Made by a program: the position numbers and the translations under genes
Part shown: positions 1 to 64,000 of the stretch, piece after piece
Layout of the letters: every line of letters begins with the position of its first letter
How positions within the stretch are numbered: position 1 is the first letter of the stretch
Notes under the pieces: generated by a model
What the model saw: the letters and a program-made list of their open reading frames with translations, nothing else
Database searches by the model: none
Told to the model about the DNA's origin: nothing
Assembly (NCBI RefSeq): GCF_003018255.1
Contig: NZ_CP027440.1
Length of the DNA stretch: 64,000 bases
DNA from: Escherichia coli
GTDB lineage: Bacteria > Pseudomonadota > Gammaproteobacteria > Enterobacterales > Enterobacteriaceae
Direction: 5' to 3' (one strand)

Positions 1-735
1 TACACCATTGGTCGTGCGATGAGCGATCTGCAAACGCCAGAGTGGGTCGGGGCCGACTGTGCTCGCCGCACTTTATCGCGTCTGTCACCGCGTAAACTCT
101 CCACCATGAAAGCGCCGGTCATTTTTGCCAATGAAGTGGCAACCGGGCTTTTTGGGCATCTGGTTGGGGCGATAGCGGGTGGATCGGTTTACCGTAAATC
201 TACCTTCCTGCTGGATTCGCTGGGTAAACAAATTCTGCCGGACTGGCTGACCATTGAAGAGCATCCGCATCTGCTGAAAGGGCTGGCCTCTACGCCATTC
301 GACAGCGAAGGTGTGCGCACCGAGCGTCGCGATATTATTAAAGATGGCATCCTGACTCAGTGGCTGCTGACCAGCTATTCGGCGCGGAAACTGGGGCTGA
401 AAAGCACCGGACATGCGGGCGGTATTCACAACTGGCGGATTGCCGGACAAGGGCTAAGCTTCGAACAAATGCTCAAAGAGATGGGCACCGGGCTGGTGGT
501 GACGGAGCTGATGGGCCAGGGCGTGAGTGCCATTACCGGTGATTATTCCCGTGGTGCAGCGGGCTTCTGGGTAGAGAATGGCGAAATTCAGTATCCGGTT
601 AGCGAAATCACCATCGCAGGTAATTTAAAAGATATGTGGCGCAATATTGTCACCGTCGGTAACGATATTGAAACACGCAGTAATATACAGTGTGGTTCTG
701 TGCTGTTGCCGGAGATGAAAATCGCCGGGCAGTAA
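1..735 (+). CDS. pmbA: Metalloprotease PmbA/TldE, C-terminal part (5' end lies upstream of window)
   Basis: Open frame from position 1; translation recognised as PmbA C-terminus; K-12 synteny with cybC/nrdDG. Confidence 0.88.
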
Positions 736-914
736 AAAACTGGCGCGACCTGCCGCGCTATAAACTAAAAAATTACACAAAATCATTCGCACTGCATCGA
801 GACGGAAAGTGAATGAGGACCGGGGAGCGTACTCGCAGTACGTGACTCGGGCGAATGAGCGTAGCCGTCGATGAGGCAGTGTGAAGGATGAAGTGTAAAT
901 AAAAAAGGAAGTGA

Positions 915-1304
<390 letters not shown>

Positions 1305-1348
1305 TTCCTTATTTCCCTGTTGCCTGCACTCAGGTAACAGGGAACTTA

Positions 1349-1813
1349 TCATCGCAAATGATGCACCACCTGATTGCTGCTGCCGCGCCAGATCAGGGAA
1401 GGGTCTTTTAAATCCTGCACAAATTTGCCGTCGACCAGCACGTTAATCAAATCAACAACCTGCATTTGCGCAGCGTTGAGTTCGTCGAGTTTATAGCCTG
1501 TCCACACCCAGATGTCTTTACCCGGACATTCGGCGCGGATGCGTTGTACCAGTTTCAGAATATCCGGCACGTTTTGCGGATGCAGCGGATCGCCGCCGGA
1601 GAGGGAAATACCCTGGCGTTTGATGCGAGTGTCATTCAGATCGTTAATGATCTGGTCTTCCATTGCTTTGGTAAATGGCTGACCGGAATTTACCCGCCAG
1701 GTGCTTTTGTTATAGCAACCGGGGCATTCATGAACACACCCGGAGACAAACAGGGTGCAGCGAGTGCCGGGGCCGTTGACGATGTCGACAGGATAGTACT
1801 GATGATAATTCAT
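1349..1813 (-). CDS. nrdG: Anaerobic ribonucleotide reductase activating protein (radical SAM)
   Basis: 154 aa, CxxxCxxC motif region (CVHECPGCYN), directly downstream of nrdD. Confidence 0.93.
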   Translation of the reverse strand: MNYHQYYPVDIVNGPGTRCTLFVSGCVHECPGCYNKSTWRVNSGQPFTKAMEDQIINDLNDTRIKRQGISLSGGDPLHPQNVPDILKLVQRIRAECPGKDIWVWTGYKLDELNAAQMQVVDLINVLVDGKFVQDLKDPSLIWRGSSNQVVHHLR

Positions 1814-1860
1814 TATTTCGCCTGGCTTATCAGTCCGCGTGTAGGCTGCATCCAGTAATC

Positions 1861-1955
<95 letters not shown>

Positions 1956-1970
1956 AACGCAGAGTGAAGA

Positions 1971-4109
1971 TTAACCTATCTGCCCATTCCCCAAATGTTT
2001 AACGCGGCGCTTAACTTCTTCCTGCTTACCGGCGTTAAATGGACGTGCATCCGGGCTACCTAAATATCCGCACACGCGGCGAGTCACCGACACACGGGAG
2101 GCGTCATGGTTACCACATTTCGGACAAGTGAAGCCTTTGCTGGTGCACTCGAACTCACCGGTAAAGCCACACTCGTAGCACTCATCGATCGGCGTATTGG
2201 TGCCGTAATACGGTACATGCTGATAGCTGTAATCCCAGACATCTTCCAGCGCCTTCAGGTTGTGCTGAATGTTTGGATACTCGCCGTAGCAAATGAAACC
2301 ACCGTTCGCCAGCGGCGGGTAAGGCGCTTCAAAGTCGATCTTGTCATACGGGTTCACCTTTTTCTCCACATCAAGGTGGAAACTGTTGGTGTAGTAACCT
2401 TTATCGGTCACGCCCGGCACCACGCCAAACTCAGCGGTATCGAGACGGCAGAAGCGGTCGCACAGGTTTTCACTTGGCGTGCTGTAGAGACTGAAACCAT
2501 AACCCGTTTCTTCTTTCCACTGATCCACCGCCTGACGCAGACGCTCAACAATCGCAATACCTTTCGCGCGCAGCTGCTCGTTGTCGTAAACATGCTCGCC
2601 GCCGAACAGCGCGTTAATGGTTTCGTGGATGCCGATGTAACCCAGCGAAATAGACGCACGACCGTTTTTGAAGATTTCAGAAACGTCGTCGTCAGCATTC
2701 AGACGCACGCCACAAGCACCTTCCATATAGAGGATCGGGGCCACGCGCGCTTTCACGCCTTCGAGACGAGCGATACGGGTCATCAACGCCTTACGTGCCA
2801 GCACCAGACGTTCATCCAGCAGCTTCCAGAAGGTGGCTTCATCGCCTTTTGCCTCCAGAGCAATACGCGGCAGGTTCAGGCTGATCACGCCGAGGTTGTT
2901 ACGACCATCGTGGATCTGCTCGCCGTTTTCATTTTCCCACACGCCGAGGAAGCTGCGGCAGCCCATCGGGGTTTTAAACGAACCGGTGACTTTCACTACC
3001 TGATCGTAGTTCAGGATATCCGGATACATGCGCTTGCTTGCGCACTCCAGCGCCAGCTGTTTGATGTCGTAGTTCGGATCGCCTTTTTTATGGTTCAGGC
3101 CATCGCGAATCGCAAACACCAGTTTCGGGAACACCGCCGTTTTACGGTTTTTACCGAGGCCGGCGATACGGTTACGCAGGATAGATTCCTGAATCAGGCG
3201 CGACTCCCAGCTGGTGCCCAGACCAAAACCAAAGGTTACAAACGGCGTTTGACCGTTGGCGGTGTGCAGGGTGTTTACTTCGTACTCCAGCGACTGGAAG
3301 GCATCGTAGCACTCTTTGATGGTACGAGAGTTAGCGTAGCCTTCGGCGTCCGGGATGTTCCACTCTTCTGCGGTCTTGCGATGTTTGTTGTAGCTGGCGG
3401 TGACAAACGGTGCCAGCACTTCATCGATACGGTTAATGGTGGTGCCGCCATAAATATGGCTGGCGACCTGGGCAATAATCTGCGCAGTTACCGCGGTTGC
3501 CGTAGAGATCGACTTCGGCGGTTCAATCTCGGCGTTCCCCATTTTAAAGCCCTGGGTCAGCATGCCTTTCAGGTCGATCAACATGCAGTTGAACATCGGG
3601 AAGAACGGTGAGTAATCGAGATCGTGATAGTGAATATCACCACGTTCATGTGCCTGCACCACGTCACGCGGCAGCAGGTGCTGGCGTGCATAGTGTTTAG
3701 CCACAATCCCGGCCAGCAGGTCGCGCTGGGTTGGAATCACCTTGCTGTCTTTGTTGGCGTTTTCGTTGAGCAACGAGGCGTTGGTCTGCTCAACCAGACC
3801 ACGGATCTCCTGATTCAGGCGACCGCGTTTTTCACGTTCAATGTCGCGATCGTGACGGTACTCGATGTAAGCACGAGCCAGTTGTTTGTATGGACCCGAC
3901 ATAAGCTGGTTTTCAACGGCGGTCTGGATCTCGTTGATATCCACCTGGCTGCGGCCCTGCATCTGCTCGCTGACAACCGCGGCAACAGTGGCGCAATAAT
4001 CTGCATCATCGACTTCCGCTGCTTTAGCTGCACGCAGAATCGCTTCTTTGATGCGCTCTGATTTAAACGGCACTTTGCAGCCGTCTCGTTTCATCACATG
4101 CGGTGTCAT
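1971..4109 (-). CDS. nrdD: Anaerobic ribonucleoside-triphosphate reductase
   Basis: 712-aa product, C-terminal glycyl-radical region and Zn-ribbon cysteines; recognised sequence. Confidence 0.95.
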   Translation of the reverse strand: MTPHVMKRDGCKVPFKSERIKEAILRAAKAAEVDDADYCATVAAVVSEQMQGRSQVDINEIQTAVENQLMSGPYKQLARAYIEYRHDRDIEREKRGRLNQEIRGLVEQTNASLLNENANKDSKVIPTQRDLLAGIVAKHYARQHLLPRDVVQAHERGDIHYHDLDYSPFFPMFNCMLIDLKGMLTQGFKMGNAEIEPPKSISTATAVTAQIIAQVASHIYGGTTINRIDEVLAPFVTASYNKHRKTAEEWNIPDAEGYANSRTIKECYDAFQSLEYEVNTLHTANGQTPFVTFGFGLGTSWESRLIQESILRNRIAGLGKNRKTAVFPKLVFAIRDGLNHKKGDPNYDIKQLALECASKRMYPDILNYDQVVKVTGSFKTPMGCRSFLGVWENENGEQIHDGRNNLGVISLNLPRIALEAKGDEATFWKLLDERLVLARKALMTRIARLEGVKARVAPILYMEGACGVRLNADDDVSEIFKNGRASISLGYIGIHETINALFGGEHVYDNEQLRAKGIAIVERLRQAVDQWKEETGYGFSLYSTPSENLCDRFCRLDTAEFGVVPGVTDKGYYTNSFHLDVEKKVNPYDKIDFEAPYPPLANGGFICYGEYPNIQHNLKALEDVWDYSYQHVPYYGTNTPIDECYECGFTGEFECTSKGFTCPKCGNHDASRVSVTRRVCGYLGSPDARPFNAGKQEEVKRRVKHLGNGQIG

Positions 4110-4493
4110 GATCGCTCCATATTTTTAAGAACAGGTTATCCACAGAAATTGGGAAAGGTGTTTTCCGGTTTTTTCGTTTCGTTTTCCGGCGCTTTCCGCA
4201 ATCGCCATCCGCTTATCCACAACGCCGCACCTTTTTCGTGGGGAGTTGTAGTAGCAATTATAGTCGATTAATACAACATATTGGGTCGGGACGCATTTTA
4301 AAGTCTATATATAGTGCTTTGCATCAAGGATGTTTGAACTTTTTTTGATGTAGCTCAAAGTAAAAAGCAGAGCGTACGGATGACGGGCGCTACAGCGTTA
4401 TGTAAATTTTTTAATGAATTTTTTGATTATAAAATCAACATGCTGAAAGGCAAAACCCCGGAATGACCAGTATTACCGGGGCTTAGCGGATAC

Positions 4494-6149
4494 TTACTTC
4501 TGTAACCACCAGACAGCCTCAAAAGGCCGTAAAGTCATGGCACAGGGTTGTGGTGAGGCTTCTTCGTAGTTATGCATCACAAGCTGCCAGTTGCCGAGCA
4601 TTTTCCCTGGCTGCCAGGGTTGGGTCTCACGGCTAAGGTTGGCAATGACCAGTAAGGTTTGCCCCTTCCACTCACGGCGATAGCACCACAATACAGGGCT
4701 GTTTGGCAGCAGATCCTGGTAATCGCCCCATGTCAGGACGGCTTCTTGCTTACGCAGTGCGATTAACTTTTGGTAGGTGTAAAACACCGAGGACTCATCG
4801 GCCAGCGCTGCTTCTACGTTGATTTCCTGATAGTTATCGCCCAGGCCAATCCACGGTTCGCCAGCCGTAAACCCGGCATTATCGCCGTTGCTCCATTGCA
4901 TGGGTGTGCGACTGTTGTCACGGGATTTACTGGCGAGGATTGCCAATAACTCGTCGGCATCACGACCATCGTTGCGCAGCTCGGCAAACATATTGAGGCT
5001 CTCCACGTCGCGATAGTCAGTAATGCGCGTGAAATGCGGGTTGGTCATGCCAATCTCTTCGCCCTGGTAGATATACGGCGTTCCCTGCATGCCATGCAGC
5101 ACCATCGCCAGCATTTTTGCCGCAGGCACGCGGTATTCACCTTCATCACCAAAGCGAGAAACAATGCGCGGCTGATCGTGGTTACACCAGAACAAGGCAT
5201 TCCATGCCACGTTGTGCATTCCTTGTTGCCAGTGGCGGAACAATGTTTTCAACGCCACAAAGTCAGGTTTAGCCAGCGTCCATTTTTCACCACTGGGATA
5301 ATCGACTTTCAGGTGATGAAAATTAAAGGTCATCGACAATTCACTGCCTGTCAGTGTCGCATATCGCTGGCAATGCTCAAGGCTGGTGGAGGACATTTCA
5401 CCTACGGTCATTAACCTGCGTGGCGTAAACACATCGCGGTTCATCTCGTGCAAAAACTCGTGTGCTCGTGGCCCGTCGGTGTAGAAGCGACGCCCGTCGC
5501 CATCCAGGTCATCAGGGAAACGCGGGTCTTTGGAGATCAGATTCACCACATCCAGGCGCAACCCGTCGACCCCACGATCGGCCCAGAACTCACAGACTTT
5601 TTTCAGCTCTGCGCGTACCGCTGGATTCTCCCAGTTGAGATCCGCCTGTTCTGGTGCAAAGAGATGCAAATAGTACTGTTCGCTTTCCGCATGCCAGCGC
5701 CACGCACTACCGCCAAATTTTGAACGCCAGTTGTTCGGTGGCGTTTCTGATTCTCCATCGCGCCAGATATAAAACTGGCGGTAAGGGCTTGCTTTGTTCA
5801 GCGCCTCGCGAAACCAGGCATGTTGGGTAGAGGTATGGTTAAACACCATATCGAGAATGATACGAATCCCGCGCGATTTTGCCTGTGTCACCAGTTCGTC
5901 AAAATCGTCCAGCGTGCCGTAGGTGGGATCAATAGCCGTATAGTTCGCTACGTCGTAACCGTTATCAACCTGGGGAGAGACATAAAAGGGGGTTAGCCAG
6001 ATGGCATCAACGCCCAGTTTATGCAGATAGTCCAGGCGCTGGATAACGCCACGTAAATCGCCGGTGCCGCTACCCGTGGTGTCCTGAAAACTCTTTGGAT
6101 AAATCTGGTAGATAACGCCGTTTTGCCACCAGTGGGGAAGATTAGTCAT
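4494..6149 (-). CDS. treC: Trehalose-6-phosphate hydrolase
   Basis: ORF trimmed to internal ATG giving MTNLPHWWQNGVIYQ N-terminus (551 aa); GH13 motifs. Confidence 0.93.
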   Translation of the reverse strand: MTNLPHWWQNGVIYQIYPKSFQDTTGSGTGDLRGVIQRLDYLHKLGVDAIWLTPFYVSPQVDNGYDVANYTAIDPTYGTLDDFDELVTQAKSRGIRIILDMVFNHTSTQHAWFREALNKASPYRQFYIWRDGESETPPNNWRSKFGGSAWRWHAESEQYYLHLFAPEQADLNWENPAVRAELKKVCEFWADRGVDGLRLDVVNLISKDPRFPDDLDGDGRRFYTDGPRAHEFLHEMNRDVFTPRRLMTVGEMSSTSLEHCQRYATLTGSELSMTFNFHHLKVDYPSGEKWTLAKPDFVALKTLFRHWQQGMHNVAWNALFWCNHDQPRIVSRFGDEGEYRVPAAKMLAMVLHGMQGTPYIYQGEEIGMTNPHFTRITDYRDVESLNMFAELRNDGRDADELLAILASKSRDNSRTPMQWSNGDNAGFTAGEPWIGLGDNYQEINVEAALADESSVFYTYQKLIALRKQEAVLTWGDYQDLLPNSPVLWCYRREWKGQTLLVIANLSRETQPWQPGKMLGNWQLVMHNYEEASPQPCAMTLRPFEAVWWLQK

Positions 6150-6198
6150 TACGTTATTCCTGCAAATGCGAGGGGGCGCAATTGCGCCCCGAAGAAAA

Positions 6199-7620
6199 TT
6201 AAACAATGTCCAGCGTGCCCAGGCGGTATTTCCGCTGATAGATAAACGAGGTGAGTACAATCGGGATGATGATGGCGATAGCCATTGCCAGCGCAAACAC
6301 CTGCCAGTAGCTCGGTTGAATCGAGAGAATTCCCGGCAGGCCGCCTACGCCGATGCCATTCGCCATAACGCCGTTCAGGCCGCATAGCAATCCTGCCAGA
6401 CCAGAACCAATCATCGCGCACAGCATCGGGAAGCGATATTTCAGGTTGATGCCGTACATAGCAGGCTCAGTGACTCCAAGCCAGGCGGAGATAGCGGCAG
6501 GCACGGAGATCTCGCGTTCATTGTGCTTGCGGCTGGAAATGATAATGCCTATCACGGCGGAACCCTGAGCGATATTCGACAGCGCAATCAGCGGCCACAC
6601 TGGCGTACCACCCATGCTTTGAATCATCTGCAAATCAATAGCAAGCGTGGTCTGATGTACGCCGGTGATCACCAGCGGGGCGTACAGGAAGCCAAACAAT
6701 GCCGCGCCAATCGGAGCAAAGCTGCCGGTCATCAGGTGACGTACCGCAAAGGCAACGCCATCGCCAATCATGCGACCAAACGGACCAATCAGCGCATGGG
6801 CGAGGAACACCGCGAGGATCAGCGAACAAACGGGCACCACCACCAGATAGAGGTAATCCGGCACGATGCGCTTAAGACGAGTTTCAATAACGCCCAGCGC
6901 CAGCCCGGCTAACAGTGCCGGGATCACCTGCGCCTGATAGCCCACTTTGGCGATGCTGAACATGCCAAAGTCCCACACTTCCGGCAGCTGCTGCCCGAGC
7001 AGATAAGCGTTCATCAGCTGTGGAGAAACCAGCGTTACGCCAAGCACGATACCAAGGATCGGCGTGCCGCCCATTTTTTTCACCGCTGACCAGCAAATCC
7101 CGACCGGCAGGTAGAAGAAGATCGCTTCACCGATCAACCACAGAAAATCGTAGATCGTTTGCAGGGAAGGGTACATTTGCGCCAGCGTTTGACCGTTGCT
7201 CATGGGCAAATCGCCGATCACATTGCGAAAACCGAGGATCAAACCGCCGCTAATCAACGCGGGCAGCAACGGGAAGAAAATCTCCGCGAAATGAGAGATC
7301 AACTGCTCATGCCATTTCATATTCTGCCGGGCGGCTTTTTTTACCTGCTCTTTATCAACCTGCGCCTGTCCGGTTGACGCTATCAGTGCTTGATAGTAAT
7401 CACCCACGTTGGTGCCAATCACCACCTGAAATTGCCCGGCATTGGTGAAACAGCCTTTCACCATGGGGAGTTGCTCAATTTCTTTCGGTCTGGCATTGGC
7501 CGGTTGGTTGAGGACAAAGCGCAGACGAGTAATACAGTGGCTCACCGTCGCAATATTGCCGCGCCCGCCGACCAGTTCAATCAACCGATCGATATCCGTT
7601 TGGTTTATTTTGCTCATCAT
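6199..7620 (-). CDS. treB: PTS trehalose-specific EIIBC component
   Basis: 473 aa membrane protein, PTS EIIB cysteine motif region; tre operon synteny. Confidence 0.93.
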   Translation of the reverse strand: MMSKINQTDIDRLIELVGGRGNIATVSHCITRLRFVLNQPANARPKEIEQLPMVKGCFTNAGQFQVVIGTNVGDYYQALIASTGQAQVDKEQVKKAARQNMKWHEQLISHFAEIFFPLLPALISGGLILGFRNVIGDLPMSNGQTLAQMYPSLQTIYDFLWLIGEAIFFYLPVGICWSAVKKMGGTPILGIVLGVTLVSPQLMNAYLLGQQLPEVWDFGMFSIAKVGYQAQVIPALLAGLALGVIETRLKRIVPDYLYLVVVPVCSLILAVFLAHALIGPFGRMIGDGVAFAVRHLMTGSFAPIGAALFGFLYAPLVITGVHQTTLAIDLQMIQSMGGTPVWPLIALSNIAQGSAVIGIIISSRKHNEREISVPAAISAWLGVTEPAMYGINLKYRFPMLCAMIGSGLAGLLCGLNGVMANGIGVGGLPGILSIQPSYWQVFALAMAIAIIIPIVLTSFIYQRKYRLGTLDIV

Positions 7621-7739
7621 AAAGCCCCATGGCAGATGACATTTTTGGTTGGCTGCAGAATATATTGCGCTGAAAAATTTAAAAAACGGGAACGTTCCCG
7701 AAACGCAGCGAAGATCACAATTTATCGTTCAGGAAACGA

Positions 7740-8687
7740 TCAGGACAGGGTGGCGGGAATGATGATTTGTTGCGGTTCGCTGCGCCCGGTTACCTGCGCG
7801 ATCAACTGGCAGGCCGCCTGGCGTCCAGCTTCGGCGTAACCGGGATCTACGGTGACGATCTCCGGATGGAGGAATTTCATTAACGGCGTATTACCGACGC
7901 TCGCCAGTTGCAAGGTGTCGATGCGTTGCTCTTGCAGGTATTTACTTGCGCCAAGTGCCAGCGTGTCGGTTGCGCACAGTAACGCGGTAGTTTCAGGCGT
8001 AATCACTTTTGCTACGTTCTCATAGCCTTGCTTCATAGCAAGCCCTGGCAGAGCGGCAACGGGATGCAATTTATGCGCTTTGCAGAACGCCAGGTAGGCT
8101 TCGTGACGTCGCTTACCGGTCGTCACGTCACTGTGCGGCACGCCGAGATAACTGATATTACGATGTCCCTGGTCATACAGCCGTTGCATCAGGATCTTGA
8201 TTGCCCCTTCGTCGTCATAACAGACCGAAGCAAAGCCTTTTGCGTCACGCGCCAGCAGAACCAGCGATGACTGCCAGTGGGCTAACATTTCTTCTGTTAT
8301 GCCGGTAAAACCGAACAGCACTACGCCGTCGATATTACGCCGTTTCAGCACCCCCAAATGTTCGGCAACTAATTGTGGGGAAAACTGACTTTCCATCATG
8401 ATTGGATCGTAACCTTGTTCATAGAACGCTGGCAGCATGGTTTGAACGGCGAGATTTTCTGACAACGAATCCAGACGGGTAACAATGATGGCGACCACTT
8501 TATCGCTTTGCCCACGCATAGCGCGCGCAGAGCGGGAAGGGGAAAATCCATGCTGATTCATCACTGCTTCAACACGCTCGCGCGTGCGCTGGCTCACGCC
8601 GCTTTCGTTATTCAGCACCCGGGAAACCGTAGATTTCCCCACGCCGCTTAAGCGCGCGATGTCTTTGATGGTCAGCCGATTTTGCAT
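7740..8687 (-). CDS. treR: Trehalose operon repressor (LacI family)
   Basis: 315 aa, N-terminal LacI-type HTH (TIKDIARLSGVGKSTVSRVLNN). Confidence 0.93.
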   Translation of the reverse strand: MQNRLTIKDIARLSGVGKSTVSRVLNNESGVSQRTRERVEAVMNQHGFSPSRSARAMRGQSDKVVAIIVTRLDSLSENLAVQTMLPAFYEQGYDPIMMESQFSPQLVAEHLGVLKRRNIDGVVLFGFTGITEEMLAHWQSSLVLLARDAKGFASVCYDDEGAIKILMQRLYDQGHRNISYLGVPHSDVTTGKRRHEAYLAFCKAHKLHPVAALPGLAMKQGYENVAKVITPETTALLCATDTLALGASKYLQEQRIDTLQLASVGNTPLMKFLHPEIVTVDPGYAEAGRQAACQLIAQVTGRSEPQQIIIPATLS

Positions 8688-8759
8688 CCTGTTGTCCCAT
8701 AACGTGTTGTTTAATTATTTGAGCCTAACTTTACCTGTGCATTCAGCAATGGGTAAAGT

Positions 8760-9065
8760 CTGGTTTATCGTTGGTTTAGTTGCCAGCAGGTATTATATCG
8801 CCATAAATGCTACGAATATTATTGGATTCTCCTTATTATTTGCGGCGCTTTTTTCACTTACCGGAGGTTATATGGAACCTGATCCCACGCCTCTCCCTCG
8901 ACGGAGATTAAAACTTTTCCGGTAAGCCCGTCTTTTCACGGCGTTACCGGATGCGTAAGGCCGTGACGTTTTAACGTCCCTGCTCAGCTTTATTACCTTC
9001 AGGTAAGGCTTCGCCACGCCTGAAGACATTTCTGTACTGTTTCAGACAGTGCGGAGGGACTCCTT
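8760..9065 (+). promoter_or_regulatory. mgtA 5' leader region (Mg2+/proline-responsive leader containing mgtL)
   Basis: Long untranslated region between treR and mgtA containing the Pro-rich mgtL mini-ORF; established K-12 regulation. Confidence 0.6.
8872..8925 (+). CDS. mgtL: mgtA leader peptide ([17 protein letters not shown])
   Basis: 17-codon proline-rich ORF at 8872-8925 upstream of mgtA. Confidence 0.7.
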
Positions 9066-11762
9066 ATGTTTAAAGAAATTTTTACCCGGTTCATTCGCCA
9101 TTTACCTTCCCGTCTGGTTCATCGCGATCCATTGCCTGGCGCGCAGCAGACAGTGAATACGGCGGTCCCGCCGTCCTTAAGTGCGCATTGCCTGAAAATG
9201 GCGGTGATGCCCGAAGAAGAATTGTGGAAAACGTTCGACACCCATCCGGAAGGATTAAATCAGGCGGAAGTGGAATCTGCCCGCGAACAACATGGTGAAA
9301 ATAAATTACCCGCACAACAACCGTCGCCGTGGTGGGTTCATTTATGGGTCTGCTATCGCAACCCCTTTAATATTTTACTCACCATTCTCGGCGCTATTTC
9401 TTACGCCACGGAAGATTTATTTGCCGCGGGCGTTATCGCGCTAATGGTCGCTATTTCTACGTTGCTGAACTTTATTCAGGAAGCACGTTCCACTAAAGCG
9501 GCAGATGCCCTGAAAGCGATGGTCAGCAATACTGCGACGGTGCTGCGCGTAATTAACGACAAAGGCGAAAATGGCTGGCTGGAGATCCCGATCGACCAAC
9601 TGGTGCCCGGCGATATTATAAAACTGGCGGCAGGGGATATGATCCCGGCAGATTTACGTATCTTGCAGGCGCGGGATCTGTTCGTCGCTCAGGCGTCGTT
9701 AACCGGTGAGTCTCTGCCCGTGGAAAAAGCCGCTACTACTCGCCAGCCGGAGCACAGCAATCCGCTGGAGTGCGACACCCTGTGTTTTATGGGCACCACC
9801 GTGGTGAGCGGTACGGCACAAGCAATGGTGATTGCCACAGGGGCCAATACCTGGTTTGGTCAACTGGCGGGGCGTGTTAGTGAGCAGGAAAGCGAGCCGA
9901 ATGCCTTTCAGCAAGGGATTAGCCGCGTCAGTATGCTGCTGATTCGCTTTATGCTGGTGATGGCTCCGGTGGTGTTGCTTATCAACGGTTACACCAAAGG
10001 CGACTGGTGGGAAGCGGCACTGTTTGCGCTTTCGGTCGCGGTAGGCTTAACGCCAGAAATGTTGCCGATGATTGTTACCTCGACGCTGGCGCGCGGCGCA
10101 GTAAAGCTGTCGAAACAGAAAGTGATCGTCAAACATCTGGATGCCATTCAGAACTTTGGCGCAATGGATATTCTGTGCACTGATAAAACCGGCACCCTGA
10201 CGCAGGACAAAATTGTGCTGGAGAATCATACCGATATCTCCGGTAAAACCAGCGAACGCGTGCTGCATAGCGCGTGGTTGAACAGTCATTACCAGACCGG
10301 ACTTAAAAACCTGCTTGATACCGCGGTGCTCGAAGGTACGGATGAAGAGTCAGCGCGTTCGCTGGCCAGCCGTTGGCAAAAAATTGATGAGATTCCGTTT
10401 GATTTCGAGCGTCGTCGGATGTCGGTGGTAGTGGCAGAAAATACCGAACACCATCAGCTGGTTTGCAAAGGTGCATTGCAGGAAATCCTCAATGTGTGTT
10501 CGCAGGTGCGTCACAATGGCGAGATTGTGCCGCTCGATGACATCATGCTGCGTAAGATTAAGCGGGTTACTGATACGCTGAATCGTCAGGGGCTGCGCGT
10601 GGTTGCGGTGGCGACGAAATACCTGCCAGCGCGTGAAGGAGATTACCAGCGGGCGGATGAATCCGACCTGATCCTCGAAGGATATATTGCTTTCCTTGAT
10701 CCGCCAAAAGAGACAACCGCTCCGGCACTGAAGGCATTAAAAGCGAGTGGAATTACCGTAAAAATCCTTACTGGCGACAGTGAGTTAGTTGCAGCGAAAG
10801 TGTGCCATGAAGTGGGGCTGGATGCGGGAGAGGTGGTCATTGGTAGTGATATTGAAACGCTATCTGACGATGAACTGGCAAATCTCGCACAGCGCACCAC
10901 GCTGTTTGCCCGCCTGACGCCGATGCATAAAGAACGCATTGTGACCTTACTGAAGCGCGAAGGGCATGTGGTTGGCTTTATGGGCGATGGTATTAATGAT
11001 GCGCCCGCCTTACGCGCTGCGGATATCGGCATTTCTGTGGACGGCGCGGTAGATATTGCCCGTGAAGCGGCTGATATCATCCTGCTGGAAAAAAGCCTGA
11101 TGGTGCTGGAAGAGGGGGTTATTGAGGGACGTCGCACTTTCGCCAACATGCTGAAATACATCAAAATGACGGCGAGTTCTAACTTCGGTAATGTGTTCAG
11201 CGTGCTGGTGGCGAGTGCTTTCTTGCCCTTCCTGCCGATGTTGCCGTTACACTTGCTTATTCAGAACTTGCTGTACGATGTGTCACAGGTGGCGATCCCG
11301 TTTGATAACGTCGACGACGAGCAAATTCAAAAGCCGCAGCGTTGGAATCCGGCGGATCTGGGGCGCTTTATGATCTTCTTCGGACCGATCAGCTCGATCT
11401 TCGATATTCTGACGTTTTGCCTGATGTGGTGGGTATTCCATGCCAACACGCCGGAAACGCAAACGCTGTTCCAGTCGGGCTGGTTTGTGGTGGGCTTACT
11501 GTCGCAAACGCTGATTGTGCATATGATCCGTACCCGTCGTGTACCGTTTATTCAGAGCTGTGCATCGTGGCCGTTAATGATCATGACCGTGATCGTGATG
11601 ATTGTCGGGATCGCATTGCCGTTTTCACCGCTGGCCAGTTATCTGCAGCTGCAGGCGCTGCCGTTAAGCTATTTCCCGTGGCTGGTTGCGATTCTGGCAG
11701 GGTATATGACGTTAACCCAGTTGGTGAAAGGGGTCTATAGCCGTCGTTACGGCTGGCAGTAA
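9066..11762 (+). CDS. mgtA: Mg2+-importing P-type ATPase
   Basis: 898 aa; DKTGTLT phosphorylation motif and GDGINDAPAL motif present. Confidence 0.95.
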   Translation: MFKEIFTRFIRHLPSRLVHRDPLPGAQQTVNTAVPPSLSAHCLKMAVMPEEELWKTFDTHPEGLNQAEVESAREQHGENKLPAQQPSPWWVHLWVCYRNPFNILLTILGAISYATEDLFAAGVIALMVAISTLLNFIQEARSTKAADALKAMVSNTATVLRVINDKGENGWLEIPIDQLVPGDIIKLAAGDMIPADLRILQARDLFVAQASLTGESLPVEKAATTRQPEHSNPLECDTLCFMGTTVVSGTAQAMVIATGANTWFGQLAGRVSEQESEPNAFQQGISRVSMLLIRFMLVMAPVVLLINGYTKGDWWEAALFALSVAVGLTPEMLPMIVTSTLARGAVKLSKQKVIVKHLDAIQNFGAMDILCTDKTGTLTQDKIVLENHTDISGKTSERVLHSAWLNSHYQTGLKNLLDTAVLEGTDEESARSLASRWQKIDEIPFDFERRRMSVVVAENTEHHQLVCKGALQEILNVCSQVRHNGEIVPLDDIMLRKIKRVTDTLNRQGLRVVAVATKYLPAREGDYQRADESDLILEGYIAFLDPPKETTAPALKALKASGITVKILTGDSELVAAKVCHEVGLDAGEVVIGSDIETLSDDELANLAQRTTLFARLTPMHKERIVTLLKREGHVVGFMGDGINDAPALRAADIGISVDGAVDIAREAADIILLEKSLMVLEEGVIEGRRTFANMLKYIKMTASSNFGNVFSVLVASAFLPFLPMLPLHLLIQNLLYDVSQVAIPFDNVDDEQIQKPQRWNPADLGRFMIFFGPISSIFDILTFCLMWWVFHANTPETQTLFQSGWFVVGLLSQTLIVHMIRTRRVPFIQSCASWPLMIMTVIVMIVGIALPFSPLASYLQLQALPLSYFPWLVAILAGYMTLTQLVKGVYSRRYGWQ

Positions 11763-11819
11763 AGAATAAACTGGGCATGGTGGCCCGGATTCAGATTGCA
11801 GACAAAGTGAGCTTTGTTC

Positions 11820-22231: not shown

Positions 22232-25087
22232 TTACAGTGCGGCGATAACAGCCTGCTGTTCAATCAGCTTGGCTTTCGCTTCTGCATAACCTTCCAGCTT
22301 CTCACGCTCTTTCGCGATAACCGCTTCCGGTGCGCGGGCGACAAAGCCTTCATTTGCCAGCTTGTTCTCGATGCGGCTGATTTCACCTTCGATCTTCGCC
22401 ACTTCTTTCGCCAGGCGCGCCAGCTCATCTTCTTTGTTGATGAGGCCAGCCATCGGGATCAGCAGCTCTGCGCCGTCGATGATCTTGGTAACGGAAACCG
22501 GACCTTTGTCATCGGCAGGCAGCACGGTGATGCTTTCCAGACGCGCCAGCGTTTGCAGGAAGCCACGGTTTTCATTTACGCGACGCTCTGCATCCGCGCT
22601 GCAACCACGAAGCAACAGCTCCAGCGGTTTGCCCGGCGCGATGTTCATTTCTGCACGGATGTTACGTACAGCAACGATCGCCTGTTTCAGCCACTCGGTG
22701 TCGGCCAGTGCGGCTTCATCAACCTGAGATGCATCATACTGCGGGAATGGCTGCAGCATGATGGTGTCGGCAGTGATACCGCAAAGTACTTTCACACGCT
22801 GCCAGATGGTTTCGGTGATGAACGGAATGATCGGATGCGCGAGGCGCAGCAGACCTTCCAGTACAGTCACCAGCGTATGGCGAGTACCGCGCAGTTCGGC
22901 TTCTGTTCCACCGTTCATTACCGGCTTGGTCAGCTCCAGATACCAGTCACAGAACTGGTTCCAGGTGAACTCATACAAAATGCCTGCGGCGATATCGAAG
23001 CGGAAGCTGTCCAGCGCTTCGCGGTACGCTTTGATGGTCTGGTTGAACTCCGCCAGAATCCAGCGGTCCGCCAGCGATAGCGTCATTTCGCCGCCGTTGA
23101 AGCCGCAATCCTGACCTTCTGTGTTCATCAGCACAAAGCGGCTGGCGTTCCACAGCTTGTTACAGAAGTTACGGTAGCCTTCCAGACGCTTCATATCCCA
23201 GTTGATGTCACGACCGGTAGAAGCCAGCGCCGCCAGGGTGAAGCGCAGCGCGTCAGTACCGTGCGGCTCAATGCCGTTCGGGAACTGCTTCTCGGTGCGC
23301 TTACGGATTTTGTCCGCCAGCTGCGGCTGCATCATATTGCCGGTACGTTTTTCCAGCAGTTCCGGTAGCGAAATACCGTCAACCATATCCAGCGGGTCAA
23401 TCACGTTACCCTTGGATTTGGACATCTTCTGGCCTTCGTCATCACGAATCAGGCCGGTCATGTAAACGGTGTGGAACGGCACCTGCGGTTTGCCATTTTC
23501 ATCTTTGATGAAGTGCATGGTCATCATGATCATGCGGGCAATCCAGAAGAAGATGATGTCGAAGCCGGATACCATCACGCTGGTTGGGTGGAACTGGCGC
23601 AGTGCGTCGGTGTTTTCCGGCCAGCCGAGCGTGGAGAAGGTCCACAGCGCGGAGGAGAACCAGGTGTCGAGAACGTCTTCGTCCTGACGCAGCGCGACGT
23701 CCGCGCTCAGGTTATTTTCTTTACGCACTTCGTCTTCGTTGCGGCCAACATAAACGTTACCCGCTTCGTCGTACCATGCCGGGATACGGTGACCCCACCA
23801 CAGCTGACGAGAGATACACCAGTCCTGAATATCGCGCATCCAGGAGAAGTACATGTTTTCGTACTGCTTCGGTACGAACTGAATGTCGCCGTTCTCAACC
23901 GCTTCAACCGCCGGTTTCGCCAGGACATCGGCACGCACGTACCACTGGTCGGTCAGCATCGGTTCGATAACTACGCCGCCACGGTCGCCGTAAGGAACGG
24001 TCAGGTCGTGCGGTTTAATTTCTTCCAGCAGGCCGAGTGCGTCAACCGCAGCAACGACCGCTTTACGTGCGGCAAAACGCTCGAGTTTCTGGAACTCTGC
24101 CGGGATTTCGCTGGAATAAACGTCAGATTCGTTACCTTTGGTATCGAACACCTGGGCGCTTTCACGGATATCACCGTCAAAGGTCAGGATGTTGATCATC
24201 GGCAGGGCGTGACGTTTACCCACTTCATAGTCGTTAAAGTCGTGCGCCGGGGTGATCTTCACGCAGCCGGTGCCTTTTTCCATGTCGGCGTGTTCGTCGC
24301 CAACGATCGGAATACGACGGTTAACCAGCGGCAGAATGACATATTTGCCAATCAGATCTTTGTAACGCGGATCTTCCGGGTTAACGGCCACGCCGGTATC
24401 GCCCAGCAGGGTTTCCGGACGGGTAGTCGCAACCACCAGATAATCTTTACCATCTGCGGTTTTCGCGCCGTCAGCCAGCGGATAGCGGATGTGCCACATC
24501 GAACCTTTCGATTCGCGGTTTTCCACTTCCAGGTCAGAGATAGCGGTACGCAGTTTCGGGTCCCAGTTTACCAGGCGTTTGCCACGGTAAATCAGGTCTT
24601 CTTTATACAGACGAACGAAAACTTCTTTCACCGCATTGGACAGGCCTTCGTCCATAGTGAAGCGTTCACGCTCCCAGTCTACGGAGTTGCCGAGACGGCG
24701 CATCTGACGGGTAATGGTGCCGCCAGATTCCGCTTTCCATTCCCAGATTTTGTCGATGAAAGCTTCGCGGCCGTAGTCGTGACGGGTTTTACCTTCTTCT
24801 GCGGCAATCTTGCGCTCAACGACCATCTGGGTAGCGATCCCGGCGTGGTCAGTACCGACCTGCCACAGGGTGTTTTTGCCCTGCATGCGCTGATAGCGGA
24901 TCATGGTATCCATGATGGTTTGCTGGAAGGCGTGACCCATATGCAAACTGCCGGTGACGTTCGGCGGCGGGATCATGATGCAGAAACTTTCCTGGCTTTC
25001 ATCGCCATTAGGCTTAAAGTAGCCCTGCTTTTCCCAGTGCTCGTAAAGCGGCTGTTCGATATCTTGTGGGTTATATGTCTTTTCCAT
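22232..25087 (-). CDS. valS: Valine--tRNA ligase
   Basis: 951 aa; HMGH and KMSKS motifs present. Confidence 0.97.
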
Positions 25088-25530
25088 TATTTCCAGGTTG
25101 CCGTATTCAGGTTGAAACCAGCCACGCGGTAGGCTTTATAGCGTTCGCGCGCCAGTTGTTTCAGAGAATCTTCATAAGGAACGAAGTCTACCACTTCTGT
25201 GAAAGCGGTGGCAAAATCTGCAAAGCTTGTTCGCAGACTAATCAATATATCGCGCGGGCTGCTGCTACGCTTTTGCGGCCAGGCGATCTCCACCGGCGCA
25301 CCGCCGCGCGGTCCTTCTCCCGCTAAATTATGCGGAACAAAGCTTTCTGCCGGACGCGCCCACAGGGCTTCATCCAGCCGGTAAGCCTGCTTTTCATCTT
25401 CACAGGCGATGAGTACGCGCTTACCGCTGCGCCAACGTTCTGCGGCAATTTCACACACCAGTTGCTCAACGGCGCTTAAGCCATCGACGGTGGTGTCATT
25501 GTCCAGAAGGTAGAACGTTGCGTTTTTCAT
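25087..25530 (-). CDS. holC: DNA polymerase III chi subunit
   Basis: Trimmed to [12 protein letters not shown] start (147 aa); stop overlaps valS start by 1 nt. Confidence 0.9.
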
Positions 25531-25570
25531 ATATGGGGCTTCTTGTGGTGGATTTAAATATTGCTGCATT

Positions 25571-25655
25571 CCTCACCCTGAAAGATGAGCAATGAATTTC
25601 TATTGCGCTCGATCGGTTCCCTCTCCCTTAGGGAGAGGGTTAGGGTGAGGGTAAA
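25571..25655. repeat. Intergenic palindromic repeat element (copy 1), contains gggagagggttagggtgaggg
   Basis: Nested inverted repeats cctcaccct...ccctctccc tta gggagaggg ttagggtgaggg; 21-nt core shared with 29704-29724. Confidence 0.45.
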
Positions 25656-25663
25656 ACGCAAAC

Positions 25664-27178
<1,515 letters not shown>

Positions 27179-27441
27179 CTACGCTCCTGAATCTTAAAGA
27201 CAACGGCGGTGGCTACAGATAGAATTGCAAGCTTTCGTAACTCATGTCCGCTGTTGCGATGACTTCGTGTTAATCTTAACGTTATTACGGCATTGGCACG
27301 TCAGAACAAAATCTGAGAGGTGAATCCGTTGAGTATAATTATCTTAGCGACGATTTCGACGACTCAAGAGAATAAATGACGTTTAAGCCATGAAACAAGC
27401 TAAAATCCTGCAAAAGACGAGTTTTTACGGGCGTATTTAAA

Positions 27442-28542
27442 GTGATAATCATAAGATATCTGGTGCGGGAGACGCTCAAAAGCCAGCTGGCGATACTCTT
27501 CATCTTGCTTTTGATCTTCTTCTGTCAAAAGTTAGTGAGGATCCTCGGCGCAGCGGTTGACGGCGATATTCCGGCGAATCTGGTGCTCTCCCTTCTCGGG
27601 TTGGGCGTGCCGGAAATGGCGCAGCTTATCCTGCCATTAAGCCTGTTCCTCGGGCTGCTGATGACGCTGGGCAAACTGTATACCGAAAGTGAAATTACGG
27701 TAATGCATGCCTGCGGCCTGAGCAAAGCGGTTCTGGTGAAAGCGGCAATGATCCTTGCGGTATTCACGGCAATCGTCGCGGCGGTTAACGTGATGTGGGC
27801 GGGACCGTGGTCATCGCGTCATCAGGATGAAGTGTTAGCAGAAGCGAAAGCGAACCCTGGCATGGCGGCGCTGGCGCAAGGGCAATTCCAGCAAGCGACT
27901 AATGGCAGCTCGGTGCTGTTCATCGAAAGCGTTGACGGCAGCGATTTCAAAGATGTGTTCCTCGCGCAAATTCGACCAAAAGGTAATGCACGTCCTTCTG
28001 TGGTGGTGGCCGATTCCGGACATTTAACCCAGCTGCGCGACGGCTCCCAGGTCGTCACTCTCAACCAGGGAACGCGCTTCGAAGGCACTGCACTGTTACG
28101 TGATTTCCGCATTACGGACTTCCAGGATTATCAGGCGATCATTGGTCACCAGGCGGTGGCGCTCGACCCGAACGATACCGACCAGATGGACATGCGCACA
28201 TTGTGGAACACTGACACCGATCGTGCCCGTGCAGAACTGAACTGGCGTATCACGTTGGTATTCACCGTGTTTATGATGGCACTTATGGTCGTACCGCTGA
28301 GCGTGGTTAACCCGCGTCAGGGACGCGTACTGTCGATGCTGCCAGCCATGCTGCTGTATCTACTTTTCTTCCTGATCCAGACCTCCCTGAAATCGAACGG
28401 CGGTAAAGGTAAGCTGGACCCGACGCTGTGGATGTGGACCGTTAACCTGATTTATCTGGCTTTGGCGATTGTTCTCAACCTTTGGGACACCGTGCCGGTC
28501 CGCCGCCTGCGCGCCAGTTTTTCGCGTAAAGGAGCGGTGTGA
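27442..28542 (+). CDS. lptF: LPS export ABC permease LptF
   Basis: 366 aa, multi-TM; overlaps lptG start by 4 nt. Confidence 0.95.
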   Translation: MIIIRYLVRETLKSQLAILFILLLIFFCQKLVRILGAAVDGDIPANLVLSLLGLGVPEMAQLILPLSLFLGLLMTLGKLYTESEITVMHACGLSKAVLVKAAMILAVFTAIVAAVNVMWAGPWSSRHQDEVLAEAKANPGMAALAQGQFQQATNGSSVLFIESVDGSDFKDVFLAQIRPKGNARPSVVVADSGHLTQLRDGSQVVTLNQGTRFEGTALLRDFRITDFQDYQAIIGHQAVALDPNDTDQMDMRTLWNTDTDRARAELNWRITLVFTVFMMALMVVPLSVVNPRQGRVLSMLPAMLLYLLFFLIQTSLKSNGGKGKLDPTLWMWTVNLIYLALAIVLNLWDTVPVRRLRASFSRKGAV

Positions 28543-29624
28543 TGCAACCTTTTGGCGTACTTGACCGCTATATCGGTAAAACTATTTTCACCACCATCAT
28601 GATGACGCTGTTCATGCTGGTGTCGCTGTCGGGCATTATCAAGTTTGTCGATCAGCTGAAAAAAGCCGGGCAGGGGAGTTACGACGCGTTAGGCGCAGGA
28701 ATGTATACCTTGCTGAGCGTGCCGAAAGATGTGCAAATCTTCTTCCCGATGGCGGCTCTGCTTGGGGCGTTGCTTGGTCTTGGGATGCTGGCGCAGCGCA
28801 GCGAACTGGTGGTGATGCAGGCTTCTGGTTTTACCCGTATGCAGGTAGCGCTGTCGGTGATGAAAACCGCCATTCCACTGGTCTTGCTGACGATGGCGAT
28901 TGGCGAATGGGTCGCGCCGCAGGGCGAGCAGATGGCGCGTAACTACCGTGCGCAGGCGATGTACGGCGGCTCGTTGCTCTCTACCCAGCAAGGCTTATGG
29001 GCGAAAGATGGCAACAACTTCGTCTACATTGAGCGGGTTAAAGGTGACGAGGAGTTAGGTGGCATCAGTATTTATGCCTTTAACGAGAATCGTCGTCTGC
29101 AATCCGTACGTTATGCCGCTACCGCGAAGTTTGACCCGGAACATAAAGTCTGGCGTCTGTCGCAGGTTGATGAATCTGACCTGACCAATCCGAAACAGAT
29201 TACCGGTTCGCAGACGGTGAGCGGCACCTGGAAAACCAACCTCACGCCAGACAAACTGGGCGTGGTGGCGCTGGACCCGGATGCACTCTCCATCAGTGGT
29301 TTGCACAACTACGTGAAGTATCTGAAGTCGAGCGGTCAGGATGCCGGACGTTATCAGCTCAACATGTGGAGCAAAATCTTCCAGCCGCTATCCGTGGCGG
29401 TGATGATGCTGATGGCGCTGTCGTTCATCTTTGGCCCACTGCGTAGCGTACCGATGGGCGTGCGTGTGGTCACCGGTATCAGCTTCGGTTTTGTCTTCTA
29501 CGTACTGGACCAGATCTTCGGCCCGCTGACGTTGGTTTATGGCATCCCGCCGATCATCGGCGCACTGTTGCCAAGCGCCAGCTTCTTCTTAATCAGCCTG
29601 TGGCTGTTAATGAGAAAATCGTAA
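28539..29624 (+). CDS. lptG: LPS export ABC permease LptG
   Basis: 361 aa, multi-TM, operon with lptF. Confidence 0.95.
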   Translation: MMQPFGVLDRYIGKTIFTTIMMTLFMLVSLSGIIKFVDQLKKAGQGSYDALGAGMYTLLSVPKDVQIFFPMAALLGALLGLGMLAQRSELVVMQASGFTRMQVALSVMKTAIPLVLLTMAIGEWVAPQGEQMARNYRAQAMYGGSLLSTQQGLWAKDGNNFVYIERVKGDEELGGISIYAFNENRRLQSVRYAATAKFDPEHKVWRLSQVDESDLTNPKQITGSQTVSGTWKTNLTPDKLGVVALDPDALSISGLHNYVKYLKSSGQDAGRYQLNMWSKIFQPLSVAVMMLMALSFIFGPLRSVPMGVRVVTGISFGFVFYVLDQIFGPLTLVYGIPPIIGALLPSASFFLISLWLLMRKS

Positions 29625-29630
29625 TCTAAC

Positions 29631-29660
29631 AAGGGAGCGAAAGCTCCCTTTATTATTGTT
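29631..29660 (+). terminator. Rho-independent terminator after lptG
   Basis: aagggagc gaaa gctccctt followed by tattattgtt. Confidence 0.6.
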
Positions 29661-29688
29661 GACAAAGTCAAATACGAGTTCGAACGGT

Positions 29689-29725
29689 CCCCTCGCCCCT
29701 TTGGGGAGAGGGTTAGGGTGAGGGG
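29689..29725. repeat. Intergenic palindromic repeat element (copy 2)
   Basis: cccctcgcccctttggggagagggttagggtgagggg; shares 21-nt core with copy at 25631-25651. Confidence 0.45.
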
Positions 29726-29742
29726 CACAGATCACGTCTGAC

Positions 29743-31245
29743 TTATCTTTTTCTCCCCCCCAGCAAACTCCCCAACATCCCGCGTACAATCTGATTCGTC
29801 ACCTGGCGAGCGGCGCTTTTCGCCATTGTTTGCACCACACCATCTTTCTTCCCGCCGCGTGGTCCGGTAGTGCCAAACAAAATATCCTTCAATCCACCAA
29901 GAATACCGTCATCCACCGCCACCTCTTTCCCTTTCACGGGGGGATTATTTTGCTGCTCGGTACTGGCCTGAAAGCCTTTTTGCAGCATCTCATAGGCGGA
30001 CTCGCGGTCCACCTCATCTTCATATTTGCCATACACCGGGGAGTGATTAATCAGGCCATTACGCTCATCTTCCGTCACCGGCCCCATTCGCGAACAAGGT
30101 GCGATCACCATCGCCCGTTCCACCACAGAAGGACTCCCTTTTGCATCGAGAAACGAGATTAACGCCTCGCCGGTCCCCAGTTCCTGGATTGCCTTTTCGG
30201 TATCAAATGCCGGATTGGCCCGCATGGTTTGCGCCGCAGCTTTTACTGCTTTCTGATCTTTGGGCGTAAAAGCCCGCAAAGCGTGTTGAACACGATTACC
30301 GAGCTGCCCGAGCACATTATCCGGAATATCAGACGGGTTTTGCGAAACGAACCAGACGCCCACGCCTTTTGAGCGAATAAGCCTTATCACCTGCTCAATC
30401 TTATCCAGCAGTACCTGAGGCGCATCGTTAAACAGCAGATGTGCTTCGTCGAAGAAAAACACCAGTTTTGGTTTCTCCAGATCGCCCGCTTCAGGCAATT
30501 GTTCATATAACTCTGAAAGCATCCACGGCAGGCTGGCGGCGTACAGTTTCGGCATCTGATAAAGTTTCTCGGCGCTGAGGATATTGATAACGCCTTTACC
30601 GTTGGCATCGGTGCGCATCCAGTCTTTGATATCCAGCATCGGCTCACCAAAGAAGTGTGCTGCGCCTTGCTGTTCCAGCGACAGTAATCCGCGCTGGATG
30701 GCACCAACCGATGCGCTACTGATATTTCCGTACTGATTCTGGAAGGATTTGGCGTTATCGCCGATGTACTGGGTAATCGCCCGCAAATCTTTAAAGTCGA
30801 GCAGCAACAATCCCTGATCGTCCGCAATGCGGAAGATAATATTCAGCACGCCAGATTGCACATCGTTGAGATTCAACAGTCGCGCCAGCAACAGCGGCCC
30901 CAGATCCGAAACCGTCGCCCGCACCGGGTGGCCTTTCTCGCCAAAGATATCCCACACCACCACCGGATTAGCATGAGGTTGCCAGTCATTTACGCCGATA
31001 TTTTTAAGCCTTGCGAGCAGTTTTTCCGAAGAAGTACCTTCCTCCGCTACTCCCGTTAAATCACCTTTCACATCGGCCATAAACACCGGCACGCCGATTT
31101 CAGATAGAGACTCTGCCAGTTTTTGCAGCGTAACGGTTTTACCCGTCCCCGTTGCGCCAGTAATCAGCCCGTGACGATTCGCCATTCCCGGCAATAAAAA
31201 CAGTTCTGTGTCCGACGTGCGGGCAATTAACAGGGGTTCGCTCAT
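29743..31245 (-). CDS. yjgR: DUF853-family P-loop NTPase YjgR
   Basis: Trimmed to [12 protein letters not shown] start (500 aa); Walker A GATGTGKT. Confidence 0.85.
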
Positions 31246-31374
31246 GAGATATCCTCCAGTTTCCTGCCTGGAGTATAGGCAACGGCTGCGCACTCTTCAC
31301 CGCTAAATTCAGCAGATTGCGAGACGCCTTCCAAAGAGATTTAAACGCCGGGCGACAGGCACCCGGCAAAGGGA

Positions 31375-32394
31375 TCAGAAGTCGGCTTTCAGAACCACGC
31401 GGTAGCGCGCTTTACCATCGCGTACATGCTGGATAGCGTCGTTAATTTTCGACATCGGGAACAGTTCGGTAGTCGGCGCAACCTTGCTGCGGGCGGCAAA
31501 GCGCATCAGCTTACGCAGCTCATAAGGCGTGCCGGTAGCAGAACCAGAGACGCTGCGGTCGCCCGCAATTAACGTAAAGGCCGGAACAGACAGCGGCGTG
31601 AGAACCGCACCGACCGTATGGAAATTACCGCCATACGTCAGCGCCTCAAAATAAGGCTGCCAGTCGAGGCTGACGTTGACGGTGTTGATAATGAGATCAA
31701 ACTGCCCCGCCAGTGCTTTGAGTGCCTGCGGATCGCGGCTATTCACCACTTTATCGGCACCCATCGCCAGTACTTCCTGCTCTTTCGCCGGATTAGAACT
31801 AAAGGCTGTCACCTCGCATCCCATTGCGTGCAGAAGTTTTATAGCGATATGCCCCAGCCCGCCAATACCAATCACGCCGACGCGGCTGGTGGCAGTGATA
31901 TGGTGCATCAACAGTGGTTTAAAGACCGTGATACCGCCGCACAACAGCGGCCCAGCAGATTCAATGTCGATATTTTCTGGCAGTGGGATTACCCATTGCC
32001 AGTCCGCACGCAACTTCTCGGCAAAACCGCCGCGATTCAAAATCGTCGGCACCGCACCTTGCTCGCAGTTGATCTGATTACCGCTAATACAGGCGTCGCA
32101 GTGACCACAGCTACGCGCCGTCCAGCCAATCCCGACACGCTGACCGACCTGCAAACCTTTATCCTGCGCGGCGCTACCCAATGCAACCACGCGCCCAATC
32201 ACCTCATGCCCGGCAACCAGCGGATACTGTGAAAATCCCCATTCGTTGTCGATCATCGACAGATCGGAATGGCAGATCCCGCAGTAATCCACCTGAACTT
32301 CAACATCTTGTGGCTTCAGTTCACCGGGATCGTACTCATAAACTTCCAGTTCGCCGCCAGCCTCTTTTGCGGCATAACTTTTTATCATCGACAT
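31375..32394 (-). CDS. ahr: NADPH-dependent aldehyde reductase Ahr (YjgB), Zn-dependent ADH family
   Basis: Trimmed to [18 protein letters not shown] start (339 aa); GHEVIG and GIGGLG motifs. Confidence 0.9.
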
Positions 32395-32589
32395 GTTTTT
32401 ATCCTTCTCTGGTGTGGTCTGGGAAGTGTAGAGCATGGCAGGGCGGGGCGCCTGGAGTGTGACAAAGGTTACACATCGCGGTATGCAATGCTGAAAATTT
32501 CAGCACTTAGCGAGGTGCGAGCAAGCTGGCGCTTGCATGGTGGCGTGCGACAGGTATAATCCACAACGTTTTCCGCATACCTCTTCAGT

Positions 32590-32674
32590 GCCGAAGTGGC
32601 GAAATCGGTAGACGCAGTTGATTCAAAATCAACCGTAGAAATACGTGCCGGTTCGAGTCCGGCCTTCGGCACCA
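32590..32674 (+). tRNA. leuX: tRNA-Leu (anticodon CAA)
   Basis: 85-nt sequence GCCGAAGTGGCGAAATCGGTAGACGCAGTTGATTCAAAATCAACC...GGTTCGAGTCCGGCCTTCGGCACCA with cloverleaf arms and encoded CCA. Confidence 0.95.
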
Positions 32675-32896
32675 AGTGATGCAATAATTAGCTACCTAAG
32701 GGTGGCTTTTTTTGTGTCCATTTCCGTCCAAATTCGTCCATATCCGTTTGTAATTCAAAGGTAATTTATTTTTCCACAATAACCATATTTATTTTGTGGT
32801 CTTTCCGTGTTGGTCATTTTTCATCCATTGACATCCACGCGATTTGGGGGCCAAATTGGGGGCTTAGACGTAGTTCGATAATAGTGAGGCCCCCAA

Positions 32897-34573
32897 ATGG
32901 CACTAACAGATCGCGCTATAGTCCACGCCAAGCCTTGTGGCAAGCCGTATAAGCTCAGTGACTCGCATGGACTTTACCTGCTGGTTAACCCTAACGGTTC
33001 AAAACGCTGGTACATCAAGTACCGCTTTGTAAACAAAGAGAAAAAGCTCGCTTTAGGCCCTTATCCGCTTTTGACGCTTGCACAGGCAAGACGCATGCGT
33101 GAAGAGGCACAATTATTGCTGATTTCCGGCATCGATCCGAGTGCACGCCGAAAAGCAGAACGCCTTGCGATAACGCCGGAACATACGTTTGAGTCTGTGG
33201 CACGTGAATGGGTCACCAGTAACGTGAACTGGTCGGCGGAACATAAGAAGCGGGTGCTGCGTTATTTCGAGCTTTACGTATTCCCCACGAACGGCAGCTG
33301 TGACATCACCAAAATGAAGGTCAAAGATCTGCTGGTGCCCATCAAGGAAGTGGAGAAAGCGGGCAAACTGGATGTTGCTTCCCGGCTTCAGCAGCGCACT
33401 GCCTGCGTGATGCGCTACGCCGTCCAGAACGGCATTATCGATCATAACCCTGCATCAGATTTAACCGGCGCGGTCTCCACGCCCAAAGTACGGCATCACC
33501 CGGCGTTGGATCTGAATCTTATCCCTGATTTCCTGGAAAGAATCGACGATTACAAAGGCCGTCAACTGACTCAACTGGCGGTAAAACTGGCACTGCTGCT
33601 GTTTATCCGCTCCAGCGAACTGCGCTTTGCCCGCTGGGATGAAATTGATCTGCGTAACGCCATGTGGACCATCCCCGCTGAGCGTGAGCCGATCCCCGGC
33701 GTTAAATATTCAGCGCGTGGGGCGAAGATGCACTCCCCACACCTGGTCCCATTGTCACGTCAGGCCATCGAACTGCTGCACGAGGTGCGGCAGCATTGCC
33801 GACCGGGAACTGAACTGGTGTTCCCCGGCGATCACAATTACCGCAAGCCGATGAGTGAAAACACCATCAACAAAGCGCTGCGGGTGATGGGCTACGACAC
33901 CCAGAAAGATGTCTGTGGCCACGGTTTTCGCACTATGGCCTGTAGCGCGCTGGTGGAGTCGGGGCTGTGGTCAAGCGACGCGGTAGAGCGCCAGATGAGC
34001 CATCAGGAGCGCAAGCGCGTGCGTGCGGCGTATATCCACAAGGCGCAGCATCTCGAAGAACGTTGGGAGATGATGCAGTGGTGGGCGGATTATCTGGATG
34101 CAAACCGGTTCAGGCATGTTGTGCCGTATGGCTTCAAAAAGTCGCCGGGAGGCGCACTCGACCATATGAGTTTCCAGGAGCGCAATGACCGGCAGCTAGA
34201 GGAGCTGAAAGCCAGAATACTGGCTGACTCGGAATGGCTGACGGCGTCTGAATTATCCGCAAAAGCGGGCTTTCGTTCCGCCGATCCTGATGCTGGTCCG
34301 AAAGGCTGGAAAGCCGCCGGGAAGATATTCTCGCTGAAGGTCGATGGTGAGGATTTATACCCTGATTATGTTCTGGATGAGAAAATGCGGCCTCTCAAGG
34401 TTGTCCGTTTGATTCTTTCACTGTTTAAGGAGCGTAAAACACCGTGGGGGCTGGCTATCTGGTTTGGCTCGGCTAATCGCAGGTTGAGAGGTGGGAGGCC
34501 GAAAGACCTGCTGATTTCGAAGTCAGAGTTGGTTCTGATGGCGGCGCAGGAGGAGGTGGAGTCGGGGGAGTAG
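32897..34573 (+). CDS. P4-type tyrosine integrase with ~150-aa C-terminal extension
   Basis: 558 aa; N-terminal arm-binding region, catalytic HGFR and Tyr (AAYIH) region at ~aa 350-375; extension ends in a GGRPKDLL-type motif. Confidence 0.85.
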   Translation: MALTDRAIVHAKPCGKPYKLSDSHGLYLLVNPNGSKRWYIKYRFVNKEKKLALGPYPLLTLAQARRMREEAQLLLISGIDPSARRKAERLAITPEHTFESVAREWVTSNVNWSAEHKKRVLRYFELYVFPTNGSCDITKMKVKDLLVPIKEVEKAGKLDVASRLQQRTACVMRYAVQNGIIDHNPASDLTGAVSTPKVRHHPALDLNLIPDFLERIDDYKGRQLTQLAVKLALLLFIRSSELRFARWDEIDLRNAMWTIPAEREPIPGVKYSARGAKMHSPHLVPLSRQAIELLHEVRQHCRPGTELVFPGDHNYRKPMSENTINKALRVMGYDTQKDVCGHGFRTMACSALVESGLWSSDAVERQMSHQERKRVRAAYIHKAQHLEERWEMMQWWADYLDANRFRHVVPYGFKKSPGGALDHMSFQERNDRQLEELKARILADSEWLTASELSAKAGFRSADPDAGPKGWKAAGKIFSLKVDGEDLYPDYVLDEKMRPLKVVRLILSLFKERKTPWGLAIWFGSANRRLRGGRPKDLLISKSELVLMAAQEEVESGE

Positions 34574-34735
34574 GAATGGTTACTCAACCCTGAAAGAATG
34601 CGTCCAACTACTCTTTACCCTTCTTTCTTTAATGGAAAATGACGTTTGGAAGGTTGAATAAGGCATCGCATTTCTGGCGGTCTTTTTTTGATCATTTACG
34701 TTGCTTCTTTCTTTATTTGTTCATAACATTGTTTT

Positions 34736-34752
34736 GTTCATGATTCATGAAC
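34736..34752. promoter_or_regulatory. 17-bp palindrome GTTCATGATTCATGAAC (candidate operator) just upstream of start codon
   Basis: Perfect 8-bp arms around a central base; candidate -35 TTGCTT / -10 TAACAT immediately upstream; TTGTTCA half-sites repeated nearby. Confidence 0.5.
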
Positions 34753-34756
34753 AGTT

Positions 34757-35770
34757 ATGAGGTGTGAACAAATGAAGGAAGAACAGCTTTTGTCTGATGC
34801 GATAGAGAATCTGCCAAAAGGATTCCATTTGCAGTATGAACATAGCGGTAGACATGGTAAGCACGATGCCTGGGGTAAGCTAACAGGGCCGGATGGTGAG
34901 TCAGTGATATTTGCTCTGGAAGTAAAATTTATCCACCGTAAAGAGTCACTGATGGCTGTTCGCGAACAAATGGTTCGCTTTCCTGCGGATTTTCCTGTGC
35001 TGCTGGTGTGTAACCGCCTGACGTCTGCACTGGCGGAATATTGCGCCGACAGCCAGATCAACTTTATCGATACGGCAGGGAATGCCCGTATCCAGGTTCC
35101 AGGCTTGTATGTGCGGATCGAAGGCCGCTATGAAAAGAAACCCGTTTCCGCCAGCAGTCGTTTTGCTGAAGGGGTGATGAAGCTTCTTTTTGTTTTGCTG
35201 TCTAGCCCAGAGACCCTGAACGAGACTTACCGCAGTCTGGCCGGAAAGGCAGGTATCTCTCTGGGAATGGTCAGCAAGGCTTTTGATTATCTCGAAGCGC
35301 AACGCTATTTCCGCAAATCGAAGAAGGGGCGTCGCTTAATCAATGAAGGCGAGTTAGAGGCTTTGTGGCTGAAAGATTATGCTACAGCTTTGCGCCCTAA
35401 GCTGGATTCGCTTTCTTTATCCGCGCCTGTTTCATGGGATGAGTTGACGCTTGCGTCCGGGGAATACTGGAGCGGCGAGATTGCGGCGGCAAAGCTGAGC
35501 GGAGGATACCTGATACCAGAAAATGGCGTGATTTTTACATCCCATCCGTTGTTACAAAGGCGAAAGGAACTGGGACTAAAACCTGTTCCGGGGGGGAAAC
35601 TACAGCTGATCGCCGGTTTTTGGGGGAACTTTGTACTGAATCACAAAGCCGAGGCGATGCTATGCGTGGCTGAACTGCTGGCAAGCGGGGATGACAGAAA
35701 CTGGGAAACAGCAAGGATAATCAATGACAAATATCTTCACCTTAATGAATCCGATCTCTTCAGCTACTGA
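34757..35770 (+). CDS. Hypothetical protein with N-terminal PD-(D/E)xK-like motif and central winged-HTH
   Basis: 337 aa; GPDGESVIFALEVKF (PD...ExK pattern) and ISLGMVSKAFDYLEAQRYF HTH-like segment; alternative ATG at 34772. Confidence 0.6.
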   Translation: MRCEQMKEEQLLSDAIENLPKGFHLQYEHSGRHGKHDAWGKLTGPDGESVIFALEVKFIHRKESLMAVREQMVRFPADFPVLLVCNRLTSALAEYCADSQINFIDTAGNARIQVPGLYVRIEGRYEKKPVSASSRFAEGVMKLLFVLLSSPETLNETYRSLAGKAGISLGMVSKAFDYLEAQRYFRKSKKGRRLINEGELEALWLKDYATALRPKLDSLSLSAPVSWDELTLASGEYWSGEIAAAKLSGGYLIPENGVIFTSHPLLQRRKELGLKPVPGGKLQLIAGFWGNFVLNHKAEAMLCVAELLASGDDRNWETARIINDKYLHLNESDLFSY

Positions 35771-36533
35771 AACGTTACTGAGTCAGATCAACCGTATTTG
35801 CACCGCTCAGGGGATCCCGTTTTTTATTGCAGGTGCAACGGCTCGTGAAATTCTGCTCCATCATATACACAGCAGAAGTATTGGTCGCCGAACCCGTGAT
35901 ATTGATATTGCCGTCTTTGTGGATAGCTGGCCGAGATTTGATGCGCTTAAAAATGCTTTCCTTGCTGAAGGGGCAGAAGTTGTCCAAGGTAATGCCCATC
36001 GTATGATTGTCAAAGGGATCGAGCTAGATATTATTCCTTTTGGTGGTGTTGCTGAAGGAAATCAAATTGCCTGGCCACCAGAACGTGAGATCATAATGGC
36101 TGTGGATGGATTTGCCGAAGTCTTTTCTCATACCGTAGTTGTGCGGCTGGATAACAGCGAAAATATTCCGTTCTGCTCCTTGCCAGGACTGGCTCTGTTA
36201 AAACTTTTTGCATGGCGTGATCGTGGGCATGGGAGTACTAAAGACGCGACCGATCTCTTTAAGATTATCTGTGAATATGGTGTTATCGAGAATGAACGCA
36301 TCTATGAATCGCCCGTCGAAGGGGAACGCCTGAACTGGGATCCCATACGTATGGGCGCTTTTCTGTTGGGAAGCGATATAGCGACAATTAGTGAACACTC
36401 ATCCTTGCAGGATTTACTCCATCTTGATAAAGAACGCCTGATCGATGTGATAGTACGACAACATGACGTGGGTGATGCTGGGATTGAGCAGATCATCAAT
36501 GATTTCTGGGATGGTATGGCAAGTGATGGTTGA
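35724..36533 (+). CDS. Pol-beta-superfamily nucleotidyltransferase (AbiEii/DUF1814-like motif pattern)
   Basis: 269 aa; AGATA...GRRTRDIDIAVFV then DIIPFGG acidic motif; overlaps upstream gene by up to 47 nt. Confidence 0.6.
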   Translation: MTNIFTLMNPISSATETLLSQINRICTAQGIPFFIAGATAREILLHHIHSRSIGRRTRDIDIAVFVDSWPRFDALKNAFLAEGAEVVQGNAHRMIVKGIELDIIPFGGVAEGNQIAWPPEREIIMAVDGFAEVFSHTVVVRLDNSENIPFCSLPGLALLKLFAWRDRGHGSTKDATDLFKIICEYGVIENERIYESPVEGERLNWDPIRMGAFLLGSDIATISEHSSLQDLLHLDKERLIDVIVRQHDVGDAGIEQIINDFWDGMASDG

Positions 36534-36571
36534 GGATGTAGTTTTAGATGAAATGTTCACAACAGAGTTTT

Positions 36572-36588
36572 GTTCATGAATCATGAAC
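36572..36588. promoter_or_regulatory. Second copy of the 17-bp palindrome (GTTCATGAATCATGAAC) within a ~40-bp duplicated block
   Basis: Block agagttttgttcatgaatcatgaacggtattattgtgaacaatgg matches 34730-34774. Confidence 0.45.
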
Positions 36589-36678
36589 GGTATTATTGTG
36601 AACAATGGCAGGGCGTAACGCCAACTGCCCGATTAAGATGCGCTTATGTTATCAATAATGCCAGCCCAGAGTCAGTCG

Positions 36679-36800
36679 CGACATCATCAAACTGAAGGTC
36701 AAAGGCTTGCTGGTTCCCATCAAAGATAGTGGAGAACGCAGGTAAACTTGATGTTCCACCTTCCACGGCGCACCGCACCTTCGGCATGATGCGCTAATAT
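36679..36800 (+). pseudogene. Internal fragment of a P4-type integrase gene (frameshifted)
   Basis: About 75-80 percent nucleotide identity to 33302-33420 of the intact integrase (by-eye alignment); reading frame breaks. Confidence 0.6.
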
Positions 36801-36840
36801 TATGGCTATATAGGTATTGAAAAGATAAAATATTATCACT

Positions 36841-37329
36841 ATGGCTAAAAAAACGGCTCCCTTAGTTCCCGGTACTAATCAGTTGCTTGCTGAGTTTGGC
36901 GAACGGCTTAAGCTGGCGCGACTGCGACGTAAGCTCACAGCGAAGCGGGTTGCTGAGCGAGCCGGGATGTCGCCAATGACCTTGCGTTCTCTTGAATCAG
37001 GCGGGACGGGCGTGACAATCGGCGCTTATTTGTCAGTTATGCAGATTTTGGGTCTTGAAAAGGATCTGAACAAACTTGCCGCTGAGGATGAACAGGGACG
37101 CCAACTTCAGGATTCCCGGCTAATAAATAAAACGCGTGTTTCTCGTCCTGCTGCTATCTCTCACACAAACAGGCATACCGGAAACGTGATAAAAAACGAT
37201 GCCTTCGACAAGCAATTCTCGACATCACAAGAAAAATCAATCGATTCTGAAGTTAAAACAGAAGTCGTGACATCTGCATCTCTTGCTGCACTGCTAAAAC
37301 CAATAAAGAAACCCAGAAAAGGTAGCTGA
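36841..37329 (+). CDS. XRE-family HTH protein
   Basis: 162 aa, N-terminal HTH_3-type segment ([32 protein letters not shown]). Confidence 0.7.
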
Positions 37330-37692
37330 CACGCTGGAATTTTTGTATTGAAACGAGGGACTATAGATTTCGATAGCAAAAAATAAAGCCTGCTGATGAT
37401 ATGTTTAAAAAATGCCAAAAAATGTACATATGGCGTTGATATGTCGATGCTGTAAACATATTTTGGCGTTATGTCGATAAAACTGGTTTTTTTAAACATA
37501 TCGTCATGCTTAATCCAACCGCTCAATCAGTCTTATATCTGTTATGGAAAATGCTTGTAAAATGGCGCGTTCTGCCATCTGGCAATGTTCATATTTACTG
37601 GCTCGAGGAATATCGTCCCCCCTTAATTTCCATGAAAAGTAATTTTAATTCATTTAGTTATTAATCTTTTCTCCGCTGAGAATATGAATTTT

Positions 37693-37710
37693 TATCCCCT
37701 ATAGGGGATA
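37693..37710. promoter_or_regulatory. 18-bp perfect palindrome TATCCCCTATAGGGGATA matching HipB operator consensus TATCC-N8-GGATA
   Basis: Perfect palindrome 30 bp upstream of the HipB-like ATG; a related TATCC...GGATA site at 37724-37737. Confidence 0.6.
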
Positions 37711-37739
37711 TGCTCAAAATATCTATCCTGGGGGATAAA

Positions 37740-38081
37740 ATGAACGTAACCTCACCCAAAATGTTGTCTCAGGCAATCAGGGATGCACGCAAGCAACGTA
37801 ACCTGACCCAGCGTGAAACTGCAGCAAGTATGGGCATGAAACAGTCAACGGTTTCAGAGTTTGAGAACCATCCTGAGGGGACCAGCCTGGATACGCTCTT
37901 TAAGCTGCTTGCCGCTCTGGACCTTAAGCTTCAGGTCGTAAGCTGGAGGGGTAAAAAAACTCTTCTGATGGCTGGGAGCAGGAGTGGTGATCTGTGGAAA
38001 TATGAACAAAAAGGCCATGGCGCTATCCGGACGGAACCACCATTTTCACTAGCGTACCATCTGGATTTCCAGAGCACATAA
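37740..38081 (+). CDS. HipB-like XRE-family HTH regulator with C-terminal extension
   Basis: MNVTSPKMLSQAIRDARKQRNLTQRETAASMGMKQSTVSEFENHPEGTSLDTLFKLLAALDLKLQVV resembles HipB; operator palindrome upstream. Confidence 0.65.
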   Translation: MNVTSPKMLSQAIRDARKQRNLTQRETAASMGMKQSTVSEFENHPEGTSLDTLFKLLAALDLKLQVVSWRGKKTLLMAGSRSGDLWKYEQKGHGAIRTEPPFSLAYHLDFQST

Positions 38082-38207
38082 GAGAAGCTATTTTTGCATC
38101 AGTCAGCGCGTATTCCGTAGCCATCTCGGCAGTAGTTGAAACAGTAAAAAATGCCCCTATTTCATGGCTAATTAACCGCTAAATTCCAGCCATGGAGGAA
38201 ACCACCG

Positions 38208-38474
38208 ATGTCACCTCGGACACACCGCCAGCTCGTAAGTGTTGAAGTGATGTGGCCTGCTCAGACGCTACCGCTTCCCCTACAACAGGTAGTCGAAGCA
38301 TTGAATCAGGGCGAAACGCCCGATCAGATTATTATCCGCATGAACCAACGGGGTCTGCTGGCGTGGCGTGAGGATGCATCCGCGCAGGATACACACGATA
38401 TCTTTCAGGTACGTCTGGACAACCAGAATGAGGCGCGATTTCTCTGCCGCTACGTTACGTTGCCGCTGCACTGA
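38208..38474 (+). CDS. Hypothetical protein (88 aa)
   Basis: ORF with GGAGGA RBS 7 nt upstream of ATG; no recognisable domain. Confidence 0.4.
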   Translation: MSPRTHRQLVSVEVMWPAQTLPLPLQQVVEALNQGETPDQIIIRMNQRGLLAWREDASAQDTHDIFQVRLDNQNEARFLCRYVTLPLH

Positions 38475-38585
38475 TGCCCCTATCCCGGTAACGCGAAATT
38501 GAAGAGTGCTGTTTATCACCGGATAAATTAATATGCTATAAAATAAAGAGTTAGCAAATGTCGTTTCAGGGATGATGAGTTGTAA

Positions 38586-39239
38586 ATGAAGAAGAAACTG
38601 CCAGACCAGCTTTCCAGGGAATGCATTATTGCGGCTATGCGTGCCTATGATGAAGGTGTACGCCACCAGTTCAGCGAGTCCCGGCTGTATGATGTGGTCT
38701 TTGAAGGGCGCAGTTATCCACCGAAAGCTATAGTCGGTATTGCTGCTTCAAATATGACTGGCGTTGAGTTTTCCCCTGAAGATTTTAGTGGTGGTATCAA
38801 GTCGAAATGCGTCAAGTTGCTTACCGATCAAGGGTTCCAGATCGTTGAGAAACATTTGGGTAACGAGCAGCCCGCCATCAGTATTTTTCCTGATGAACTG
38901 CCACCGCAGAGCGTATTTACTGAAGGTGCAGCTACGCAGGTAACGGTTAATCGCTATGAACGCGACCGTAAGGCCCGACAGGCCGCATTAGCCTGGCATG
39001 GTTGTCTGTGCAAAGTATGTGGTATTGATATGATGAAGGTGTATGGCGAGATAGCGAAAGGTTTTATCCATATACACCACCTGATTCCGCTATCAGACAT
39101 CAAAGAGAATTACTCTCTGGATCCCAAAAAAGATTTTATTCCCGTCTGCCCAAATTGCCACGCCATGTTGCATCGGCGTAATCCGCCTTTTTCGCCTGAA
39201 GAATTGAAATCAATTATTGAATATCATGCGGCTCTTTAG
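38586..39239 (+). CDS. HNH endonuclease family protein (McrA-like HNH core; unknown N-terminal domain)
   Basis: CKVCG...HIHHLIPLS...CPNCH motif set typical of HNH nucleases in the C-terminal third. Confidence 0.75.
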   Translation: MKKKLPDQLSRECIIAAMRAYDEGVRHQFSESRLYDVVFEGRSYPPKAIVGIAASNMTGVEFSPEDFSGGIKSKCVKLLTDQGFQIVEKHLGNEQPAISIFPDELPPQSVFTEGAATQVTVNRYERDRKARQAALAWHGCLCKVCGIDMMKVYGEIAKGFIHIHHLIPLSDIKENYSLDPKKDFIPVCPNCHAMLHRRNPPFSPEELKSIIEYHAAL

Positions 39240-39294
39240 GTATTAAAGCCCATTCGCTGTAGCTCGGTGGAAGAGAGTATTTTGATATAAATAG

Positions 39295-40884
39295 CTATTC
39301 GCGCAGCAACTTCAGCCACGGATTATTCACCGGCACTTTCTCCCCCAACACCTGCTTCGGATCTTCCATCAGAAACCCTTTCAACTGACTACTTTTCTTT
39401 TGTGGAACCCGAACCTCGCAGATCCAGATAAAACTGTCATCATTACAGCGCAGGGCCAGCCCTGACTCCTGAAACATTCGTTGCGCCAGTTTCCAGCCGT
39501 CGCCGCTATCGCCTGTGGTTTCTGCTGCGTATGTTTTAAAGATCCCCGGCGAAATCAAGAAAAGATGGTTTTCCACCACATGTACCTTGCCGTTCCGGGT
39601 ATTCACCGTGGCTGAAGGACTAGTGTGGTTCTTCAGCCACTGCAGGAAATTGTTATTGTCACCAAGCCTCGGATCGTCTGCTATCTCCGGTAACGGTTGA
39701 GTCGGTGCGCTAAGTTCAGGAGCGGGTTCGGCTTCAATTACCGGCGTTACATCACCATCGAAACAGGCCGGACGTTGATCATCCTGCCCCCAGATTACAG
39801 ACGGCGTCAGGCGCAGTAGCGTCAGCGGTTCAACGGGCGACCAGCCTTTATCCGATCGGATAATGCAGCGCCAAATCGCTTTATCTTCGTTGGCAACAAT
39901 AAGCTGATGCGTCAGCAGTTCGTCAAACAGGCGGTTATTGTTTTCCGGCACGCTGGAAACTCCATGCTGGAGCAGCCAGGCGCGAACCCGGTCGGCGGTG
40001 GTTTTGCTGATAAGCCACAGCGCATCCTCCGTCAGCCAGCCATCGGATCCGCATTCGGGATTATTGAGCCGGTACTCGTTCTGTACCAGCGACCGCAAGG
40101 CTGTAAGAAGTTGCTGGGGGAAGGAAGAGGGCTTTTGCGCCAGCGCGGTTTTGATATCGCCGCCGAGGTATCGGGCGACAGAGGCTTTATCGGCCTGCTG
40201 CACCAGTTCAGCCAGTGCGCCAGACCGTTCGTAGTGTCCGGTGAGCTGGTAAATCAGGGACGCAAAAGCCGCCGGGTATCCGGCCAGCCAGTCCAGTAAT
40301 GGCGAGGGTATCAACTGATTAATCAGCATTGCGGTAGCCGCCGGATGCAGATGATAGTCGCGACCGTGGCTCTGGTACTGCCAGCGATAAGGCTGTGCCA
40401 GATAACCCTGCCACGAATGCCAGCGGGTGCCATCACGTTGATGAATCTCCATATCCACGGCGATTTTTCCCGTATCGTGCAGTAATGCCACGCAGACCAC
40501 TGCGACCGTCCATGCGCTGGCCTGCCGGGCCTGTTCTTCCGCGCCCGCTTCCGGTGGTAGCAGATAACCCTGGCGCAGTCGGATGGCGTTGCAGGCAACC
40601 TCCAGCGAATGATCCAGCAACCCGCCGGGAGTGGAATGGTGATGACTTTGTGAGGCGGGAAGCAGTTGTACCAACGCGGCGAAGCGATGAATCGCCGCGA
40701 GGATCCAGCTATCAAACAGGGTATCCGGCAGCGGGGTCAGTTGCCGTAACTGGTGCAAACAGGACTGGCGTAACGGCGTCGCCAGCAATTGTTCTGCGGA
40801 TTGTGGCGCAAACCAGCCCTCCGGCAGCGTAGCGTCTGGCGTAGGTGGCTGGCTCTGGGATGGTCTTTTTAGCCACTTCAGCAT
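39295..40884 (-). CDS. HD-domain protein, putative MobH-family conjugative relaxase (TraI-like)
   Basis: 529 aa; H...HD metal-binding pattern (LLDHSLEV...ALLHDTGK); neighbours are conjugative-element genes. Confidence 0.55.
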   Translation of the reverse strand: MLKWLKRPSQSQPPTPDATLPEGWFAPQSAEQLLATPLRQSCLHQLRQLTPLPDTLFDSWILAAIHRFAALVQLLPASQSHHHSTPGGLLDHSLEVACNAIRLRQGYLLPPEAGAEEQARQASAWTVAVVCVALLHDTGKIAVDMEIHQRDGTRWHSWQGYLAQPYRWQYQSHGRDYHLHPAATAMLINQLIPSPLLDWLAGYPAAFASLIYQLTGHYERSGALAELVQQADKASVARYLGGDIKTALAQKPSSFPQQLLTALRSLVQNEYRLNNPECGSDGWLTEDALWLISKTTADRVRAWLLQHGVSSVPENNNRLFDELLTHQLIVANEDKAIWRCIIRSDKGWSPVEPLTLLRLTPSVIWGQDDQRPACFDGDVTPVIEAEPAPELSAPTQPLPEIADDPRLGDNNNFLQWLKNHTSPSATVNTRNGKVHVVENHLFLISPGIFKTYAAETTGDSGDGWKLAQRMFQESGLALRCNDDSFIWICEVRVPQKKSSQLKGFLMEDPKQVLGEKVPVNNPWLKLLRE

Positions 40885-41057
40885 ATTTCCCCTTTCCGGG
40901 CAGGCCCCTTTGCCCTTGTCGCCCTTCCTTTGCAGTGTCTCCCTTTGGGCCTTTTACATTTTTATTAGTAAAAACGGTATGCTCTCATGTGTATATCTGG
41001 CGCTGTATTTCTGGCCGACGAGGCAAAGTGACCGACGTTTTGTCGGCCACTTTAATA

Positions 41058-41363
41058 CTACCACCAGGCATAAAACATCAGCCTGTCTCGCTCAAAATCA
41101 AACGTCTCCAGCGTCTCCTTCACCCAGAGAGTGACGGTGCGAACGTCTTTCCAGTAGTGTTCTCCATAATCGGTATAACCATAGAAAAAGCCGTCAATCG
41201 TCGGATAAACCGCGCCGCAGTTATCCGGCGTCAGGCTCTGCAGGTCGCTCAGAAGCGCCTGCAAATTTGCTTTGGTGACTTCTAACAGCACTTGGTTGCG
41301 CACCAGCCCAACGTGTTTATCCACCCATTTAAGCAGCGGATTCACCTTGCGGAAATAACCCAC
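41058..41363 (-). CDS. Hypothetical protein (101 aa)
   Basis: ORF between ArdC-like gene and relaxase-like gene, same strand. Confidence 0.4.
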   Translation of the reverse strand: MGYFRKVNPLLKWVDKHVGLVRNQVLLEVTKANLQALLSDLQSLTPDNCGAVYPTIDGFFYGYTDYGEHYWKDVRTVTLWVKETLETFDFERDRLMFYAWW

Positions 41364-41495
41364 TCTGGCGTACTGGCTTTCATCGGGCGCGTTTTTTTTT
41401 CCGTTCGAAAAAGAAGAGATCGAGTCCCATACATTGATCCTCAGAAAAAGGGGAGCAACTTCCCGGCGGGGAAGGCTCCCCGTGCGGGTGGGCTG

Positions 41496-42401
41496 TCAGG
41501 CGCTAAGCTGACAGGGTTGTGGTACAGCGTTGAGCAGCCATTCACTGGCGTGGCGCGCCATACCGCTGGCGCGGATCACCGCCCGCTTGTCCTGGCGCAG
41601 GATATCCAGCCAGTAGCCGATATAGCTGGCGTGCTGGAGCCTGCCCTGAATGCCGCAATGGGCGCACAGGAAGGCGCTACCCATCTCCTCCACTAACTCT
41701 TCAGCAGCGTAGAGTGCTTCGGTGCGTTCCGCTCCGGCAATACCGGGGCGGTTAAGGCGTGAAGCGTGTCCGGTAGCGTGCGTCAGTTCATGCAGCAGCG
41801 TGGCGTAGTACGCCTCGCTGCTTTCAAACTGTTGCGGGTGCGGCATCATCACCAGATCGGTCGCGGGTTTGTAATACGCTTTCGACTGGCGGCGATGGCG
41901 CAGCGTCACACCGCTATTCATCGTAATGGCTTCAGCCATCTCCACAGGCGTTGCGGGCCGGGTAAACGGCTCGGACAGCGCCTGCGGCAGGCCGTCGCAC
42001 TGCGACAGGTTAAACAGCCAAAATTCACGAATAATCCCGAAATGCCGCACCTTCGGCTCGCCGTCTTTATCCAGCAACGGCTGGCCGAGTGCGTCGGTCT
42101 CTTCCTGCGTGCGCGGCAGATACAACACCGCCAGAGAGGATTTCTCCCCCCGGCGCACCTGCCCGCCGAGCGCGCTGACCTGATGGAACGTCAGCCAGCG
42201 GTCGCTGGCGAAGCTCTGCCTGTCGGCGCTGTTCCACAGCAGCGGTACATTGATGCCGTGATACGGACGACCGGATAACGCATTGATCGGGAACGGCGGC
42301 TCGCCATCGCGCCACGGGCGGAGCCACGGCACATTGCCGTTTTCCAGCTCAGCGATAATCTGGTCGGTGACTTTCTGGTAGATATCGTTGCTTCTGTCCA
42401 T
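41496..42401 (-). CDS. ArdC-like antirestriction protein (ssDNA-binding N-domain plus HExxH metallopeptidase-like domain)
   Basis: LLHELTHATGH zincin motif; start placed at ATG 42401 with GAGGA RBS (ORF track start 42440 lacks RBS). Confidence 0.65.
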   Translation of the reverse strand: MDRSNDIYQKVTDQIIAELENGNVPWLRPWRDGEPPFPINALSGRPYHGINVPLLWNSADRQSFASDRWLTFHQVSALGGQVRRGEKSSLAVLYLPRTQEETDALGQPLLDKDGEPKVRHFGIIREFWLFNLSQCDGLPQALSEPFTRPATPVEMAEAITMNSGVTLRHRRQSKAYYKPATDLVMMPHPQQFESSEAYYATLLHELTHATGHASRLNRPGIAGAERTEALYAAEELVEEMGSAFLCAHCGIQGRLQHASYIGYWLDILRQDKRAVIRASGMARHASEWLLNAVPQPCQLSA

Positions 42402-42466
42402 CGTGTGGTCCTCATGGAAAGAAGCCGGAGCCTCCTCCATCCGGAAGCGACTCCGGCGGGGAGAGG

Positions 42467-42757
42467 TTATGCCTGTTCAGCCATCGAGACCTGCACATAG
42501 TGGCCGTGATAGTTGAGCGATAGCGGTAATGCGACAGGGACTTTCATATCGCCCTGCGGCGGCTGGCAGTAGATCGTAAAGGTGACTTTCTTGCGGGATG
42601 TCCCGGCGGTGCGCAGGGTCAGCAGTACGACGAGCAACAGATTGCCCAGCCGTTCTTCCACCTGCTGCGGGTCGGCGGGAAATTCCACTGCGGATTGCCA
42701 GACATCAGGGGCGATAACCACCGGCATTAACGACGGTTTTTTATCGAAAAGCGACAT
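42467..42757 (-). CDS. Hypothetical protein (96 aa), conjugative-element associated
   Basis: Start at MSLFDK with AGGAGA RBS; same strand and tight spacing with ArdC-like gene. Confidence 0.45.
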   Translation of the reverse strand: MSLFDKKPSLMPVVIAPDVWQSAVEFPADPQQVEERLGNLLLVVLLTLRTAGTSRKKVTFTIYCQPPQGDMKVPVALPLSLNYHGHYVQVSMAEQA

Positions 42758-43048
42758 GGTGTTTCTCCTGTAAATGAGCAGGGAACACCCTTCGCAGGGC
42801 GTTTCCCTGCGGGATGGAATGGTACGGGTATCCTGCGCATCTGCGCCGTTCGCACCTTCCGGATACATGGCGAACTTACTGCATGGCTGGCGGTAGTGTT
42901 TTCTGCGCGGGTGATAAAAGGGAGGGGAAAATCATTACTGGGGCTGAAGAGTTTTGTCGTTCCTGAAATGTGAACACAGGTAGATTGATGCGCACGCATC
43001 GCTCAAAAAACGATCTTTTTCAGGCGGATACTGAAATCAGAAAAGCAT

Positions 43049-43291
43049 ATGACCTTGAACAGTAAACACAATGACTGGAGGGATATGCTAATGAACCGAC
43101 AAGATATAAACGCATTAAAGAATTTTGATTTTCTGGCGCGCAGTTTTGCCCGTATGCACGCCCTGGGCCAGCCAGTTGATATCGATGCCGTTACCGGCAA
43201 TATGAGTGATGAACAGCAAGCATGGTTCCGGGAGCGATACGACCACTACCGAAAGCAGGCTGAGCGGGCGAGAGTGATAGAACTGCGGTGA
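43049..43291 (+). CDS. Hypothetical small protein (80 aa)
   Basis: ORF followed by a terminator hairpin at 43302-43330. Confidence 0.35.
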
Positions 43292-43301
43292 TGTAACGAA
43301 C

Positions 43302-43330
43302 AACGGGCTTAACGGCCCGTTGCGTTTTTT
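43302..43330 (+). terminator. Rho-independent terminator
   Basis: aacgggc ttaacg gcccgtt then gcgtttttt. Confidence 0.55.
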
Positions 43331-43435
43331 CAGACTCCAGCTACCTACCACGAGATTGTCACTGACACGACAGTTTATGCGGTGCGCATAAACTCAGCTA
43401 CAAGCCCTGTTCATCACACCGTCAGTACGAAATCT

Positions 43436-53255: not shown

Positions 53256-54203
53256 ATGAGAAAAATTCTTTTCTTCCTGCTGTTGATGATAGCCGTCCTG
53301 CCGGAGGTTCAGGCCACCTGTTCGTTCTACGGTGGTGTGACATCAGAAGTATCGGGTTACCTGAATTTCGGCAACGTGGTTATCCAGCGGGATGCACAGG
53401 TCGGCAGCACGATTGCCACTGCCATTACAGGGGCATACAACAATGGCGACGGCATTGCCGGGTGTAAGCGGGAGGCCTGGACCGCCCGCTGGGAACTGAC
53501 GCAATGGGGGACGCTGAGTGGCTATGGGAATGGTGTCTACAACACCAACCTGCCAGGGGTAGGATTACGTCTGAGTGCGGCCTCGACAGGTAAAACATTG
53601 CCCTATGAAACCAGCTACGCCTACAACGCTGGCGGCACCTGGGTATCCATTCCCGGTGATGGCATCAAGGGCGAGCTTATCAAAACCGGGGATATCACCA
53701 GCGGTACATTAACGGACGGTGTGCTGGCGCGCGCTTCGGTAGTGAATCAGTTTTATTTTGCCAACGTCACGTTGAACGGGATGAACACAGTGAAATCAGA
53801 AGCTTGTACTGTGACCACGCCCTCTGTTGATGTCCCGATGGGGGATCACGATAAAAGCGAATTCAGTGGTGCGGGATCTTCAACCGACTGGGTGAGCTTT
53901 GATATTGGTTTGAGCTGCGATGTCGGGGCGAGAATAAACGTACGTATCGATGCCACTGCGGATGCTTCCGCCGGTTCGCAAGGCGTCATGCTGATTGATA
54001 GCGGCGGGGCGTCTGGCGTGGGGATACAACTTCATTACCGCCCGGATGATGCCGCTGTCCAGTACGGTCAGGAACGGTTTTACTGGCAGTCGGTATATGG
54101 TGACGAGATCGTGCAGCTTAAGGCGCGATATTACCAGACTGCAGGCTCGATCACGCCAGGTGCGGCAAACGGTACGGCGACGTTTACGATGAGTTATAAA
54201 TAG
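53256..54203 (+). CDS. Fimbrial adhesin-like two-domain subunit (paralogue 2)
   Basis: 315 aa; C-terminal half aligns with paralogue 1 (…QLKARYYQTA…ATFT.SYK), N-terminal half diverged. Confidence 0.7.
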   Translation: MRKILFFLLLMIAVLPEVQATCSFYGGVTSEVSGYLNFGNVVIQRDAQVGSTIATAITGAYNNGDGIAGCKREAWTARWELTQWGTLSGYGNGVYNTNLPGVGLRLSAASTGKTLPYETSYAYNAGGTWVSIPGDGIKGELIKTGDITSGTLTDGVLARASVVNQFYFANVTLNGMNTVKSEACTVTTPSVDVPMGDHDKSEFSGAGSSTDWVSFDIGLSCDVGARINVRIDATADASAGSQGVMLIDSGGASGVGIQLHYRPDDAAVQYGQERFYWQSVYGDEIVQLKARYYQTAGSITPGAANGTATFTMSYK

Positions 54204-54214
54204 CGCGTAATCAT

Positions 54215-55762
54215 ATGGAATATTCTATGTCGGATATTGTCGCCGGGAACAGGATTGCTGCTCAATATTTAAGAATGTCTACCGAGCATCAGAAATATTC
54301 GCCGGAGAACCAGCGGGAATATATCGAGAAGTATGCAAAAGAACACTGTATTACCATTAAATATACCTATGACGACGCTGGCCGAAGTGGGCTGAGCCTG
54401 GATAACAGGCCTGGCCTGCGTTCGCTGTTATATGATGTTGAAAACGGAATAATAAAAGTCTCGTTAATTCTTGTTTACGATGTCAGTCGGTTTGGTCGTT
54501 TTCAGGATATTGAAGAGGCTGCTCATTACTCGTGGCTACTGAAGCGTAATGGTGTGCGCATTATTTATTGCGCGGAGCCTTTCTCGGAAGAACAGACCGA
54601 ATTGTTTATGCTGGGATTATCTTACTCCCGCTATGGCGCCGCAACTTACAGTAAAAACCTTTCACAAAAAGTTTTTCTTGGCCAGGCAAACCTCGTTCGG
54701 CGGGGTTATTATCAAGGTGGTATGCCTGGCTATGGCATTCGGAGATTATTAATTGATGAACATACTAATCCGAAAGGCATGCTTCTGCCGGGGCAAAGGA
54801 AAAGCCTGCAAACTGACAGAGTAATATTGATCCCGGGGCCCGCGGAAGAGGTGGTAATAGTCAATAAAATCTATGACATGTTTATTGATGAGGGCAAGCC
54901 TGAGTTTGTTATTGCTTCAGAACTGAACCGGAAGAACATCCCCGCCGAGAATGGGCTCCAGTGGAGCCGATGTAAAATTCATCAGATACTGACCAATGAA
55001 AAATATATTGGCAATAATGTTTATAACAGAACCTCCGGACGATTGAAGACCCGAAGTGTCAGGAATCCTCAGGATCAGTGGATCAGATGTGACGGCGCGT
55101 GGGACCCTGTGGTATCAGTAGAGAAATTTGAGGCGGCTAAAAGGATTATTGAAGCCAGGGCCGTTCAGTACAGTGATGATGAACTGCTGGATAAACTACG
55201 CCATCTGCTGAAGCTTCGTGGCAGATTATCCGGGATTGTGATTGATGAAGAGGAACTGTTTCCATCGAGCAGCATTTTTCGTTCACGGTTTGGTGGGTTA
55301 GTCAGGGCTTACACCCTTATTGGTTATCACCCGCGCCATGATTACTCTTATCTTGAAATAAAAAAGCAGATTGCAGAATGCCATCTCACTTTCATGGATA
55401 ATTTGGTGCAGGATATATACCGATATGGCGGTTGGGCAGAGATGCATCAGGATGGTTCATTATATATTAATGATGAGTTTTTTGTTTCCGCTAATCTGGT
55501 TCGCTGCCAACGTTTGTCGTCAGGTAAGCTTCGTTGGAAGATAAAATTTAATGTATCCCATTATTGTGATGTCATGATCTTTCCACGGTTGGATAGCACA
55601 AATAACTCCGTGGTTGATTACTTTATGTTTCCGGCTATTGATGTGTTGTATAACGATTTAACGCTTCATGAGAACAATGGTTTTATCCTCGAACTATATC
55701 GATTTGATGATTTGTCATGTCTGGAAAATCTTGTAAAACGAACTGGTCTGGAGAGTAAATAA
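54215..55762 (+). CDS. Large serine recombinase
   Basis: 515 aa; N-terminal resolvase catalytic motif YLRMSTEHQ; starts 11 nt after adhesin stop. Confidence 0.8.
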   Translation: MEYSMSDIVAGNRIAAQYLRMSTEHQKYSPENQREYIEKYAKEHCITIKYTYDDAGRSGLSLDNRPGLRSLLYDVENGIIKVSLILVYDVSRFGRFQDIEEAAHYSWLLKRNGVRIIYCAEPFSEEQTELFMLGLSYSRYGAATYSKNLSQKVFLGQANLVRRGYYQGGMPGYGIRRLLIDEHTNPKGMLLPGQRKSLQTDRVILIPGPAEEVVIVNKIYDMFIDEGKPEFVIASELNRKNIPAENGLQWSRCKIHQILTNEKYIGNNVYNRTSGRLKTRSVRNPQDQWIRCDGAWDPVVSVEKFEAAKRIIEARAVQYSDDELLDKLRHLLKLRGRLSGIVIDEEELFPSSSIFRSRFGGLVRAYTLIGYHPRHDYSYLEIKKQIAECHLTFMDNLVQDIYRYGGWAEMHQDGSLYINDEFFVSANLVRCQRLSSGKLRWKIKFNVSHYCDVMIFPRLDSTNNSVVDYFMFPAIDVLYNDLTLHENNGFILELYRFDDLSCLENLVKRTGLESK

Positions 55763-56649
55763 TGAAATCTTTTGATGAACAGATAGAACTTGTCGATATC
55801 AGTGATATTTATATCGCAAATCCACGGAAAAGGAATAAATTCATTCATAATGAAATAAAAGAGAACATAAAAACCATTGGTCTGAAACGGCCTGTTAGCG
55901 TGCGCCCAGTGAATAATGAAAACTATAAATATGCCCTGATTTGTGGTCAGGGACGACTTGAAGCGTATATTGAGTATGGTGAAACGAAAATTCCTGCAAT
56001 CATCAAGCAGGTTGATGAAGAGACAGCGCACCTGATGAGCCTGGCTGAAAACATCGCAAGACGTAATCCCCGGGCGGCAGAGCTAATGGAAGATATCAGA
56101 AGAATGAAGACCAGTGGCCTGACCGATCGTGAAATAGGCTTGCGGCTTGGGTATAATTCGAGTTGGGTAAATGGGGTGATCACTCTGTTGTCATCCGGAG
56201 AGAAGCATCTTTTGCGGGCATTTGAGACTGGCGATATTCCCTTGTATCTTGCTGTGGAAATATCCCGGTCAGGAGATGAGGAAACTCAGGAACTGCTGAC
56301 GGTCGCCCTGAAAGAAGGACATATCAAGGGTGGGCAAATTAATAAGATCAGGCGCATACTTGAACAACGTAAGAAAGGCGATAAAGGTACGATTAGTACG
56401 GCTTTTTTTCCTGGGAAAAAACAGAAAAAACTGACCCCGGAAGAACTGGCTAATGTCTACCAGGAAAACATTAATGAGCAAAAAGCCATTCTGCTGAAAT
56501 CCACAATGGTTAAAGAGAAAATTCTGGCAGTAAAGCAAATATTTGGTTATTTACTTAAAGATAATGATTTTGTTACATTGCTGCACAGTAATAATATCCA
56601 CGATATTCCTTCTTTACTGGATGGCAGTGATGTATCGGGGGAGAAATAA
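55762..56649 (+). CDS. ParB-like protein (ParB/Srx N-domain plus HTH)
   Basis: PVSVRPV...ICGQGRLEA...IPAIIK...ENIARRN pattern resembles ParB boxes; TAATG overlap with recombinase. Confidence 0.7.
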   Translation: MKSFDEQIELVDISDIYIANPRKRNKFIHNEIKENIKTIGLKRPVSVRPVNNENYKYALICGQGRLEAYIEYGETKIPAIIKQVDEETAHLMSLAENIARRNPRAAELMEDIRRMKTSGLTDREIGLRLGYNSSWVNGVITLLSSGEKHLLRAFETGDIPLYLAVEISRSGDEETQELLTVALKEGHIKGGQINKIRRILEQRKKGDKGTISTAFFPGKKQKKLTPEELANVYQENINEQKAILLKSTMVKEKILAVKQIFGYLLKDNDFVTLLHSNNIHDIPSLLDGSDVSGEK

Positions 56650-56650
56650 G

Positions 56651-57541
56651 ATGATTTCACAATGTTTTGACTCCCGATTTTATACCTTTAAGGTGGAATC
56701 ACTGGTGTATGCCAGAACGCTGCCGGTTAATGTTAAATTCAGTACGAAGTACAAACAAATTAAAGCCTCTGTCGATGAAATTGGGTTAATTGAACCCATT
56801 GTGGTTTATATCAATGACGCCAATGATAAAGTCATTCTGGATGGACATCTTCGCGTTGAAGTTTTGAAAGAACTCGGAATAACTACTGCTCATTGTCTGA
56901 TATCCCCTGTGGAGGATACATATTCATATAACAAACGTGTTAGTCGCCTTACCATTGTGCAGGCCCAAAACATGCTGCTTAAAGCGGTTGAATCTGGCGT
57001 TTCAGTTGAAAAACTATGCGCCGTACTGGGTGTCACGCCAGATACGCTGATTGGTAAACTGAAAATTTCTGATGGCATTGCCCCTGAAGTCATGGCGTTA
57101 CTGGCAGAAAAAAATGTACCGCAGACCATTTTCTCTGTGTTGAAAAAACTAAAGTTCTATAAGCAGATAGAAATGGTTAACACCATGATCAGTATTAATA
57201 ATTTCACCCGCAAATTTGCGATGTCGATGCTGCATGCCGTTGCCCCTGAACATCTTGTAGCGCCTAAAAAAGATGCCAGCAGAGAAACAGATATCAGAAA
57301 AAATCTCGAAAGACTGGAAAAAGAAATGGCTTCCGTTCAGGTGGAAACGCAGCATCTTCAGGATGAATATGCTGAGAATAACCTTCGGCTGGTTATCATT
57401 AAAAATCACATTGAACGTCTGCTGGCGAACGGTCAGGTACTTAACTGGCTTTATGATAACCATCAGGAGTACCTTTCTGTGCTCAAGCAAATCTCGGGGC
57501 TGGATGATTTGAATAAGCTTGGCCAGACAATTGAGGAATGA
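56651..57541 (+). CDS. ParB-like protein, second paralogue
   Basis: Start ATG 56651 with GGGGGAG RBS, 1 nt after previous stop; VILDGHLRVEVLKELG ParB/Srx-like motif. Confidence 0.6.
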   Translation: MISQCFDSRFYTFKVESLVYARTLPVNVKFSTKYKQIKASVDEIGLIEPIVVYINDANDKVILDGHLRVEVLKELGITTAHCLISPVEDTYSYNKRVSRLTIVQAQNMLLKAVESGVSVEKLCAVLGVTPDTLIGKLKISDGIAPEVMALLAEKNVPQTIFSVLKKLKFYKQIEMVNTMISINNFTRKFAMSMLHAVAPEHLVAPKKDASRETDIRKNLERLEKEMASVQVETQHLQDEYAENNLRLVIIKNHIERLLANGQVLNWLYDNHQEYLSVLKQISGLDDLNKLGQTIEE

Positions 57542-57740
57542 CACATTTTTAAAGCAAGGACTGCTGTTTTACAGATTGCCACTATGATGGGATGCACTGA
57601 GAGAGGAGGGCGTGCTGGTGGTTGACGTGATTCAACTGGTGCGGAAAATCTTGCTCAAAGGACGATGGCTTAAAATCAAGTTGCTGTTTCAAAAATGAAA
57701 AAGTAGATTTACATCCACTTTTCTTACTGAGGTAAAAATA

Positions 57741-58199
57741 GTGCATATAGATGCGGATTTCATAAGCTTGAGCACATTGGTGGCTAATCAACAAGCTGCA
57801 AAATGGGCGGGGGTTGCTGCTATTGCTGCCTGTTTGACGTTTGTTGTGACAACGATAGGTTTACTACTTGCTTGGCGGTCGTTGCATCAGTGGAAGCCTC
57901 AATACAAAGAAAACTCTAGACTTCTCCTAATCGAAGCTTTAATCGCATTTCAGAAATGTTTAATAACTATACCAAAAAATCTCGATAACGATCCCACCTA
58001 TCAAAGCCGAAAGGAATTTTTGAAGGCAAGTACTGAAGTTGAGCTAAGAGGACAAATATATCTTAAGCAACACAGCAACGAAAAATTAAAAGATGAATTA
58101 GCAAATCTCAGGAGTAAATGTGCAGAATTTGTTGGTGGTAAGGTGACTAAACCTGAACTGTCATTCATCTCAGCAATAATATTACTCATTGAAGTATAA
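57741..58199 (+). CDS. Hypothetical small membrane protein (152 aa, GTG start)
   Basis: AT-rich ORF with one predicted TM helix (AAIAACLTFVVTTIGLLLAW). Confidence 0.4.
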   Translation: MHIDADFISLSTLVANQQAAKWAGVAAIAACLTFVVTTIGLLLAWRSLHQWKPQYKENSRLLLIEALIAFQKCLITIPKNLDNDPTYQSRKEFLKASTEVELRGQIYLKQHSNEKLKDELANLRSKCAEFVGGKVTKPELSFISAIILLIEV

Positions 58200-58301
58200 T
58201 AGATTCTGGGCTAACACCAATCGGTTACCCGGTTGGGATATCGCTTCCGGGTAACCTGTGGAAAGGCAAAAGCCACTCCACAGGTTGCCCGAGCATATCG
58301 A

Positions 58302-59093
58302 TTACATGTTTGCGTCTTTATTTAACGCATATTGCCAGTTAGCTGCATCCAGCTTTCTCAGCAACGCGCAAAGCACATCCACCAGACAGGCGAGGATCCG
58401 CTGGCCTTTTTCCGCCGTGGCGCAGCGCGGATCGCCGGTTGCTCCGGTGGCGCTGATTTCCCCGATATCCCAGATCCGGTTCACGCCATAATCAGCGAAC
58501 ACCTCCACCGGGATCTGTTTCTGCGCATATTTCAGTTCCACCAGCTCCGGAATCAGCGCCATCATGACGGACGTTTCGCCCTCGCCGCCGTGTCCTAGTC
58601 CGGTGTTATCCCATGAGTCGAAAAATCCCTTCCCGAGATGATGTCCCACCAGATCCCACCACGCCGGAACCACGACAATCGCTGCCTGCGTATGTCGGGC
58701 CTTCACATTGCGGGCGGCGATTTCAATCGCCGGAATATTACCGTCATGGCCGTTAATCACCAGGATCCGGCGAATACCGTGGTGCAGCAGGCTGATGAAG
58801 ATATCTTCCGCCAGCGCGATATTGGTCTCGTAGCGTAGGGTGACCGCCAGTGGATAGGCATTGTAGTGAACGGATGTGCCGAACGGCGTGCAGGGCAGCA
58901 CAAGGGTATTATCCACCCGCTGCGCCACCCGGCAGGCGACGATTTCGGGTACAAACATATCGGGGCCGAGTGGCAGGTGATCGGCGTGGTTCTCACAACT
59001 GCCGAAGTTGACGATAGCAGTGAGTTCCTTACCAGACTGCAACAGCTCGCGGATTTCCCGGCCAGTCAGTTCATTGAGCATGACTTTTTTCAT
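58302..59093 (-). CDS. Creatininase (creatinine amidohydrolase) family protein
   Basis: Product recognised as creatininase-fold family; start MKKVMLNELTG; overlaps permease stop. Confidence 0.65.
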   Translation of the reverse strand: MKKVMLNELTGREIRELLQSGKELTAIVNFGSCENHADHLPLGPDMFVPEIVACRVAQRVDNTLVLPCTPFGTSVHYNAYPLAVTLRYETNIALAEDIFISLLHHGIRRILVINGHDGNIPAIEIAARNVKARHTQAAIVVVPAWWDLVGHHLGKGFFDSWDNTGLGHGGEGETSVMMALIPELVELKYAQKQIPVEVFADYGVNRIWDIGEISATGATGDPRCATAEKGQRILACLVDVLCALLRKLDAANWQYALNKDANM

Positions 59094-60429
59094 CGGACAG
59101 CCTCCTGTTTTTTCGGACGACAAAGATGTAGTACGCGCTGGCGAGGGCCAGCCAGATCAGGACGGTAACCAGGGTAATGCCGCCGCCGTCGGTGAAAAAT
59201 TGCCCGGCCATGATCAGCGCAATCAGCCCCACGGTGAGTGGCTGGATGTAGCGGGCGGCCGGAGCCTTGTATTTCAGCGTTCCGTCGTGCAGGGCTATTC
59301 GGTGCAGGGTGGGCTGGCTTAAGGCAATCATCAGCCAGGTGAACAGAAAGCCGAATCCGGAAATCCCGGCGAGGATGACATACGCATCTGGCGAGAGAAT
59401 GGCGATGATGACGCCGGTAAACAGCACCAGGCTGCTGGCAAGAATGGCGTTATCCGGTGTTTTATGTGCCGGGTGCAGGCGGGCAAACCAGGCCGGGAAA
59501 TAGCCGTCAGACGCCATGGCGTGCAGCATCCGCGAGGTGGCGTAAACCCCGGTATCGATGCAGGAGAGCGCGGCGGTCAGCACCACAAAGTTCATGATAT
59601 GCCGCGCCATATGGCCACCGAGAATGCCGGAAGCTTCGACATACGGGCTGCTGCTGACACCTGCCTGCTGCCAGGGGAGAACGAGCAGCAGAACGGTCAA
59701 TGAGCCGACATACAGCAACAGGATCCGCACCACGGTGCCACGCAGCGTACGAGGAATATCACGCTGTGGGTTCTCGCTTTCACCCGCGGCGGTGCCGATG
59801 GCCTCTGTCCCGCCGAAAGAGAAAATCACCATTAACATCGCGCCGAGAAATCCGGGCAGCCCGCCAGCAAAAAAGCTGCCGCTGTCGGTCGGATGACTGA
59901 TGCTGGCGGGTGAGGCGTTATCCAGTCCCAGGCTGTAGCAGCCCGCGACGATAAAGGCCAGCAGCGCCACGACTTTCACCAGGCTCAGCCAGAACTCCAC
60001 TTCACCGAAAAAATGAACGCCGACCATGTTGATGGCAGTCAGCGACGAAGCGATCACCAGGCAAAACAGCCAGACGGGGACTCCGGGAAACCACAGGTTC
60101 AGGAAGGTGCCTGCAGCGATGGCCTCCGACGCCGGGCCAATCAGGAAGGCCAGCCAGTAGGTCCACCCGGTGATAAAGCCACACCATGGGCCAAAGGCGG
60201 TGCGGGCATAGGATTCAAAGGAACCGGAGACGGGCCTGGCGACCGCCATTTCGGCAAGCAACAGCATAATGAACAGGGTGATGACACCGCCGATAAGGTA
60301 GGCCAGCACCACCGACGGCCCGGTACGGGCAATGGCCGCGCCTGCGCCGAGGAAAAATCCGGCACCAATCACGCCTCCCACGGAAATCATCGTCAGGTGA
60401 CGGGCTTTCAGACTTCTGTTGAGTTCCAT
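59071..60429 (-). CDS. APC-family amino acid permease
   Basis: 452 aa multi-TM protein, start MELNRSLKARHLTMISVGGVIGAGFF. Confidence 0.8.
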   Translation of the reverse strand: MELNRSLKARHLTMISVGGVIGAGFFLGAGAAIARTGPSVVLAYLIGGVITLFIMLLLAEMAVARPVSGSFESYARTAFGPWCGFITGWTYWLAFLIGPASEAIAAGTFLNLWFPGVPVWLFCLVIASSLTAINMVGVHFFGEVEFWLSLVKVVALLAFIVAGCYSLGLDNASPASISHPTDSGSFFAGGLPGFLGAMLMVIFSFGGTEAIGTAAGESENPQRDIPRTLRGTVVRILLLYVGSLTVLLLVLPWQQAGVSSSPYVEASGILGGHMARHIMNFVVLTAALSCIDTGVYATSRMLHAMASDGYFPAWFARLHPAHKTPDNAILASSLVLFTGVIIAILSPDAYVILAGISGFGFLFTWLMIALSQPTLHRIALHDGTLKYKAPAARYIQPLTVGLIALIMAGQFFTDGGGITLVTVLIWLALASAYYIFVVRKNRRLSDEKSHAQ

Positions 60430-60472
60430 AATGTCTTCTCTTTTGTTGTTGTGGATGGATTCAAGGCAGCGC

Positions 60473-60847
60473 TTATGGCCGTCCCTCCTCAATCAGCAGT
60501 TCACCGTACAGGTCGTGAAGTTTAGGGATTGGGCCGGAGAGATGAACGGCTCCCGAATGGCAGGCATTCAGGCTGCCGTTAAACACCATGGTCAGGTGGC
60601 CAAGTTCAAACAAAGACTGCTGTGCCTCTTTACCCACGGCGGTCACCAGGTAGTCATGGCTCGCCAGCAGCAGCCGATCGCCGGGCAGGATCAGCAGGTC
60701 GTCTTCGCGGAATGAGGGTTCCAGCGACAGGGAATAGTCCAGGCAGTCTTTCGGTCCGTTGCTGTCAAAGGTGATAAGCGTCCTGTCTGCCAGTCCGTCG
60801 GCGACAAACAGCCCGATAGCAACGATGCGTGCGCAGTAGGTCATCAT
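60473..60847 (-). CDS. Hypothetical protein (124 aa), first gene of permease/creatininase operon
   Basis: ORF immediately upstream of permease on same strand. Confidence 0.4.
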   Translation of the reverse strand: MMTYCARIVAIGLFVADGLADRTLITFDSNGPKDCLDYSLSLEPSFREDDLLILPGDRLLLASHDYLVTAVGKEAQQSLFELGHLTMVFNGSLNACHSGAVHLSGPIPKLHDLYGELLIEEGRP

Positions 60848-61065
60848 GGCTCGTTCTCCCGTTTGTCGGGCATGAGAGTACGGCCTGGTGTAGGTGAGCA
60901 GGCATGTAGCCTGAATAGGTGAATAAAGCCTTCAGTCCGGGAGGCCGGGTGAAGGTGGCCTCCGGTTGTAAGAGCGATGGAGCAAGGGTGTGGTTCGGTG
61001 TGCATAAACAACTCTCCTGTCAGGTGTCGTTGATTAATGCGTCCTGCCACTCACAGCGCGGGTCG

Positions 61066-61341
61066 TTATGTCCCGGAGTTTTCTGTTGTTGTCATGAGGT
61101 GAAGCGGTTTACGGGGTTCACGTTTATTTCCCGTATTGAGGTAACGTTCCGGCCAGATTTCTGACGGATGCTTTCCCAGCGCAATGGCAATCAGCCACTC
61201 ACCTTTCGGCCACGGTCGGTTCAGGGCATTCGCCAGCGTTGACGAGGCCAGTCCCGCTTCCCGCGAGAGTTTCGCCAGACTGGTGCCGCGCTTGTGTAAG
61301 GCGGCAATGATATCGGCGGGGTGCCAGTCTTTTTTAGTCAT
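61066..61341 (-). CDS. Nlp/Ner-family DNA-binding protein
   Basis: WHPADIIAALHKRGTSLAKLSREAGLASSTLANALNRPWPKGEWLIA resembles E. coli Nlp and phage Mu Ner. Confidence 0.75.
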   Translation of the reverse strand: MTKKDWHPADIIAALHKRGTSLAKLSREAGLASSTLANALNRPWPKGEWLIAIALGKHPSEIWPERYLNTGNKREPRKPLHLMTTTENSGT

Positions 61342-61448
61342 TCCGTTTACCTCTATTGTTGACTATGAGTCACGAATGTATGCTAGCACGCTTTTTATGT
61401 GACTCATAGTCCGTGGACTGATAATCAACGAAGATTGATGCTGGCTAG

Positions 61449-61712
61449 ATGGAAAAGACGGGATCAATCAAAAAGGTACTGGGTAAAAGAATCAGGGCTC
61501 TACGCCGTGAGATGGACCTATCCCAGGAAGCTTTAGCCGACAAATGCGGTATCGATCGCACCTATATGAGTGGAATTGAGCGAGGAGTAAGGAACCCCAC
61601 GCTTGTTGTCATTTGTGCAATCTCGGACGGTCTGGGGATGGATCTTAGCCATTTATTTATGTTTGACGATGGCGCAGAAAAGGACGCCGAATCAACGAAG
61701 TGTGACTCATAG
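61449..61712 (+). CDS. XRE-family HTH regulator (paralogue A)
   Basis: 87 aa; HTH segment LSQEALADKCGIDRTYMSGIERGVRNPT. Confidence 0.7.
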   Translation: MEKTGSIKKVLGKRIRALRREMDLSQEALADKCGIDRTYMSGIERGVRNPTLVVICAISDGLGMDLSHLFMFDDGAEKDAESTKCDS

Positions 61713-61751
61713 TCCGTGGTCTGATAGACAACGTAAGTTCATTTTATCTGG

Positions 61752-61976
61752 ATGAAAAATACATCCAGTATTCAGGCGCAGTTTGGCGCACATCTCAAAA
61801 AACTCAGACTCCAGTCGGGCCTGTCTCAGGAAGCATTCGCGGATAAGTGTGGTCTCGATCGTACTTATGTGAGCGGTATTGAGCGGGGAGTAAGGAATCC
61901 AACCCTTGAGGTGATAAGTGTTTTAGGAAAAGGGTTGGACATGGACATCAAAGAATTATTCAACTTTGAAAGATAG
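61752..61976 (+). CDS. XRE-family HTH regulator (paralogue B)
   Basis: 74 aa; near-identical HTH segment LSQEAFADKCGLDRTYVSGIERGVRNPT. Confidence 0.7.
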   Translation: MKNTSSIQAQFGAHLKKLRLQSGLSQEAFADKCGLDRTYVSGIERGVRNPTLEVISVLGKGLDMDIKELFNFER

Positions 61977-61978
61977 GT

Positions 61979-62923
61979 TTATCTATTAGTAGCAACTCTA
62001 TCCGCAGCAGTACGGGTAACTTGATTTCCAACATCCCAGCCGTTTTCATCTGGGAGTGACATCCCATCCATTGGCATTAGGATAAAACCACCAATAGTTG
62101 GTCCAAATGACTCAGTAGTGTTAATTCCTGCATAGCTTGTTCTGATAATATTTTCATTCAAATTGGTCAAAAATGATATTCGAGTACCAAGTGGGTGCGC
62201 GGTTACCATTTGGATGTATCCACCAATAGTATTGACTGTTTCTTGGTTAATCCAATTATTCAAAGCAATAAACGGGGTACGCCACCAATTTATTGTGTTA
62301 GGAGTAAATTGTTGCCTGGTATTCTCTATAAACTCATTAAGTTCATGCAAGTTATCACCTAATAAAACAGGTCTGCCTGTTGATAAATTTTGAATATCTT
62401 CAATCTGGAGGTTGGCTGGGTGCTCAATAGAGTTATTGAGTTTTATAATTTTGTAGGTTTGTGTTCTCCAGCAAAAACCAAAAATTATCATCTGTATTCT
62501 TACTGCTTGGGGAAAGGATTGGCCGATATCAGACATATATTGCTCGGCAATATTTTTTGCTAATGAAGCTATTTCATTAAGACTTGGGAATGCTTCGGTC
62601 GATATTTGTTGTTCTGGATTATTGTTCGCAATCTCATGAAGTCTTGCTAATGATACTGCAAGCATTTCTTTGACATTAATTCCAATCATTGTACTTCCTG
62701 CAAATCCGAAGCCAAATTCGAATATTTTTTGCGGGTGAATTCGATAAACGTCCGAAGAGCGAATAACTGATACGGGGATTGAGAATAATTTCGGACAATG
62801 GTCAGTTAGTCTGCTATTTTGCTGAGTGATTCTTGAGTCGCTGACTGCCCAAATACTATCGCTTTCCTCTCTATTAAACCAACATGCAATTGCGGTCATA
62901 AGGTTTTTCCAGTTATTTAACAT
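61979..62923 (-). CDS. Hypothetical protein (314 aa), AT-rich
   Basis: Long ORF in low-GC DNA convergent with the XRE pair; no recognised motif. Confidence 0.5.
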   Translation of the reverse strand: MLNNWKNLMTAIACWFNREESDSIWAVSDSRITQQNSRLTDHCPKLFSIPVSVIRSSDVYRIHPQKIFEFGFGFAGSTMIGINVKEMLAVSLARLHEIANNNPEQQISTEAFPSLNEIASLAKNIAEQYMSDIGQSFPQAVRIQMIIFGFCWRTQTYKIIKLNNSIEHPANLQIEDIQNLSTGRPVLLGDNLHELNEFIENTRQQFTPNTINWWRTPFIALNNWINQETVNTIGGYIQMVTAHPLGTRISFLTNLNENIIRTSYAGINTTESFGPTIGGFILMPMDGMSLPDENGWDVGNQVTRTAADRVATNR

Positions 62924-62947
62924 TAATGCGAATAGCTTAGCATATTT

Positions 62948-64000: not shown

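What the first reader, a model, noticed from the sequence alone, without database searches (positions are those of the whole stretch)
40990..41060. Inverted repeat upstream of relaxase-like gene, candidate oriT
GGCCGACG...CGTCGGCC (about 41014-41049), with nested gaccgac repeats, lies in the intergenic region 5' of the relaxase-like gene, which is where an oriT nick site would be expected.
Basis: inference. Interest (0 to 1): 0.25.

Follow-up and report, generated by a model that had tools for sequence, protein, structure and literature searches.

The report
Gene-end hairpin beside the likely oriT
The inverted repeat is real and conserved, but it belongs to the end of the gene upstream of the relaxase gene (a terminator-like hairpin), while the likely transfer origin of this E. 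coli conjugative element is a different, family-wide repeat block about 70 bases closer to the relaxase gene.

Summary
The window carries an E. coli integrative conjugative element (ICE) of the ICEclc/PFGI-1 class. Its MobH relaxase gene lies at 39295-40884 (-).

The inverted repeat exists. On the gene strand it reads AAAGTGGCCGAC-aaaac-GTCGGTCACTTT (41053-41025), starting 4 nt after the stop codon of a 123-aa gene. It is not chance: fold z = -5.2, and compensatory changes occur in relatives.

It tracks the 123-aa gene, not the relaxase:
- All ten loci with that gene have the hairpin 4-12 nt after its stop.
- In two loci cargo separates the two genes, and the hairpin stays with the 123-aa gene.
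- Relatives lacking that gene directly upstream of mobH lack the repeat.
- Its imperfections are G·U pairs on the sense strand, followed by 3-4 U.

I read it as a terminator-like 3' hairpin.

What does track mobH is a purine-rich AAAGG array (40885-40955; CCCTTT/GCCTTT on the + strand). It contains a 27-nt core (40891-40917) found in 30 of 30 loci from Enterobacterales, Pasteurellaceae, Pseudomonas, Bordetella and Rhizobium. CCCTTT/GCCTTT is the published signature repeat of the ICEclc oriT.

The feature it chose is the wrong one. Nothing here has been tested experimentally.

The parts
41025..41053 (-). On the - strand: 5' arm AAAGTGGCCGAC 41053-41042, loop AAAAC 41041-37, 3' arm GTCGGTCACTTT 41036-25. 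It begins 4 nt after the stop codon of the 123-aa gene.
   Evidence: for the sequence and fold. It is conserved with 4 compensatory pairs in 9 distinct relatives. It stays with the 123-aa gene in L029 and L036.
41012..41019 (-). Third copy of the arm (GTCGGCCA on the - strand), 5 nt 3' of the hairpin. It could pair alternatively with 41042-41049.
   Evidence: I5, D7. Not conserved in L002/L039 (GTCAACCA) or L003/L040 (GTCGATCA), so probably incidental.
41058..41429 (-). 123-aa hypothetical gene (RefSeq WP_001561264.1) whose 3' end carries the hairpin. It is the last gene of the ardC-orf123 pair.
   Evidence: No Pfam or NCBIfam family.
41496..42440 (-). ArdC-family anti-restriction gene (ArdcN plus zincin metallopeptidase domains), co-directional and upstream of orf123.
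40885..40955 (-). Purine-rich AAAGG/AAGGG repeat array abutting the mobH start codon (CCCTTT x3 and GCCTTT x1 on the + strand). This is the candidate oriT of the element.
   Evidence: 4 SCCTTT in 65 nt and 7 CCTT in 80 nt, which no shuffle reached. Conserved in relatives down to 60% MobH identity while the sequence further upstream is unrelated. The insertion breakpoint in CP062901 is at 40959/40960. ICEclc oriT signature repeats are CCCTTT/GCCTTT (PMC9298801).
40891..40917 (-). Family-wide core AAGGGCAAAGGGGCCTGCCCGGAAAGG (consensus AAGGG(G)nAAnGGSCYTnYCYG(n)AAA(A)GG).
   Evidence: Found in 30 of 30 loci with MobH of at least 38% identity. A profile built without the window and L002/L003 hits the window once, at 40934-40879 (-), E = 2.5e-9.
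39295..40884 (-). mobH relaxase gene (529 aa; TraI_2 + TraI_2_C; HHH 81-83 and HD 136-137 motifs invariant).

Best explanation
The inverted repeat at 41025-41053 is a conserved stem-loop at the 3' end of the ardC-orf123 transcription unit. It forms in the sense (- strand) RNA right after the orf123 stop codon. It most likely acts as a weak or bidirectional intrinsic terminator, or as a 3'-end stabiliser. It is not the relaxase recognition site.

The origin of transfer of this ICE most likely lies next to it, in the 71-bp AAAGG/CCCTTT repeat array (40885-40955) with its 27-nt conserved core. This array sits at the head of the mobH gene or operon throughout the PFGI-1/ICEclc class of MobH relaxases.

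Shown here: the anatomy of both features, their conservation, and their linkage to one gene or the other.

Inferred: termination activity, oriT function of the array, and the position and strand of the nick.
For: Linkage to orf123:
- All 10 loci that have orf123 carry a hairpin 4-12 nt after its stop. The core is GTGRCCG...CGGYCAC followed by UUU(U).
- In E. coli CP062901 (L036) and metagenome locus L029, different RES-toxin cargo insertions separate orf123 from mobH. The hairpin stays at the orf123 stop. In L036 it sits in the 33-nt gap between convergent genes. mobH keeps only the AAAGG block.
- Relatives with other genes directly upstream of mobH (L030, L032, L034, L035) have no such repeat.
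- Relatives with ardC directly upstream carry an unrelated hairpin plus a T-run, i.e. ordinary terminators (L033, L005/6/8/9/11/16).

Signs of an RNA-level structure:
- The RNAalifold 12-bp consensus has 4 pairs with double compensatory changes.
- It has 10 G·U cells, which would be A·C mismatches on the + strand.
- The sense-strand fold is 4-6 kcal/mol better than the antisense fold in 5 of 9 variants and equal in the rest.

The array:
- It is the densest AA[AG]GG cluster of each locus and lies within about 60-200 nt of mobH in most of the loci with MobH >=38% identity.
- In L012/14/17/19 it lies at the head of a parA-like + RHH + mobH operon.
- The core is present in 30 of 30 such loci, including the ICEclc-family loci from Bordetella petrii and P. 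aeruginosa.
- Leave-out profile hit at E = 2.5e-9.
- The oriT of ICEclc/ICEXTD/ICEnahCSV86 is described as carrying signature 6-bp repeats CCCTTT/GCCTTT (PMC9298801).
Against: - The window's hairpin is followed by only three U (UUUGCC). The consensus terminator scan calls nothing there.
- No transcript data are available.
- Travelling with orf123 does not by itself exclude a cis-acting transfer role, because an oriT works wherever it sits.
- The one biochemically studied MobH relaxase (gonococcal TraI) needs an inverted repeat 3' of nic (PMC6736028). A hairpin requirement is therefore plausible for this family.
- I found no consistently covarying hairpin inside the array.
[quoted passage not shown] The location of ICEclc oriT1 relative to traI, and the role of the repeats, rest on a secondary source and on my memory.
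- The array could instead be a promoter or regulator-binding region of the mobH operon.
Confidence: 0.65

Rival explanations
1. The inverted repeat is a working part of the oriT in this sub-lineage. It would be a hairpin bound by MobH or an accessory protein, lying 3' of a nick in or near the CCCTTT block on the + strand, as in the gonococcal MobH system.
For: - It lies in the relaxase-proximal intergenic region.
- GGI TraI requires an inverted repeat 3' of nic, and there structure rather than sequence matters (PMC6736028).
- The stem is conserved by compensation.
- ardC next to it, transcribed towards the gap, fits a leading-region layout (inference).
Against: - It is absent from relatives lacking orf123 directly upstream of mobH, which still keep the array.
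- It is separated from mobH and the array by about 1.6-2 kb of cargo in L036 and L029.
- It lies 70-170 nt from the array, whereas the complete GGI oriT is 50 nt.
- Its G·U positions favour the - strand, i.e. RNA.
- The flanking third copy is not conserved.
Confidence: 0.12
2. The palindrome GTGGCCG-N8/9-CGGYCAC is a double-stranded operator for a dimeric regulator that controls read-through or transcription into mobH.
For: The half-sites GTGRCCG/CGGYCAC are nearly invariant, and their spacing is almost constant at 8-9 bp across the variants.
Against: - The inner stem positions covary rather than being conserved.
- Its position is fixed relative to the orf123 stop codon, not to any promoter.
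- No sigma-70-like promoter was found nearby.
- When cargo is inserted it no longer adjoins mobH.
Confidence: 0.08
3. The repeat is a chance palindrome with no function.
For: About one such inverted repeat per 64 kb is expected by chance. The third copy is not conserved.
Against: Fold z = -5.18. The hairpin is present after the same stop codon in 10 of 10 loci down to 62% MobH identity, with compensatory changes.
Confidence: 0.02

Closest known systems
[quoted passage not shown]
   Same: The relaxase class is the same (TIGR03760/PFGI-1 MobH). The window has the same 6-bp signature repeats CCCTTT/GCCTTT clustered in a short non-coding stretch (PMC9298801; window 40890-40954). ICEclc-family loci from B. 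petrii and P. aeruginosa carry the same array and core directly upstream of traI.
   Different: The E. coli element has never been tested. MobH is only about 43% identical to the Pseudomonas proteins. No significant second copy of the core was found in this ICE, whereas ICEclc has two oriTs (PMC5812530). The primary paper could not be read.
Rho-independent (intrinsic, often bidirectional) transcription terminators of Enterobacteria
   Same: A GC-rich 7-12 bp stem with a 3-8 nt loop sits immediately after a stop codon. It is flanked by an A-tract 5' and a U-run 3'. It is conserved by compensation, and its G·U pairs occur only on the sense strand. In L036 it lies between convergent genes.
   Different: The U-run is short (3-4 U), and the window copy fails a standard consensus scan. 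Termination has not been measured.
oriT of the gonococcal genetic island, processed by the MobH relaxase TraI (PMC6736028)
   Same: The relaxase is of the MobH type, with HD and alternative 3H motifs. That oriT is an intergenic site containing an inverted repeat whose structure is required.
   Different: The GGI oriT is a compact 50-nt unit with the inverted repeat directly 3' of nic. Here the hairpin is 70-170 nt from the conserved array and is dispensable across the family. No sequence similarity was examined, because the GGI sequence was not in the text I read.
oriT of SXT/R391 ICEs and IncA/C plasmids (MobH1 TraI plus MobI)
   Same: MobH-family relaxase; the oriT is an intergenic region containing repeats.
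   Different: Those oriTs lie next to mobI, about 40 kb from traI, and need MobI (PMC5812530; PMC5587640). No mobI-like arrangement is seen here.

Membership tests
Origin of transfer of ICEclc/PFGI-1-class ICEs (claim applied to the inverted repeat 41025-41053) | Stays physically linked to the relaxase gene or operon across the family | tested here: not met
   Absent in L030, L032, L034 and L035 and in all lineages at or below 50% identity. Separated from mobH by cargo in L029 and L036.
Origin of transfer of ICEclc/PFGI-1-class ICEs (claim applied to the inverted repeat 41025-41053) | Carries the family's signature repeats (CCCTTT/GCCTTT) | tested here: not met
   No SCCTTT match inside 40990-41060.
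Origin of transfer of ICEclc/PFGI-1-class ICEs (claim applied to the inverted repeat 41025-41053) | Confers mobilisation in cis and is nicked by the cognate relaxase | not testable with these tools
   Needs mating and nicking assays.
Origin of transfer of ICEclc/PFGI-1-class ICEs (claim applied to the array 40885-40955) | Linked to the relaxase gene or operon across the family | tested here: met
   It is the top AA[AG]GG cluster upstream of mobH or its operon in nearly all loci with MobH >=38% identity. The core is present in 30 of 30. Leave-out profile hit at E = 2.5e-9.
Origin of transfer of ICEclc/PFGI-1-class ICEs (claim applied to the array 40885-40955) | Signature repeats CCCTTT/GCCTTT as reported for the ICEclc oriT | tested here: met
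   CCCTTT at 40890, 40906 and 40941; GCCTTT at 40949. The enrichment was not reached in 200 shuffles. The motif comes from PMC9298801.
Origin of transfer of ICEclc/PFGI-1-class ICEs (claim applied to the array 40885-40955) | Cis-acting mobilisation and site-specific nicking by MobH | not testable with these tools
The primary ICEclc paper was not available.
Intrinsic (Rho-independent) terminator | GC-rich stem-loop directly downstream of the stop codon of a co-directional gene | tested here: met
   It starts 4 nt after the TAG at 41058-41060. The same holds in 10 of 10 loci with orf123.
Intrinsic (Rho-independent) terminator | U-rich tract (at least 5 of 8) immediately 3' of the stem | tested here: inconclusive
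   The window has UUUGCCUC, and the consensus scan finds no terminator. Relatives have UUUU, UUUAUUCA or UGUUGUUU.
Intrinsic (Rho-independent) terminator | Structure selected on the transcribed (sense) strand | tested here: met
   4 compensatory pairs and 10 G·U cells on the sense strand. Sense-strand dG is equal to or better than antisense in all but trivial cases.
Intrinsic (Rho-independent) terminator | Produces RNA 3' ends / stops RNA polymerase | not testable with these tools
   Needs Term-seq, 3'-RACE or a reporter assay.
MobH relaxase, PFGI-1 class (the neighbouring gene) | TraI_2 domain with HHH and HD motifs, TraI_2_C domain, scores above the curated cut-offs | tested here: met
   Pfam at 3.6e-87 and 1.3e-23. 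NF041494 scores 327.7 bits against a cut-off of 200, and TIGR03760 scores 243.9 against 161.4. H81-83 and H136/D137 are invariant.

The most novel reading that the evidence does not exclude
The 27-nt core AAGGG(G)nAAnGGSCYTnYCYG(n)AAA(A)GG, embedded in an AAAGG repeat array, is the universal relaxase recognition and nick region of all PFGI-1/ICEclc/PAPI-1-class MobH ICEs, from Rhizobium to E. coli. The nick site of this very widespread but biochemically uncharacterised ICE class could then be predicted from sequence alone. On this reading the orf123 hairpin is an unrelated terminator that also marks a cargo-insertion hotspot right at the oriT boundary.
Probability: 0.45. Interest if true: 0.4.

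Novelty: new member of a known kind. Interest (0 to 1): 0.2.

Why it matters
The inverted repeat itself is an ordinary gene-end hairpin and matters little.

The useful outcome is the relocation of the oriT candidate to 40885-40955. For enterobacterial ICEs of this class the oriT has generally not been defined. For example, the authors of the ICEKp2 study state that they failed to identify one (PMC6761156).

A short core conserved across orders of Proteobacteria gives a concrete target for three things:
- mobilisation and nicking assays;
- annotation of oriTs in genomic islands;
- detection of relaxase-less islands that might hitch-hike on these ICEs.

It also shows that cargo is inserted exactly at the outer edge of this block.

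Tried and rejected
- Canonical terminator or promoter at the repeat: the consensus scan found none. The terminator reading therefore rests on comparative anatomy only.
- Known RNA family: Rfam found nothing in 40600-41600 at E <= 1.
- Dispersed repeat element: GTCGGYCAC occurs only in the two arms in the whole window.
- Third copy (41012-41019) as a nick-proximal half-site or alternative pairing partner: rejected, because it is not conserved in 92-95% relatives.
- Hairpins at -169 in the 47-49% identity group as homologues of the repeat: rejected. They are unrelated in sequence, follow ardC and have a T-run, so they are terminators.
- A conserved hairpin inside the array (GGGTAA...TTACCC): present in some lineages only and not consistently covarying by eye, so not claimed.
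- A second oriT-like copy in the rest of the ICE (record 454-486 kb). Only a short palindromic AAAGGGCCTTT cluster inside a DUF3158 gene was found; its profile E is about 8, which is not significant. tblastn of that protein against plasmids found nothing.
- Reading the primary ICEclc oriT papers: not held.
- A free-text search for 'CCCTTT' was uninformative.

Full report
**Context**

The window is E. coli chromosome, 100% identical to strain JNE23-011. It carries an integrative conjugative element (ICE) inserted next to a tRNA-Leu gene. The element has the gene set of the ICEclc/PAPI-1/PFGI-1 class: TIGR037xx 'integrating conjugative element' proteins, PilL2, TraD and TraG_N.

It is a genuine MobH relaxase:
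- Pfam TraI_2 (3.6e-87) and TraI_2_C.
- NCBIfam NF041494 and TIGR03760 'PFGI-1 class', both above their cut-offs.
- The HHH (81-83) and HD (136-137) motifs are invariant in an alignment with 20 homologues.

Upstream on the same strand lie a 123-aa hypothetical gene (41058-41429, here 'orf123') and an ArdC anti-restriction gene (41496-42440).

**The observation**

The repeat is there. Read on the gene strand, the sequence after the orf123 stop codon (TAG, 41060-41058) is tatt-AAAGTGGCCGAC-aaaac-GTCGGTCACTTT-gcctc-GTCGGCCA. The main hairpin (41053-41025) has 12-nt arms with 11 Watson-Crick pairs and one G·U pair, and a 5-nt loop.

Three results argue against chance. Hairpins of this quality occur at 9 sites in the window against about 1 in dinucleotide shuffles, so most are functional as a class. 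This stretch folds with z = -5.2. The 9-mer occurs nowhere else in the window.

**What the repeat is linked to**

I collected 26 loci encoding relatives of the relaxase from reference genomes, eight contigs encoding intermediate relatives at 60-73% identity, three further E. coli variants, and two ICEclc-family loci from P. aeruginosa and Bordetella petrii.

The pattern is clear:
- Every locus with orf123 (10 of 10) has a hairpin starting 4-12 nt after its stop codon. The core is GTGRCCG...CGGYCAC followed by UUU or UUUU.
- In E. coli CP062901 (L036) and metagenome locus L029, two differently organised RES-toxin cargo insertions separate orf123 from mobH by about 1.6-2 kb. In both, the hairpin stays at the orf123 stop codon. 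In L036 it sits in the 33-nt gap between convergent genes.
- Relatives in which other genes precede mobH have no such repeat (L030, L032, L034, L035).
- Relatives in which ardC directly precedes mobH have an unrelated hairpin with a long T-run, i.e. an ordinary terminator.

The repeat is therefore a property of the 3' end of orf123, not of the relaxase gene.

**Evidence for an RNA-level structure**

RNAalifold on nine distinct variants gives a 12-bp consensus stem. Four pairs change on both sides while remaining paired. Ten cells are G·U on the sense strand; on the + strand these would be A·C mismatches. Matching this, the sense-strand fold is 4-6 kcal/mol more stable than the antisense fold in five of nine variants and equal in the others.

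These features, together with the position right after a stop codon, the flanking A-tract and U-run, and the convergent-gene context in L036, describe an intrinsic-terminator-type hairpin or a 3'-end stabiliser.

The weak point is the short U-run. The window copy has UUUGCC and fails a standard consensus scan. No RNA family matches.

The third copy at 41012-41019 is not conserved in 92-95% relatives. I treat it as incidental.

**What is linked to the relaxase**

Immediately upstream of the mobH start codon lies a purine-rich array (40955-40885 on the - strand): AAAAGGCCCAAAGGGAGACACTGCAAAGGAAGGGCGACAAGGGCAAAGGGGCCTGCCCGGAAAGGGGAAAT.

On the + strand it contains three CCCTTT and one GCCTTT within 65 nt, and seven CCTT within 80 nt. 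This is the strongest such cluster in 112 kb covering the whole ICE, and 200 shuffles never reached it.

Among relatives with 60-93% MobH identity, alignment is near-perfect from about -75 to -8. The sequence further upstream is unrelated wherever the neighbouring gene differs. The CP062901 insertion breakpoint falls exactly at the outer edge, 40959/40960.

Across almost all loci with at least 38% MobH identity, the densest AA[AG]GG cluster lies 60-200 nt upstream of mobH on the sense strand. In one lineage (L012/14/17/19) it lies 1.2 kb upstream, at the head of a parA-like + ribbon-helix-helix + mobH operon. That placement argues against a mere ribosome-binding or leader feature of mobH.

A 27-nt core is present in 30 of 30 such loci, with consensus AAGGG(G)nAAnGGSCYTnYCYG(n)AAA(A)GG (window 40917-40891). 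The loci include Pasteurellaceae, Rhizobium, P. aeruginosa and B. petrii. A profile built without the window and its two nearest relatives finds the window exactly once, at 40934-40879, E = 2.5e-9.

**Link to known systems**

ICEclc is the experimental model of this class. It has a TraI (MobH) relaxase and two experimentally defined oriTs (PMC5812530; PMC6561031; PMC10018362). A comparative study states that the oriT of ICEclc, ICEXTD and ICEnahCSV86 carries signature 6-bp repeats CCCTTT or GCCTTT (PMC9298801). These are the motifs of the array found here.

[quoted passage not shown] I could not read that paper, so the position of the ICEclc oriTs relative to traI is not verified.

The only biochemically dissected MobH relaxase, gonococcal TraI, uses a compact 50-nt oriT with an inverted repeat directly 3' of nic (PMC6736028). 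This keeps a hairpin requirement plausible in principle. However, the orf123 hairpin is 70-170 nt from the array and is dispensable across the family.

SXT/R391 and IncA/C MobH systems place their oriT next to mobI, far from traI, and are not a model for this locus.

**Verdict**

The oriT is probably in this intergenic region, but the feature singled out is most likely the terminator-like 3' hairpin of the upstream gene.

My confidence is:
- about 0.75 that the repeat is an orf123-linked element and not a conserved oriT component;
- about 0.55-0.6 that it terminates or stabilises transcripts;
- about 0.6 that the array is the oriT;
- 0.65 for the combined statement.

The main rival is that the hairpin is an auxiliary oriT element in this sub-lineage (0.12). 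Nested mobilisation constructs and in vitro nicking would settle the question.

The finding is a new member of known kinds and of low general interest. The conserved core is a modestly useful lead for annotating and testing oriTs in this widespread ICE class.

Noticed in passing
window 40885-40955 (core 40891-40917): An AAAGG/CCCTTT repeat array with a 27-nt core is conserved upstream of the mobH gene or operon in 30 loci from several orders of Proteobacteria. It matches the published ICEclc oriT signature repeats.
   Followed up: yes
L038 17650-17690 (- strand; NZ_AP045067.1 about 471650-471690, outside the window): A palindromic cluster AAAGGGCCTTTTAAAGGCCTTTAAGGGTAAGGG lies inside the 5' end of the DUF3158 gene, upstream of topB. 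It is the second-best CCTT/AAAGG cluster of the ICE. It might be a second oriT-like site, since ICEclc has two. The core profile scores it only at E of about 8, and tblastn of that protein against plasmids found nothing.
   Followed up: partly
window 40959/40960; L036 2460-4047; L029 415-2430: The boundary between the orf123 hairpin and the AAAGG array is a cargo-insertion hotspot. Two differently arranged RES-toxin cassettes occur there, and unrelated genes occupy the same position in L030, L032, L034 and L035.
   Followed up: partly
window 32897-34144 (integrase) and L038 15306-17111 (topB): RefSeq annotates the ICE tyrosine recombinase as a pseudogene lacking its C-terminus, and DNA topoisomerase III as having an internal stop. 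This ICE copy may be unable to excise or transfer.
   Followed up: no
L012 1788-2977; also L014, L017, L019: In the lineage with MobH of about 610 aa (about 50% identity), the array sits 1.2 kb upstream of mobH. A ParA-like ATPase and a 71-aa ribbon-helix-helix-like protein lie between them; these are possible relaxosome accessory genes.
   Followed up: partly
L019 about 1745-1775 and L020 about 2845-2870: In the two Pasteurellaceae loci a GC-rich 9-bp hairpin (CCGCTCCAC-agaa-GTGGAGCGG and CCGTTCCTC-gaa-GAGGAACGG) is inserted immediately next to the conserved core. This resembles the layout of the gonococcal oriT, where an inverted repeat adjoins nic.
   Followed up: no
window 47444-48400: A tyrosine-type DNA invertase gene (47444-48034) precedes a fimbrial operon. 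Two short hairpin-capable inverted repeats (48043-48076 and 48160-48192) lie between them. This may be a fim-switch-like invertible promoter carried as ICE cargo.
   Followed up: no
window about 41385-41400: The poly-T run between ardC and orf123 appears to differ by one base from the otherwise 100% identical record NZ_AP045067.1: a 4001-base query matched 4000 bases, and coordinates shift by 1 across this run.
   Followed up: no
E. coli genome collection: The mobH-orf123 intergenic region occurs in only 43 of 5426 complete E. coli genomes, always on the chromosome. 40 of these are at 90-95% identity to the window.
   Followed up: partly

What the first reader, a model, noticed from the sequence alone, without database searches (positions are those of the whole stretch)
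54204..58199. Large serine recombinase translationally coupled to two tandem ParB-like genes, inserted 11 bp after the fimbrial adhesin gene
The serine recombinase (catalytic motif YLRMSTEHQ) starts only 11 nt after the last fimbrial gene and lacks an intervening terminator. Its stop overlaps the start of ParB-like gene 1 (TAATG), which is followed 1 nt later by a second ParB-like gene. Both carry degenerate ParB/Srx boxes (GQGRLEA instead of GERRxRA; DGHLRVEVL). No ParA ATPase is present, so this is not a standard partition locus. Three tightly coupled genes in AT-rich DNA suggest a dedicated functional unit: the recombinase end of a separate integrated element, or a maintenance/conflict module. 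A small membrane protein gene follows (57741-58199).
Basis: partly seen in the sequence, partly recalled or inferred. Interest (0 to 1): 0.7.

Follow-up and report, generated by a model that had tools for sequence, protein, structure and literature searches.

The report
Conserved recombinase plus two-ParB operon
A tightly coupled three-gene operon (an unusual serine recombinase followed by two different ParB-type DNA-binding proteins) sits as cargo in a leuX conjugative element of E. coli; the same operon recurs in mobile DNA of hundreds of bacterial species, and I found no description or known function for it.

Summary
ORFs at 54215-55762 (serine recombinase), 55762-56649 (ParB1) and 56651-57541 (ParB2) follow the fimbrial adhesin stop by 11 nt. 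They are joined by a TAATG overlap and a 1-nt gap. No ParA lies within about 12 kb.

The three genes form a real unit. In loci from 80 other species the order SR-ParB1-ParB2 is kept in nearly every locus long enough to show it. A genome scan gave 480 confirmed stretches encoding ParB2 relatives in a one-genome-per-species collection. dN/dS against the Salmonella copy is 0.03-0.05 for all three genes.

The recombinase keeps its catalytic Ser and Arg residues. It lacks the zinc-ribbon/coiled-coil domain of large serine recombinases and has an unmatched C-terminal domain instead. ParB1 keeps CTP-pocket-like motifs. ParB2 keeps only a DGHLR box.

In the window the trio fills a variable cargo slot of a leuX ICE, which holds a methyltransferase gene in one relative. 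Elsewhere it usually lies next to the integrase of tRNA or guaA islands, often beside defence genes. The small ORF at 57741-58199 is not part of the module.

PADLOC, Rfam and the literature searches gave no match. My best reading, held weakly, is a ParB-assisted site-specific recombination module serving the mobile element. Defence and self-mobility remain open. In 29 alphaproteobacterial loci a new structured RNA follows ParB2.

The parts
54215..55762 (+). Serine recombinase of 515 aa (511 aa if started at 54227). It has an N-terminal resolvase catalytic domain and a recombinase domain. There is no zinc-ribbon/coiled-coil domain. The last ~195 residues are a family-specific helical linker plus a beta-rich domain.
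55762..56649 (+). ParB1, 295 aa: a canonical-type ParB with N-domain, HTH and C-terminal region. It is translationally coupled to the SR by the TAATG overlap.
   Evidence: Pfam gives ParB_N at 2.2e-11 and RepB at 7.2e-13. TIGR00180 parB_part scores above its cut-off. PDB sequence hits are Spo0J, Noc, ParB and KorB. The family conserves GL.P, CG.GR.E and EN..R motifs. dN/dS is 0.036.
56651..57541 (+). ParB2, 296 aa: a divergent ParB-fold protein. The DGHLR.E box is nearly invariant, there is no EN..R box, and a long C-terminal helix follows. It starts 1 nt after the ParB1 stop.
   Evidence: Pfam gives RepB at 1.5e-23 and a weak ParB_N at 2e-3. phrog_31451 matches at 5e-72. There is no PDB sequence hit. 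The AF2 model (pLDDT 79) matches CTP-bound ParB, Noc and KorB by Foldseek at E 1e-9. D64, G65 and R68 are invariant in 51 homologues. dN/dS is 0.025.
54204..54214 (.). Left junction of the variable cargo slot: 11 nt between the fimbrial adhesin stop and the SR start codon.
   Evidence: Three ICE variants are identical up to the fimbrial stop codon and diverge immediately after it.
57542..58335 (+). Variable segment after the trio, not part of the conserved module. It holds the small TM-helix ORF (57741 or 57780 to 58199). Homology to the other ICE variants resumes at about 58335, inside the 3' end of the creatininase gene on the - strand.
   Evidence: Identity to the four other E. coli copies stops at the ParB2 stop codon. 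A PaiB-like gene or a SAM methyltransferase gene occupies this place in relatives. The RNA fold of 57542-57745 is not significant, z = +0.95. The ORF's only family hit is phrog_6169, of unknown function, and it has no PADLOC hit.

Best explanation
The block is a self-contained three-protein site-specific recombination module that belongs to mobile elements. In this window it is carried as cargo of a leuX integrative conjugative element.

Shown: a catalytically intact serine recombinase, two different ParB-fold DNA-binding proteins, strict co-inheritance, translational coupling and purifying selection.

Inferred mechanism: the recombinase lacks the zinc-ribbon/coiled-coil domain that ordinary large serine recombinases use to read att sites and to set direction. 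The two ParB paralogues would supply that function. They would act as a hetero-oligomer, with ParB1 plausibly a CTP-gated clamp and ParB2 a non-canonical partner. They would bind a specific site on the element, recruit or license the recombinase through its family-specific C-terminal domain, and so control where and when strands are exchanged.

Inferred biological role: upkeep of the host element, for example resolving dimers, tandem arrays or cointegrates, or stabilising or regulating the excised or integrated form. Chromosome-style partition is not proposed. In the E. coli copy the operon has no upstream region of its own, so it is probably transcribed by read-through from the phase-variable fimbrial operon.
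For: - Strict SR-ParB1-ParB2 order, with overlapping or abutting ORFs, in nearly all of about 90 loci from alpha-, beta- and gammaproteobacteria. A scan of a one-genome-per-species collection gave 480 confirmed stretches encoding relatives.
- dN/dS of 0.025-0.047 at saturated dS for all three genes.
- Catalytic R20, S22, D89, R92 and R95 are invariant. No Zn-ribbon Pfam hit, and a conserved novel C-terminal region.
- ParB1 resembles Spo0J, Noc and KorB and keeps GxGR and EN..R. The ParB2 model matches CTP-bound ParB, Noc and KorB. The two are distant paralogues, 29% identical over 62 aa of the N-domain.
- Position next to the integrase. Trio loci in several alphaproteobacterial genera share guaA - int - AlpA-like gene - regulator - trio, followed by variable cargo. 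Enterobacterial islands have tRNA - int - trio, or trio next to int. This is what a backbone function would look like.
- The trio lies adjacent to tniQ/tniB/tniA modules in 4 loci, at the place where Tn5053-type transposons carry their resolvase.
Against: - No recombination site has been found. There are no att- or res-like repeats around the trio in the window. No inverted repeat or palindrome is conserved between the E. coli and Salmonella ICE copies.
- In the window the trio sits in a variable cargo slot, not in the ICE backbone.
- Its neighbours are often known defence systems: Septu, ZacABC and AbiE.
- The ParB-recombinase interaction, CTP binding and any recombination activity are all inferred, none tested.
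- An integrase-proximal position is also typical of cargo hotspots.
Confidence: 0.35

Rival explanations
1. It is an anti-phage or anti-plasmid defence or exclusion system. The ParB-like proteins would load on or mark incoming DNA, and the recombinase, possibly with a nuclease-like C-terminal domain, would break or scramble it.
For: - Patchy distribution: 6 of 5426 complete E. coli genomes.
- It is carried on MGEs and in variable slots, next to Septu PtuAB (Salmonella), ZacABC (alphaproteobacteria), AbiE with a DUF3686/AAA_5 protein (Proteus), and RES or HNH genes in sister ICEs.
- Two divergent trios occur in one genome, Erwinia sp. S63 (L040 and L047).
- A divergently transcribed HTH regulator accompanies it in the alpha clade.
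Against: - None of the three proteins has a defence-specific PADLOC 2.0 hit; ParB2's only match is a ParB_N-type stretch of a methyltransferase model.
- In the alpha-clade islands the trio is the constant part and the defence genes are the variable part.
- No sensor or effector domain typical of defence systems was found.
- I know of no precedent for a serine recombinase acting as a defence effector.
- The PD-(D/E)xK resemblance is not localised and no canonical motif is present.
Confidence: 0.25
2. The trio is itself a small mobile element. The serine recombinase would be its integrase or transposase, and the ParB-like proteins would serve target choice or regulation. Such an element would parasitise other mobile elements (ICEs, islands, plasmids, transposons).
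For: - Base composition is foreign to its surroundings.
- Boundaries are very sharp, 11 nt before the start codon and at the ParB2 stop codon.
- It occurs in many unrelated MGE contexts.
- Many draft assemblies break contigs at the trio, and several 3.4-6 kb contigs hold nothing else.
- Decayed integrase fragments flank it in several Enterobacterales.
Against: - No terminal or flanking repeats, and no empty-site/filled-site pair, were found.
- Within the ICE lineage the trio stays at the same place from E. coli to Salmonella, at about 80% nucleotide identity. That means vertical descent with the ICE, not recent hopping.
- The apparent multi-copy signal in Sinorhizobium pSymA is only a solo ParB2-like gene repeat.
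- The E. coli copy has almost no non-coding DNA at its left end.
Confidence: 0.17
3. The two ParB-like proteins are KorB/VirB-type transcriptional regulators or anti-silencers for the surrounding AT-rich cargo, for example the fimbrial operon. The recombinase would provide a phase-variation switch.
For: - ParB-fold proteins without a ParA partner are known regulators (KorB, VirB). The ParB1 sequence and the ParB2 model match KorB structures among others.
- In the ICE lineage the trio always follows a fimbrial operon that has its own tyrosine invertase.
- In one island family it follows pilV.
Against: - In most loci there is no adhesin operon nearby.
- No invertible segment or inverted repeats were found.
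- This reading does not explain the strict coupling with a recombinase.
Confidence: 0.08
4. It is a decaying remnant of a plasmid partition or resolution region, with no current function.
For: There is no ParA, no own promoter region in the E. coli copy, and the block lies in a cargo slot.
Against: - All three ORFs are intact in E. coli, Klebsiella and Salmonella copies.
- dN/dS is 0.025-0.047 at saturated dS.
- The same three genes are kept together in distant phyla.
Confidence: 0.03

Closest known systems
Large serine recombinases (phage integrases such as PhiC31, Bxb1, A118 and SprA of SPbeta; TnpX; CcrB)
   Same: The N-terminal catalytic domain has the Ser nucleophile and conserved Arg residues, and a 'Recombinase' domain follows. 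The size is about 500 aa and the gene sits on a mobile element.
   Different: There is no zinc-ribbon domain with coiled coil; a family-specific helical plus beta-rich C-terminal region takes its place. The gene is always followed by two ParB-like genes rather than partnered with a separate small directionality factor. No att sites were identified.
ParABS partition systems and the repABC RepB protein
   Same: ParB1 has the ParB N-domain + HTH + C-terminal architecture, with box I, II and III-like motifs. Both proteins match Pfam RepB.
   Different: There is no ParA/RepA ATPase and no RepC. Two different ParB paralogues lie in tandem. ParB2 lacks box III. No parS was found. The genes are coupled to a recombinase.
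ParA-independent ParB-fold proteins: KorB (RK2), Noc, VirB
   Same: These are ParB-fold DNA-binding proteins that work without segregation. Structural and sequence matches include KorB and Noc.
   Different: KorB works with KorA as a repressor and Noc binds membrane. None is encoded as a pair downstream of a serine recombinase.
Resolution modules that combine a serine resolvase with accessory genes: RP4 parCBA, and TniR/res of Tn5053/Tn402 (from my own knowledge of these systems)
   Same: These are operons on mobile elements in which a serine recombinase acts in element upkeep. In four related loci the trio lies directly beside tniQ-tniB-tniA.
   Different: Those resolvases are small and act at a res site with accessory subsites. 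RP4 ParB is a nuclease of a different fold. No tni genes or res site accompany the trio in the window.

Membership tests
Large serine recombinase (LSR) | Resolvase-type catalytic domain with Ser nucleophile and conserved Arg residues | tested here: met
Large serine recombinase (LSR) | Recombinase domain (PF07508) after helix E | tested here: met
   PF07508 at 3.5e-23 over residues 211-315. The model aligns with SprA over 262 residues.
Large serine recombinase (LSR) | Zinc-ribbon domain with embedded coiled coil (PF13408) | tested here: not met
   No PF13408 hit, whereas a neighbouring LSR in L019 has one. The C-terminal alignment shows one nearly invariant Cys and no CxxC pairs. A profile of the C-terminal 195 aa has no Pfam or PDB match.
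Large serine recombinase (LSR) | Defined attP/attB or attL/attR sites flanking the mobilised DNA | tested here: inconclusive
   No flanking repeats were seen and no empty site was available. LSR sites are short and need not be repeated, so absence is not proven.
ParABS / repABC partition locus | ParB-type centromere-binding protein (ParB_N + HTH + dimerisation region) | tested here: met
   ParB1 scores 61.1 bits on TIGR00180, above the 58.45 cut-off. Pfam gives ParB_N + RepB.
ParABS / repABC partition locus | Adjacent ParA/RepA Walker ATPase (and RepC for repABC) | tested here: not met
   None is annotated within about 12 kb in the identical record, and none lies next to the trio in the related loci whose annotated contexts were read.
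ParABS / repABC partition locus | parS palindromes near the operon | tested here: inconclusive
   No palindrome or inverted repeat is conserved between the E. coli and Salmonella copies. Sites could lie elsewhere on the element.
CTP-dependent ParB clamp | Box II GERRxR and box III ENLQR nucleotide-pocket motifs | tested here: inconclusive
   ParB1 has G-Q-G-R-L-E-A and A-E-N-I-A-R-R, and the family conserves G.GR and EN..R. ParB2 has only D-G-H-L-R-.-E and no EN..R. CTP binding cannot be tested here.
Known anti-phage defence systems (PADLOC-DB 2.0) | Match of the component proteins to a defence-system model | tested here: not met
   The SR and ParB1 have no hit. ParB2 matches only a ParB_N-like stretch of a type II methyltransferase model, at 6e-7.
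Tn5053/Tn402 tni module (TniR resolvase) | Serine resolvase adjacent to tniA-tniB-tniQ with a res site | tested here: not met
   No tni genes lie near the trio in the window or its ICE. Adjacency is seen in only 4 related loci.

The most novel reading that the evidence does not exclude
The trio would be a previously unrecognised class of recombination machine. A serine recombinase that has lost its own site-reading domain would be targeted and gated by a heteromeric ParB-type (CTP-switch) clamp. In one large clade it would also work with a dedicated structured RNA encoded directly after ParB2. It would act either as a new mobility or maintenance mechanism of genomic islands, or as a new kind of DNA-targeting immune system.
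Probability: 0.2. Interest if true: 0.9.

Novelty: new variant of a known kind. Interest (0 to 1): 0.62.

Why it matters
Large serine recombinases are prized genome-engineering tools, and ParB CTPase clamps are a fast-moving field. An operon that hard-wires the two together, conserved in hundreds of species, has not been described in anything I could find.

If the ParB pair really targets or gates the recombinase, that would be a new way of controlling site-specific recombination. It could also explain how a family of tRNA and guaA genomic islands, which often carry defence systems, is maintained or moved. If the trio is instead a defence system, it would add a new mechanism.

Either way the module is small (3.3 kb), intact in E. 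coli and directly testable. The associated RNA motif in alphaproteobacteria is a separate new candidate non-coding RNA.

Tried and rejected
1. att or res repeats at the block's borders. Alignment of three ICE variants shows only a variable slot, with no duplicated sequence. The repeat scan of 53200-58500 gave only short matches of the chance kind. The inverted repeats it did report, including a 19-nt pair around ParB1, are not conserved in the Salmonella copy.

2. Known defence system. PADLOC gave no hits.

3. Known RNA. Rfam gave nothing in the window 53-59 kb or in the alpha-clade element.

4. Homologue of the alpha-clade RNA in the window or in gamma/beta loci. The covariance model R1 finds none. 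The fold of 57542-57745 is not significant. The beta/Pseudomonas clade has no conserved 3' structure.

5. Multi-copy mobile trio in Sinorhizobium pSymA. The repeat is only a ~0.9 kb solo ParB2-like gene without the SR or ParB1.

6. GIsul2 resG as the same module. The paper mentions no ParB, and no enterobacterial plasmid has a ParB2 homologue.

7. Literature. Seven searches, including the protein accession numbers, found nothing on this trio. The library is incomplete, so this is not proof of absence.

8. Pseudogene or remnant idea. Rejected by dN/dS.

9. Insertion of the trio into an integrase gene. The integrase fragments flanking it in Serratia, Kosakonia, Enterobacter and Morganella do not fit a simple split-gene pattern. 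This is left unexplained.


Full report
**1. Observation**

- The fimbrial adhesin gene (53256-54203) ends with TAG at 54201-54203.
- Eleven nucleotides later an ATG at 54215 opens a 515-codon ORF containing YLRMSTEHQ. PGAP starts it at 54227.
- Its TAA at 55760-55762 overlaps the ATG of a 295-codon ORF (TAATG).
- That ORF's TAA at 56647-56649 is followed, one base later, by the ATG (56651) of a 296-codon ORF ending at 57541.
- A 152-codon ORF with one hydrophobic helix lies at 57741-58199.

GC drops from 0.54-0.61 in the 500-nt windows over the fimbrial genes to 0.36-0.48 in the block. No terminator-like site on the + strand separates the fimbrial gene from the recombinase gene, and no promoter-like site lies just upstream of it.

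**2. What the proteins are**

ORF1 is a serine recombinase.
- Pfam gives Resolvase (4.5e-20) plus Recombinase (3.5e-23), but no zinc-ribbon family.
- Its best named relatives are CcrB, CcrC and phage integrases, all far below family cut-offs.
- In an alignment of 49 homologues the catalytic residues R20, S22, D89, R92 and R95 are invariant.
- The last ~195 residues form a conserved, family-specific region: the motif LSG.IIDE...PSS...RFG, then a beta-rich domain with invariant N, RW, R, N and D. It matches nothing in Pfam or PDB by sequence.

ORF2 (ParB1) is a canonical-type ParB.
- Pfam gives ParB_N + RepB, and TIGR00180 scores above its cut-off.
- PDB sequence hits are Spo0J, Noc, ParB and KorB.
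- The family conserves box I, box II (G.GR) and box III (EN..R) equivalents.

ORF3 (ParB2) is divergent.
- Pfam gives RepB at 1.5e-23 and only a weak ParB_N match. There is no PDB sequence hit.
- D-G-H-L-R-.-E is nearly invariant, and no EN..R box is present.
- Its AF2 model (pLDDT 79) still matches CTP-bound ParB, Noc and KorB.

The two ParBs are only distant paralogues, 29% identical over 62 residues.

**3. Context in the window**

The window is part of an integrative conjugative element of the ICEclc/PFGI-1 type. TIGR037xx 'integrating conjugative element' genes lie on both sides. The element is integrated at tRNA-Leu(CAA) at 32590-32674, with a P4-type integrase match at 32840-34141.

Only 6 of 5426 complete E. 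coli genomes carry the block. Two are 100% identical over the whole query. Four are 99.4% identical only up to the ParB2 stop. In those four, and in a Klebsiella copy, a PaiB-like FMN-binding regulator gene replaces the small ORF.

A seventh E. coli ICE has the same fimbrial and creatininase genes. It carries a class I SAM methyltransferase gene in place of the trio plus fourth gene. Alignment shows the variants identical up to the fimbrial stop codon, and again from about 58335 inside the creatininase gene.

The trio therefore occupies a variable cargo slot. No duplicated or att-like sequence marks its borders. A Salmonella ICE has the trio in the same place at about 80% nucleotide identity. 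It has therefore travelled with this ICE lineage for a long time.

Between the E. coli and Salmonella copies, dN/dS is 0.047 for the SR, 0.036 for ParB1 and 0.025 for ParB2, at saturated dS. All three are functional genes.

**4. The trio elsewhere**

ParB2 homologues are common in Enterobacterales. They reach plasmids of Agrobacterium, Sphingobium and Piscinibacter, among others, at 34-40% identity.

A scan of one genome per species (100,044 species) gave 480 confirmed stretches encoding relatives; 80 loci were fetched. A profile search of 1.84 billion representative proteins found 456 clusters at E <= 1e-30.

In nearly every locus with enough sequence, the order SR-ParB1-ParB2 is kept with overlapping or abutting ORFs. 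This also holds in a 7.4-kb contig from human faeces deposited as a phage sequence.

Clustering of neighbouring ORFs shows two recurrent companions.
- A P4-type tyrosine integrase occurs in 23 loci.
- In alphaproteobacterial and related loci, a divergently transcribed ~209-aa HTH protein occurs in 32 loci.

Typical layouts are as follows.
- guaA - int - AlpA-like gene - regulator - trio - variable cargo, in several alphaproteobacterial genera.
- tRNA-Phe or tRNA-Arg - int - trio, in Serratia, Kosakonia and Pantoea.
- Trio next to a convergent int at tRNA-Asn, in the Salmonella/Pluralibacter island family.

The variable cargo after the trio often holds known defence systems: Septu PtuAB, ZacABC and AbiE. 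In four loci the trio abuts tniQ-tniB-tniA transposition modules.

In several Enterobacterales, a decayed 3' fragment of another integrase gene lies 110-220 nt after ParB2 in the same orientation. In Serratia a further C-terminal fragment also lies upstream. I could not turn this into a clean insertion model.

**5. An unexpected RNA**

In 29 loci, nearly all from alphaproteobacteria, a ~130-nt core starts 3-24 nt after the ParB2 stop, followed by variable hairpins and a GC-rich terminator-like stem. The core is 85-95% identical between loci whose upstream regions are only about 70-73% identical.

RNAalifold predicts six helices. On the core alignment 99% of cells pair, 8 pairs show double compensatory changes, and 0 of 500 shuffles reach the observed values. 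Slid controls collapse. The G-U wobbles fit only the operon strand.

A covariance model finds the element only on the + strand, directly after ParB2, and nowhere in gamma or beta loci or in the window. Rfam has no match.

The Salmonella island clade instead has a conserved 20-bp hairpin containing G-U pairs right after the stop. The window's own downstream region shows no significant fold.

The RNA is therefore clade-specific and is not part of the E. coli locus. It does show that the operon can have a dedicated RNA partner.

**6. Interpretation**

What is shown:
- a conserved, selected, translationally coupled operon;
- a catalytically intact but domain-truncated large-serine-type recombinase;
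- two non-identical ParB-fold proteins;
- residence on mobile elements, usually beside the integrase;
- no ParA, no parS and no recombination site yet identified.

I favour a ParB-assisted recombination module that serves the element (confidence 0.35). Such a role could be resolution of dimers, tandem arrays or cointegrates, or control of the excised or integrated state. The ParB pair would replace the missing site-reading and direction-setting domain of the recombinase. The main support is the constant integrase-proximal position with variable cargo beyond it.

A defence or exclusion role (0.25) fits the patchy distribution and the defence-rich neighbourhoods. It has no direct support: there is no PADLOC hit and no recognisable effector.

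A self-mobile mini-element (0.17) fits the sharp borders and foreign composition. Against it, no ends or empty sites were found, and the ICE copies are vertically inherited. The apparent multi-copy signal in Sinorhizobium proved to be a solo ParB2-like gene.

A regulator plus phase switch (0.08) and a dead remnant (0.03) are unlikely.

**7. Known or new**

No description of this trio was found in seven literature searches, nor in PADLOC, NCBIfam or Rfam. PGAP names the genes generically.

The components belong to well-known superfamilies. I therefore class it as a new variant of a known kind, a serine-recombinase module with unprecedented ParB-type partners, rather than as categorically new.

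Its interpretation is partly supported:
- Right: a dedicated unit, not a partition locus.
- Wrong: the 'end of a separate integrated element', and the inclusion of the small ORF.

Noticed in passing
L099:10895-11026 (also L016:7900-8031, L061:10897-11028, L089:4486-4617 and 25 more loci); not in the window: A new structured RNA candidate of about 132 nt with six helices lies directly after the ParB2 stop in 29 trio loci, nearly all alphaproteobacterial. It is much more conserved than the upstream flanking DNA, shows compensatory changes and strand-specific G-U pairs, and has no Rfam match.
   Followed up: yes
L005:10907-10950 (and the equivalent sites in L031, L032, L033, L035): In the Salmonella/Pluralibacter/Raoultella island clade, a conserved 20-bp hairpin containing G-U pairs (CUAUGAACAAUGCAUU...AGUGUGUUGUUCAUAG) starts about 16 nt after the ParB2 stop. 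It is unrelated in sequence to the alpha-clade RNA.
   Followed up: partly
window 32590-34141 and 45000-64000: The window lies in an ICEclc/PFGI-1-type integrative conjugative element inserted at leuX (tRNA-Leu CAA at 32590-32674, P4-type integrase match at 32840-34141). Its cargo region, set between conjugation gene blocks, holds a FimB-like tyrosine invertase gene followed by a chaperone-usher fimbrial operon with two adhesin-like genes.
   Followed up: partly
window 61400-62950 (ORF 61979-62923 on the - strand, GC 0.37-0.46): A second variable, AT-rich cargo slot lies next to two small Xre-type HTH genes. Here it holds a 314-aa hypothetical protein with no PADLOC hit. Sister ICEs carry a RES-domain NAD+ phosphorylase or an HNH endonuclease at the same place, together with a truncated conjugative ATPase gene in the E. 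coli C11-type ICEs.
   Followed up: partly
L009:6936-7073 and 11056-11567; L043:11114-11581; L048:3051-3257; L030:5397-5600: Decayed 3' fragments of P4-type integrase genes lie 110-220 nt downstream of the trio in the same orientation, in four enterobacterial genera. In Serratia a ~125-nt direct repeat (77% identical), derived from integrase C-terminal coding sequence, brackets the trio. The origin is unexplained; tandem island accretion or targeting of int genes are both possible.
   Followed up: partly
L107:12416-13376 and L108:13856-14778 (Sinorhizobium meliloti Rm41 pSymA): A solo ParB2-like (RepB-type) gene of about 0.9 kb is repeated 3-6 times per pSymA megaplasmid at about 94% identity, partly frameshifted, without the recombinase or ParB1.
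   Followed up: partly
L018:4040-4786 (E. coli O152:H23, NZ_CP062901.1): The class I SAM methyltransferase gene that fills the trio's slot in a sister ICE has a partial match to the PADLOC 'mad2' model of the MADS defence candidate (E 3e-13). This hints that the slot exchanges conflict-type genes.
   Followed up: no
L014:1-6087 and L015:7906-11485: In Piscinibacter and Agrobacterium plasmids the trio lies directly beside tniA-tniB-tniQ (Tn5053/Tn7-like) modules. In Piscinibacter it sits 93 bp downstream of tniQ, where such transposons normally carry their resolvase.
   Followed up: partly

What the first reader, a model, noticed from the sequence alone, without database searches (positions are those of the whole stretch)
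58302..60847. Cargo operon: hypothetical protein, APC permease, creatininase-family amidohydrolase
Three minus-strand genes with overlapping or near-overlapping boundaries form a likely uptake-plus-hydrolysis unit for a cyclic amide/creatinine-like substrate, carried on the island. A 10-bp perfect hairpin (GGTTACCCGG...CCGGGTAACC, about 58224-58256) lies at its 3' end.
Basis: inference. Interest (0 to 1): 0.2.

Follow-up and report, generated by a model that had tools for sequence, protein, structure and literature searches.

The report
Transporter-plus-hydrolase cargo with orphan PTS gene
The three genes are real and sit on a conjugative island in E. coli, but they are a patchwork: an uptake-plus-hydrolysis gene pair of unknown substrate (creatinine is not supported) joined behind the regulator and one surviving gene of a sugar-transport operon. 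This is ordinary cargo with one mildly curious feature.

Summary
Three intact minus-strand genes occupy 58302-60847, on an integrative conjugative element (ICE) inserted at tRNA-Leu in E. coli JNE23-011 (100% identity). The hairpin is real.

- The "hypothetical protein" is an EIIA(Gut)-family PTS protein (PF03829).
- It is 81% identical to the IIA of a Salmonella/E. coli gut-like PTS operon (IIC-IIA-IIB-oxidoreductase).
- The Ner-like regulator, the 5' region and a ~100-bp IIC remnant come from that same operon. IIB and the oxidoreductase were replaced by the permease-hydrolase pair.
- The same four-gene mosaic occurs in ICEs from at least three other sources (Enterobacter, a Klebsiella-type variant, one unnamed).
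- The orphan IIA is under purifying selection there (dN/dS about 0.1), while IIC decayed.

The hydrolase keeps all creatininase metal ligands and the catalytic His. It fails the creatininase equivalog cut-off (97 vs 235 bits) and lacks four creatinine-contacting residues. Its subfamily is widespread and usually follows a transporter gene: NCS1, APC, Liv-type ABC or MetNIQ-type ABC. So "uptake plus hydrolysis" is supported, but the substrate is unknown.

The hairpin lies in a 787-bp segment found in only 2 of 5426 E. coli genomes and has no U-tract.

Of 43 E. coli carriers, 36 lack most of the unit; in the one truncated locus I inspected an IS150 abuts the breakpoint. Interest is low to moderate.

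The parts
58302..59093 (-). Creatininase-family (PF02633) metal-dependent hydrolase, 263 aa. The last 9 codons lie in the strain-specific segment.
   Evidence: Pfam E=2.8e-57. It is below the TIGR04448, MftE and IolN cut-offs. Metal ligands and the catalytic His align to P. putida creatininase 1J2T and are invariant in 13 subfamily members. RBS AGGAGG lies 7 nt upstream of the ATG.
59071..60429 (-). APC-superfamily amino-acid-type permease (AAT family), 452 aa.
   Evidence: PF00324 E=2.8e-100. The best NCBIfam hits are GABA permease, ProY and MmuP, all far below their equivalog cut-offs. It is 64-67% identical to permeases paired with the hydrolase in Yersinia, Citrobacter and metagenome loci, and 87% in C. 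braakii.
60473..60847 (-).
   Evidence: PF03829 E=2.4e-23. It is 38% identical to E. coli SrlB and 81% identical to the IIA of the Salmonella pS2122_1 gut-like PTS operon. dN/dS is 0.09-0.15 among four mosaic lineages.
60848..60955 (-). Remnant of a PTS IIC(Gut) gene. About 47 nt of the 5' end (start codon lost) and 14 nt of the 3' end remain; about 457 nt are deleted.
   Evidence: blastn blocks against L011 and the alignment with Salmonella, A31 and Enterobacter.
60844..61005 (-). 53-codon ORF. It fuses a conserved short upstream ORF to the IIC remnant and ends in an ATGA overlap with the IIA start. Function unknown.
   Evidence: A comparable small ORF is called in L023 and L107.
61066..61341 (-). 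Ner-like winged-HTH regulator (PF13693 HTH_35), same strand, upstream. It is inherited together with the PTS-operon 5' region.
   Evidence: Pfam E=8.2e-36. It is 87% identical to the regulator next to the Salmonella gut-like PTS operon and is conserved in every mosaic locus.
61361..61411 (.). 13-bp perfect inverted repeat (GACTATGAGTCAC / GTGACTCATAGTC) between the divergent Ner-like and HTH_3 genes. It is a candidate operator.
   Evidence: Its function is inferred only.
58223..58291 (.). Two overlapping hairpins (58223-58256 and 58248-58291) in the 102-bp gap between convergent genes. There is no U-tract on either strand.
57543..58329 (.). Strain-specific replacement segment, about 42% GC. 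It carries a 152-aa ORF (57741-58199, +), the hairpins and the 3' tip of the hydrolase gene.
   Evidence: Homology with ICE variant A31 stops at 57542 and resumes at 58330. The hairpin part is found in 2 of 5426 E. coli genomes. No plasmid match. GC profile.

Best explanation
This is a mosaic cargo module on a leuX-inserted, PFL_4703/PAPI-type integrative conjugative element.

Working core. The core is a two-gene uptake-plus-hydrolysis unit.
- An APC (amino-acid-type) permease imports a small nitrogen-containing compound.
- A binuclear-metal hydrolase of the creatininase fold then opens or deacylates it in the cytoplasm. The product is presumably one that core metabolism can use.
- The substrate is unknown, and creatinine is not specifically supported.

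How it was assembled. The pair was recombined into a gut-like PTS operon (Ner-like regulator, IIC, IIA, IIB, oxidoreductase).
- It replaced IIB and the oxidoreductase about 10 nt past the IIA stop codon.
- IIC was later deleted.
- The pair is therefore probably expressed from the PTS operon's regulator and 5' region, as a unit of Ner-like regulator, small ORF, IIA, permease and hydrolase.

The orphan IIA. It has stayed intact under purifying selection in four diverged ICE lineages, so it probably still does something. Most plausibly it couples permease or operon activity to PTS phosphorylation state.

The hairpins. The downstream hairpins are a strain-specific, terminator-like structure at a convergent gene junction. 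They are not part of the conserved module.

Shown: gene identities, mosaic junctions, synteny, residue conservation and selection. Inferred: co-transcription, transport direction, the chemistry and any IIA regulatory role.
For: Family assignments.

ICE context.

Mosaic.
- Window 60475-60861 and 60909-61332 match the Salmonella pS2122_1 PTS locus at 80-87% DNA identity, with about 457 nt of IIC missing between them.
- The alignments show the lost IIC start codon and the junction just after the IIA stop.
- The intact donor-type operon exists in 134 E. coli genomes.

The pair as a unit.
- Permease plus hydrolase occur without IIA or Ner in metagenome-assembly loci L004-L006 (organism not shown), Citrobacter, Yersinia, C. 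braakii and Edwardsiella.
- In 80 genome loci the hydrolase follows an NCS1 transporter in 31 and an APC permease in 2. It follows Liv-type ABC genes in about 10 and sits inside a MetQ/N/I-type ABC operon in 2.

Catalytic residues are conserved.

Module conservation and selection.
- The same Ner-IIA-permease-hydrolase arrangement, with identical spacing, occurs in L022, L107 and L109.
- dN/dS is 0.09-0.15 for IIA, 0.06-0.09 for the permease and 0.08-0.15 for the hydrolase, at dS 0.2-0.8. The mosaic IIAs form a clade.
- The IIC remnant has shrunk further in Enterobacter.
Against: - There is no expression or biochemical evidence.
- No sigma-70-like promoter was found on the minus strand between 60848 and 61450 by the simple scan.
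- 36 of the 43 E. coli carriers lack most of the unit, with a shared breakpoint in the permease. An IS150 abuts that breakpoint in the one locus inspected. Selection for the module in E. coli therefore looks weak.
- The ICE integrase in this strain is annotated as truncated.
- IIA dS exceeds permease dS between some lineages (0.52 vs 0.17). Part of the low IIA dN/dS could therefore reflect recombination with PTS-context alleles.
- Which histidine of EIIA(Gut) is phosphorylated could not be established. The two invariant His residues (H84, H102) are kept, but the position aligned to SrlB H43 is not.
Confidence: 0.6

Rival explanations
1. It is a genuine creatinine-utilisation unit. The permease imports creatinine and the enzyme is a true creatininase (EC 3.5.2.10) that makes creatine.
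For: - PF02633 membership and all metal and catalytic residues are conserved.
- In other phyla the partner transporter is CodB-like NCS1 (191 bits to the cytosine permease model).
- From my memory only, known creatinine clusters include codB-like permeases, and several hosts of the subfamily live in urine or gut, where creatinine is abundant (Morganella, Campylobacter, Lachnospiraceae).
Against: - It scores 97.5 bits against the 235-bit cut-off of TIGR04448 and is only about 30% identical to the P. putida enzyme.
- The S78 loop is deleted, and Y121, E122 and W174 are replaced.
- No creatinase gene lies in any of the loci inspected. Creatine would be a dead end that releases no nitrogen in E. 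coli (established knowledge).
- Other 'creatininases' have turned out to be formamidases (BrbF, PMC9478397), peptidases (MftE) or C-C hydrolases (IolN).
- The enterobacterial partner is an amino-acid-type permease.
Confidence: 0.15
2. The IIA gene is a functionless hitch-hiker, kept only because it lies between the promoter and the useful genes. The real unit is two genes.
For: - Its cognate IIC is deleted and IIB replaced.
- The closest pair-only loci work without it.
- It overlaps the upstream small ORF in an ATGA arrangement, so it could merely provide translational or transcriptional continuity.
Against: - The ORF is intact in all five mosaic sequences analysed, with dN/dS 0.09-0.15 at dS 0.5-0.8. 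That is as constrained as the hydrolase.
- Over the same period the adjacent IIC remnant lost its start codon and was further deleted.
- A neutral 375-bp ORF would be expected to pick up stops or frameshifts at that divergence.
Confidence: 0.3
3. In E. coli the module is decaying, selectively irrelevant baggage of the ICE.
For: - It is present in only 43 of 5426 complete genomes. In 36 of them the hydrolase and the permease 3' end are gone, with an IS150 at the breakpoint in the locus inspected.
- Edwardsiella relatives have truncated permeases.
- The 3' tip of the hydrolase gene has been replaced here.
- The ICE integrase is truncated.
Against: - In this window all four genes are intact with good ribosome-binding sites.
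- Purifying selection is evident across ICE lineages.
- The replaced C-terminal tail lies in a region that is naturally variable in the subfamily.
- The truncated copies share one breakpoint, so they may reflect a single event.
Confidence: 0.25
4. The hairpin is the operon's intrinsic terminator.
For: It lies 11-79 nt downstream of the stop codon and forms a very stable structure in the transcript sense (z=-5.2). Convergent genes meet there.
Against: - There is no U-run after either stem on either strand, and the terminator scan does not pick it up.
- It is absent from every other version of the module, which has different downstream DNA.
Confidence: 0.3

Closest known systems
Pseudomonas putida creatinine amidohydrolase (CrnA; PDB 1J2T, 1V7Z, 3A6x)
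   Same: Same Pfam family (PF02633) and similar length. The binuclear-metal ligands E34, H36, D45, H120 and E183 and the catalytic H178 all align to identical residues.
   Different: - PDB match E about 1e-22, roughly 30% identity.
- Fails the TIGR04448 equivalog cut-off.
- The S78 loop is absent and Y121, E122 and W174 are replaced.
- It has subfamily-specific motifs: NGHDGN, GLGHGGEGETS and PAWW.
- It is coupled to a transporter, not to a creatinase.
Other characterised creatininase-fold enzymes: BrbF/ArfB formamidases, MftE peptidase, IolN hydrolase
   Same: Same fold and family. They show that 'creatininase' annotation does not predict the substrate (PMC9478397; NCBIfam hits).
   Different: Scores against the MftE and IolN models are far below their cut-offs (93.7 vs 172; 69 vs 245). 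Those enzymes sit in biosynthetic or inositol clusters, not behind a transporter.
Gut-like PTS operon of Salmonella pS2122_1 and E. coli 118UI (Ner-like regulator, IIC, IIA, IIB, Gfo/Idh/MocA oxidoreductase)
   Same: The Ner-like regulator is 87% identical and the IIA 81% identical. The intergenic region is 87% identical at DNA level. The IIA RBS and ATGA overlap are kept.
   Different: IIC is reduced to about 60 nt of remnants. IIB and the oxidoreductase are replaced by the permease and hydrolase.
E. coli SrlB, the EIIA of the glucitol/sorbitol PTS
   Same: PF03829 domain, same length, 38% identity. The ELGH and VH(V/L)xGP motifs are conserved.
   Different: No adjacent IIB or IIC. Below the NCBIfam SrlB cut-offs (77.7 vs 165). 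The position aligned to SrlB H43 is not His.
Regulatory EIIA proteins without a sugar permease (EIIA-Ntr; Brucella EIIA-Man-like; R. leguminosarum PTS-Ntr control of ABC transporters)
   Same: They are a precedent for EIIA proteins that control non-PTS transporters or enzymes rather than phosphorylating a sugar (abstracts of PMC2937029 and PMC3665714).
   Different: They belong to different EIIA families. No such role is known for the Gut-type EIIA, and none was tested here.
PAPI-1/pKLC102/ICEEc2-type integrative conjugative elements
   Same: Conjugation genes of the TIGR03745-03758 / PFL_4703 set, a MobH relaxase and insertion next to a tRNA gene. ICEEc2 is the described E. coli member of this family (PMC6761156).
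   Different: Insertion here is at tRNA-Leu(CAA), not tRNA-Phe. The integrase is annotated as truncated. Identity with ICEEc2 was not tested.

Membership tests
Creatininase family (Pfam PF02633) | Full-length match above the Pfam gathering score | tested here: met
   194.3 bits against a 31.3 cut-off, profile positions 2-238 of 238.
Creatininase family (Pfam PF02633) | Binuclear metal ligands (E34, H36, D45, H120, E183 in P. putida numbering) and catalytic H178 | tested here: met
   They align to E34, H36, D45, H116, E173 and H168. These residues are invariant in 13 subfamily sequences. The roles of the residues are from my memory of Yoshimoto et al. 2004.
True creatininase, EC 3.5.2.10 (NCBIfam TIGR04448 equivalog) | Score at or above the curated equivalog cut-off | tested here: not met
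   97.5 bits against a 235 cut-off.
True creatininase, EC 3.5.2.10 (NCBIfam TIGR04448 equivalog) | Creatinine-contacting residues S78, Y121, E122, W154 and W174 | tested here: not met
   The S78 loop is deleted. Y121 is D, E122 is G and W174 is T. Only W154/D155 are kept. The residue list is from memory.
True creatininase, EC 3.5.2.10 (NCBIfam TIGR04448 equivalog) | Genomic association with creatinase or sarcosine catabolism | tested here: not met
   None in the window or in about 20 inspected loci.
True creatininase, EC 3.5.2.10 (NCBIfam TIGR04448 equivalog) | Creatinine-to-creatine activity | not testable with these tools
   Needs an enzyme assay.
APC superfamily, amino acid transporter (AAT) family | PF00324 match across about 12 transmembrane segments | tested here: met
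   336.7 bits, residues 11-417.
APC superfamily, amino acid transporter (AAT) family | Equivalog-level match to a transporter of known substrate | tested here: not met
   The best is GABA permease TIGR01773, 343.6 against a 678 cut-off. All other hits are also below their cut-offs.
PTS EIIA(Gut) (PF03829, SrlB-like) | Domain match above the gathering score | tested here: met
   82.6 bits against a 25 cut-off. It is 38% identical to SrlB.
PTS EIIA(Gut) (PF03829, SrlB-like) | Conserved phospho-accepting histidine | tested here: inconclusive
   H84 and H102 are invariant across 12 sequences including SrlB. The position aligned to SrlB H43 is Leu, and is also not His in the IIA of the intact Salmonella operon. 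I could not establish which His is the acceptor.
PTS EIIA(Gut) (PF03829, SrlB-like) | Encoded together with cognate IIC and IIB components | tested here: not met
   IIC is reduced to remnants and IIB is absent. The host's own srlAE was not checked in this strain.
ICE cargo (PAPI-1/pKLC102-type ICE) | Located between conjugation modules of an element inserted at a tRNA gene | tested here: met
   Annotated TIGR037xx/PFL_4703 genes, TraD, conjugative ATPase, TraG and a MobH relaxase flank it. tRNA-Leu lies at 32590-32674.
ICE cargo (PAPI-1/pKLC102-type ICE) | Intact integrase, and so a currently mobile element | tested here: not met
   RefSeq annotates the integrase at 32898-34145 as incomplete, missing its C-terminus.
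Intrinsic (Rho-independent) terminator | GC-rich stem followed by a U-tract | tested here: not met
   The stems are present but there is no T-run on either strand, and the scan does not report it.

The most novel reading that the evidence does not exclude
The Gut-type EIIA has been co-opted as a stand-alone PTS sensor. It would gate a non-PTS amino-acid-type permease, or the Ner-like regulator, according to its phosphorylation state. Uptake and hydrolysis of an as-yet-unknown nitrogen compound would then be tied to sugar availability. The module would also mark a widespread, uncharacterised, transporter-coupled clade of creatininase-fold hydrolases with a new substrate.
Probability: 0.2. Interest if true: 0.55.

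Novelty: new member of a known kind. Interest (0 to 1): 0.27.

Why it matters
Taken at face value this is routine accessory cargo, already auto-annotated in RefSeq. Two points give it modest value.

- The "creatininase" label is probably misleading. The protein belongs to a large, phylogenetically broad subfamily (Bacillota, Campylobacter, Synergistota, Treponema, Enterobacterales, Thermoproteota and Nitrososphaeria archaea). In most related loci the gene sits directly behind a transporter gene, and four different transporter classes fill that role. This is a clean target for substrate discovery, and the 'creatininase-like' genes noted in ammonia-oxidising archaea may belong to the same subfamily (not tested).
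- The locus is a dated natural experiment. After IIC and IIB were lost, a Gut-type EIIA stayed under purifying selection next to a non-PTS permease. That is a testable lead for a regulatory role of an EIIA family not known to have one.

Tried and rejected
- Riboswitch or leader search. Rfam at gathering thresholds on seven related loci found only a tRNA, so no ligand clue came from it.
- Literature. I searched for PF02633, creatininase family plus NCS1, creatininase plus permease plus operon, and creatininase-like or homolog terms. No characterisation of this subfamily turned up. The useful result was that BrbF, annotated as a creatininase, is a formamidase. A search for the SrlB phosphorylation site did not settle which His is the acceptor. 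The ICEEc2 paper is not held.
- Origin of the 787-bp hairpin segment. There is no DNA or protein match in the plasmid collection, and only 2 E. coli genomes carry it. It is not a repeated REP- or MITE-like element in E. coli.
- Promoter scan. No minus-strand sigma-70-like site was found in 57600-61800, so the promoter is not located.
- Hairpin as chance. I considered and rejected this. The local fold has z=-5.2 and such repeats are about tenfold enriched in the window. A single 10-bp repeat would not be significant alone.
- IIA as a native partner of the pair. I considered and rejected this. Pair-only loci lack it, and it is 81% identical to an IIA embedded in a complete PTS operon.
- Structure prediction. 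I did not run it. It would confirm the fold but would not identify the substrate.
Full report
**Where the window comes from.** The region is 100% identical to the chromosome of E. coli JNE23-011 and JNE112863. In the RefSeq annotation, conjugation genes of an integrative conjugative element (ICE) flank it. These include TIGR03745-03758 and PFL_4703 family proteins, a conjugative ATPase, TraD, TraG and a MobH relaxase. The element starts next to tRNA-Leu(CAA) at 32590-32674. Its integrase is annotated as truncated. "Carried on the island" is therefore correct.

**The observation.**
- ORF listing and RefSeq agree on three intact minus-strand genes: 58302-59093, 59071-60429 and 60473-60847.
- Pfam assigns them to Creatininase (E=2.8e-57), AA_permease (E=2.8e-100) and PTSIIA_gutA (E=2.4e-23).
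- The hydrolase start overlaps the permease end by 23 bp and has an AGGAGG ribosome-binding site.

**The hairpin.**
- Perfect 10-bp arms lie at 58223-58232 and 58247-58256.
- They are part of a larger structure. A second hairpin (58248-58291, 20 bp, 85% complementary) shares the central arm.
- The transcript-sense RNA folds at -47.3 kcal/mol, z=-5.2.
- Perfect 10-bp inverted repeats are about tenfold enriched in the window (19 against 1.6 +/- 1.3 in shuffles).
- Neither stem is followed by a T-run on either strand, and the terminator scan does not report it.
- Comparison with ICE variant A31 shows homology stopping at 57542 and resuming at 58330. The intervening 787 bp holds a 152-aa ORF with no Pfam hit, the hairpins and the last 9 codons of the hydrolase gene.
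- In A31 a PaiB-like gene replaces this segment. Only 2 of 5426 E. coli genomes carry the hairpin DNA, and no plasmid record matches it.
- The hairpin is therefore real but strain-specific. It sits at a convergent gene junction and is not a conserved operon element.

**The unit is a mosaic.**
- A Salmonella IncHI2 plasmid (pS2122_1) and 134 E. coli genomes carry this operon: Ner-like regulator, IIC, IIA, IIB, Gfo/Idh/MocA oxidoreductase.
- Window 60909-61332 matches that locus at 87% DNA identity. This block covers the Ner-like gene, the intergenic region and the first 47 nt of IIC.
- Window 60475-60861 matches at 80%. This block covers IIA plus the last 14 nt of IIC.
- About 457 nt of IIC are missing between the two blocks.
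- The alignment shows that the IIC start codon is destroyed. A conserved short upstream ORF is now fused through the remnant and ends in an ATGA overlap with the IIA start.
- Homology with the PTS operon ends about 10 nt after the IIA stop, inside what was the IIB start. The permease begins 43 nt downstream of the IIA stop.
- GC content rises from about 42% in the flanks to 55-61% across the module.

**The permease-hydrolase pair is an independent unit.**
- Homologues at 64-68% identity occur as an adjacent pair without IIA or Ner. This holds in metagenome-assembly loci whose organism is not shown (L004-L006), in Citrobacter and in Yersinia.
- C. braakii carries the pair at 87% (permease) and 78% (hydrolase) identity. 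Edwardsiella carries the hydrolase at 88-89% with a truncated permease. Neither has IIA or Ner.

**The hydrolase subfamily is transporter-coupled.** Homologues at 41-57% identity are widespread. Among 80 genome loci:

| Partner next to the hydrolase gene | Loci |
|---|---|
| CodB-like NCS1 transporter directly upstream | 31 |
| APC permease directly upstream | 2 |
| Liv-type ABC transporter genes upstream (Thermoproteota, Desulfobacterota, Atribacterota) | about 10 |
| Hydrolase inside a MetQ/MetN/MetI-type ABC operon | 2 |

- About 10 mostly Lachnospiraceae loci add a type I asparaginase gene; a GntR regulator was seen in four loci (three of them with the asparaginase).
- In Acetobacterium the gene lies next to a glutamine-amidotransferase-like gene. 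I judged the neighbouring genes to be cobalamin-synthesis genes by eye only.
- No riboswitch was found.
- Replacement of the transporter class next to a conserved hydrolase is strong contextual evidence for "import, then hydrolyse".

**What the hydrolase is and is not.**
- Aligned to P. putida creatininase, the metal ligands and the catalytic histidine are all present. They are invariant in 13 subfamily members.
- The protein scores 97.5 bits against a 235-bit cut-off on the creatininase equivalog, and it is also below the MftE and IolN cut-offs.
- The S78 loop is deleted, and Y121, E122 and W174 become D, G and T.
- No creatinase is nearby. Creatine would be a dead end in E. coli (established knowledge).
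- Published work shows that another annotated "creatininase" is in fact a formamidase (PMC9478397).
- I therefore regard the substrate as unknown. It is a small amide, lactam, ureide or N-acyl compound whose product is probably an ordinary metabolite. Creatinine remains possible at roughly 15%.

**The orphan IIA.**
- The same arrangement, with identical gene spacing, occurs in ICEs from Enterobacter hormaechei, a Klebsiella aerogenes-type variant and another source. The arrangement is: Ner-like gene, small ORF, IIA, permease, hydrolase.
- DNA downstream of the hydrolase and upstream of the regulatory (HTH) genes differs in each.
- The shared IIA-permease junction indicates a single origin.
- Among the mosaic lineages, IIA has dN/dS 0.09-0.15 at dS 0.5-0.8. 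That is comparable to the permease (0.06-0.09) and the hydrolase (0.08-0.15). The mosaic IIAs form a clade apart from PTS-context IIAs.
- Meanwhile the IIC remnant has shrunk further in Enterobacter.
- This argues that IIA is retained for a function. A regulatory link to PTS phosphorylation state is the most plausible, by analogy with other stand-alone EIIA proteins (abstracts), but it is untested.
- Caveats:
  - IIA dS exceeds permease dS between some lineages, so the histories may differ.
  - The phospho-acceptor His could not be identified. H84 and H102 are invariant, while the SrlB H43-equivalent is not conserved even in intact operons.

**Population picture.**
- Only 43 of 5426 complete E. 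coli genomes carry any part of the module. Seven have it whole.
- The other 36 share a breakpoint in the permease. In the one truncated locus I inspected (strain D7), an IS150 sits at that breakpoint.
- This suggests weak selection in E. coli, or a single propagated event.

**Verdict.**
- This is an ordinary class of thing: accessory uptake-plus-hydrolysis cargo on an ICE, already auto-annotated.
- It is a new member of that class, because the hydrolase subfamily is uncharacterised.
- It has a mosaic origin and a retained orphan EIIA(Gut).
- Interest is low to moderate (0.27).

Noticed in passing
window 57741-58199 (+), within segment 57543-58329: A 152-aa ORF with one predicted hydrophobic segment and no Pfam hit. 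It lies in a segment present in only 2 of 5426 E. coli genomes and has no plasmid match. In ICE variant A31 a PaiB-like gene occupies this position instead.
   Followed up: partly
window 61361-61411: A 13-bp perfect inverted repeat (GACTATGAGTCAC ... GTGACTCATAGTC) between the divergent Ner-like gene and an HTH_3 gene. It is a likely operator of one of these regulators.
   Followed up: no
window 61979-62923 (-): A 314-aa protein with no Pfam hit. In other ICE variants different genes occupy this slot: a RES-domain protein (A31, Enterobacter), an N6-methylase/SLFN-like protein (L107) or a GNAT acetyltransferase (L109). This looks like a variable hot spot, possibly for defence or toxin genes.
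   Followed up: no
window 32590-34145: The ICE abuts tRNA-Leu(CAA). Its tyrosine integrase is annotated as a truncated pseudogene, so the element may be immobilised in this strain.
   Followed up: no
window about 47444-54203: The ICE carries a chaperone-usher fimbrial operon preceded by a tyrosine-type DNA invertase and a 367-bp gap. Perfect 10-bp inverted repeats lie at 48042-48077 and 48160-48192. This may be a fimS-like invertible promoter switch.
   Followed up: no
L003 (E. coli D7) 8585-11159, corresponding to window about 59271: An IS150 insertion/deletion removes the hydrolase gene, the permease 3' end, the ParB/RepB genes and part of the fimbrial usher. Thirty-six of 43 E. coli carriers share the same breakpoint.
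   Followed up: partly
window 60844-61005 (-); L011 about 9050-9120: A short ORF (MHTEPxPC...) with its own GGAG ribosome-binding site is conserved upstream of IIC in the intact Salmonella PTS operon and in all mosaic loci. It could be a leader peptide. In the window a 1-nt deletion fuses it to the IIC remnant.
   Followed up: partly
L022, L107, L109 versus the window (IIA and permease genes): Between some mosaic lineages the synonymous divergence of IIA is about three times that of the adjacent permease (for example 0.52 vs 0.17). This hints at separate recombination histories or strong codon bias in the permease.
   Followed up: no
L105 (E. coli 118UI) 8505-8879: In this intact gut-like PTS operon the IIA reading frame has a stop at codon 5, and RefSeq annotates a shorter protein from a downstream start.
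   Followed up: no
window 54227-57541: A large serine recombinase followed by two tandem, overlapping ParB/RepB-like genes lies immediately next to the module. This block is 99.4% identical to ICE variant A31, against about 96% for the module itself.
   Followed up: no
L004, L007, L020 upstream of the permease: In pair-only enterobacterial loci the permease is preceded by 460-970 bp of AT-rich DNA with no called gene. The sequences align poorly with each other, and Rfam finds nothing in L004 or L007 (L020 was not searched).
   Followed up: partly

What the first reader, a model, noticed from the sequence alone, without database searches (positions are those of the whole stretch)
61342..62923. 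Tandem XRE regulator paralogues with triplicated operator-like sequence, adjacent to an unassigned 314-aa protein
Two small XRE HTH genes (87 and 74 aa) lie in tandem with near-identical HTH segments. The sequence GTGACTCATAGTC occurs upstream of the first gene as an inverted pair (61354-61366 and 61389-61401) and again at about 61700-61712 between the two genes, indicating duplication of a gene-plus-operator unit. Convergent with them is a 314-aa ORF in AT-rich DNA with no motif I recognise. Small XRE regulators commonly gate defence or toxin genes.
Basis: partly seen in the sequence, partly recalled or inferred. Interest (0 to 1): 0.45.

Follow-up and report, generated by a model that had tools for sequence, protein, structure and literature searches.

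The report
Controller-gene pair beside proteasome-like defence candidate
Two small regulator genes of the kind that normally time restriction enzymes sit, with their classic DNA-binding sites but no restriction enzyme, on an E. coli conjugative element next to a swappable gene slot that here holds an uncharacterised proteasome-like enzyme, a plausible new phage-defence gene.

Summary
GTGACTCATAGTC occurs exactly three times (61361-73 inverted, 61399-411, 61702-14), and a 303-bp gene-plus-operator unit is duplicated.

The two XRE proteins belong to the restriction-modification controller (C) protein family. The repeat is a canonical C-box: each gene has a bipartite OL-CGTG-OR operator exactly 48 nt before its ATG. 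A solitary box sits in front of a divergent Ner-like gene. No restriction or methylase gene is present.

The Ner/C cassette, with the same operator geometry, recurs in about 60 loci of Enterobacterales. The tandem form is an old duplication.

The DNA right after the second C gene is a low-GC, swappable slot. The same ICE carries a RES toxin gene there in four E. coli genomes. Related cassettes carry PD-Lambda-4, Dsr1 or a kinase. More distant relatives precede Hachiman or true R-M genes.

It is not a conserved partner of the XREs and has no C-box. Direct gating is unsupported. A defence role is plausible but untested.

The parts
61066..61341 (-). Ner-like (Nlp/SfsB-type) winged-HTH gene, 91 aa, transcribed divergently from XRE1. 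Conserved partner of the C-like gene.
   Evidence: Pfam HTH_35 E 8e-36. NCBIfam SfsB E 2e-29, below the family cut-off. Found next to the C-like gene in most of the 61 aligned intergenic regions.
61361..61373 (-). Solitary C-box (O_ner). Perfect palindrome core GACTATGAGTC at 61361-61371, 20 nt upstream of the ner-like ATG. Proposed repressor site over the ner-like promoter start.
   Evidence: Conserved as tGTnGAcTATaAGTCAC, usually 39-43 nt from the OL box. The function is inferred by analogy with the single OM site of Esp1396I.
61397..61431 (+). Bipartite C-box operator of XRE1. OL GACTCATAGTC at 61401-61411, spacer CGTG at 61412-61415, OR GACTGATAATC at 61416-61426.
   Evidence: 27 of 35 positions match the crystallised C.Esp1396I operator. 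Fits the consensus GACT-N3-AGTC-N4-GACT-N3-AGTC. Box start to ATG is 48 nt.
61449..61712 (+). XRE1, C-protein-family HTH, 87 aa. Its last codons and stop (TGT GAC TCA TAG) lie inside the OL box of the second operator.
   Evidence: Pfam HTH_3. Best solved relatives are C.AhdI and C.BclI. PADLOC Control_protein E 6e-20. dN/dS 0.04 against Citrobacter.
61700..61734 (+). Bipartite C-box operator of XRE2. OL GACTCATAGTC at 61704-61714, spacer CGTG at 61715-61718, OR GTCTGATAGAC at 61719-61729.
   Evidence: 30 of 35 positions match operator 1, and 27 of 35 match the Esp1396I operator. Box start to ATG is 48 nt.
61752..61976 (+). XRE2, C-protein-family HTH, 74 aa.
   Evidence: Best solved relatives are C.AhdI E 2e-12, C.Esp1396I and C.BclI. 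PADLOC Control_protein E 4e-20. dN/dS 0.03.
61972..62975 (.). Variable low-GC cargo slot between the end of XRE2 and the 3' end of the conjugative ATPase gene.
   Evidence: Homology to E. coli C11 (RES gene in the slot) ends at 61971 and resumes at 62976. Homology to Superficieibacter (PD-Lambda-4 in the slot) ends at 61970. GC is 37.5%.
61979..62899 (-). 306-aa proteasome-beta-like (N-terminal Thr) protein gene. The ORF is open to 62923, but the conserved start is the ATG at 62899.
62948..64000 (-). 3' part of the ICE conjugative transfer ATPase gene (TraC-like). It lies upstream of and co-directional with the 306-aa gene, 48 nt away.
   Evidence: RefSeq annotation of the identical E. coli locus. 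TraC_F_IV in the Citrobacter counterpart.

Best explanation
The locus is two separable things that share a chromosomal address on a leuX-side ICE.

(A) A three-gene regulatory cassette: ner-like gene <- | -> C1 -> C2. C1 and C2 are controller (C) proteins of the restriction-modification type. Each is preceded, 48 nt before its ATG, by a bipartite C-box: a strong palindromic OL, a CGTG spacer and a degenerate OR. By analogy with C.PvuII, C.AhdI and C.Esp1396I, a dimer on OL would activate the gene. A second dimer recruited to OR, which overlaps the -35 region, would shut it off. That gives delayed, self-limiting expression.

The third, solitary box lies over the predicted start of the divergent ner-like promoter, and OL overlaps its predicted -35. 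C protein would therefore switch the ner-like gene off, as C.Esp1396I does with its methylase gene. The net effect is an establishment timer after transfer to a naive cell: Ner-like protein early, C proteins late. Because both C proteins keep the same recognition helix and the same OL sequence, they probably cross-regulate.

(B) A swappable cargo slot immediately 3' of C2. Here it holds a stand-alone 306-aa proteasome-beta-like enzyme with an exposed Thr1 nucleophile. Its most likely role is as an effector in phage or mobile-element conflict.

In this ICE the C genes do not directly control that gene. At most, unterminated convergent transcription from the C promoters could dampen it. The gene is more likely read from the upstream conjugation operon or from its own weak promoter.

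Shown here: family membership of the regulators, operator identity and conservation, absence of R-M genes, slot polymorphism, fold and active-site conservation of the 306-aa protein, and its genomic company. Inferred: DNA binding, activation/repression logic, promoter positions, leaderless transcripts, enzymatic activity and any defence function.
For: Regulators:
- The best solved relatives of both XREs are C.AhdI, C.BclI and C.Esp1396I, E 1e-7 to 1e-12. The best PADLOC model is Control_protein, E 1e-20.
- The operators match the published C-box consensus. They are 27/35 identical to the crystallised Esp1396I operator, including the conserved central GT and the flanking TG..CA.
- In 60 of 61 related loci the box starts exactly 48 nt before the ATG. 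OL, the CGTG spacer and the O_ner box are the most conserved intergenic positions.
- C-box cores occur only at these three sites in 64 kb plus 20 kb.
- More distant relatives (51-57% identical) sit in canonical C->REase<-MTase or C->type IIG arrangements.
- A single repressing site at the partner promoter, and interference by the distal site in divergent systems, are documented for Esp1396I and EcoRV.
- dN/dS is 0.03-0.04 for both C genes.

Slot:
- The same ICE backbone carries a co-oriented RES-domain gene instead of the 306-aa gene in 4 E. coli genomes.
- Related tandem cassettes are followed by PD-Lambda-4 A+B (E = 0), by Dsr1 (1e-108) plus a HEPN protein, by a PD-T4-6-like kinase, or by a STAND-like NTPase.
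- Single-C relatives precede Hachiman HamA/HamB or a SIR2-like protein.
- The 306-aa gene has dS 1.6 between the E. coli and Citrobacter ICEs, while its flanks have dS 0.19-0.31. This points to allele replacement.

306-aa protein:
- The N-terminus is Met-Thr/Ser in 118 of 127 distant relatives (including 3 that start VT). D29, K45, G76, G189 and G234 are kept in 98-100%.
- Contexts: next to CBASS-type genes in Photobacterium, Pantoea, E. coli and Vibrio; next to an RT-SLATT pair; next to a CHAT protease and PIN/MazE; next to CbtA/CbeA beside a P4-like Psu; inside P2-like prophages between structural genes.
Against: - No experiment here shows DNA binding or regulation. The sigma-70 scan reported none of my proposed promoters, which score 8/12 against a threshold of 9/12.
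- In Xenorhabdus the Ner/C pair sits among core-type genes (efp, epmB-like, sugE, TauE, a nucleoside hydrolase) with no obvious cargo. The cassette may therefore have a function unrelated to defence.
- Several slot occupants have no PADLOC or Pfam hit, and adjacency does not prove regulation.
- For the 306-aa protein, no sequence-level link to proteasome, HslV or Pfam models was found.
- The assignment of D29/K45/G76 to Asp17/Lys33/Gly47 rests on conservation and secondary-structure order, not on a superposition I could inspect.
- PADLOC has no model for it, and it is absent from 50,697 phage genomes.
- The defence role rests only on guilt by association.
Confidence: 0.6

Rival explanations
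1. The XRE pair is the dedicated regulator (or antitoxin) of the 306-aa gene.
For: The genes are immediately adjacent: the stops are 2 nt apart and no strong terminator lies between them, so C-driven transcription would run antisense into the 306-aa gene. The block XRE1-XRE2-306 is kept together in the E. coli and Citrobacter ICEs. In four E. coli genomes the slot holds a co-oriented RES toxin gene 52 nt after XRE2, which looks like a regulator-toxin operon.
Against: The orientation is convergent. There is no C-box near the 306-aa gene's 5' end or anywhere else. Twelve other genomic contexts of the 306-aa family lack these XREs. Of 79 related-cassette loci, only the copy of the same ICE has the gene. 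The 306-aa allele has been exchanged independently of the regulators: dS 1.6 against 0.2-0.3.
Confidence: 0.15
2. The XRE genes are decaying leftovers of a lost type II restriction-modification system (orphan C genes) with no present function.
For: They are C-family proteins with canonical C-boxes, and no REase or MTase gene lies within +/-20 kb. Distant relatives are still attached to R-M genes. A Rahnella relative is followed by an HsdR fragment.
Against: The cassette, with Ner, is conserved in about 60 loci of many genera, with an invariant 48-nt operator-to-ATG spacing. Purifying selection is strong, dN/dS 0.03-0.04. Both ORFs and all three boxes are intact in 37 or more E. coli genomes. 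The tandem paralogues are old and both are retained.
Confidence: 0.08
3. The divergent Ner-like/XRE pair is an immunity-type bistable switch of a mobile element, analogous to Mu c/ner or lambda cI/cro. It would control excision, transfer or cassette mobility rather than cargo expression.
For: The architecture is a divergent HTH pair sharing operators. Ner is the Cro-like regulator of Mu (my own knowledge of Mu, not tested here). The cassette lies on an ICE between conjugation genes. In Pectobacterium and one other genus a tyrosine integrase lies two genes away. The slot boundary is sharp, which suggests recombination.
Against: In Xenorhabdus and Photorhabdus the pair sits in apparently stable core-type surroundings. 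No C-box is found near any ICE transfer or integration gene. No recombination-site motif is shared after XRE2.
Confidence: 0.15
4. The 306-aa protein is not a defence effector. It is instead an accessory protease, amidase or ligase of mobile elements (for example one processing a transfer or phage protein), or a catalytically silent scaffold.
For: It lies directly downstream of, and co-directional with, the conjugative ATPase gene, 48 nt away. Proteasome homologues have diverse functions, including a specific ligase, connectase. No PADLOC model matches it.
Against: Its neighbours change completely between genomes while defence genes recur: CBASS-type genes four times, RT-SLATT, CHAT, toxin-antitoxin pairs, and P2/P4 insertion sites. 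In the same ICE it is replaceable by a RES toxin gene. The active-site residues are nearly invariant, which argues against a silent scaffold.
Confidence: 0.3

Closest known systems
R-M controller proteins C.Esp1396I, C.AhdI, C.PvuII and C.BclI, with their C-box operators
   Same: - Small single-domain HTH proteins. They are the best sequence matches among solved structures.
- Operator GACT-N3-AGTC-(CGTG)-GACT-N3-AGTC, with conserved central GT and flanking TG..CA. It is 27/35 identical to the Esp1396I operator.
- A strong distal box and a degenerate proximal box.
- An extra single site at the partner gene's promoter, like OM of Esp1396I.
   Different: - No restriction endonuclease or methyltransferase gene is present.
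- The partner gene is a Ner-like regulator instead of a methylase.
- Two paralogous C genes lie in tandem, each with its own operator. The stop codon of the first lies inside the second operator.
- The subfamily signature is ERGVRNPT, against ERG(K/Q/D)RN(V/I)S in the R-M-linked members.
Divergent C-dependent R-M systems of the EcoRV type
   Same: Divergent promoters share the distal C-box, so a bound C protein interferes with the opposite promoter.
   Different: The opposite gene here encodes a DNA-binding protein, not a protective enzyme. It also carries its own additional box.
Phage Mu c/ner (and Nlp/SfsB of E. coli)
   Same: A Ner-family HTH_35 protein is transcribed divergently from a repressor-type HTH gene.
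   Different: The opposing regulator is a C-protein homologue with C-boxes, not a Mu-type repressor. There are no phage genes. Ner binding sites were not identified.
Defence-associated regulators BrxR/CapW (WYL) and CapH/CapP
   Same: A conserved small regulator is found beside many different defence systems. PADLOC capH matches weakly, E 1e-8.
   Different: The protein family is different (C-type XRE without a sensor domain), and the operator is different. The logic predicted here is timing and homeostasis rather than damage-induced derepression.
Proteasome beta subunit, HslV, Anbu, BPH and the 22 computational proteasome-homologue families of Fuchs, Alva and Lupas 2021 (PMC8665760)
   Same: - Thr at mature position 1 without a propeptide. 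The paper says this holds for all the new homologues.
- Conserved Asp, Lys and Gly in the order of Asp17, Lys33 and Gly47.
- A C-terminal extra region, as described for some of those families.
   Different: - No detectable sequence similarity to HslV or 20S models.
- About 100 extra residues.
- A stand-alone gene on mobile elements and in defence islands, with no HslU-like ATPase partner.
- I could not test whether it equals GPH, DPH or RPC of that paper, because no sequences were available.
Xre-RES toxin-antitoxin modules
   Same: In four E. coli genomes the same slot holds a RES-domain gene directly downstream of, and co-oriented with, XRE2.
   Different: As I recall, Xre antitoxins of RES toxins carry a C-terminal toxin-binding domain. 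XRE2 is a 72-74-aa bare HTH. In the window itself the slot gene is not RES and is convergent.

Membership tests
R-M controller (C) protein | Small (about 70-100 aa) single-domain lambda-cI/XRE-type HTH protein | tested here: met
   87 and 74 aa. Pfam HTH_3 covers the whole domain, E 2e-13 and 2e-15.
R-M controller (C) protein | Closest characterised relatives are C proteins | tested here: met
   The top solved-structure hits are C.AhdI, C.BclI and C.Esp1396I. The top PADLOC model is Control_protein, E 1e-20.
R-M controller (C) protein | Own gene preceded by the C-box operator GACT-N3-AGTC-N4-GACT-N3-AGTC | tested here: met
   Both genes have it, 48 nt before the ATG. The operators are 27/35 identical to the Esp1396I operator. 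The consensus is taken from PMC2504287 and PMC2175313.
R-M controller (C) protein | Encoded within an R-M system (upstream of or overlapping the REase gene, with an MTase gene adjacent) | tested here: not met
   No REase or MTase is annotated within +/-20 kb. Neighbouring proteins give no PADLOC R-M hit. Only distant relatives have R-M partners.
R-M controller (C) protein | Concentration-dependent autogenous activation then repression | not testable with these tools
   Needs reporter fusions or in-vitro transcription.
Ner/Nlp (HTH_35) regulators | Match to the family profile over its full length | tested here: met
   PF13693 E 8e-36, profile positions 1-74 of 75. The SfsB equivalog scores 101 bits, below its 150-bit cut-off, so it is not SfsB itself.
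Proteasome-like (T1, Ntn-hydrolase) superfamily | Beta-subunit alpha-beta-beta-alpha sandwich fold | tested here: met
   [not shown]
Proteasome-like (T1, Ntn-hydrolase) superfamily | N-terminal nucleophile (Thr or Ser) at mature position 1 | tested here: met
   All close homologues start MT. Among 127 distant relatives, 108 start MT, 7 MS and 3 VT. Removal of the initiator Met is assumed.
Proteasome-like (T1, Ntn-hydrolase) superfamily | Equivalents of Asp17, Lys33 and Gly47 | tested here: inconclusive
   D29, K45 and G76 are 98-100% conserved. They lie at the end of S2, the start of S3 and the end of S4, as in beta subunits. No residue-level superposition was available.
Proteasome-like (T1, Ntn-hydrolase) superfamily | Sequence-profile match to proteasome or HslV families | tested here: not met
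   No Pfam hit. No PDB hit by sequence or profile.
Proteasome-like (T1, Ntn-hydrolase) superfamily | Ring or double-ring self-compartmentalising assembly | not testable with these tools
   Only a monomer was modelled.
GPH, DPH or RPC families of Fuchs et al. 2021 | Sequence clustering with the published representatives (WP_152342571.1, WP_074989469.1, WP_140207863) | not testable with these tools
   The accessions are listed in the paper, but their sequences are not retrievable here. None appeared among the cluster members read. RPC is said to lack helix H2, whereas this model has H1 and H2.
Known anti-phage defence systems (PADLOC 2.0) | Profile match of the 306-aa protein to a catalogued defence protein | tested here: not met
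   0 families at E <= 0.1.
Type II toxin-antitoxin (Xre-type antitoxin plus toxin) | Regulator/antitoxin and toxin co-transcribed as an adjacent pair that co-occurs across genomes | tested here: not met
   The pair is convergent here. There is no co-occurrence outside this ICE.

The most novel reading that the evidence does not exclude
A restriction-enzyme-type establishment timer (C proteins with C-boxes, here doubled and paired with a Ner-like early gene) has been detached from R-M systems. It now serves as a conserved platform flanking a sharply bounded, exchangeable slot for toxic immunity genes: RES, PD-Lambda-4, Dsr1, kinases, and Hachiman in single-C relatives. The 306-aa occupant of this ICE's slot would be the founding example of a new single-gene anti-phage or anti-plasmid system. 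Its effector is a self-contained proteasome-like threonine hydrolase with no ATPase partner.
Probability: 0.3. Interest if true: 0.8.

Novelty: new variant of a known kind. Interest (0 to 1): 0.6.

Why it matters
C proteins are textbook regulators of type II restriction-modification systems. A 2025 paper on defence-island regulation still describes them only in that role. This locus shows the same proteins and the same operators working without any R-M genes. They are conserved across many Enterobacterales and sit next to a hot-swappable slot that holds experimentally validated non-R-M defence systems in relatives. If the timer logic carries over, it offers a general answer to how toxic immunity genes are installed safely after horizontal transfer. 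It also gives a simple sequence flag for finding new cargo: a Ner-like gene, a C-box and a 48-nt spacing.

The cargo here is a proteasome-fold enzyme with an intact catalytic set, and it recurs in defence islands. That makes a concrete, cheap experiment possible. It would connect the poorly understood bacterial proteasome homologues with immunity.

Tried and rejected
- Sequence-level identification of the 306-aa protein. Pfam, NCBIfam, PADLOC, and PDB by phmmer and by profile all gave nothing useful. The NCBIfam hit PRK04164 (E 0.001, 18 bits against a 179-bit cut-off) was dismissed.
Not significant; only the GFAG motif aligned.
- A restriction-endonuclease reading of the 306-aa ORF. I considered this because of the C genes and rejected it on the fold result.
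- A conserved partner gene. The 200- and 205-aa ORFs upstream of two homologues are unrelated to each other.
- A further C-box elsewhere in the window or ICE. None found.
- Rfam scan of 57000-64000. No RNA family.
- Sigma-70 and terminator scans. No promoter-like site at the positions I propose, and only weak hairpins.
- A recombination-site motif after XRE2. None is shared.
- The afdb50 fold library was unavailable. The viral structure library gave one uncharacterised phage protein and nothing informative.
- E. coli strain IH5 (hit H68) looked like a new context but is a chimeric assembly of gene fragments. I discarded it.
- Matching accessions to the published GPH, DPH or RPC representatives. 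No match among the members read.
- The dN/dS for the ATPase fragment against Citrobacter was misaligned and I ignored it.
Full report
**Where the locus is.** The last 31 kb of the window belong to an integrative conjugative element (ICE) of the PFGI-1/ICEclc/SPI-7 type in the E. coli chromosome. A tRNA-Leu(CAA) gene lies at 32590-32674. The stretch 60900-63100 is 100% identical to two complete E. coli genomes and about 97.6% identical to 35 more, always chromosomal. In the RefSeq annotation of the identical locus, the finding lies in a cargo region that interrupts the conjugation genes. That region holds a fimbrial operon, recombinase and ParB-like genes, a creatininase, an amino-acid permease and a PTS IIA-like gene. 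Then come three 'helix-turn-helix' genes, a 'hypothetical protein' and the conjugative transfer ATPase.

**Checking the observation.** GTGACTCATAGTC occurs exactly three times in the window: 61361-61373 (inverted), 61399-61411 and 61702-61714. A given 13-mer is expected 0.002 times in the window on both strands.
- The direct duplication has a 303-bp period with 77% nucleotide identity.
- The proteins are 58% identical, with DRTY(M/V)SGIERGVRNPT in common.
- Both ORFs match HTH_3 over the whole domain. PGAP's shorter XRE1 start would cut the domain.

**What the regulators are.** Among all solved structures, the best matches of both XREs are the restriction-modification controller proteins C.AhdI, C.BclI and C.Esp1396I, with E 1e-7 to 1e-12. 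In PADLOC the best model is 'Control_protein', E about 1e-20.

The literature gives the C-box as GACT-N3-AGTC-N4-GACT-N3-AGTC, with a highly conserved central GT and conserved flanking TG and CA. It gives the crystallised C.Esp1396I operator as ATGTGACTTATAGTCCGTGTGATTATAGTCAACAT. The window sequences compare as follows:
- 61397-61431 reads ATGTGACTCATAGTCCGTGGACTGATAATCAACGA.
- 61700-61734 reads GTGTGACTCATAGTCCGTGGTCTGATAGACAACGT.
- Each is 27/35 identical to the Esp1396I operator.

Each operator has a perfect distal palindrome (OL), the CGTG spacer and a degenerate proximal box (OR). This is the arrangement that gives activation at low and repression at high C concentration in PvuII, AhdI and Esp1396I. 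The third copy is a solitary perfect palindrome 20 nt upstream of the ner-like ATG. This resembles the single OM site through which C.Esp1396I represses its methylase gene. In divergent systems such as EcoRV, the distal box also interferes with the opposite promoter.

No methyltransferase or endonuclease gene is annotated within 20 kb on either side. C-box cores occur nowhere else in the window or in the next 20 kb of the ICE.

**The cassette is conserved.** A search of one genome per species with XRE2 returned 79 loci. tBLASTn, C-box scanning and ORF clustering show the divergent Ner-like/C-like pair in roughly 60 loci. The genera include Xenorhabdus, Photorhabdus, Pectobacterium, Dickeya, Brenneria, Lonsdalea, Serratia, Erwinia, Pantoea, Citrobacter, Salmonella arizonae and Gilliamella.

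The intergenic regions share one plan: an O_ner box, usually 39-43 nt to the OL box, then OL-CGTG-OR, then the ATG.
- In 60 of 61 loci, the box start lies exactly 48 nt before the ATG.
- The consensus is atGTGACTnATAGTCCGTGGtCngATAAgcAaCA, with near-maximal information at OL and the spacer.
- There is no Shine-Dalgarno sequence.
- Several C transcripts are reported to be leaderless, so I infer leaderless transcription starting at or near the ATG. This is unverified.

My promoter proposals are:
- For the C genes, a -35 overlapping OR half-box 2A.
- For the ner-like gene, a -35 GTCACA inside OL, a -10 TACATT at 61380-61375, and a start inside O_ner.

Each scores only 8 of 12 consensus positions and was not reported by the scanner.

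Tandem C genes occur in 13 loci. In a neighbour-joining tree, the first copies from the E. coli-type and the Pectobacterium-type cassettes cluster together, apart from the second copies. The duplication is therefore old and both copies are retained. dN/dS between the E. coli and Citrobacter ICEs is 0.04 for XRE1 and 0.03 for XRE2.

The stop codon of XRE1 lies inside OL of the second operator. A C protein bound there could also act as a roadblock to read-through from the first promoter. A roadblock mechanism is described for C.Kpn2I in a title seen. I did not test this.

**What lies next to the cassette.** More distant relatives of XRE2 (51-57% identical, from other phyla) sit in canonical arrangements:
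- C -> REase (E 1e-105) <- MTase.
- C -> 222-aa ORF <- C5 MTase.
- C -> type IIG enzyme.

Serratia and Citrobacter relatives (58-61% identical, same 48-nt spacing) precede Hachiman HamA/HamB (E 1e-118 and 1e-279), an MTase, or a SIR2-like protein.

The Ner/C/C cassettes are followed by these genes:
- PD-Lambda-4 A and B, convergent, E = 0, in Superficieibacter.
- Dsr1 (E 1e-108) plus a HEPN protein, in Serratia.
- A PD-T4-6-like or mad6-like Ser/Thr kinase, in Brenneria.
- A STAND-like NTPase, in Dickeya.
- Unknown proteins in the remaining cases.

The most telling case is in E. coli itself. Four genomes carry the same ICE backbone with a co-oriented 329-aa RES-domain gene in place of the 306-aa gene (Pfam RES E 3e-14). 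Homology with the window stops at 61971 and resumes at 62976. Homology with Superficieibacter stops at 61970. The slot has 37.5% GC against 55-58% in its flanks.

Between the E. coli and Citrobacter ICEs, the flanking genes have dS 0.19-0.31. The 306-aa gene has dS 1.6 with dN/dS 0.08. An old, diverged allele has therefore been swapped in while the protein stayed under purifying selection.

In Xenorhabdus the pair sits among core-type genes (efp, an EpmB-like radical-SAM gene, an SMR gene, TauE, a nucleoside hydrolase) with no obvious cargo. This warns against reading the cassette only as a defence regulator.

**The '314-aa' protein.**
- *Family and start.* It belongs to a family with 27 clusters at 90% identity in the word-indexed search. 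A full profile search gave 625 representatives at E <= 1e-3 and 320 at E <= 1e-10. All are named 'hypothetical protein', and they reach as far as Vibrio, Cupriavidus, Acinetobacter and Anabaena. Every close homologue starts MT(A/S)(I/V)xCW, so the start is the ATG at 62899, giving 306 aa.
- *Active site.* In 127 distant full-length relatives the N-terminus is MT in 108, MS in 7 and VT in 3. Thr10 (window ORF numbering) is kept in 116 of 128 aligned sequences, Asp29 in 126, Lys45 in 128, Gly76 in 127, Gly189 in 127 and Gly234 in 126. These residues lie before S1, at the end of S2, at the start of S3 and at the end of S4 just before H1. That is the order of Thr1, Asp17, Lys33 and Gly47 in the proteasome, the catalytic set named. 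The local motifs WAVSDSR, PKLF and GFAGS resemble AADSRAT, KK(V/I) and G(T/F)AG of beta subunits and HslV. That comparison is from my memory of those sequences.
- *Limits.* No sequence method links the family to proteasome models, so the relationship is at fold level. Fuchs, Alva and Lupas (2021) described 22 computational proteasome-homologue families, among them proteobacterial GPH, DPH and RPC, some with extra C-terminal domains. I could not test whether this family is one of them.

**The company the protein keeps.** It has no conserved neighbour. Its surroundings are:
- CD-NTase plus Cap15 genes in Photobacterium and Pantoea.
- A SMODS gene, a KAP NTPase and recombinases in E. coli.
- A helicase cluster, a nucleotidyltransferase pair and a SLATT plus reverse-transcriptase pair on a Vibrio conjugative plasmid.
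- A CHAT protease, PIN/MazE and a WYL protein in Cupriavidus.
- CbtA/CbeA next to an integrase and a P4-like Psu gene in Citrobacter braakii.
- Positions between conserved structural genes of P2-like prophages in Providencia and Rahnella.
- A prophage end beside an integrase in E. coli.

It is absent from 50,697 phage genome records. It occurs on six plasmids, five of them conjugative. This is the typical distribution of an anti-phage 'moron'. It is only association.

**How it most likely works.** The cassette is best read as an R-M-type establishment timer that has lost its R-M genes. In a naive cell the ner-like promoter fires. C protein then accumulates from a weak basal promoter and binds O_ner and OL. 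This shuts off the ner-like gene and activates the C genes. At higher levels C fills OR and limits itself. With identical recognition helices and OL sequences, the two paralogues should cross-regulate.

Where cargo is co-oriented (RES, Dsr1, kinase, Hachiman), it probably rides on the C transcript, as REase genes do. In this window the cargo is convergent. It lacks a box and has only 48 nt between it and the upstream ATPase gene. It is therefore probably expressed with the conjugation operon or from a weak promoter of its own. The only plausible C influence is antisense or collision from unterminated C transcription: the stops are 2 nt apart and no convincing terminator is present.

The 306-aa protein is predicted to be an active N-terminal-threonine hydrolase. 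I rate a role in phage or mobile-element conflict at roughly even odds.

**Verdict.**
It is approximately right about the neighbourhood.
- It is unsupported on direct gating of the adjacent gene.
- The regulators are a new configuration of a well-known system.
- The neighbouring gene is an uncharacterised proteasome homologue with a testable immunity hypothesis.

Noticed in passing
window 32590-32674: A tRNA-Leu(CAA) gene is the only tRNA in the window. Element-type genes follow it, so it looks like the attachment side of the ICE (leuX-type site).
   Followed up: partly
window 47444-54203 (L001 6545-13304): The ICE cargo region carries a complete chaperone-usher fimbrial operon. It is preceded by a tyrosine-type DNA invertase gene, which suggests a phase-variable fimbria carried by the element.
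   Followed up: no
window 58302-60847 and plasmid hit H26: Downstream of, and co-directional with, the ner-like gene lie a PTS IIA-like gene, an amino-acid permease and a creatininase-family gene. A Salmonella plasmid shares only the ner-like plus PTS part (window 60909-61332, 87% identical), with homology ending at the ner-like start codon. The ner-like gene may head this metabolic operon, which would then fall under C-box control.
   Followed up: partly
L100 3624-4613 (E. coli C11, C10, A31, GPEC709): In four E. coli genomes the slot holds a 329-aa RES-domain gene co-oriented with XRE2. The adjacent conjugative ATPase gene is truncated, so that ICE copy is probably transfer-defective.
   Followed up: partly
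L035, L041, L047-L052, L055, L056, L070 (Photorhabdus): Photorhabdus carries two C-like genes 0.5-3 kb apart. The first has no Ner partner. Variable genes lie between them, including a CcdA antitoxin homologue and a glycosyltransferase. This looks like an 'opened' version of the tandem, with cargo between the copies.
   Followed up: no
L034 3644-5012, L062: In Pectobacterium and Zophobihabitans a tyrosine integrase (Pfam Integrase_1 / Phage_int_SAM_2) and a conserved 104-172-aa unknown ORF lie just beyond the ner-like gene. This hints that integrase, Ner, C genes and cargo may move together as a small island.
   Followed up: no
L015 (JAEWTL010000048.1): A 3.9-kb contig labelled 'MAG: Bacillota bacterium' is 92-100% identical at protein level to this E. 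coli ICE segment. It is almost certainly a binning contaminant.
   Followed up: no
L101 (E. coli IH5, NZ_CP168949.1 5106069-5120813): This stretch of a 'complete' genome is a patchwork of truncated, unrelated gene fragments: fliH, bla, tssL, wcaD, folP and others. It appears to be an assembly artefact.
   Followed up: no
L004 3556-6010 (Cupriavidus sp. CuC1): The proteasome-like homologue is followed, co-oriented, by a 156-aa unknown ORF and a 684-aa CHAT (caspase-like) protease. This could be a multi-protease module.
   Followed up: no
L001 30327-30846 and 36987-38792: The ICE also carries a RelE/ParE-CopG toxin-antitoxin pair inside the conjugation gene block, and a topoisomerase III gene annotated as a pseudogene with an internal stop.
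   Followed up: no
window 61690-61700 versus 61423-61433: AATCAACGAAG, the 3' end of OR1 plus its flank, recurs just upstream of OL2 inside the XRE1 coding tail. It may be a footprint of the recombination that created the tandem.
   Followed up: no
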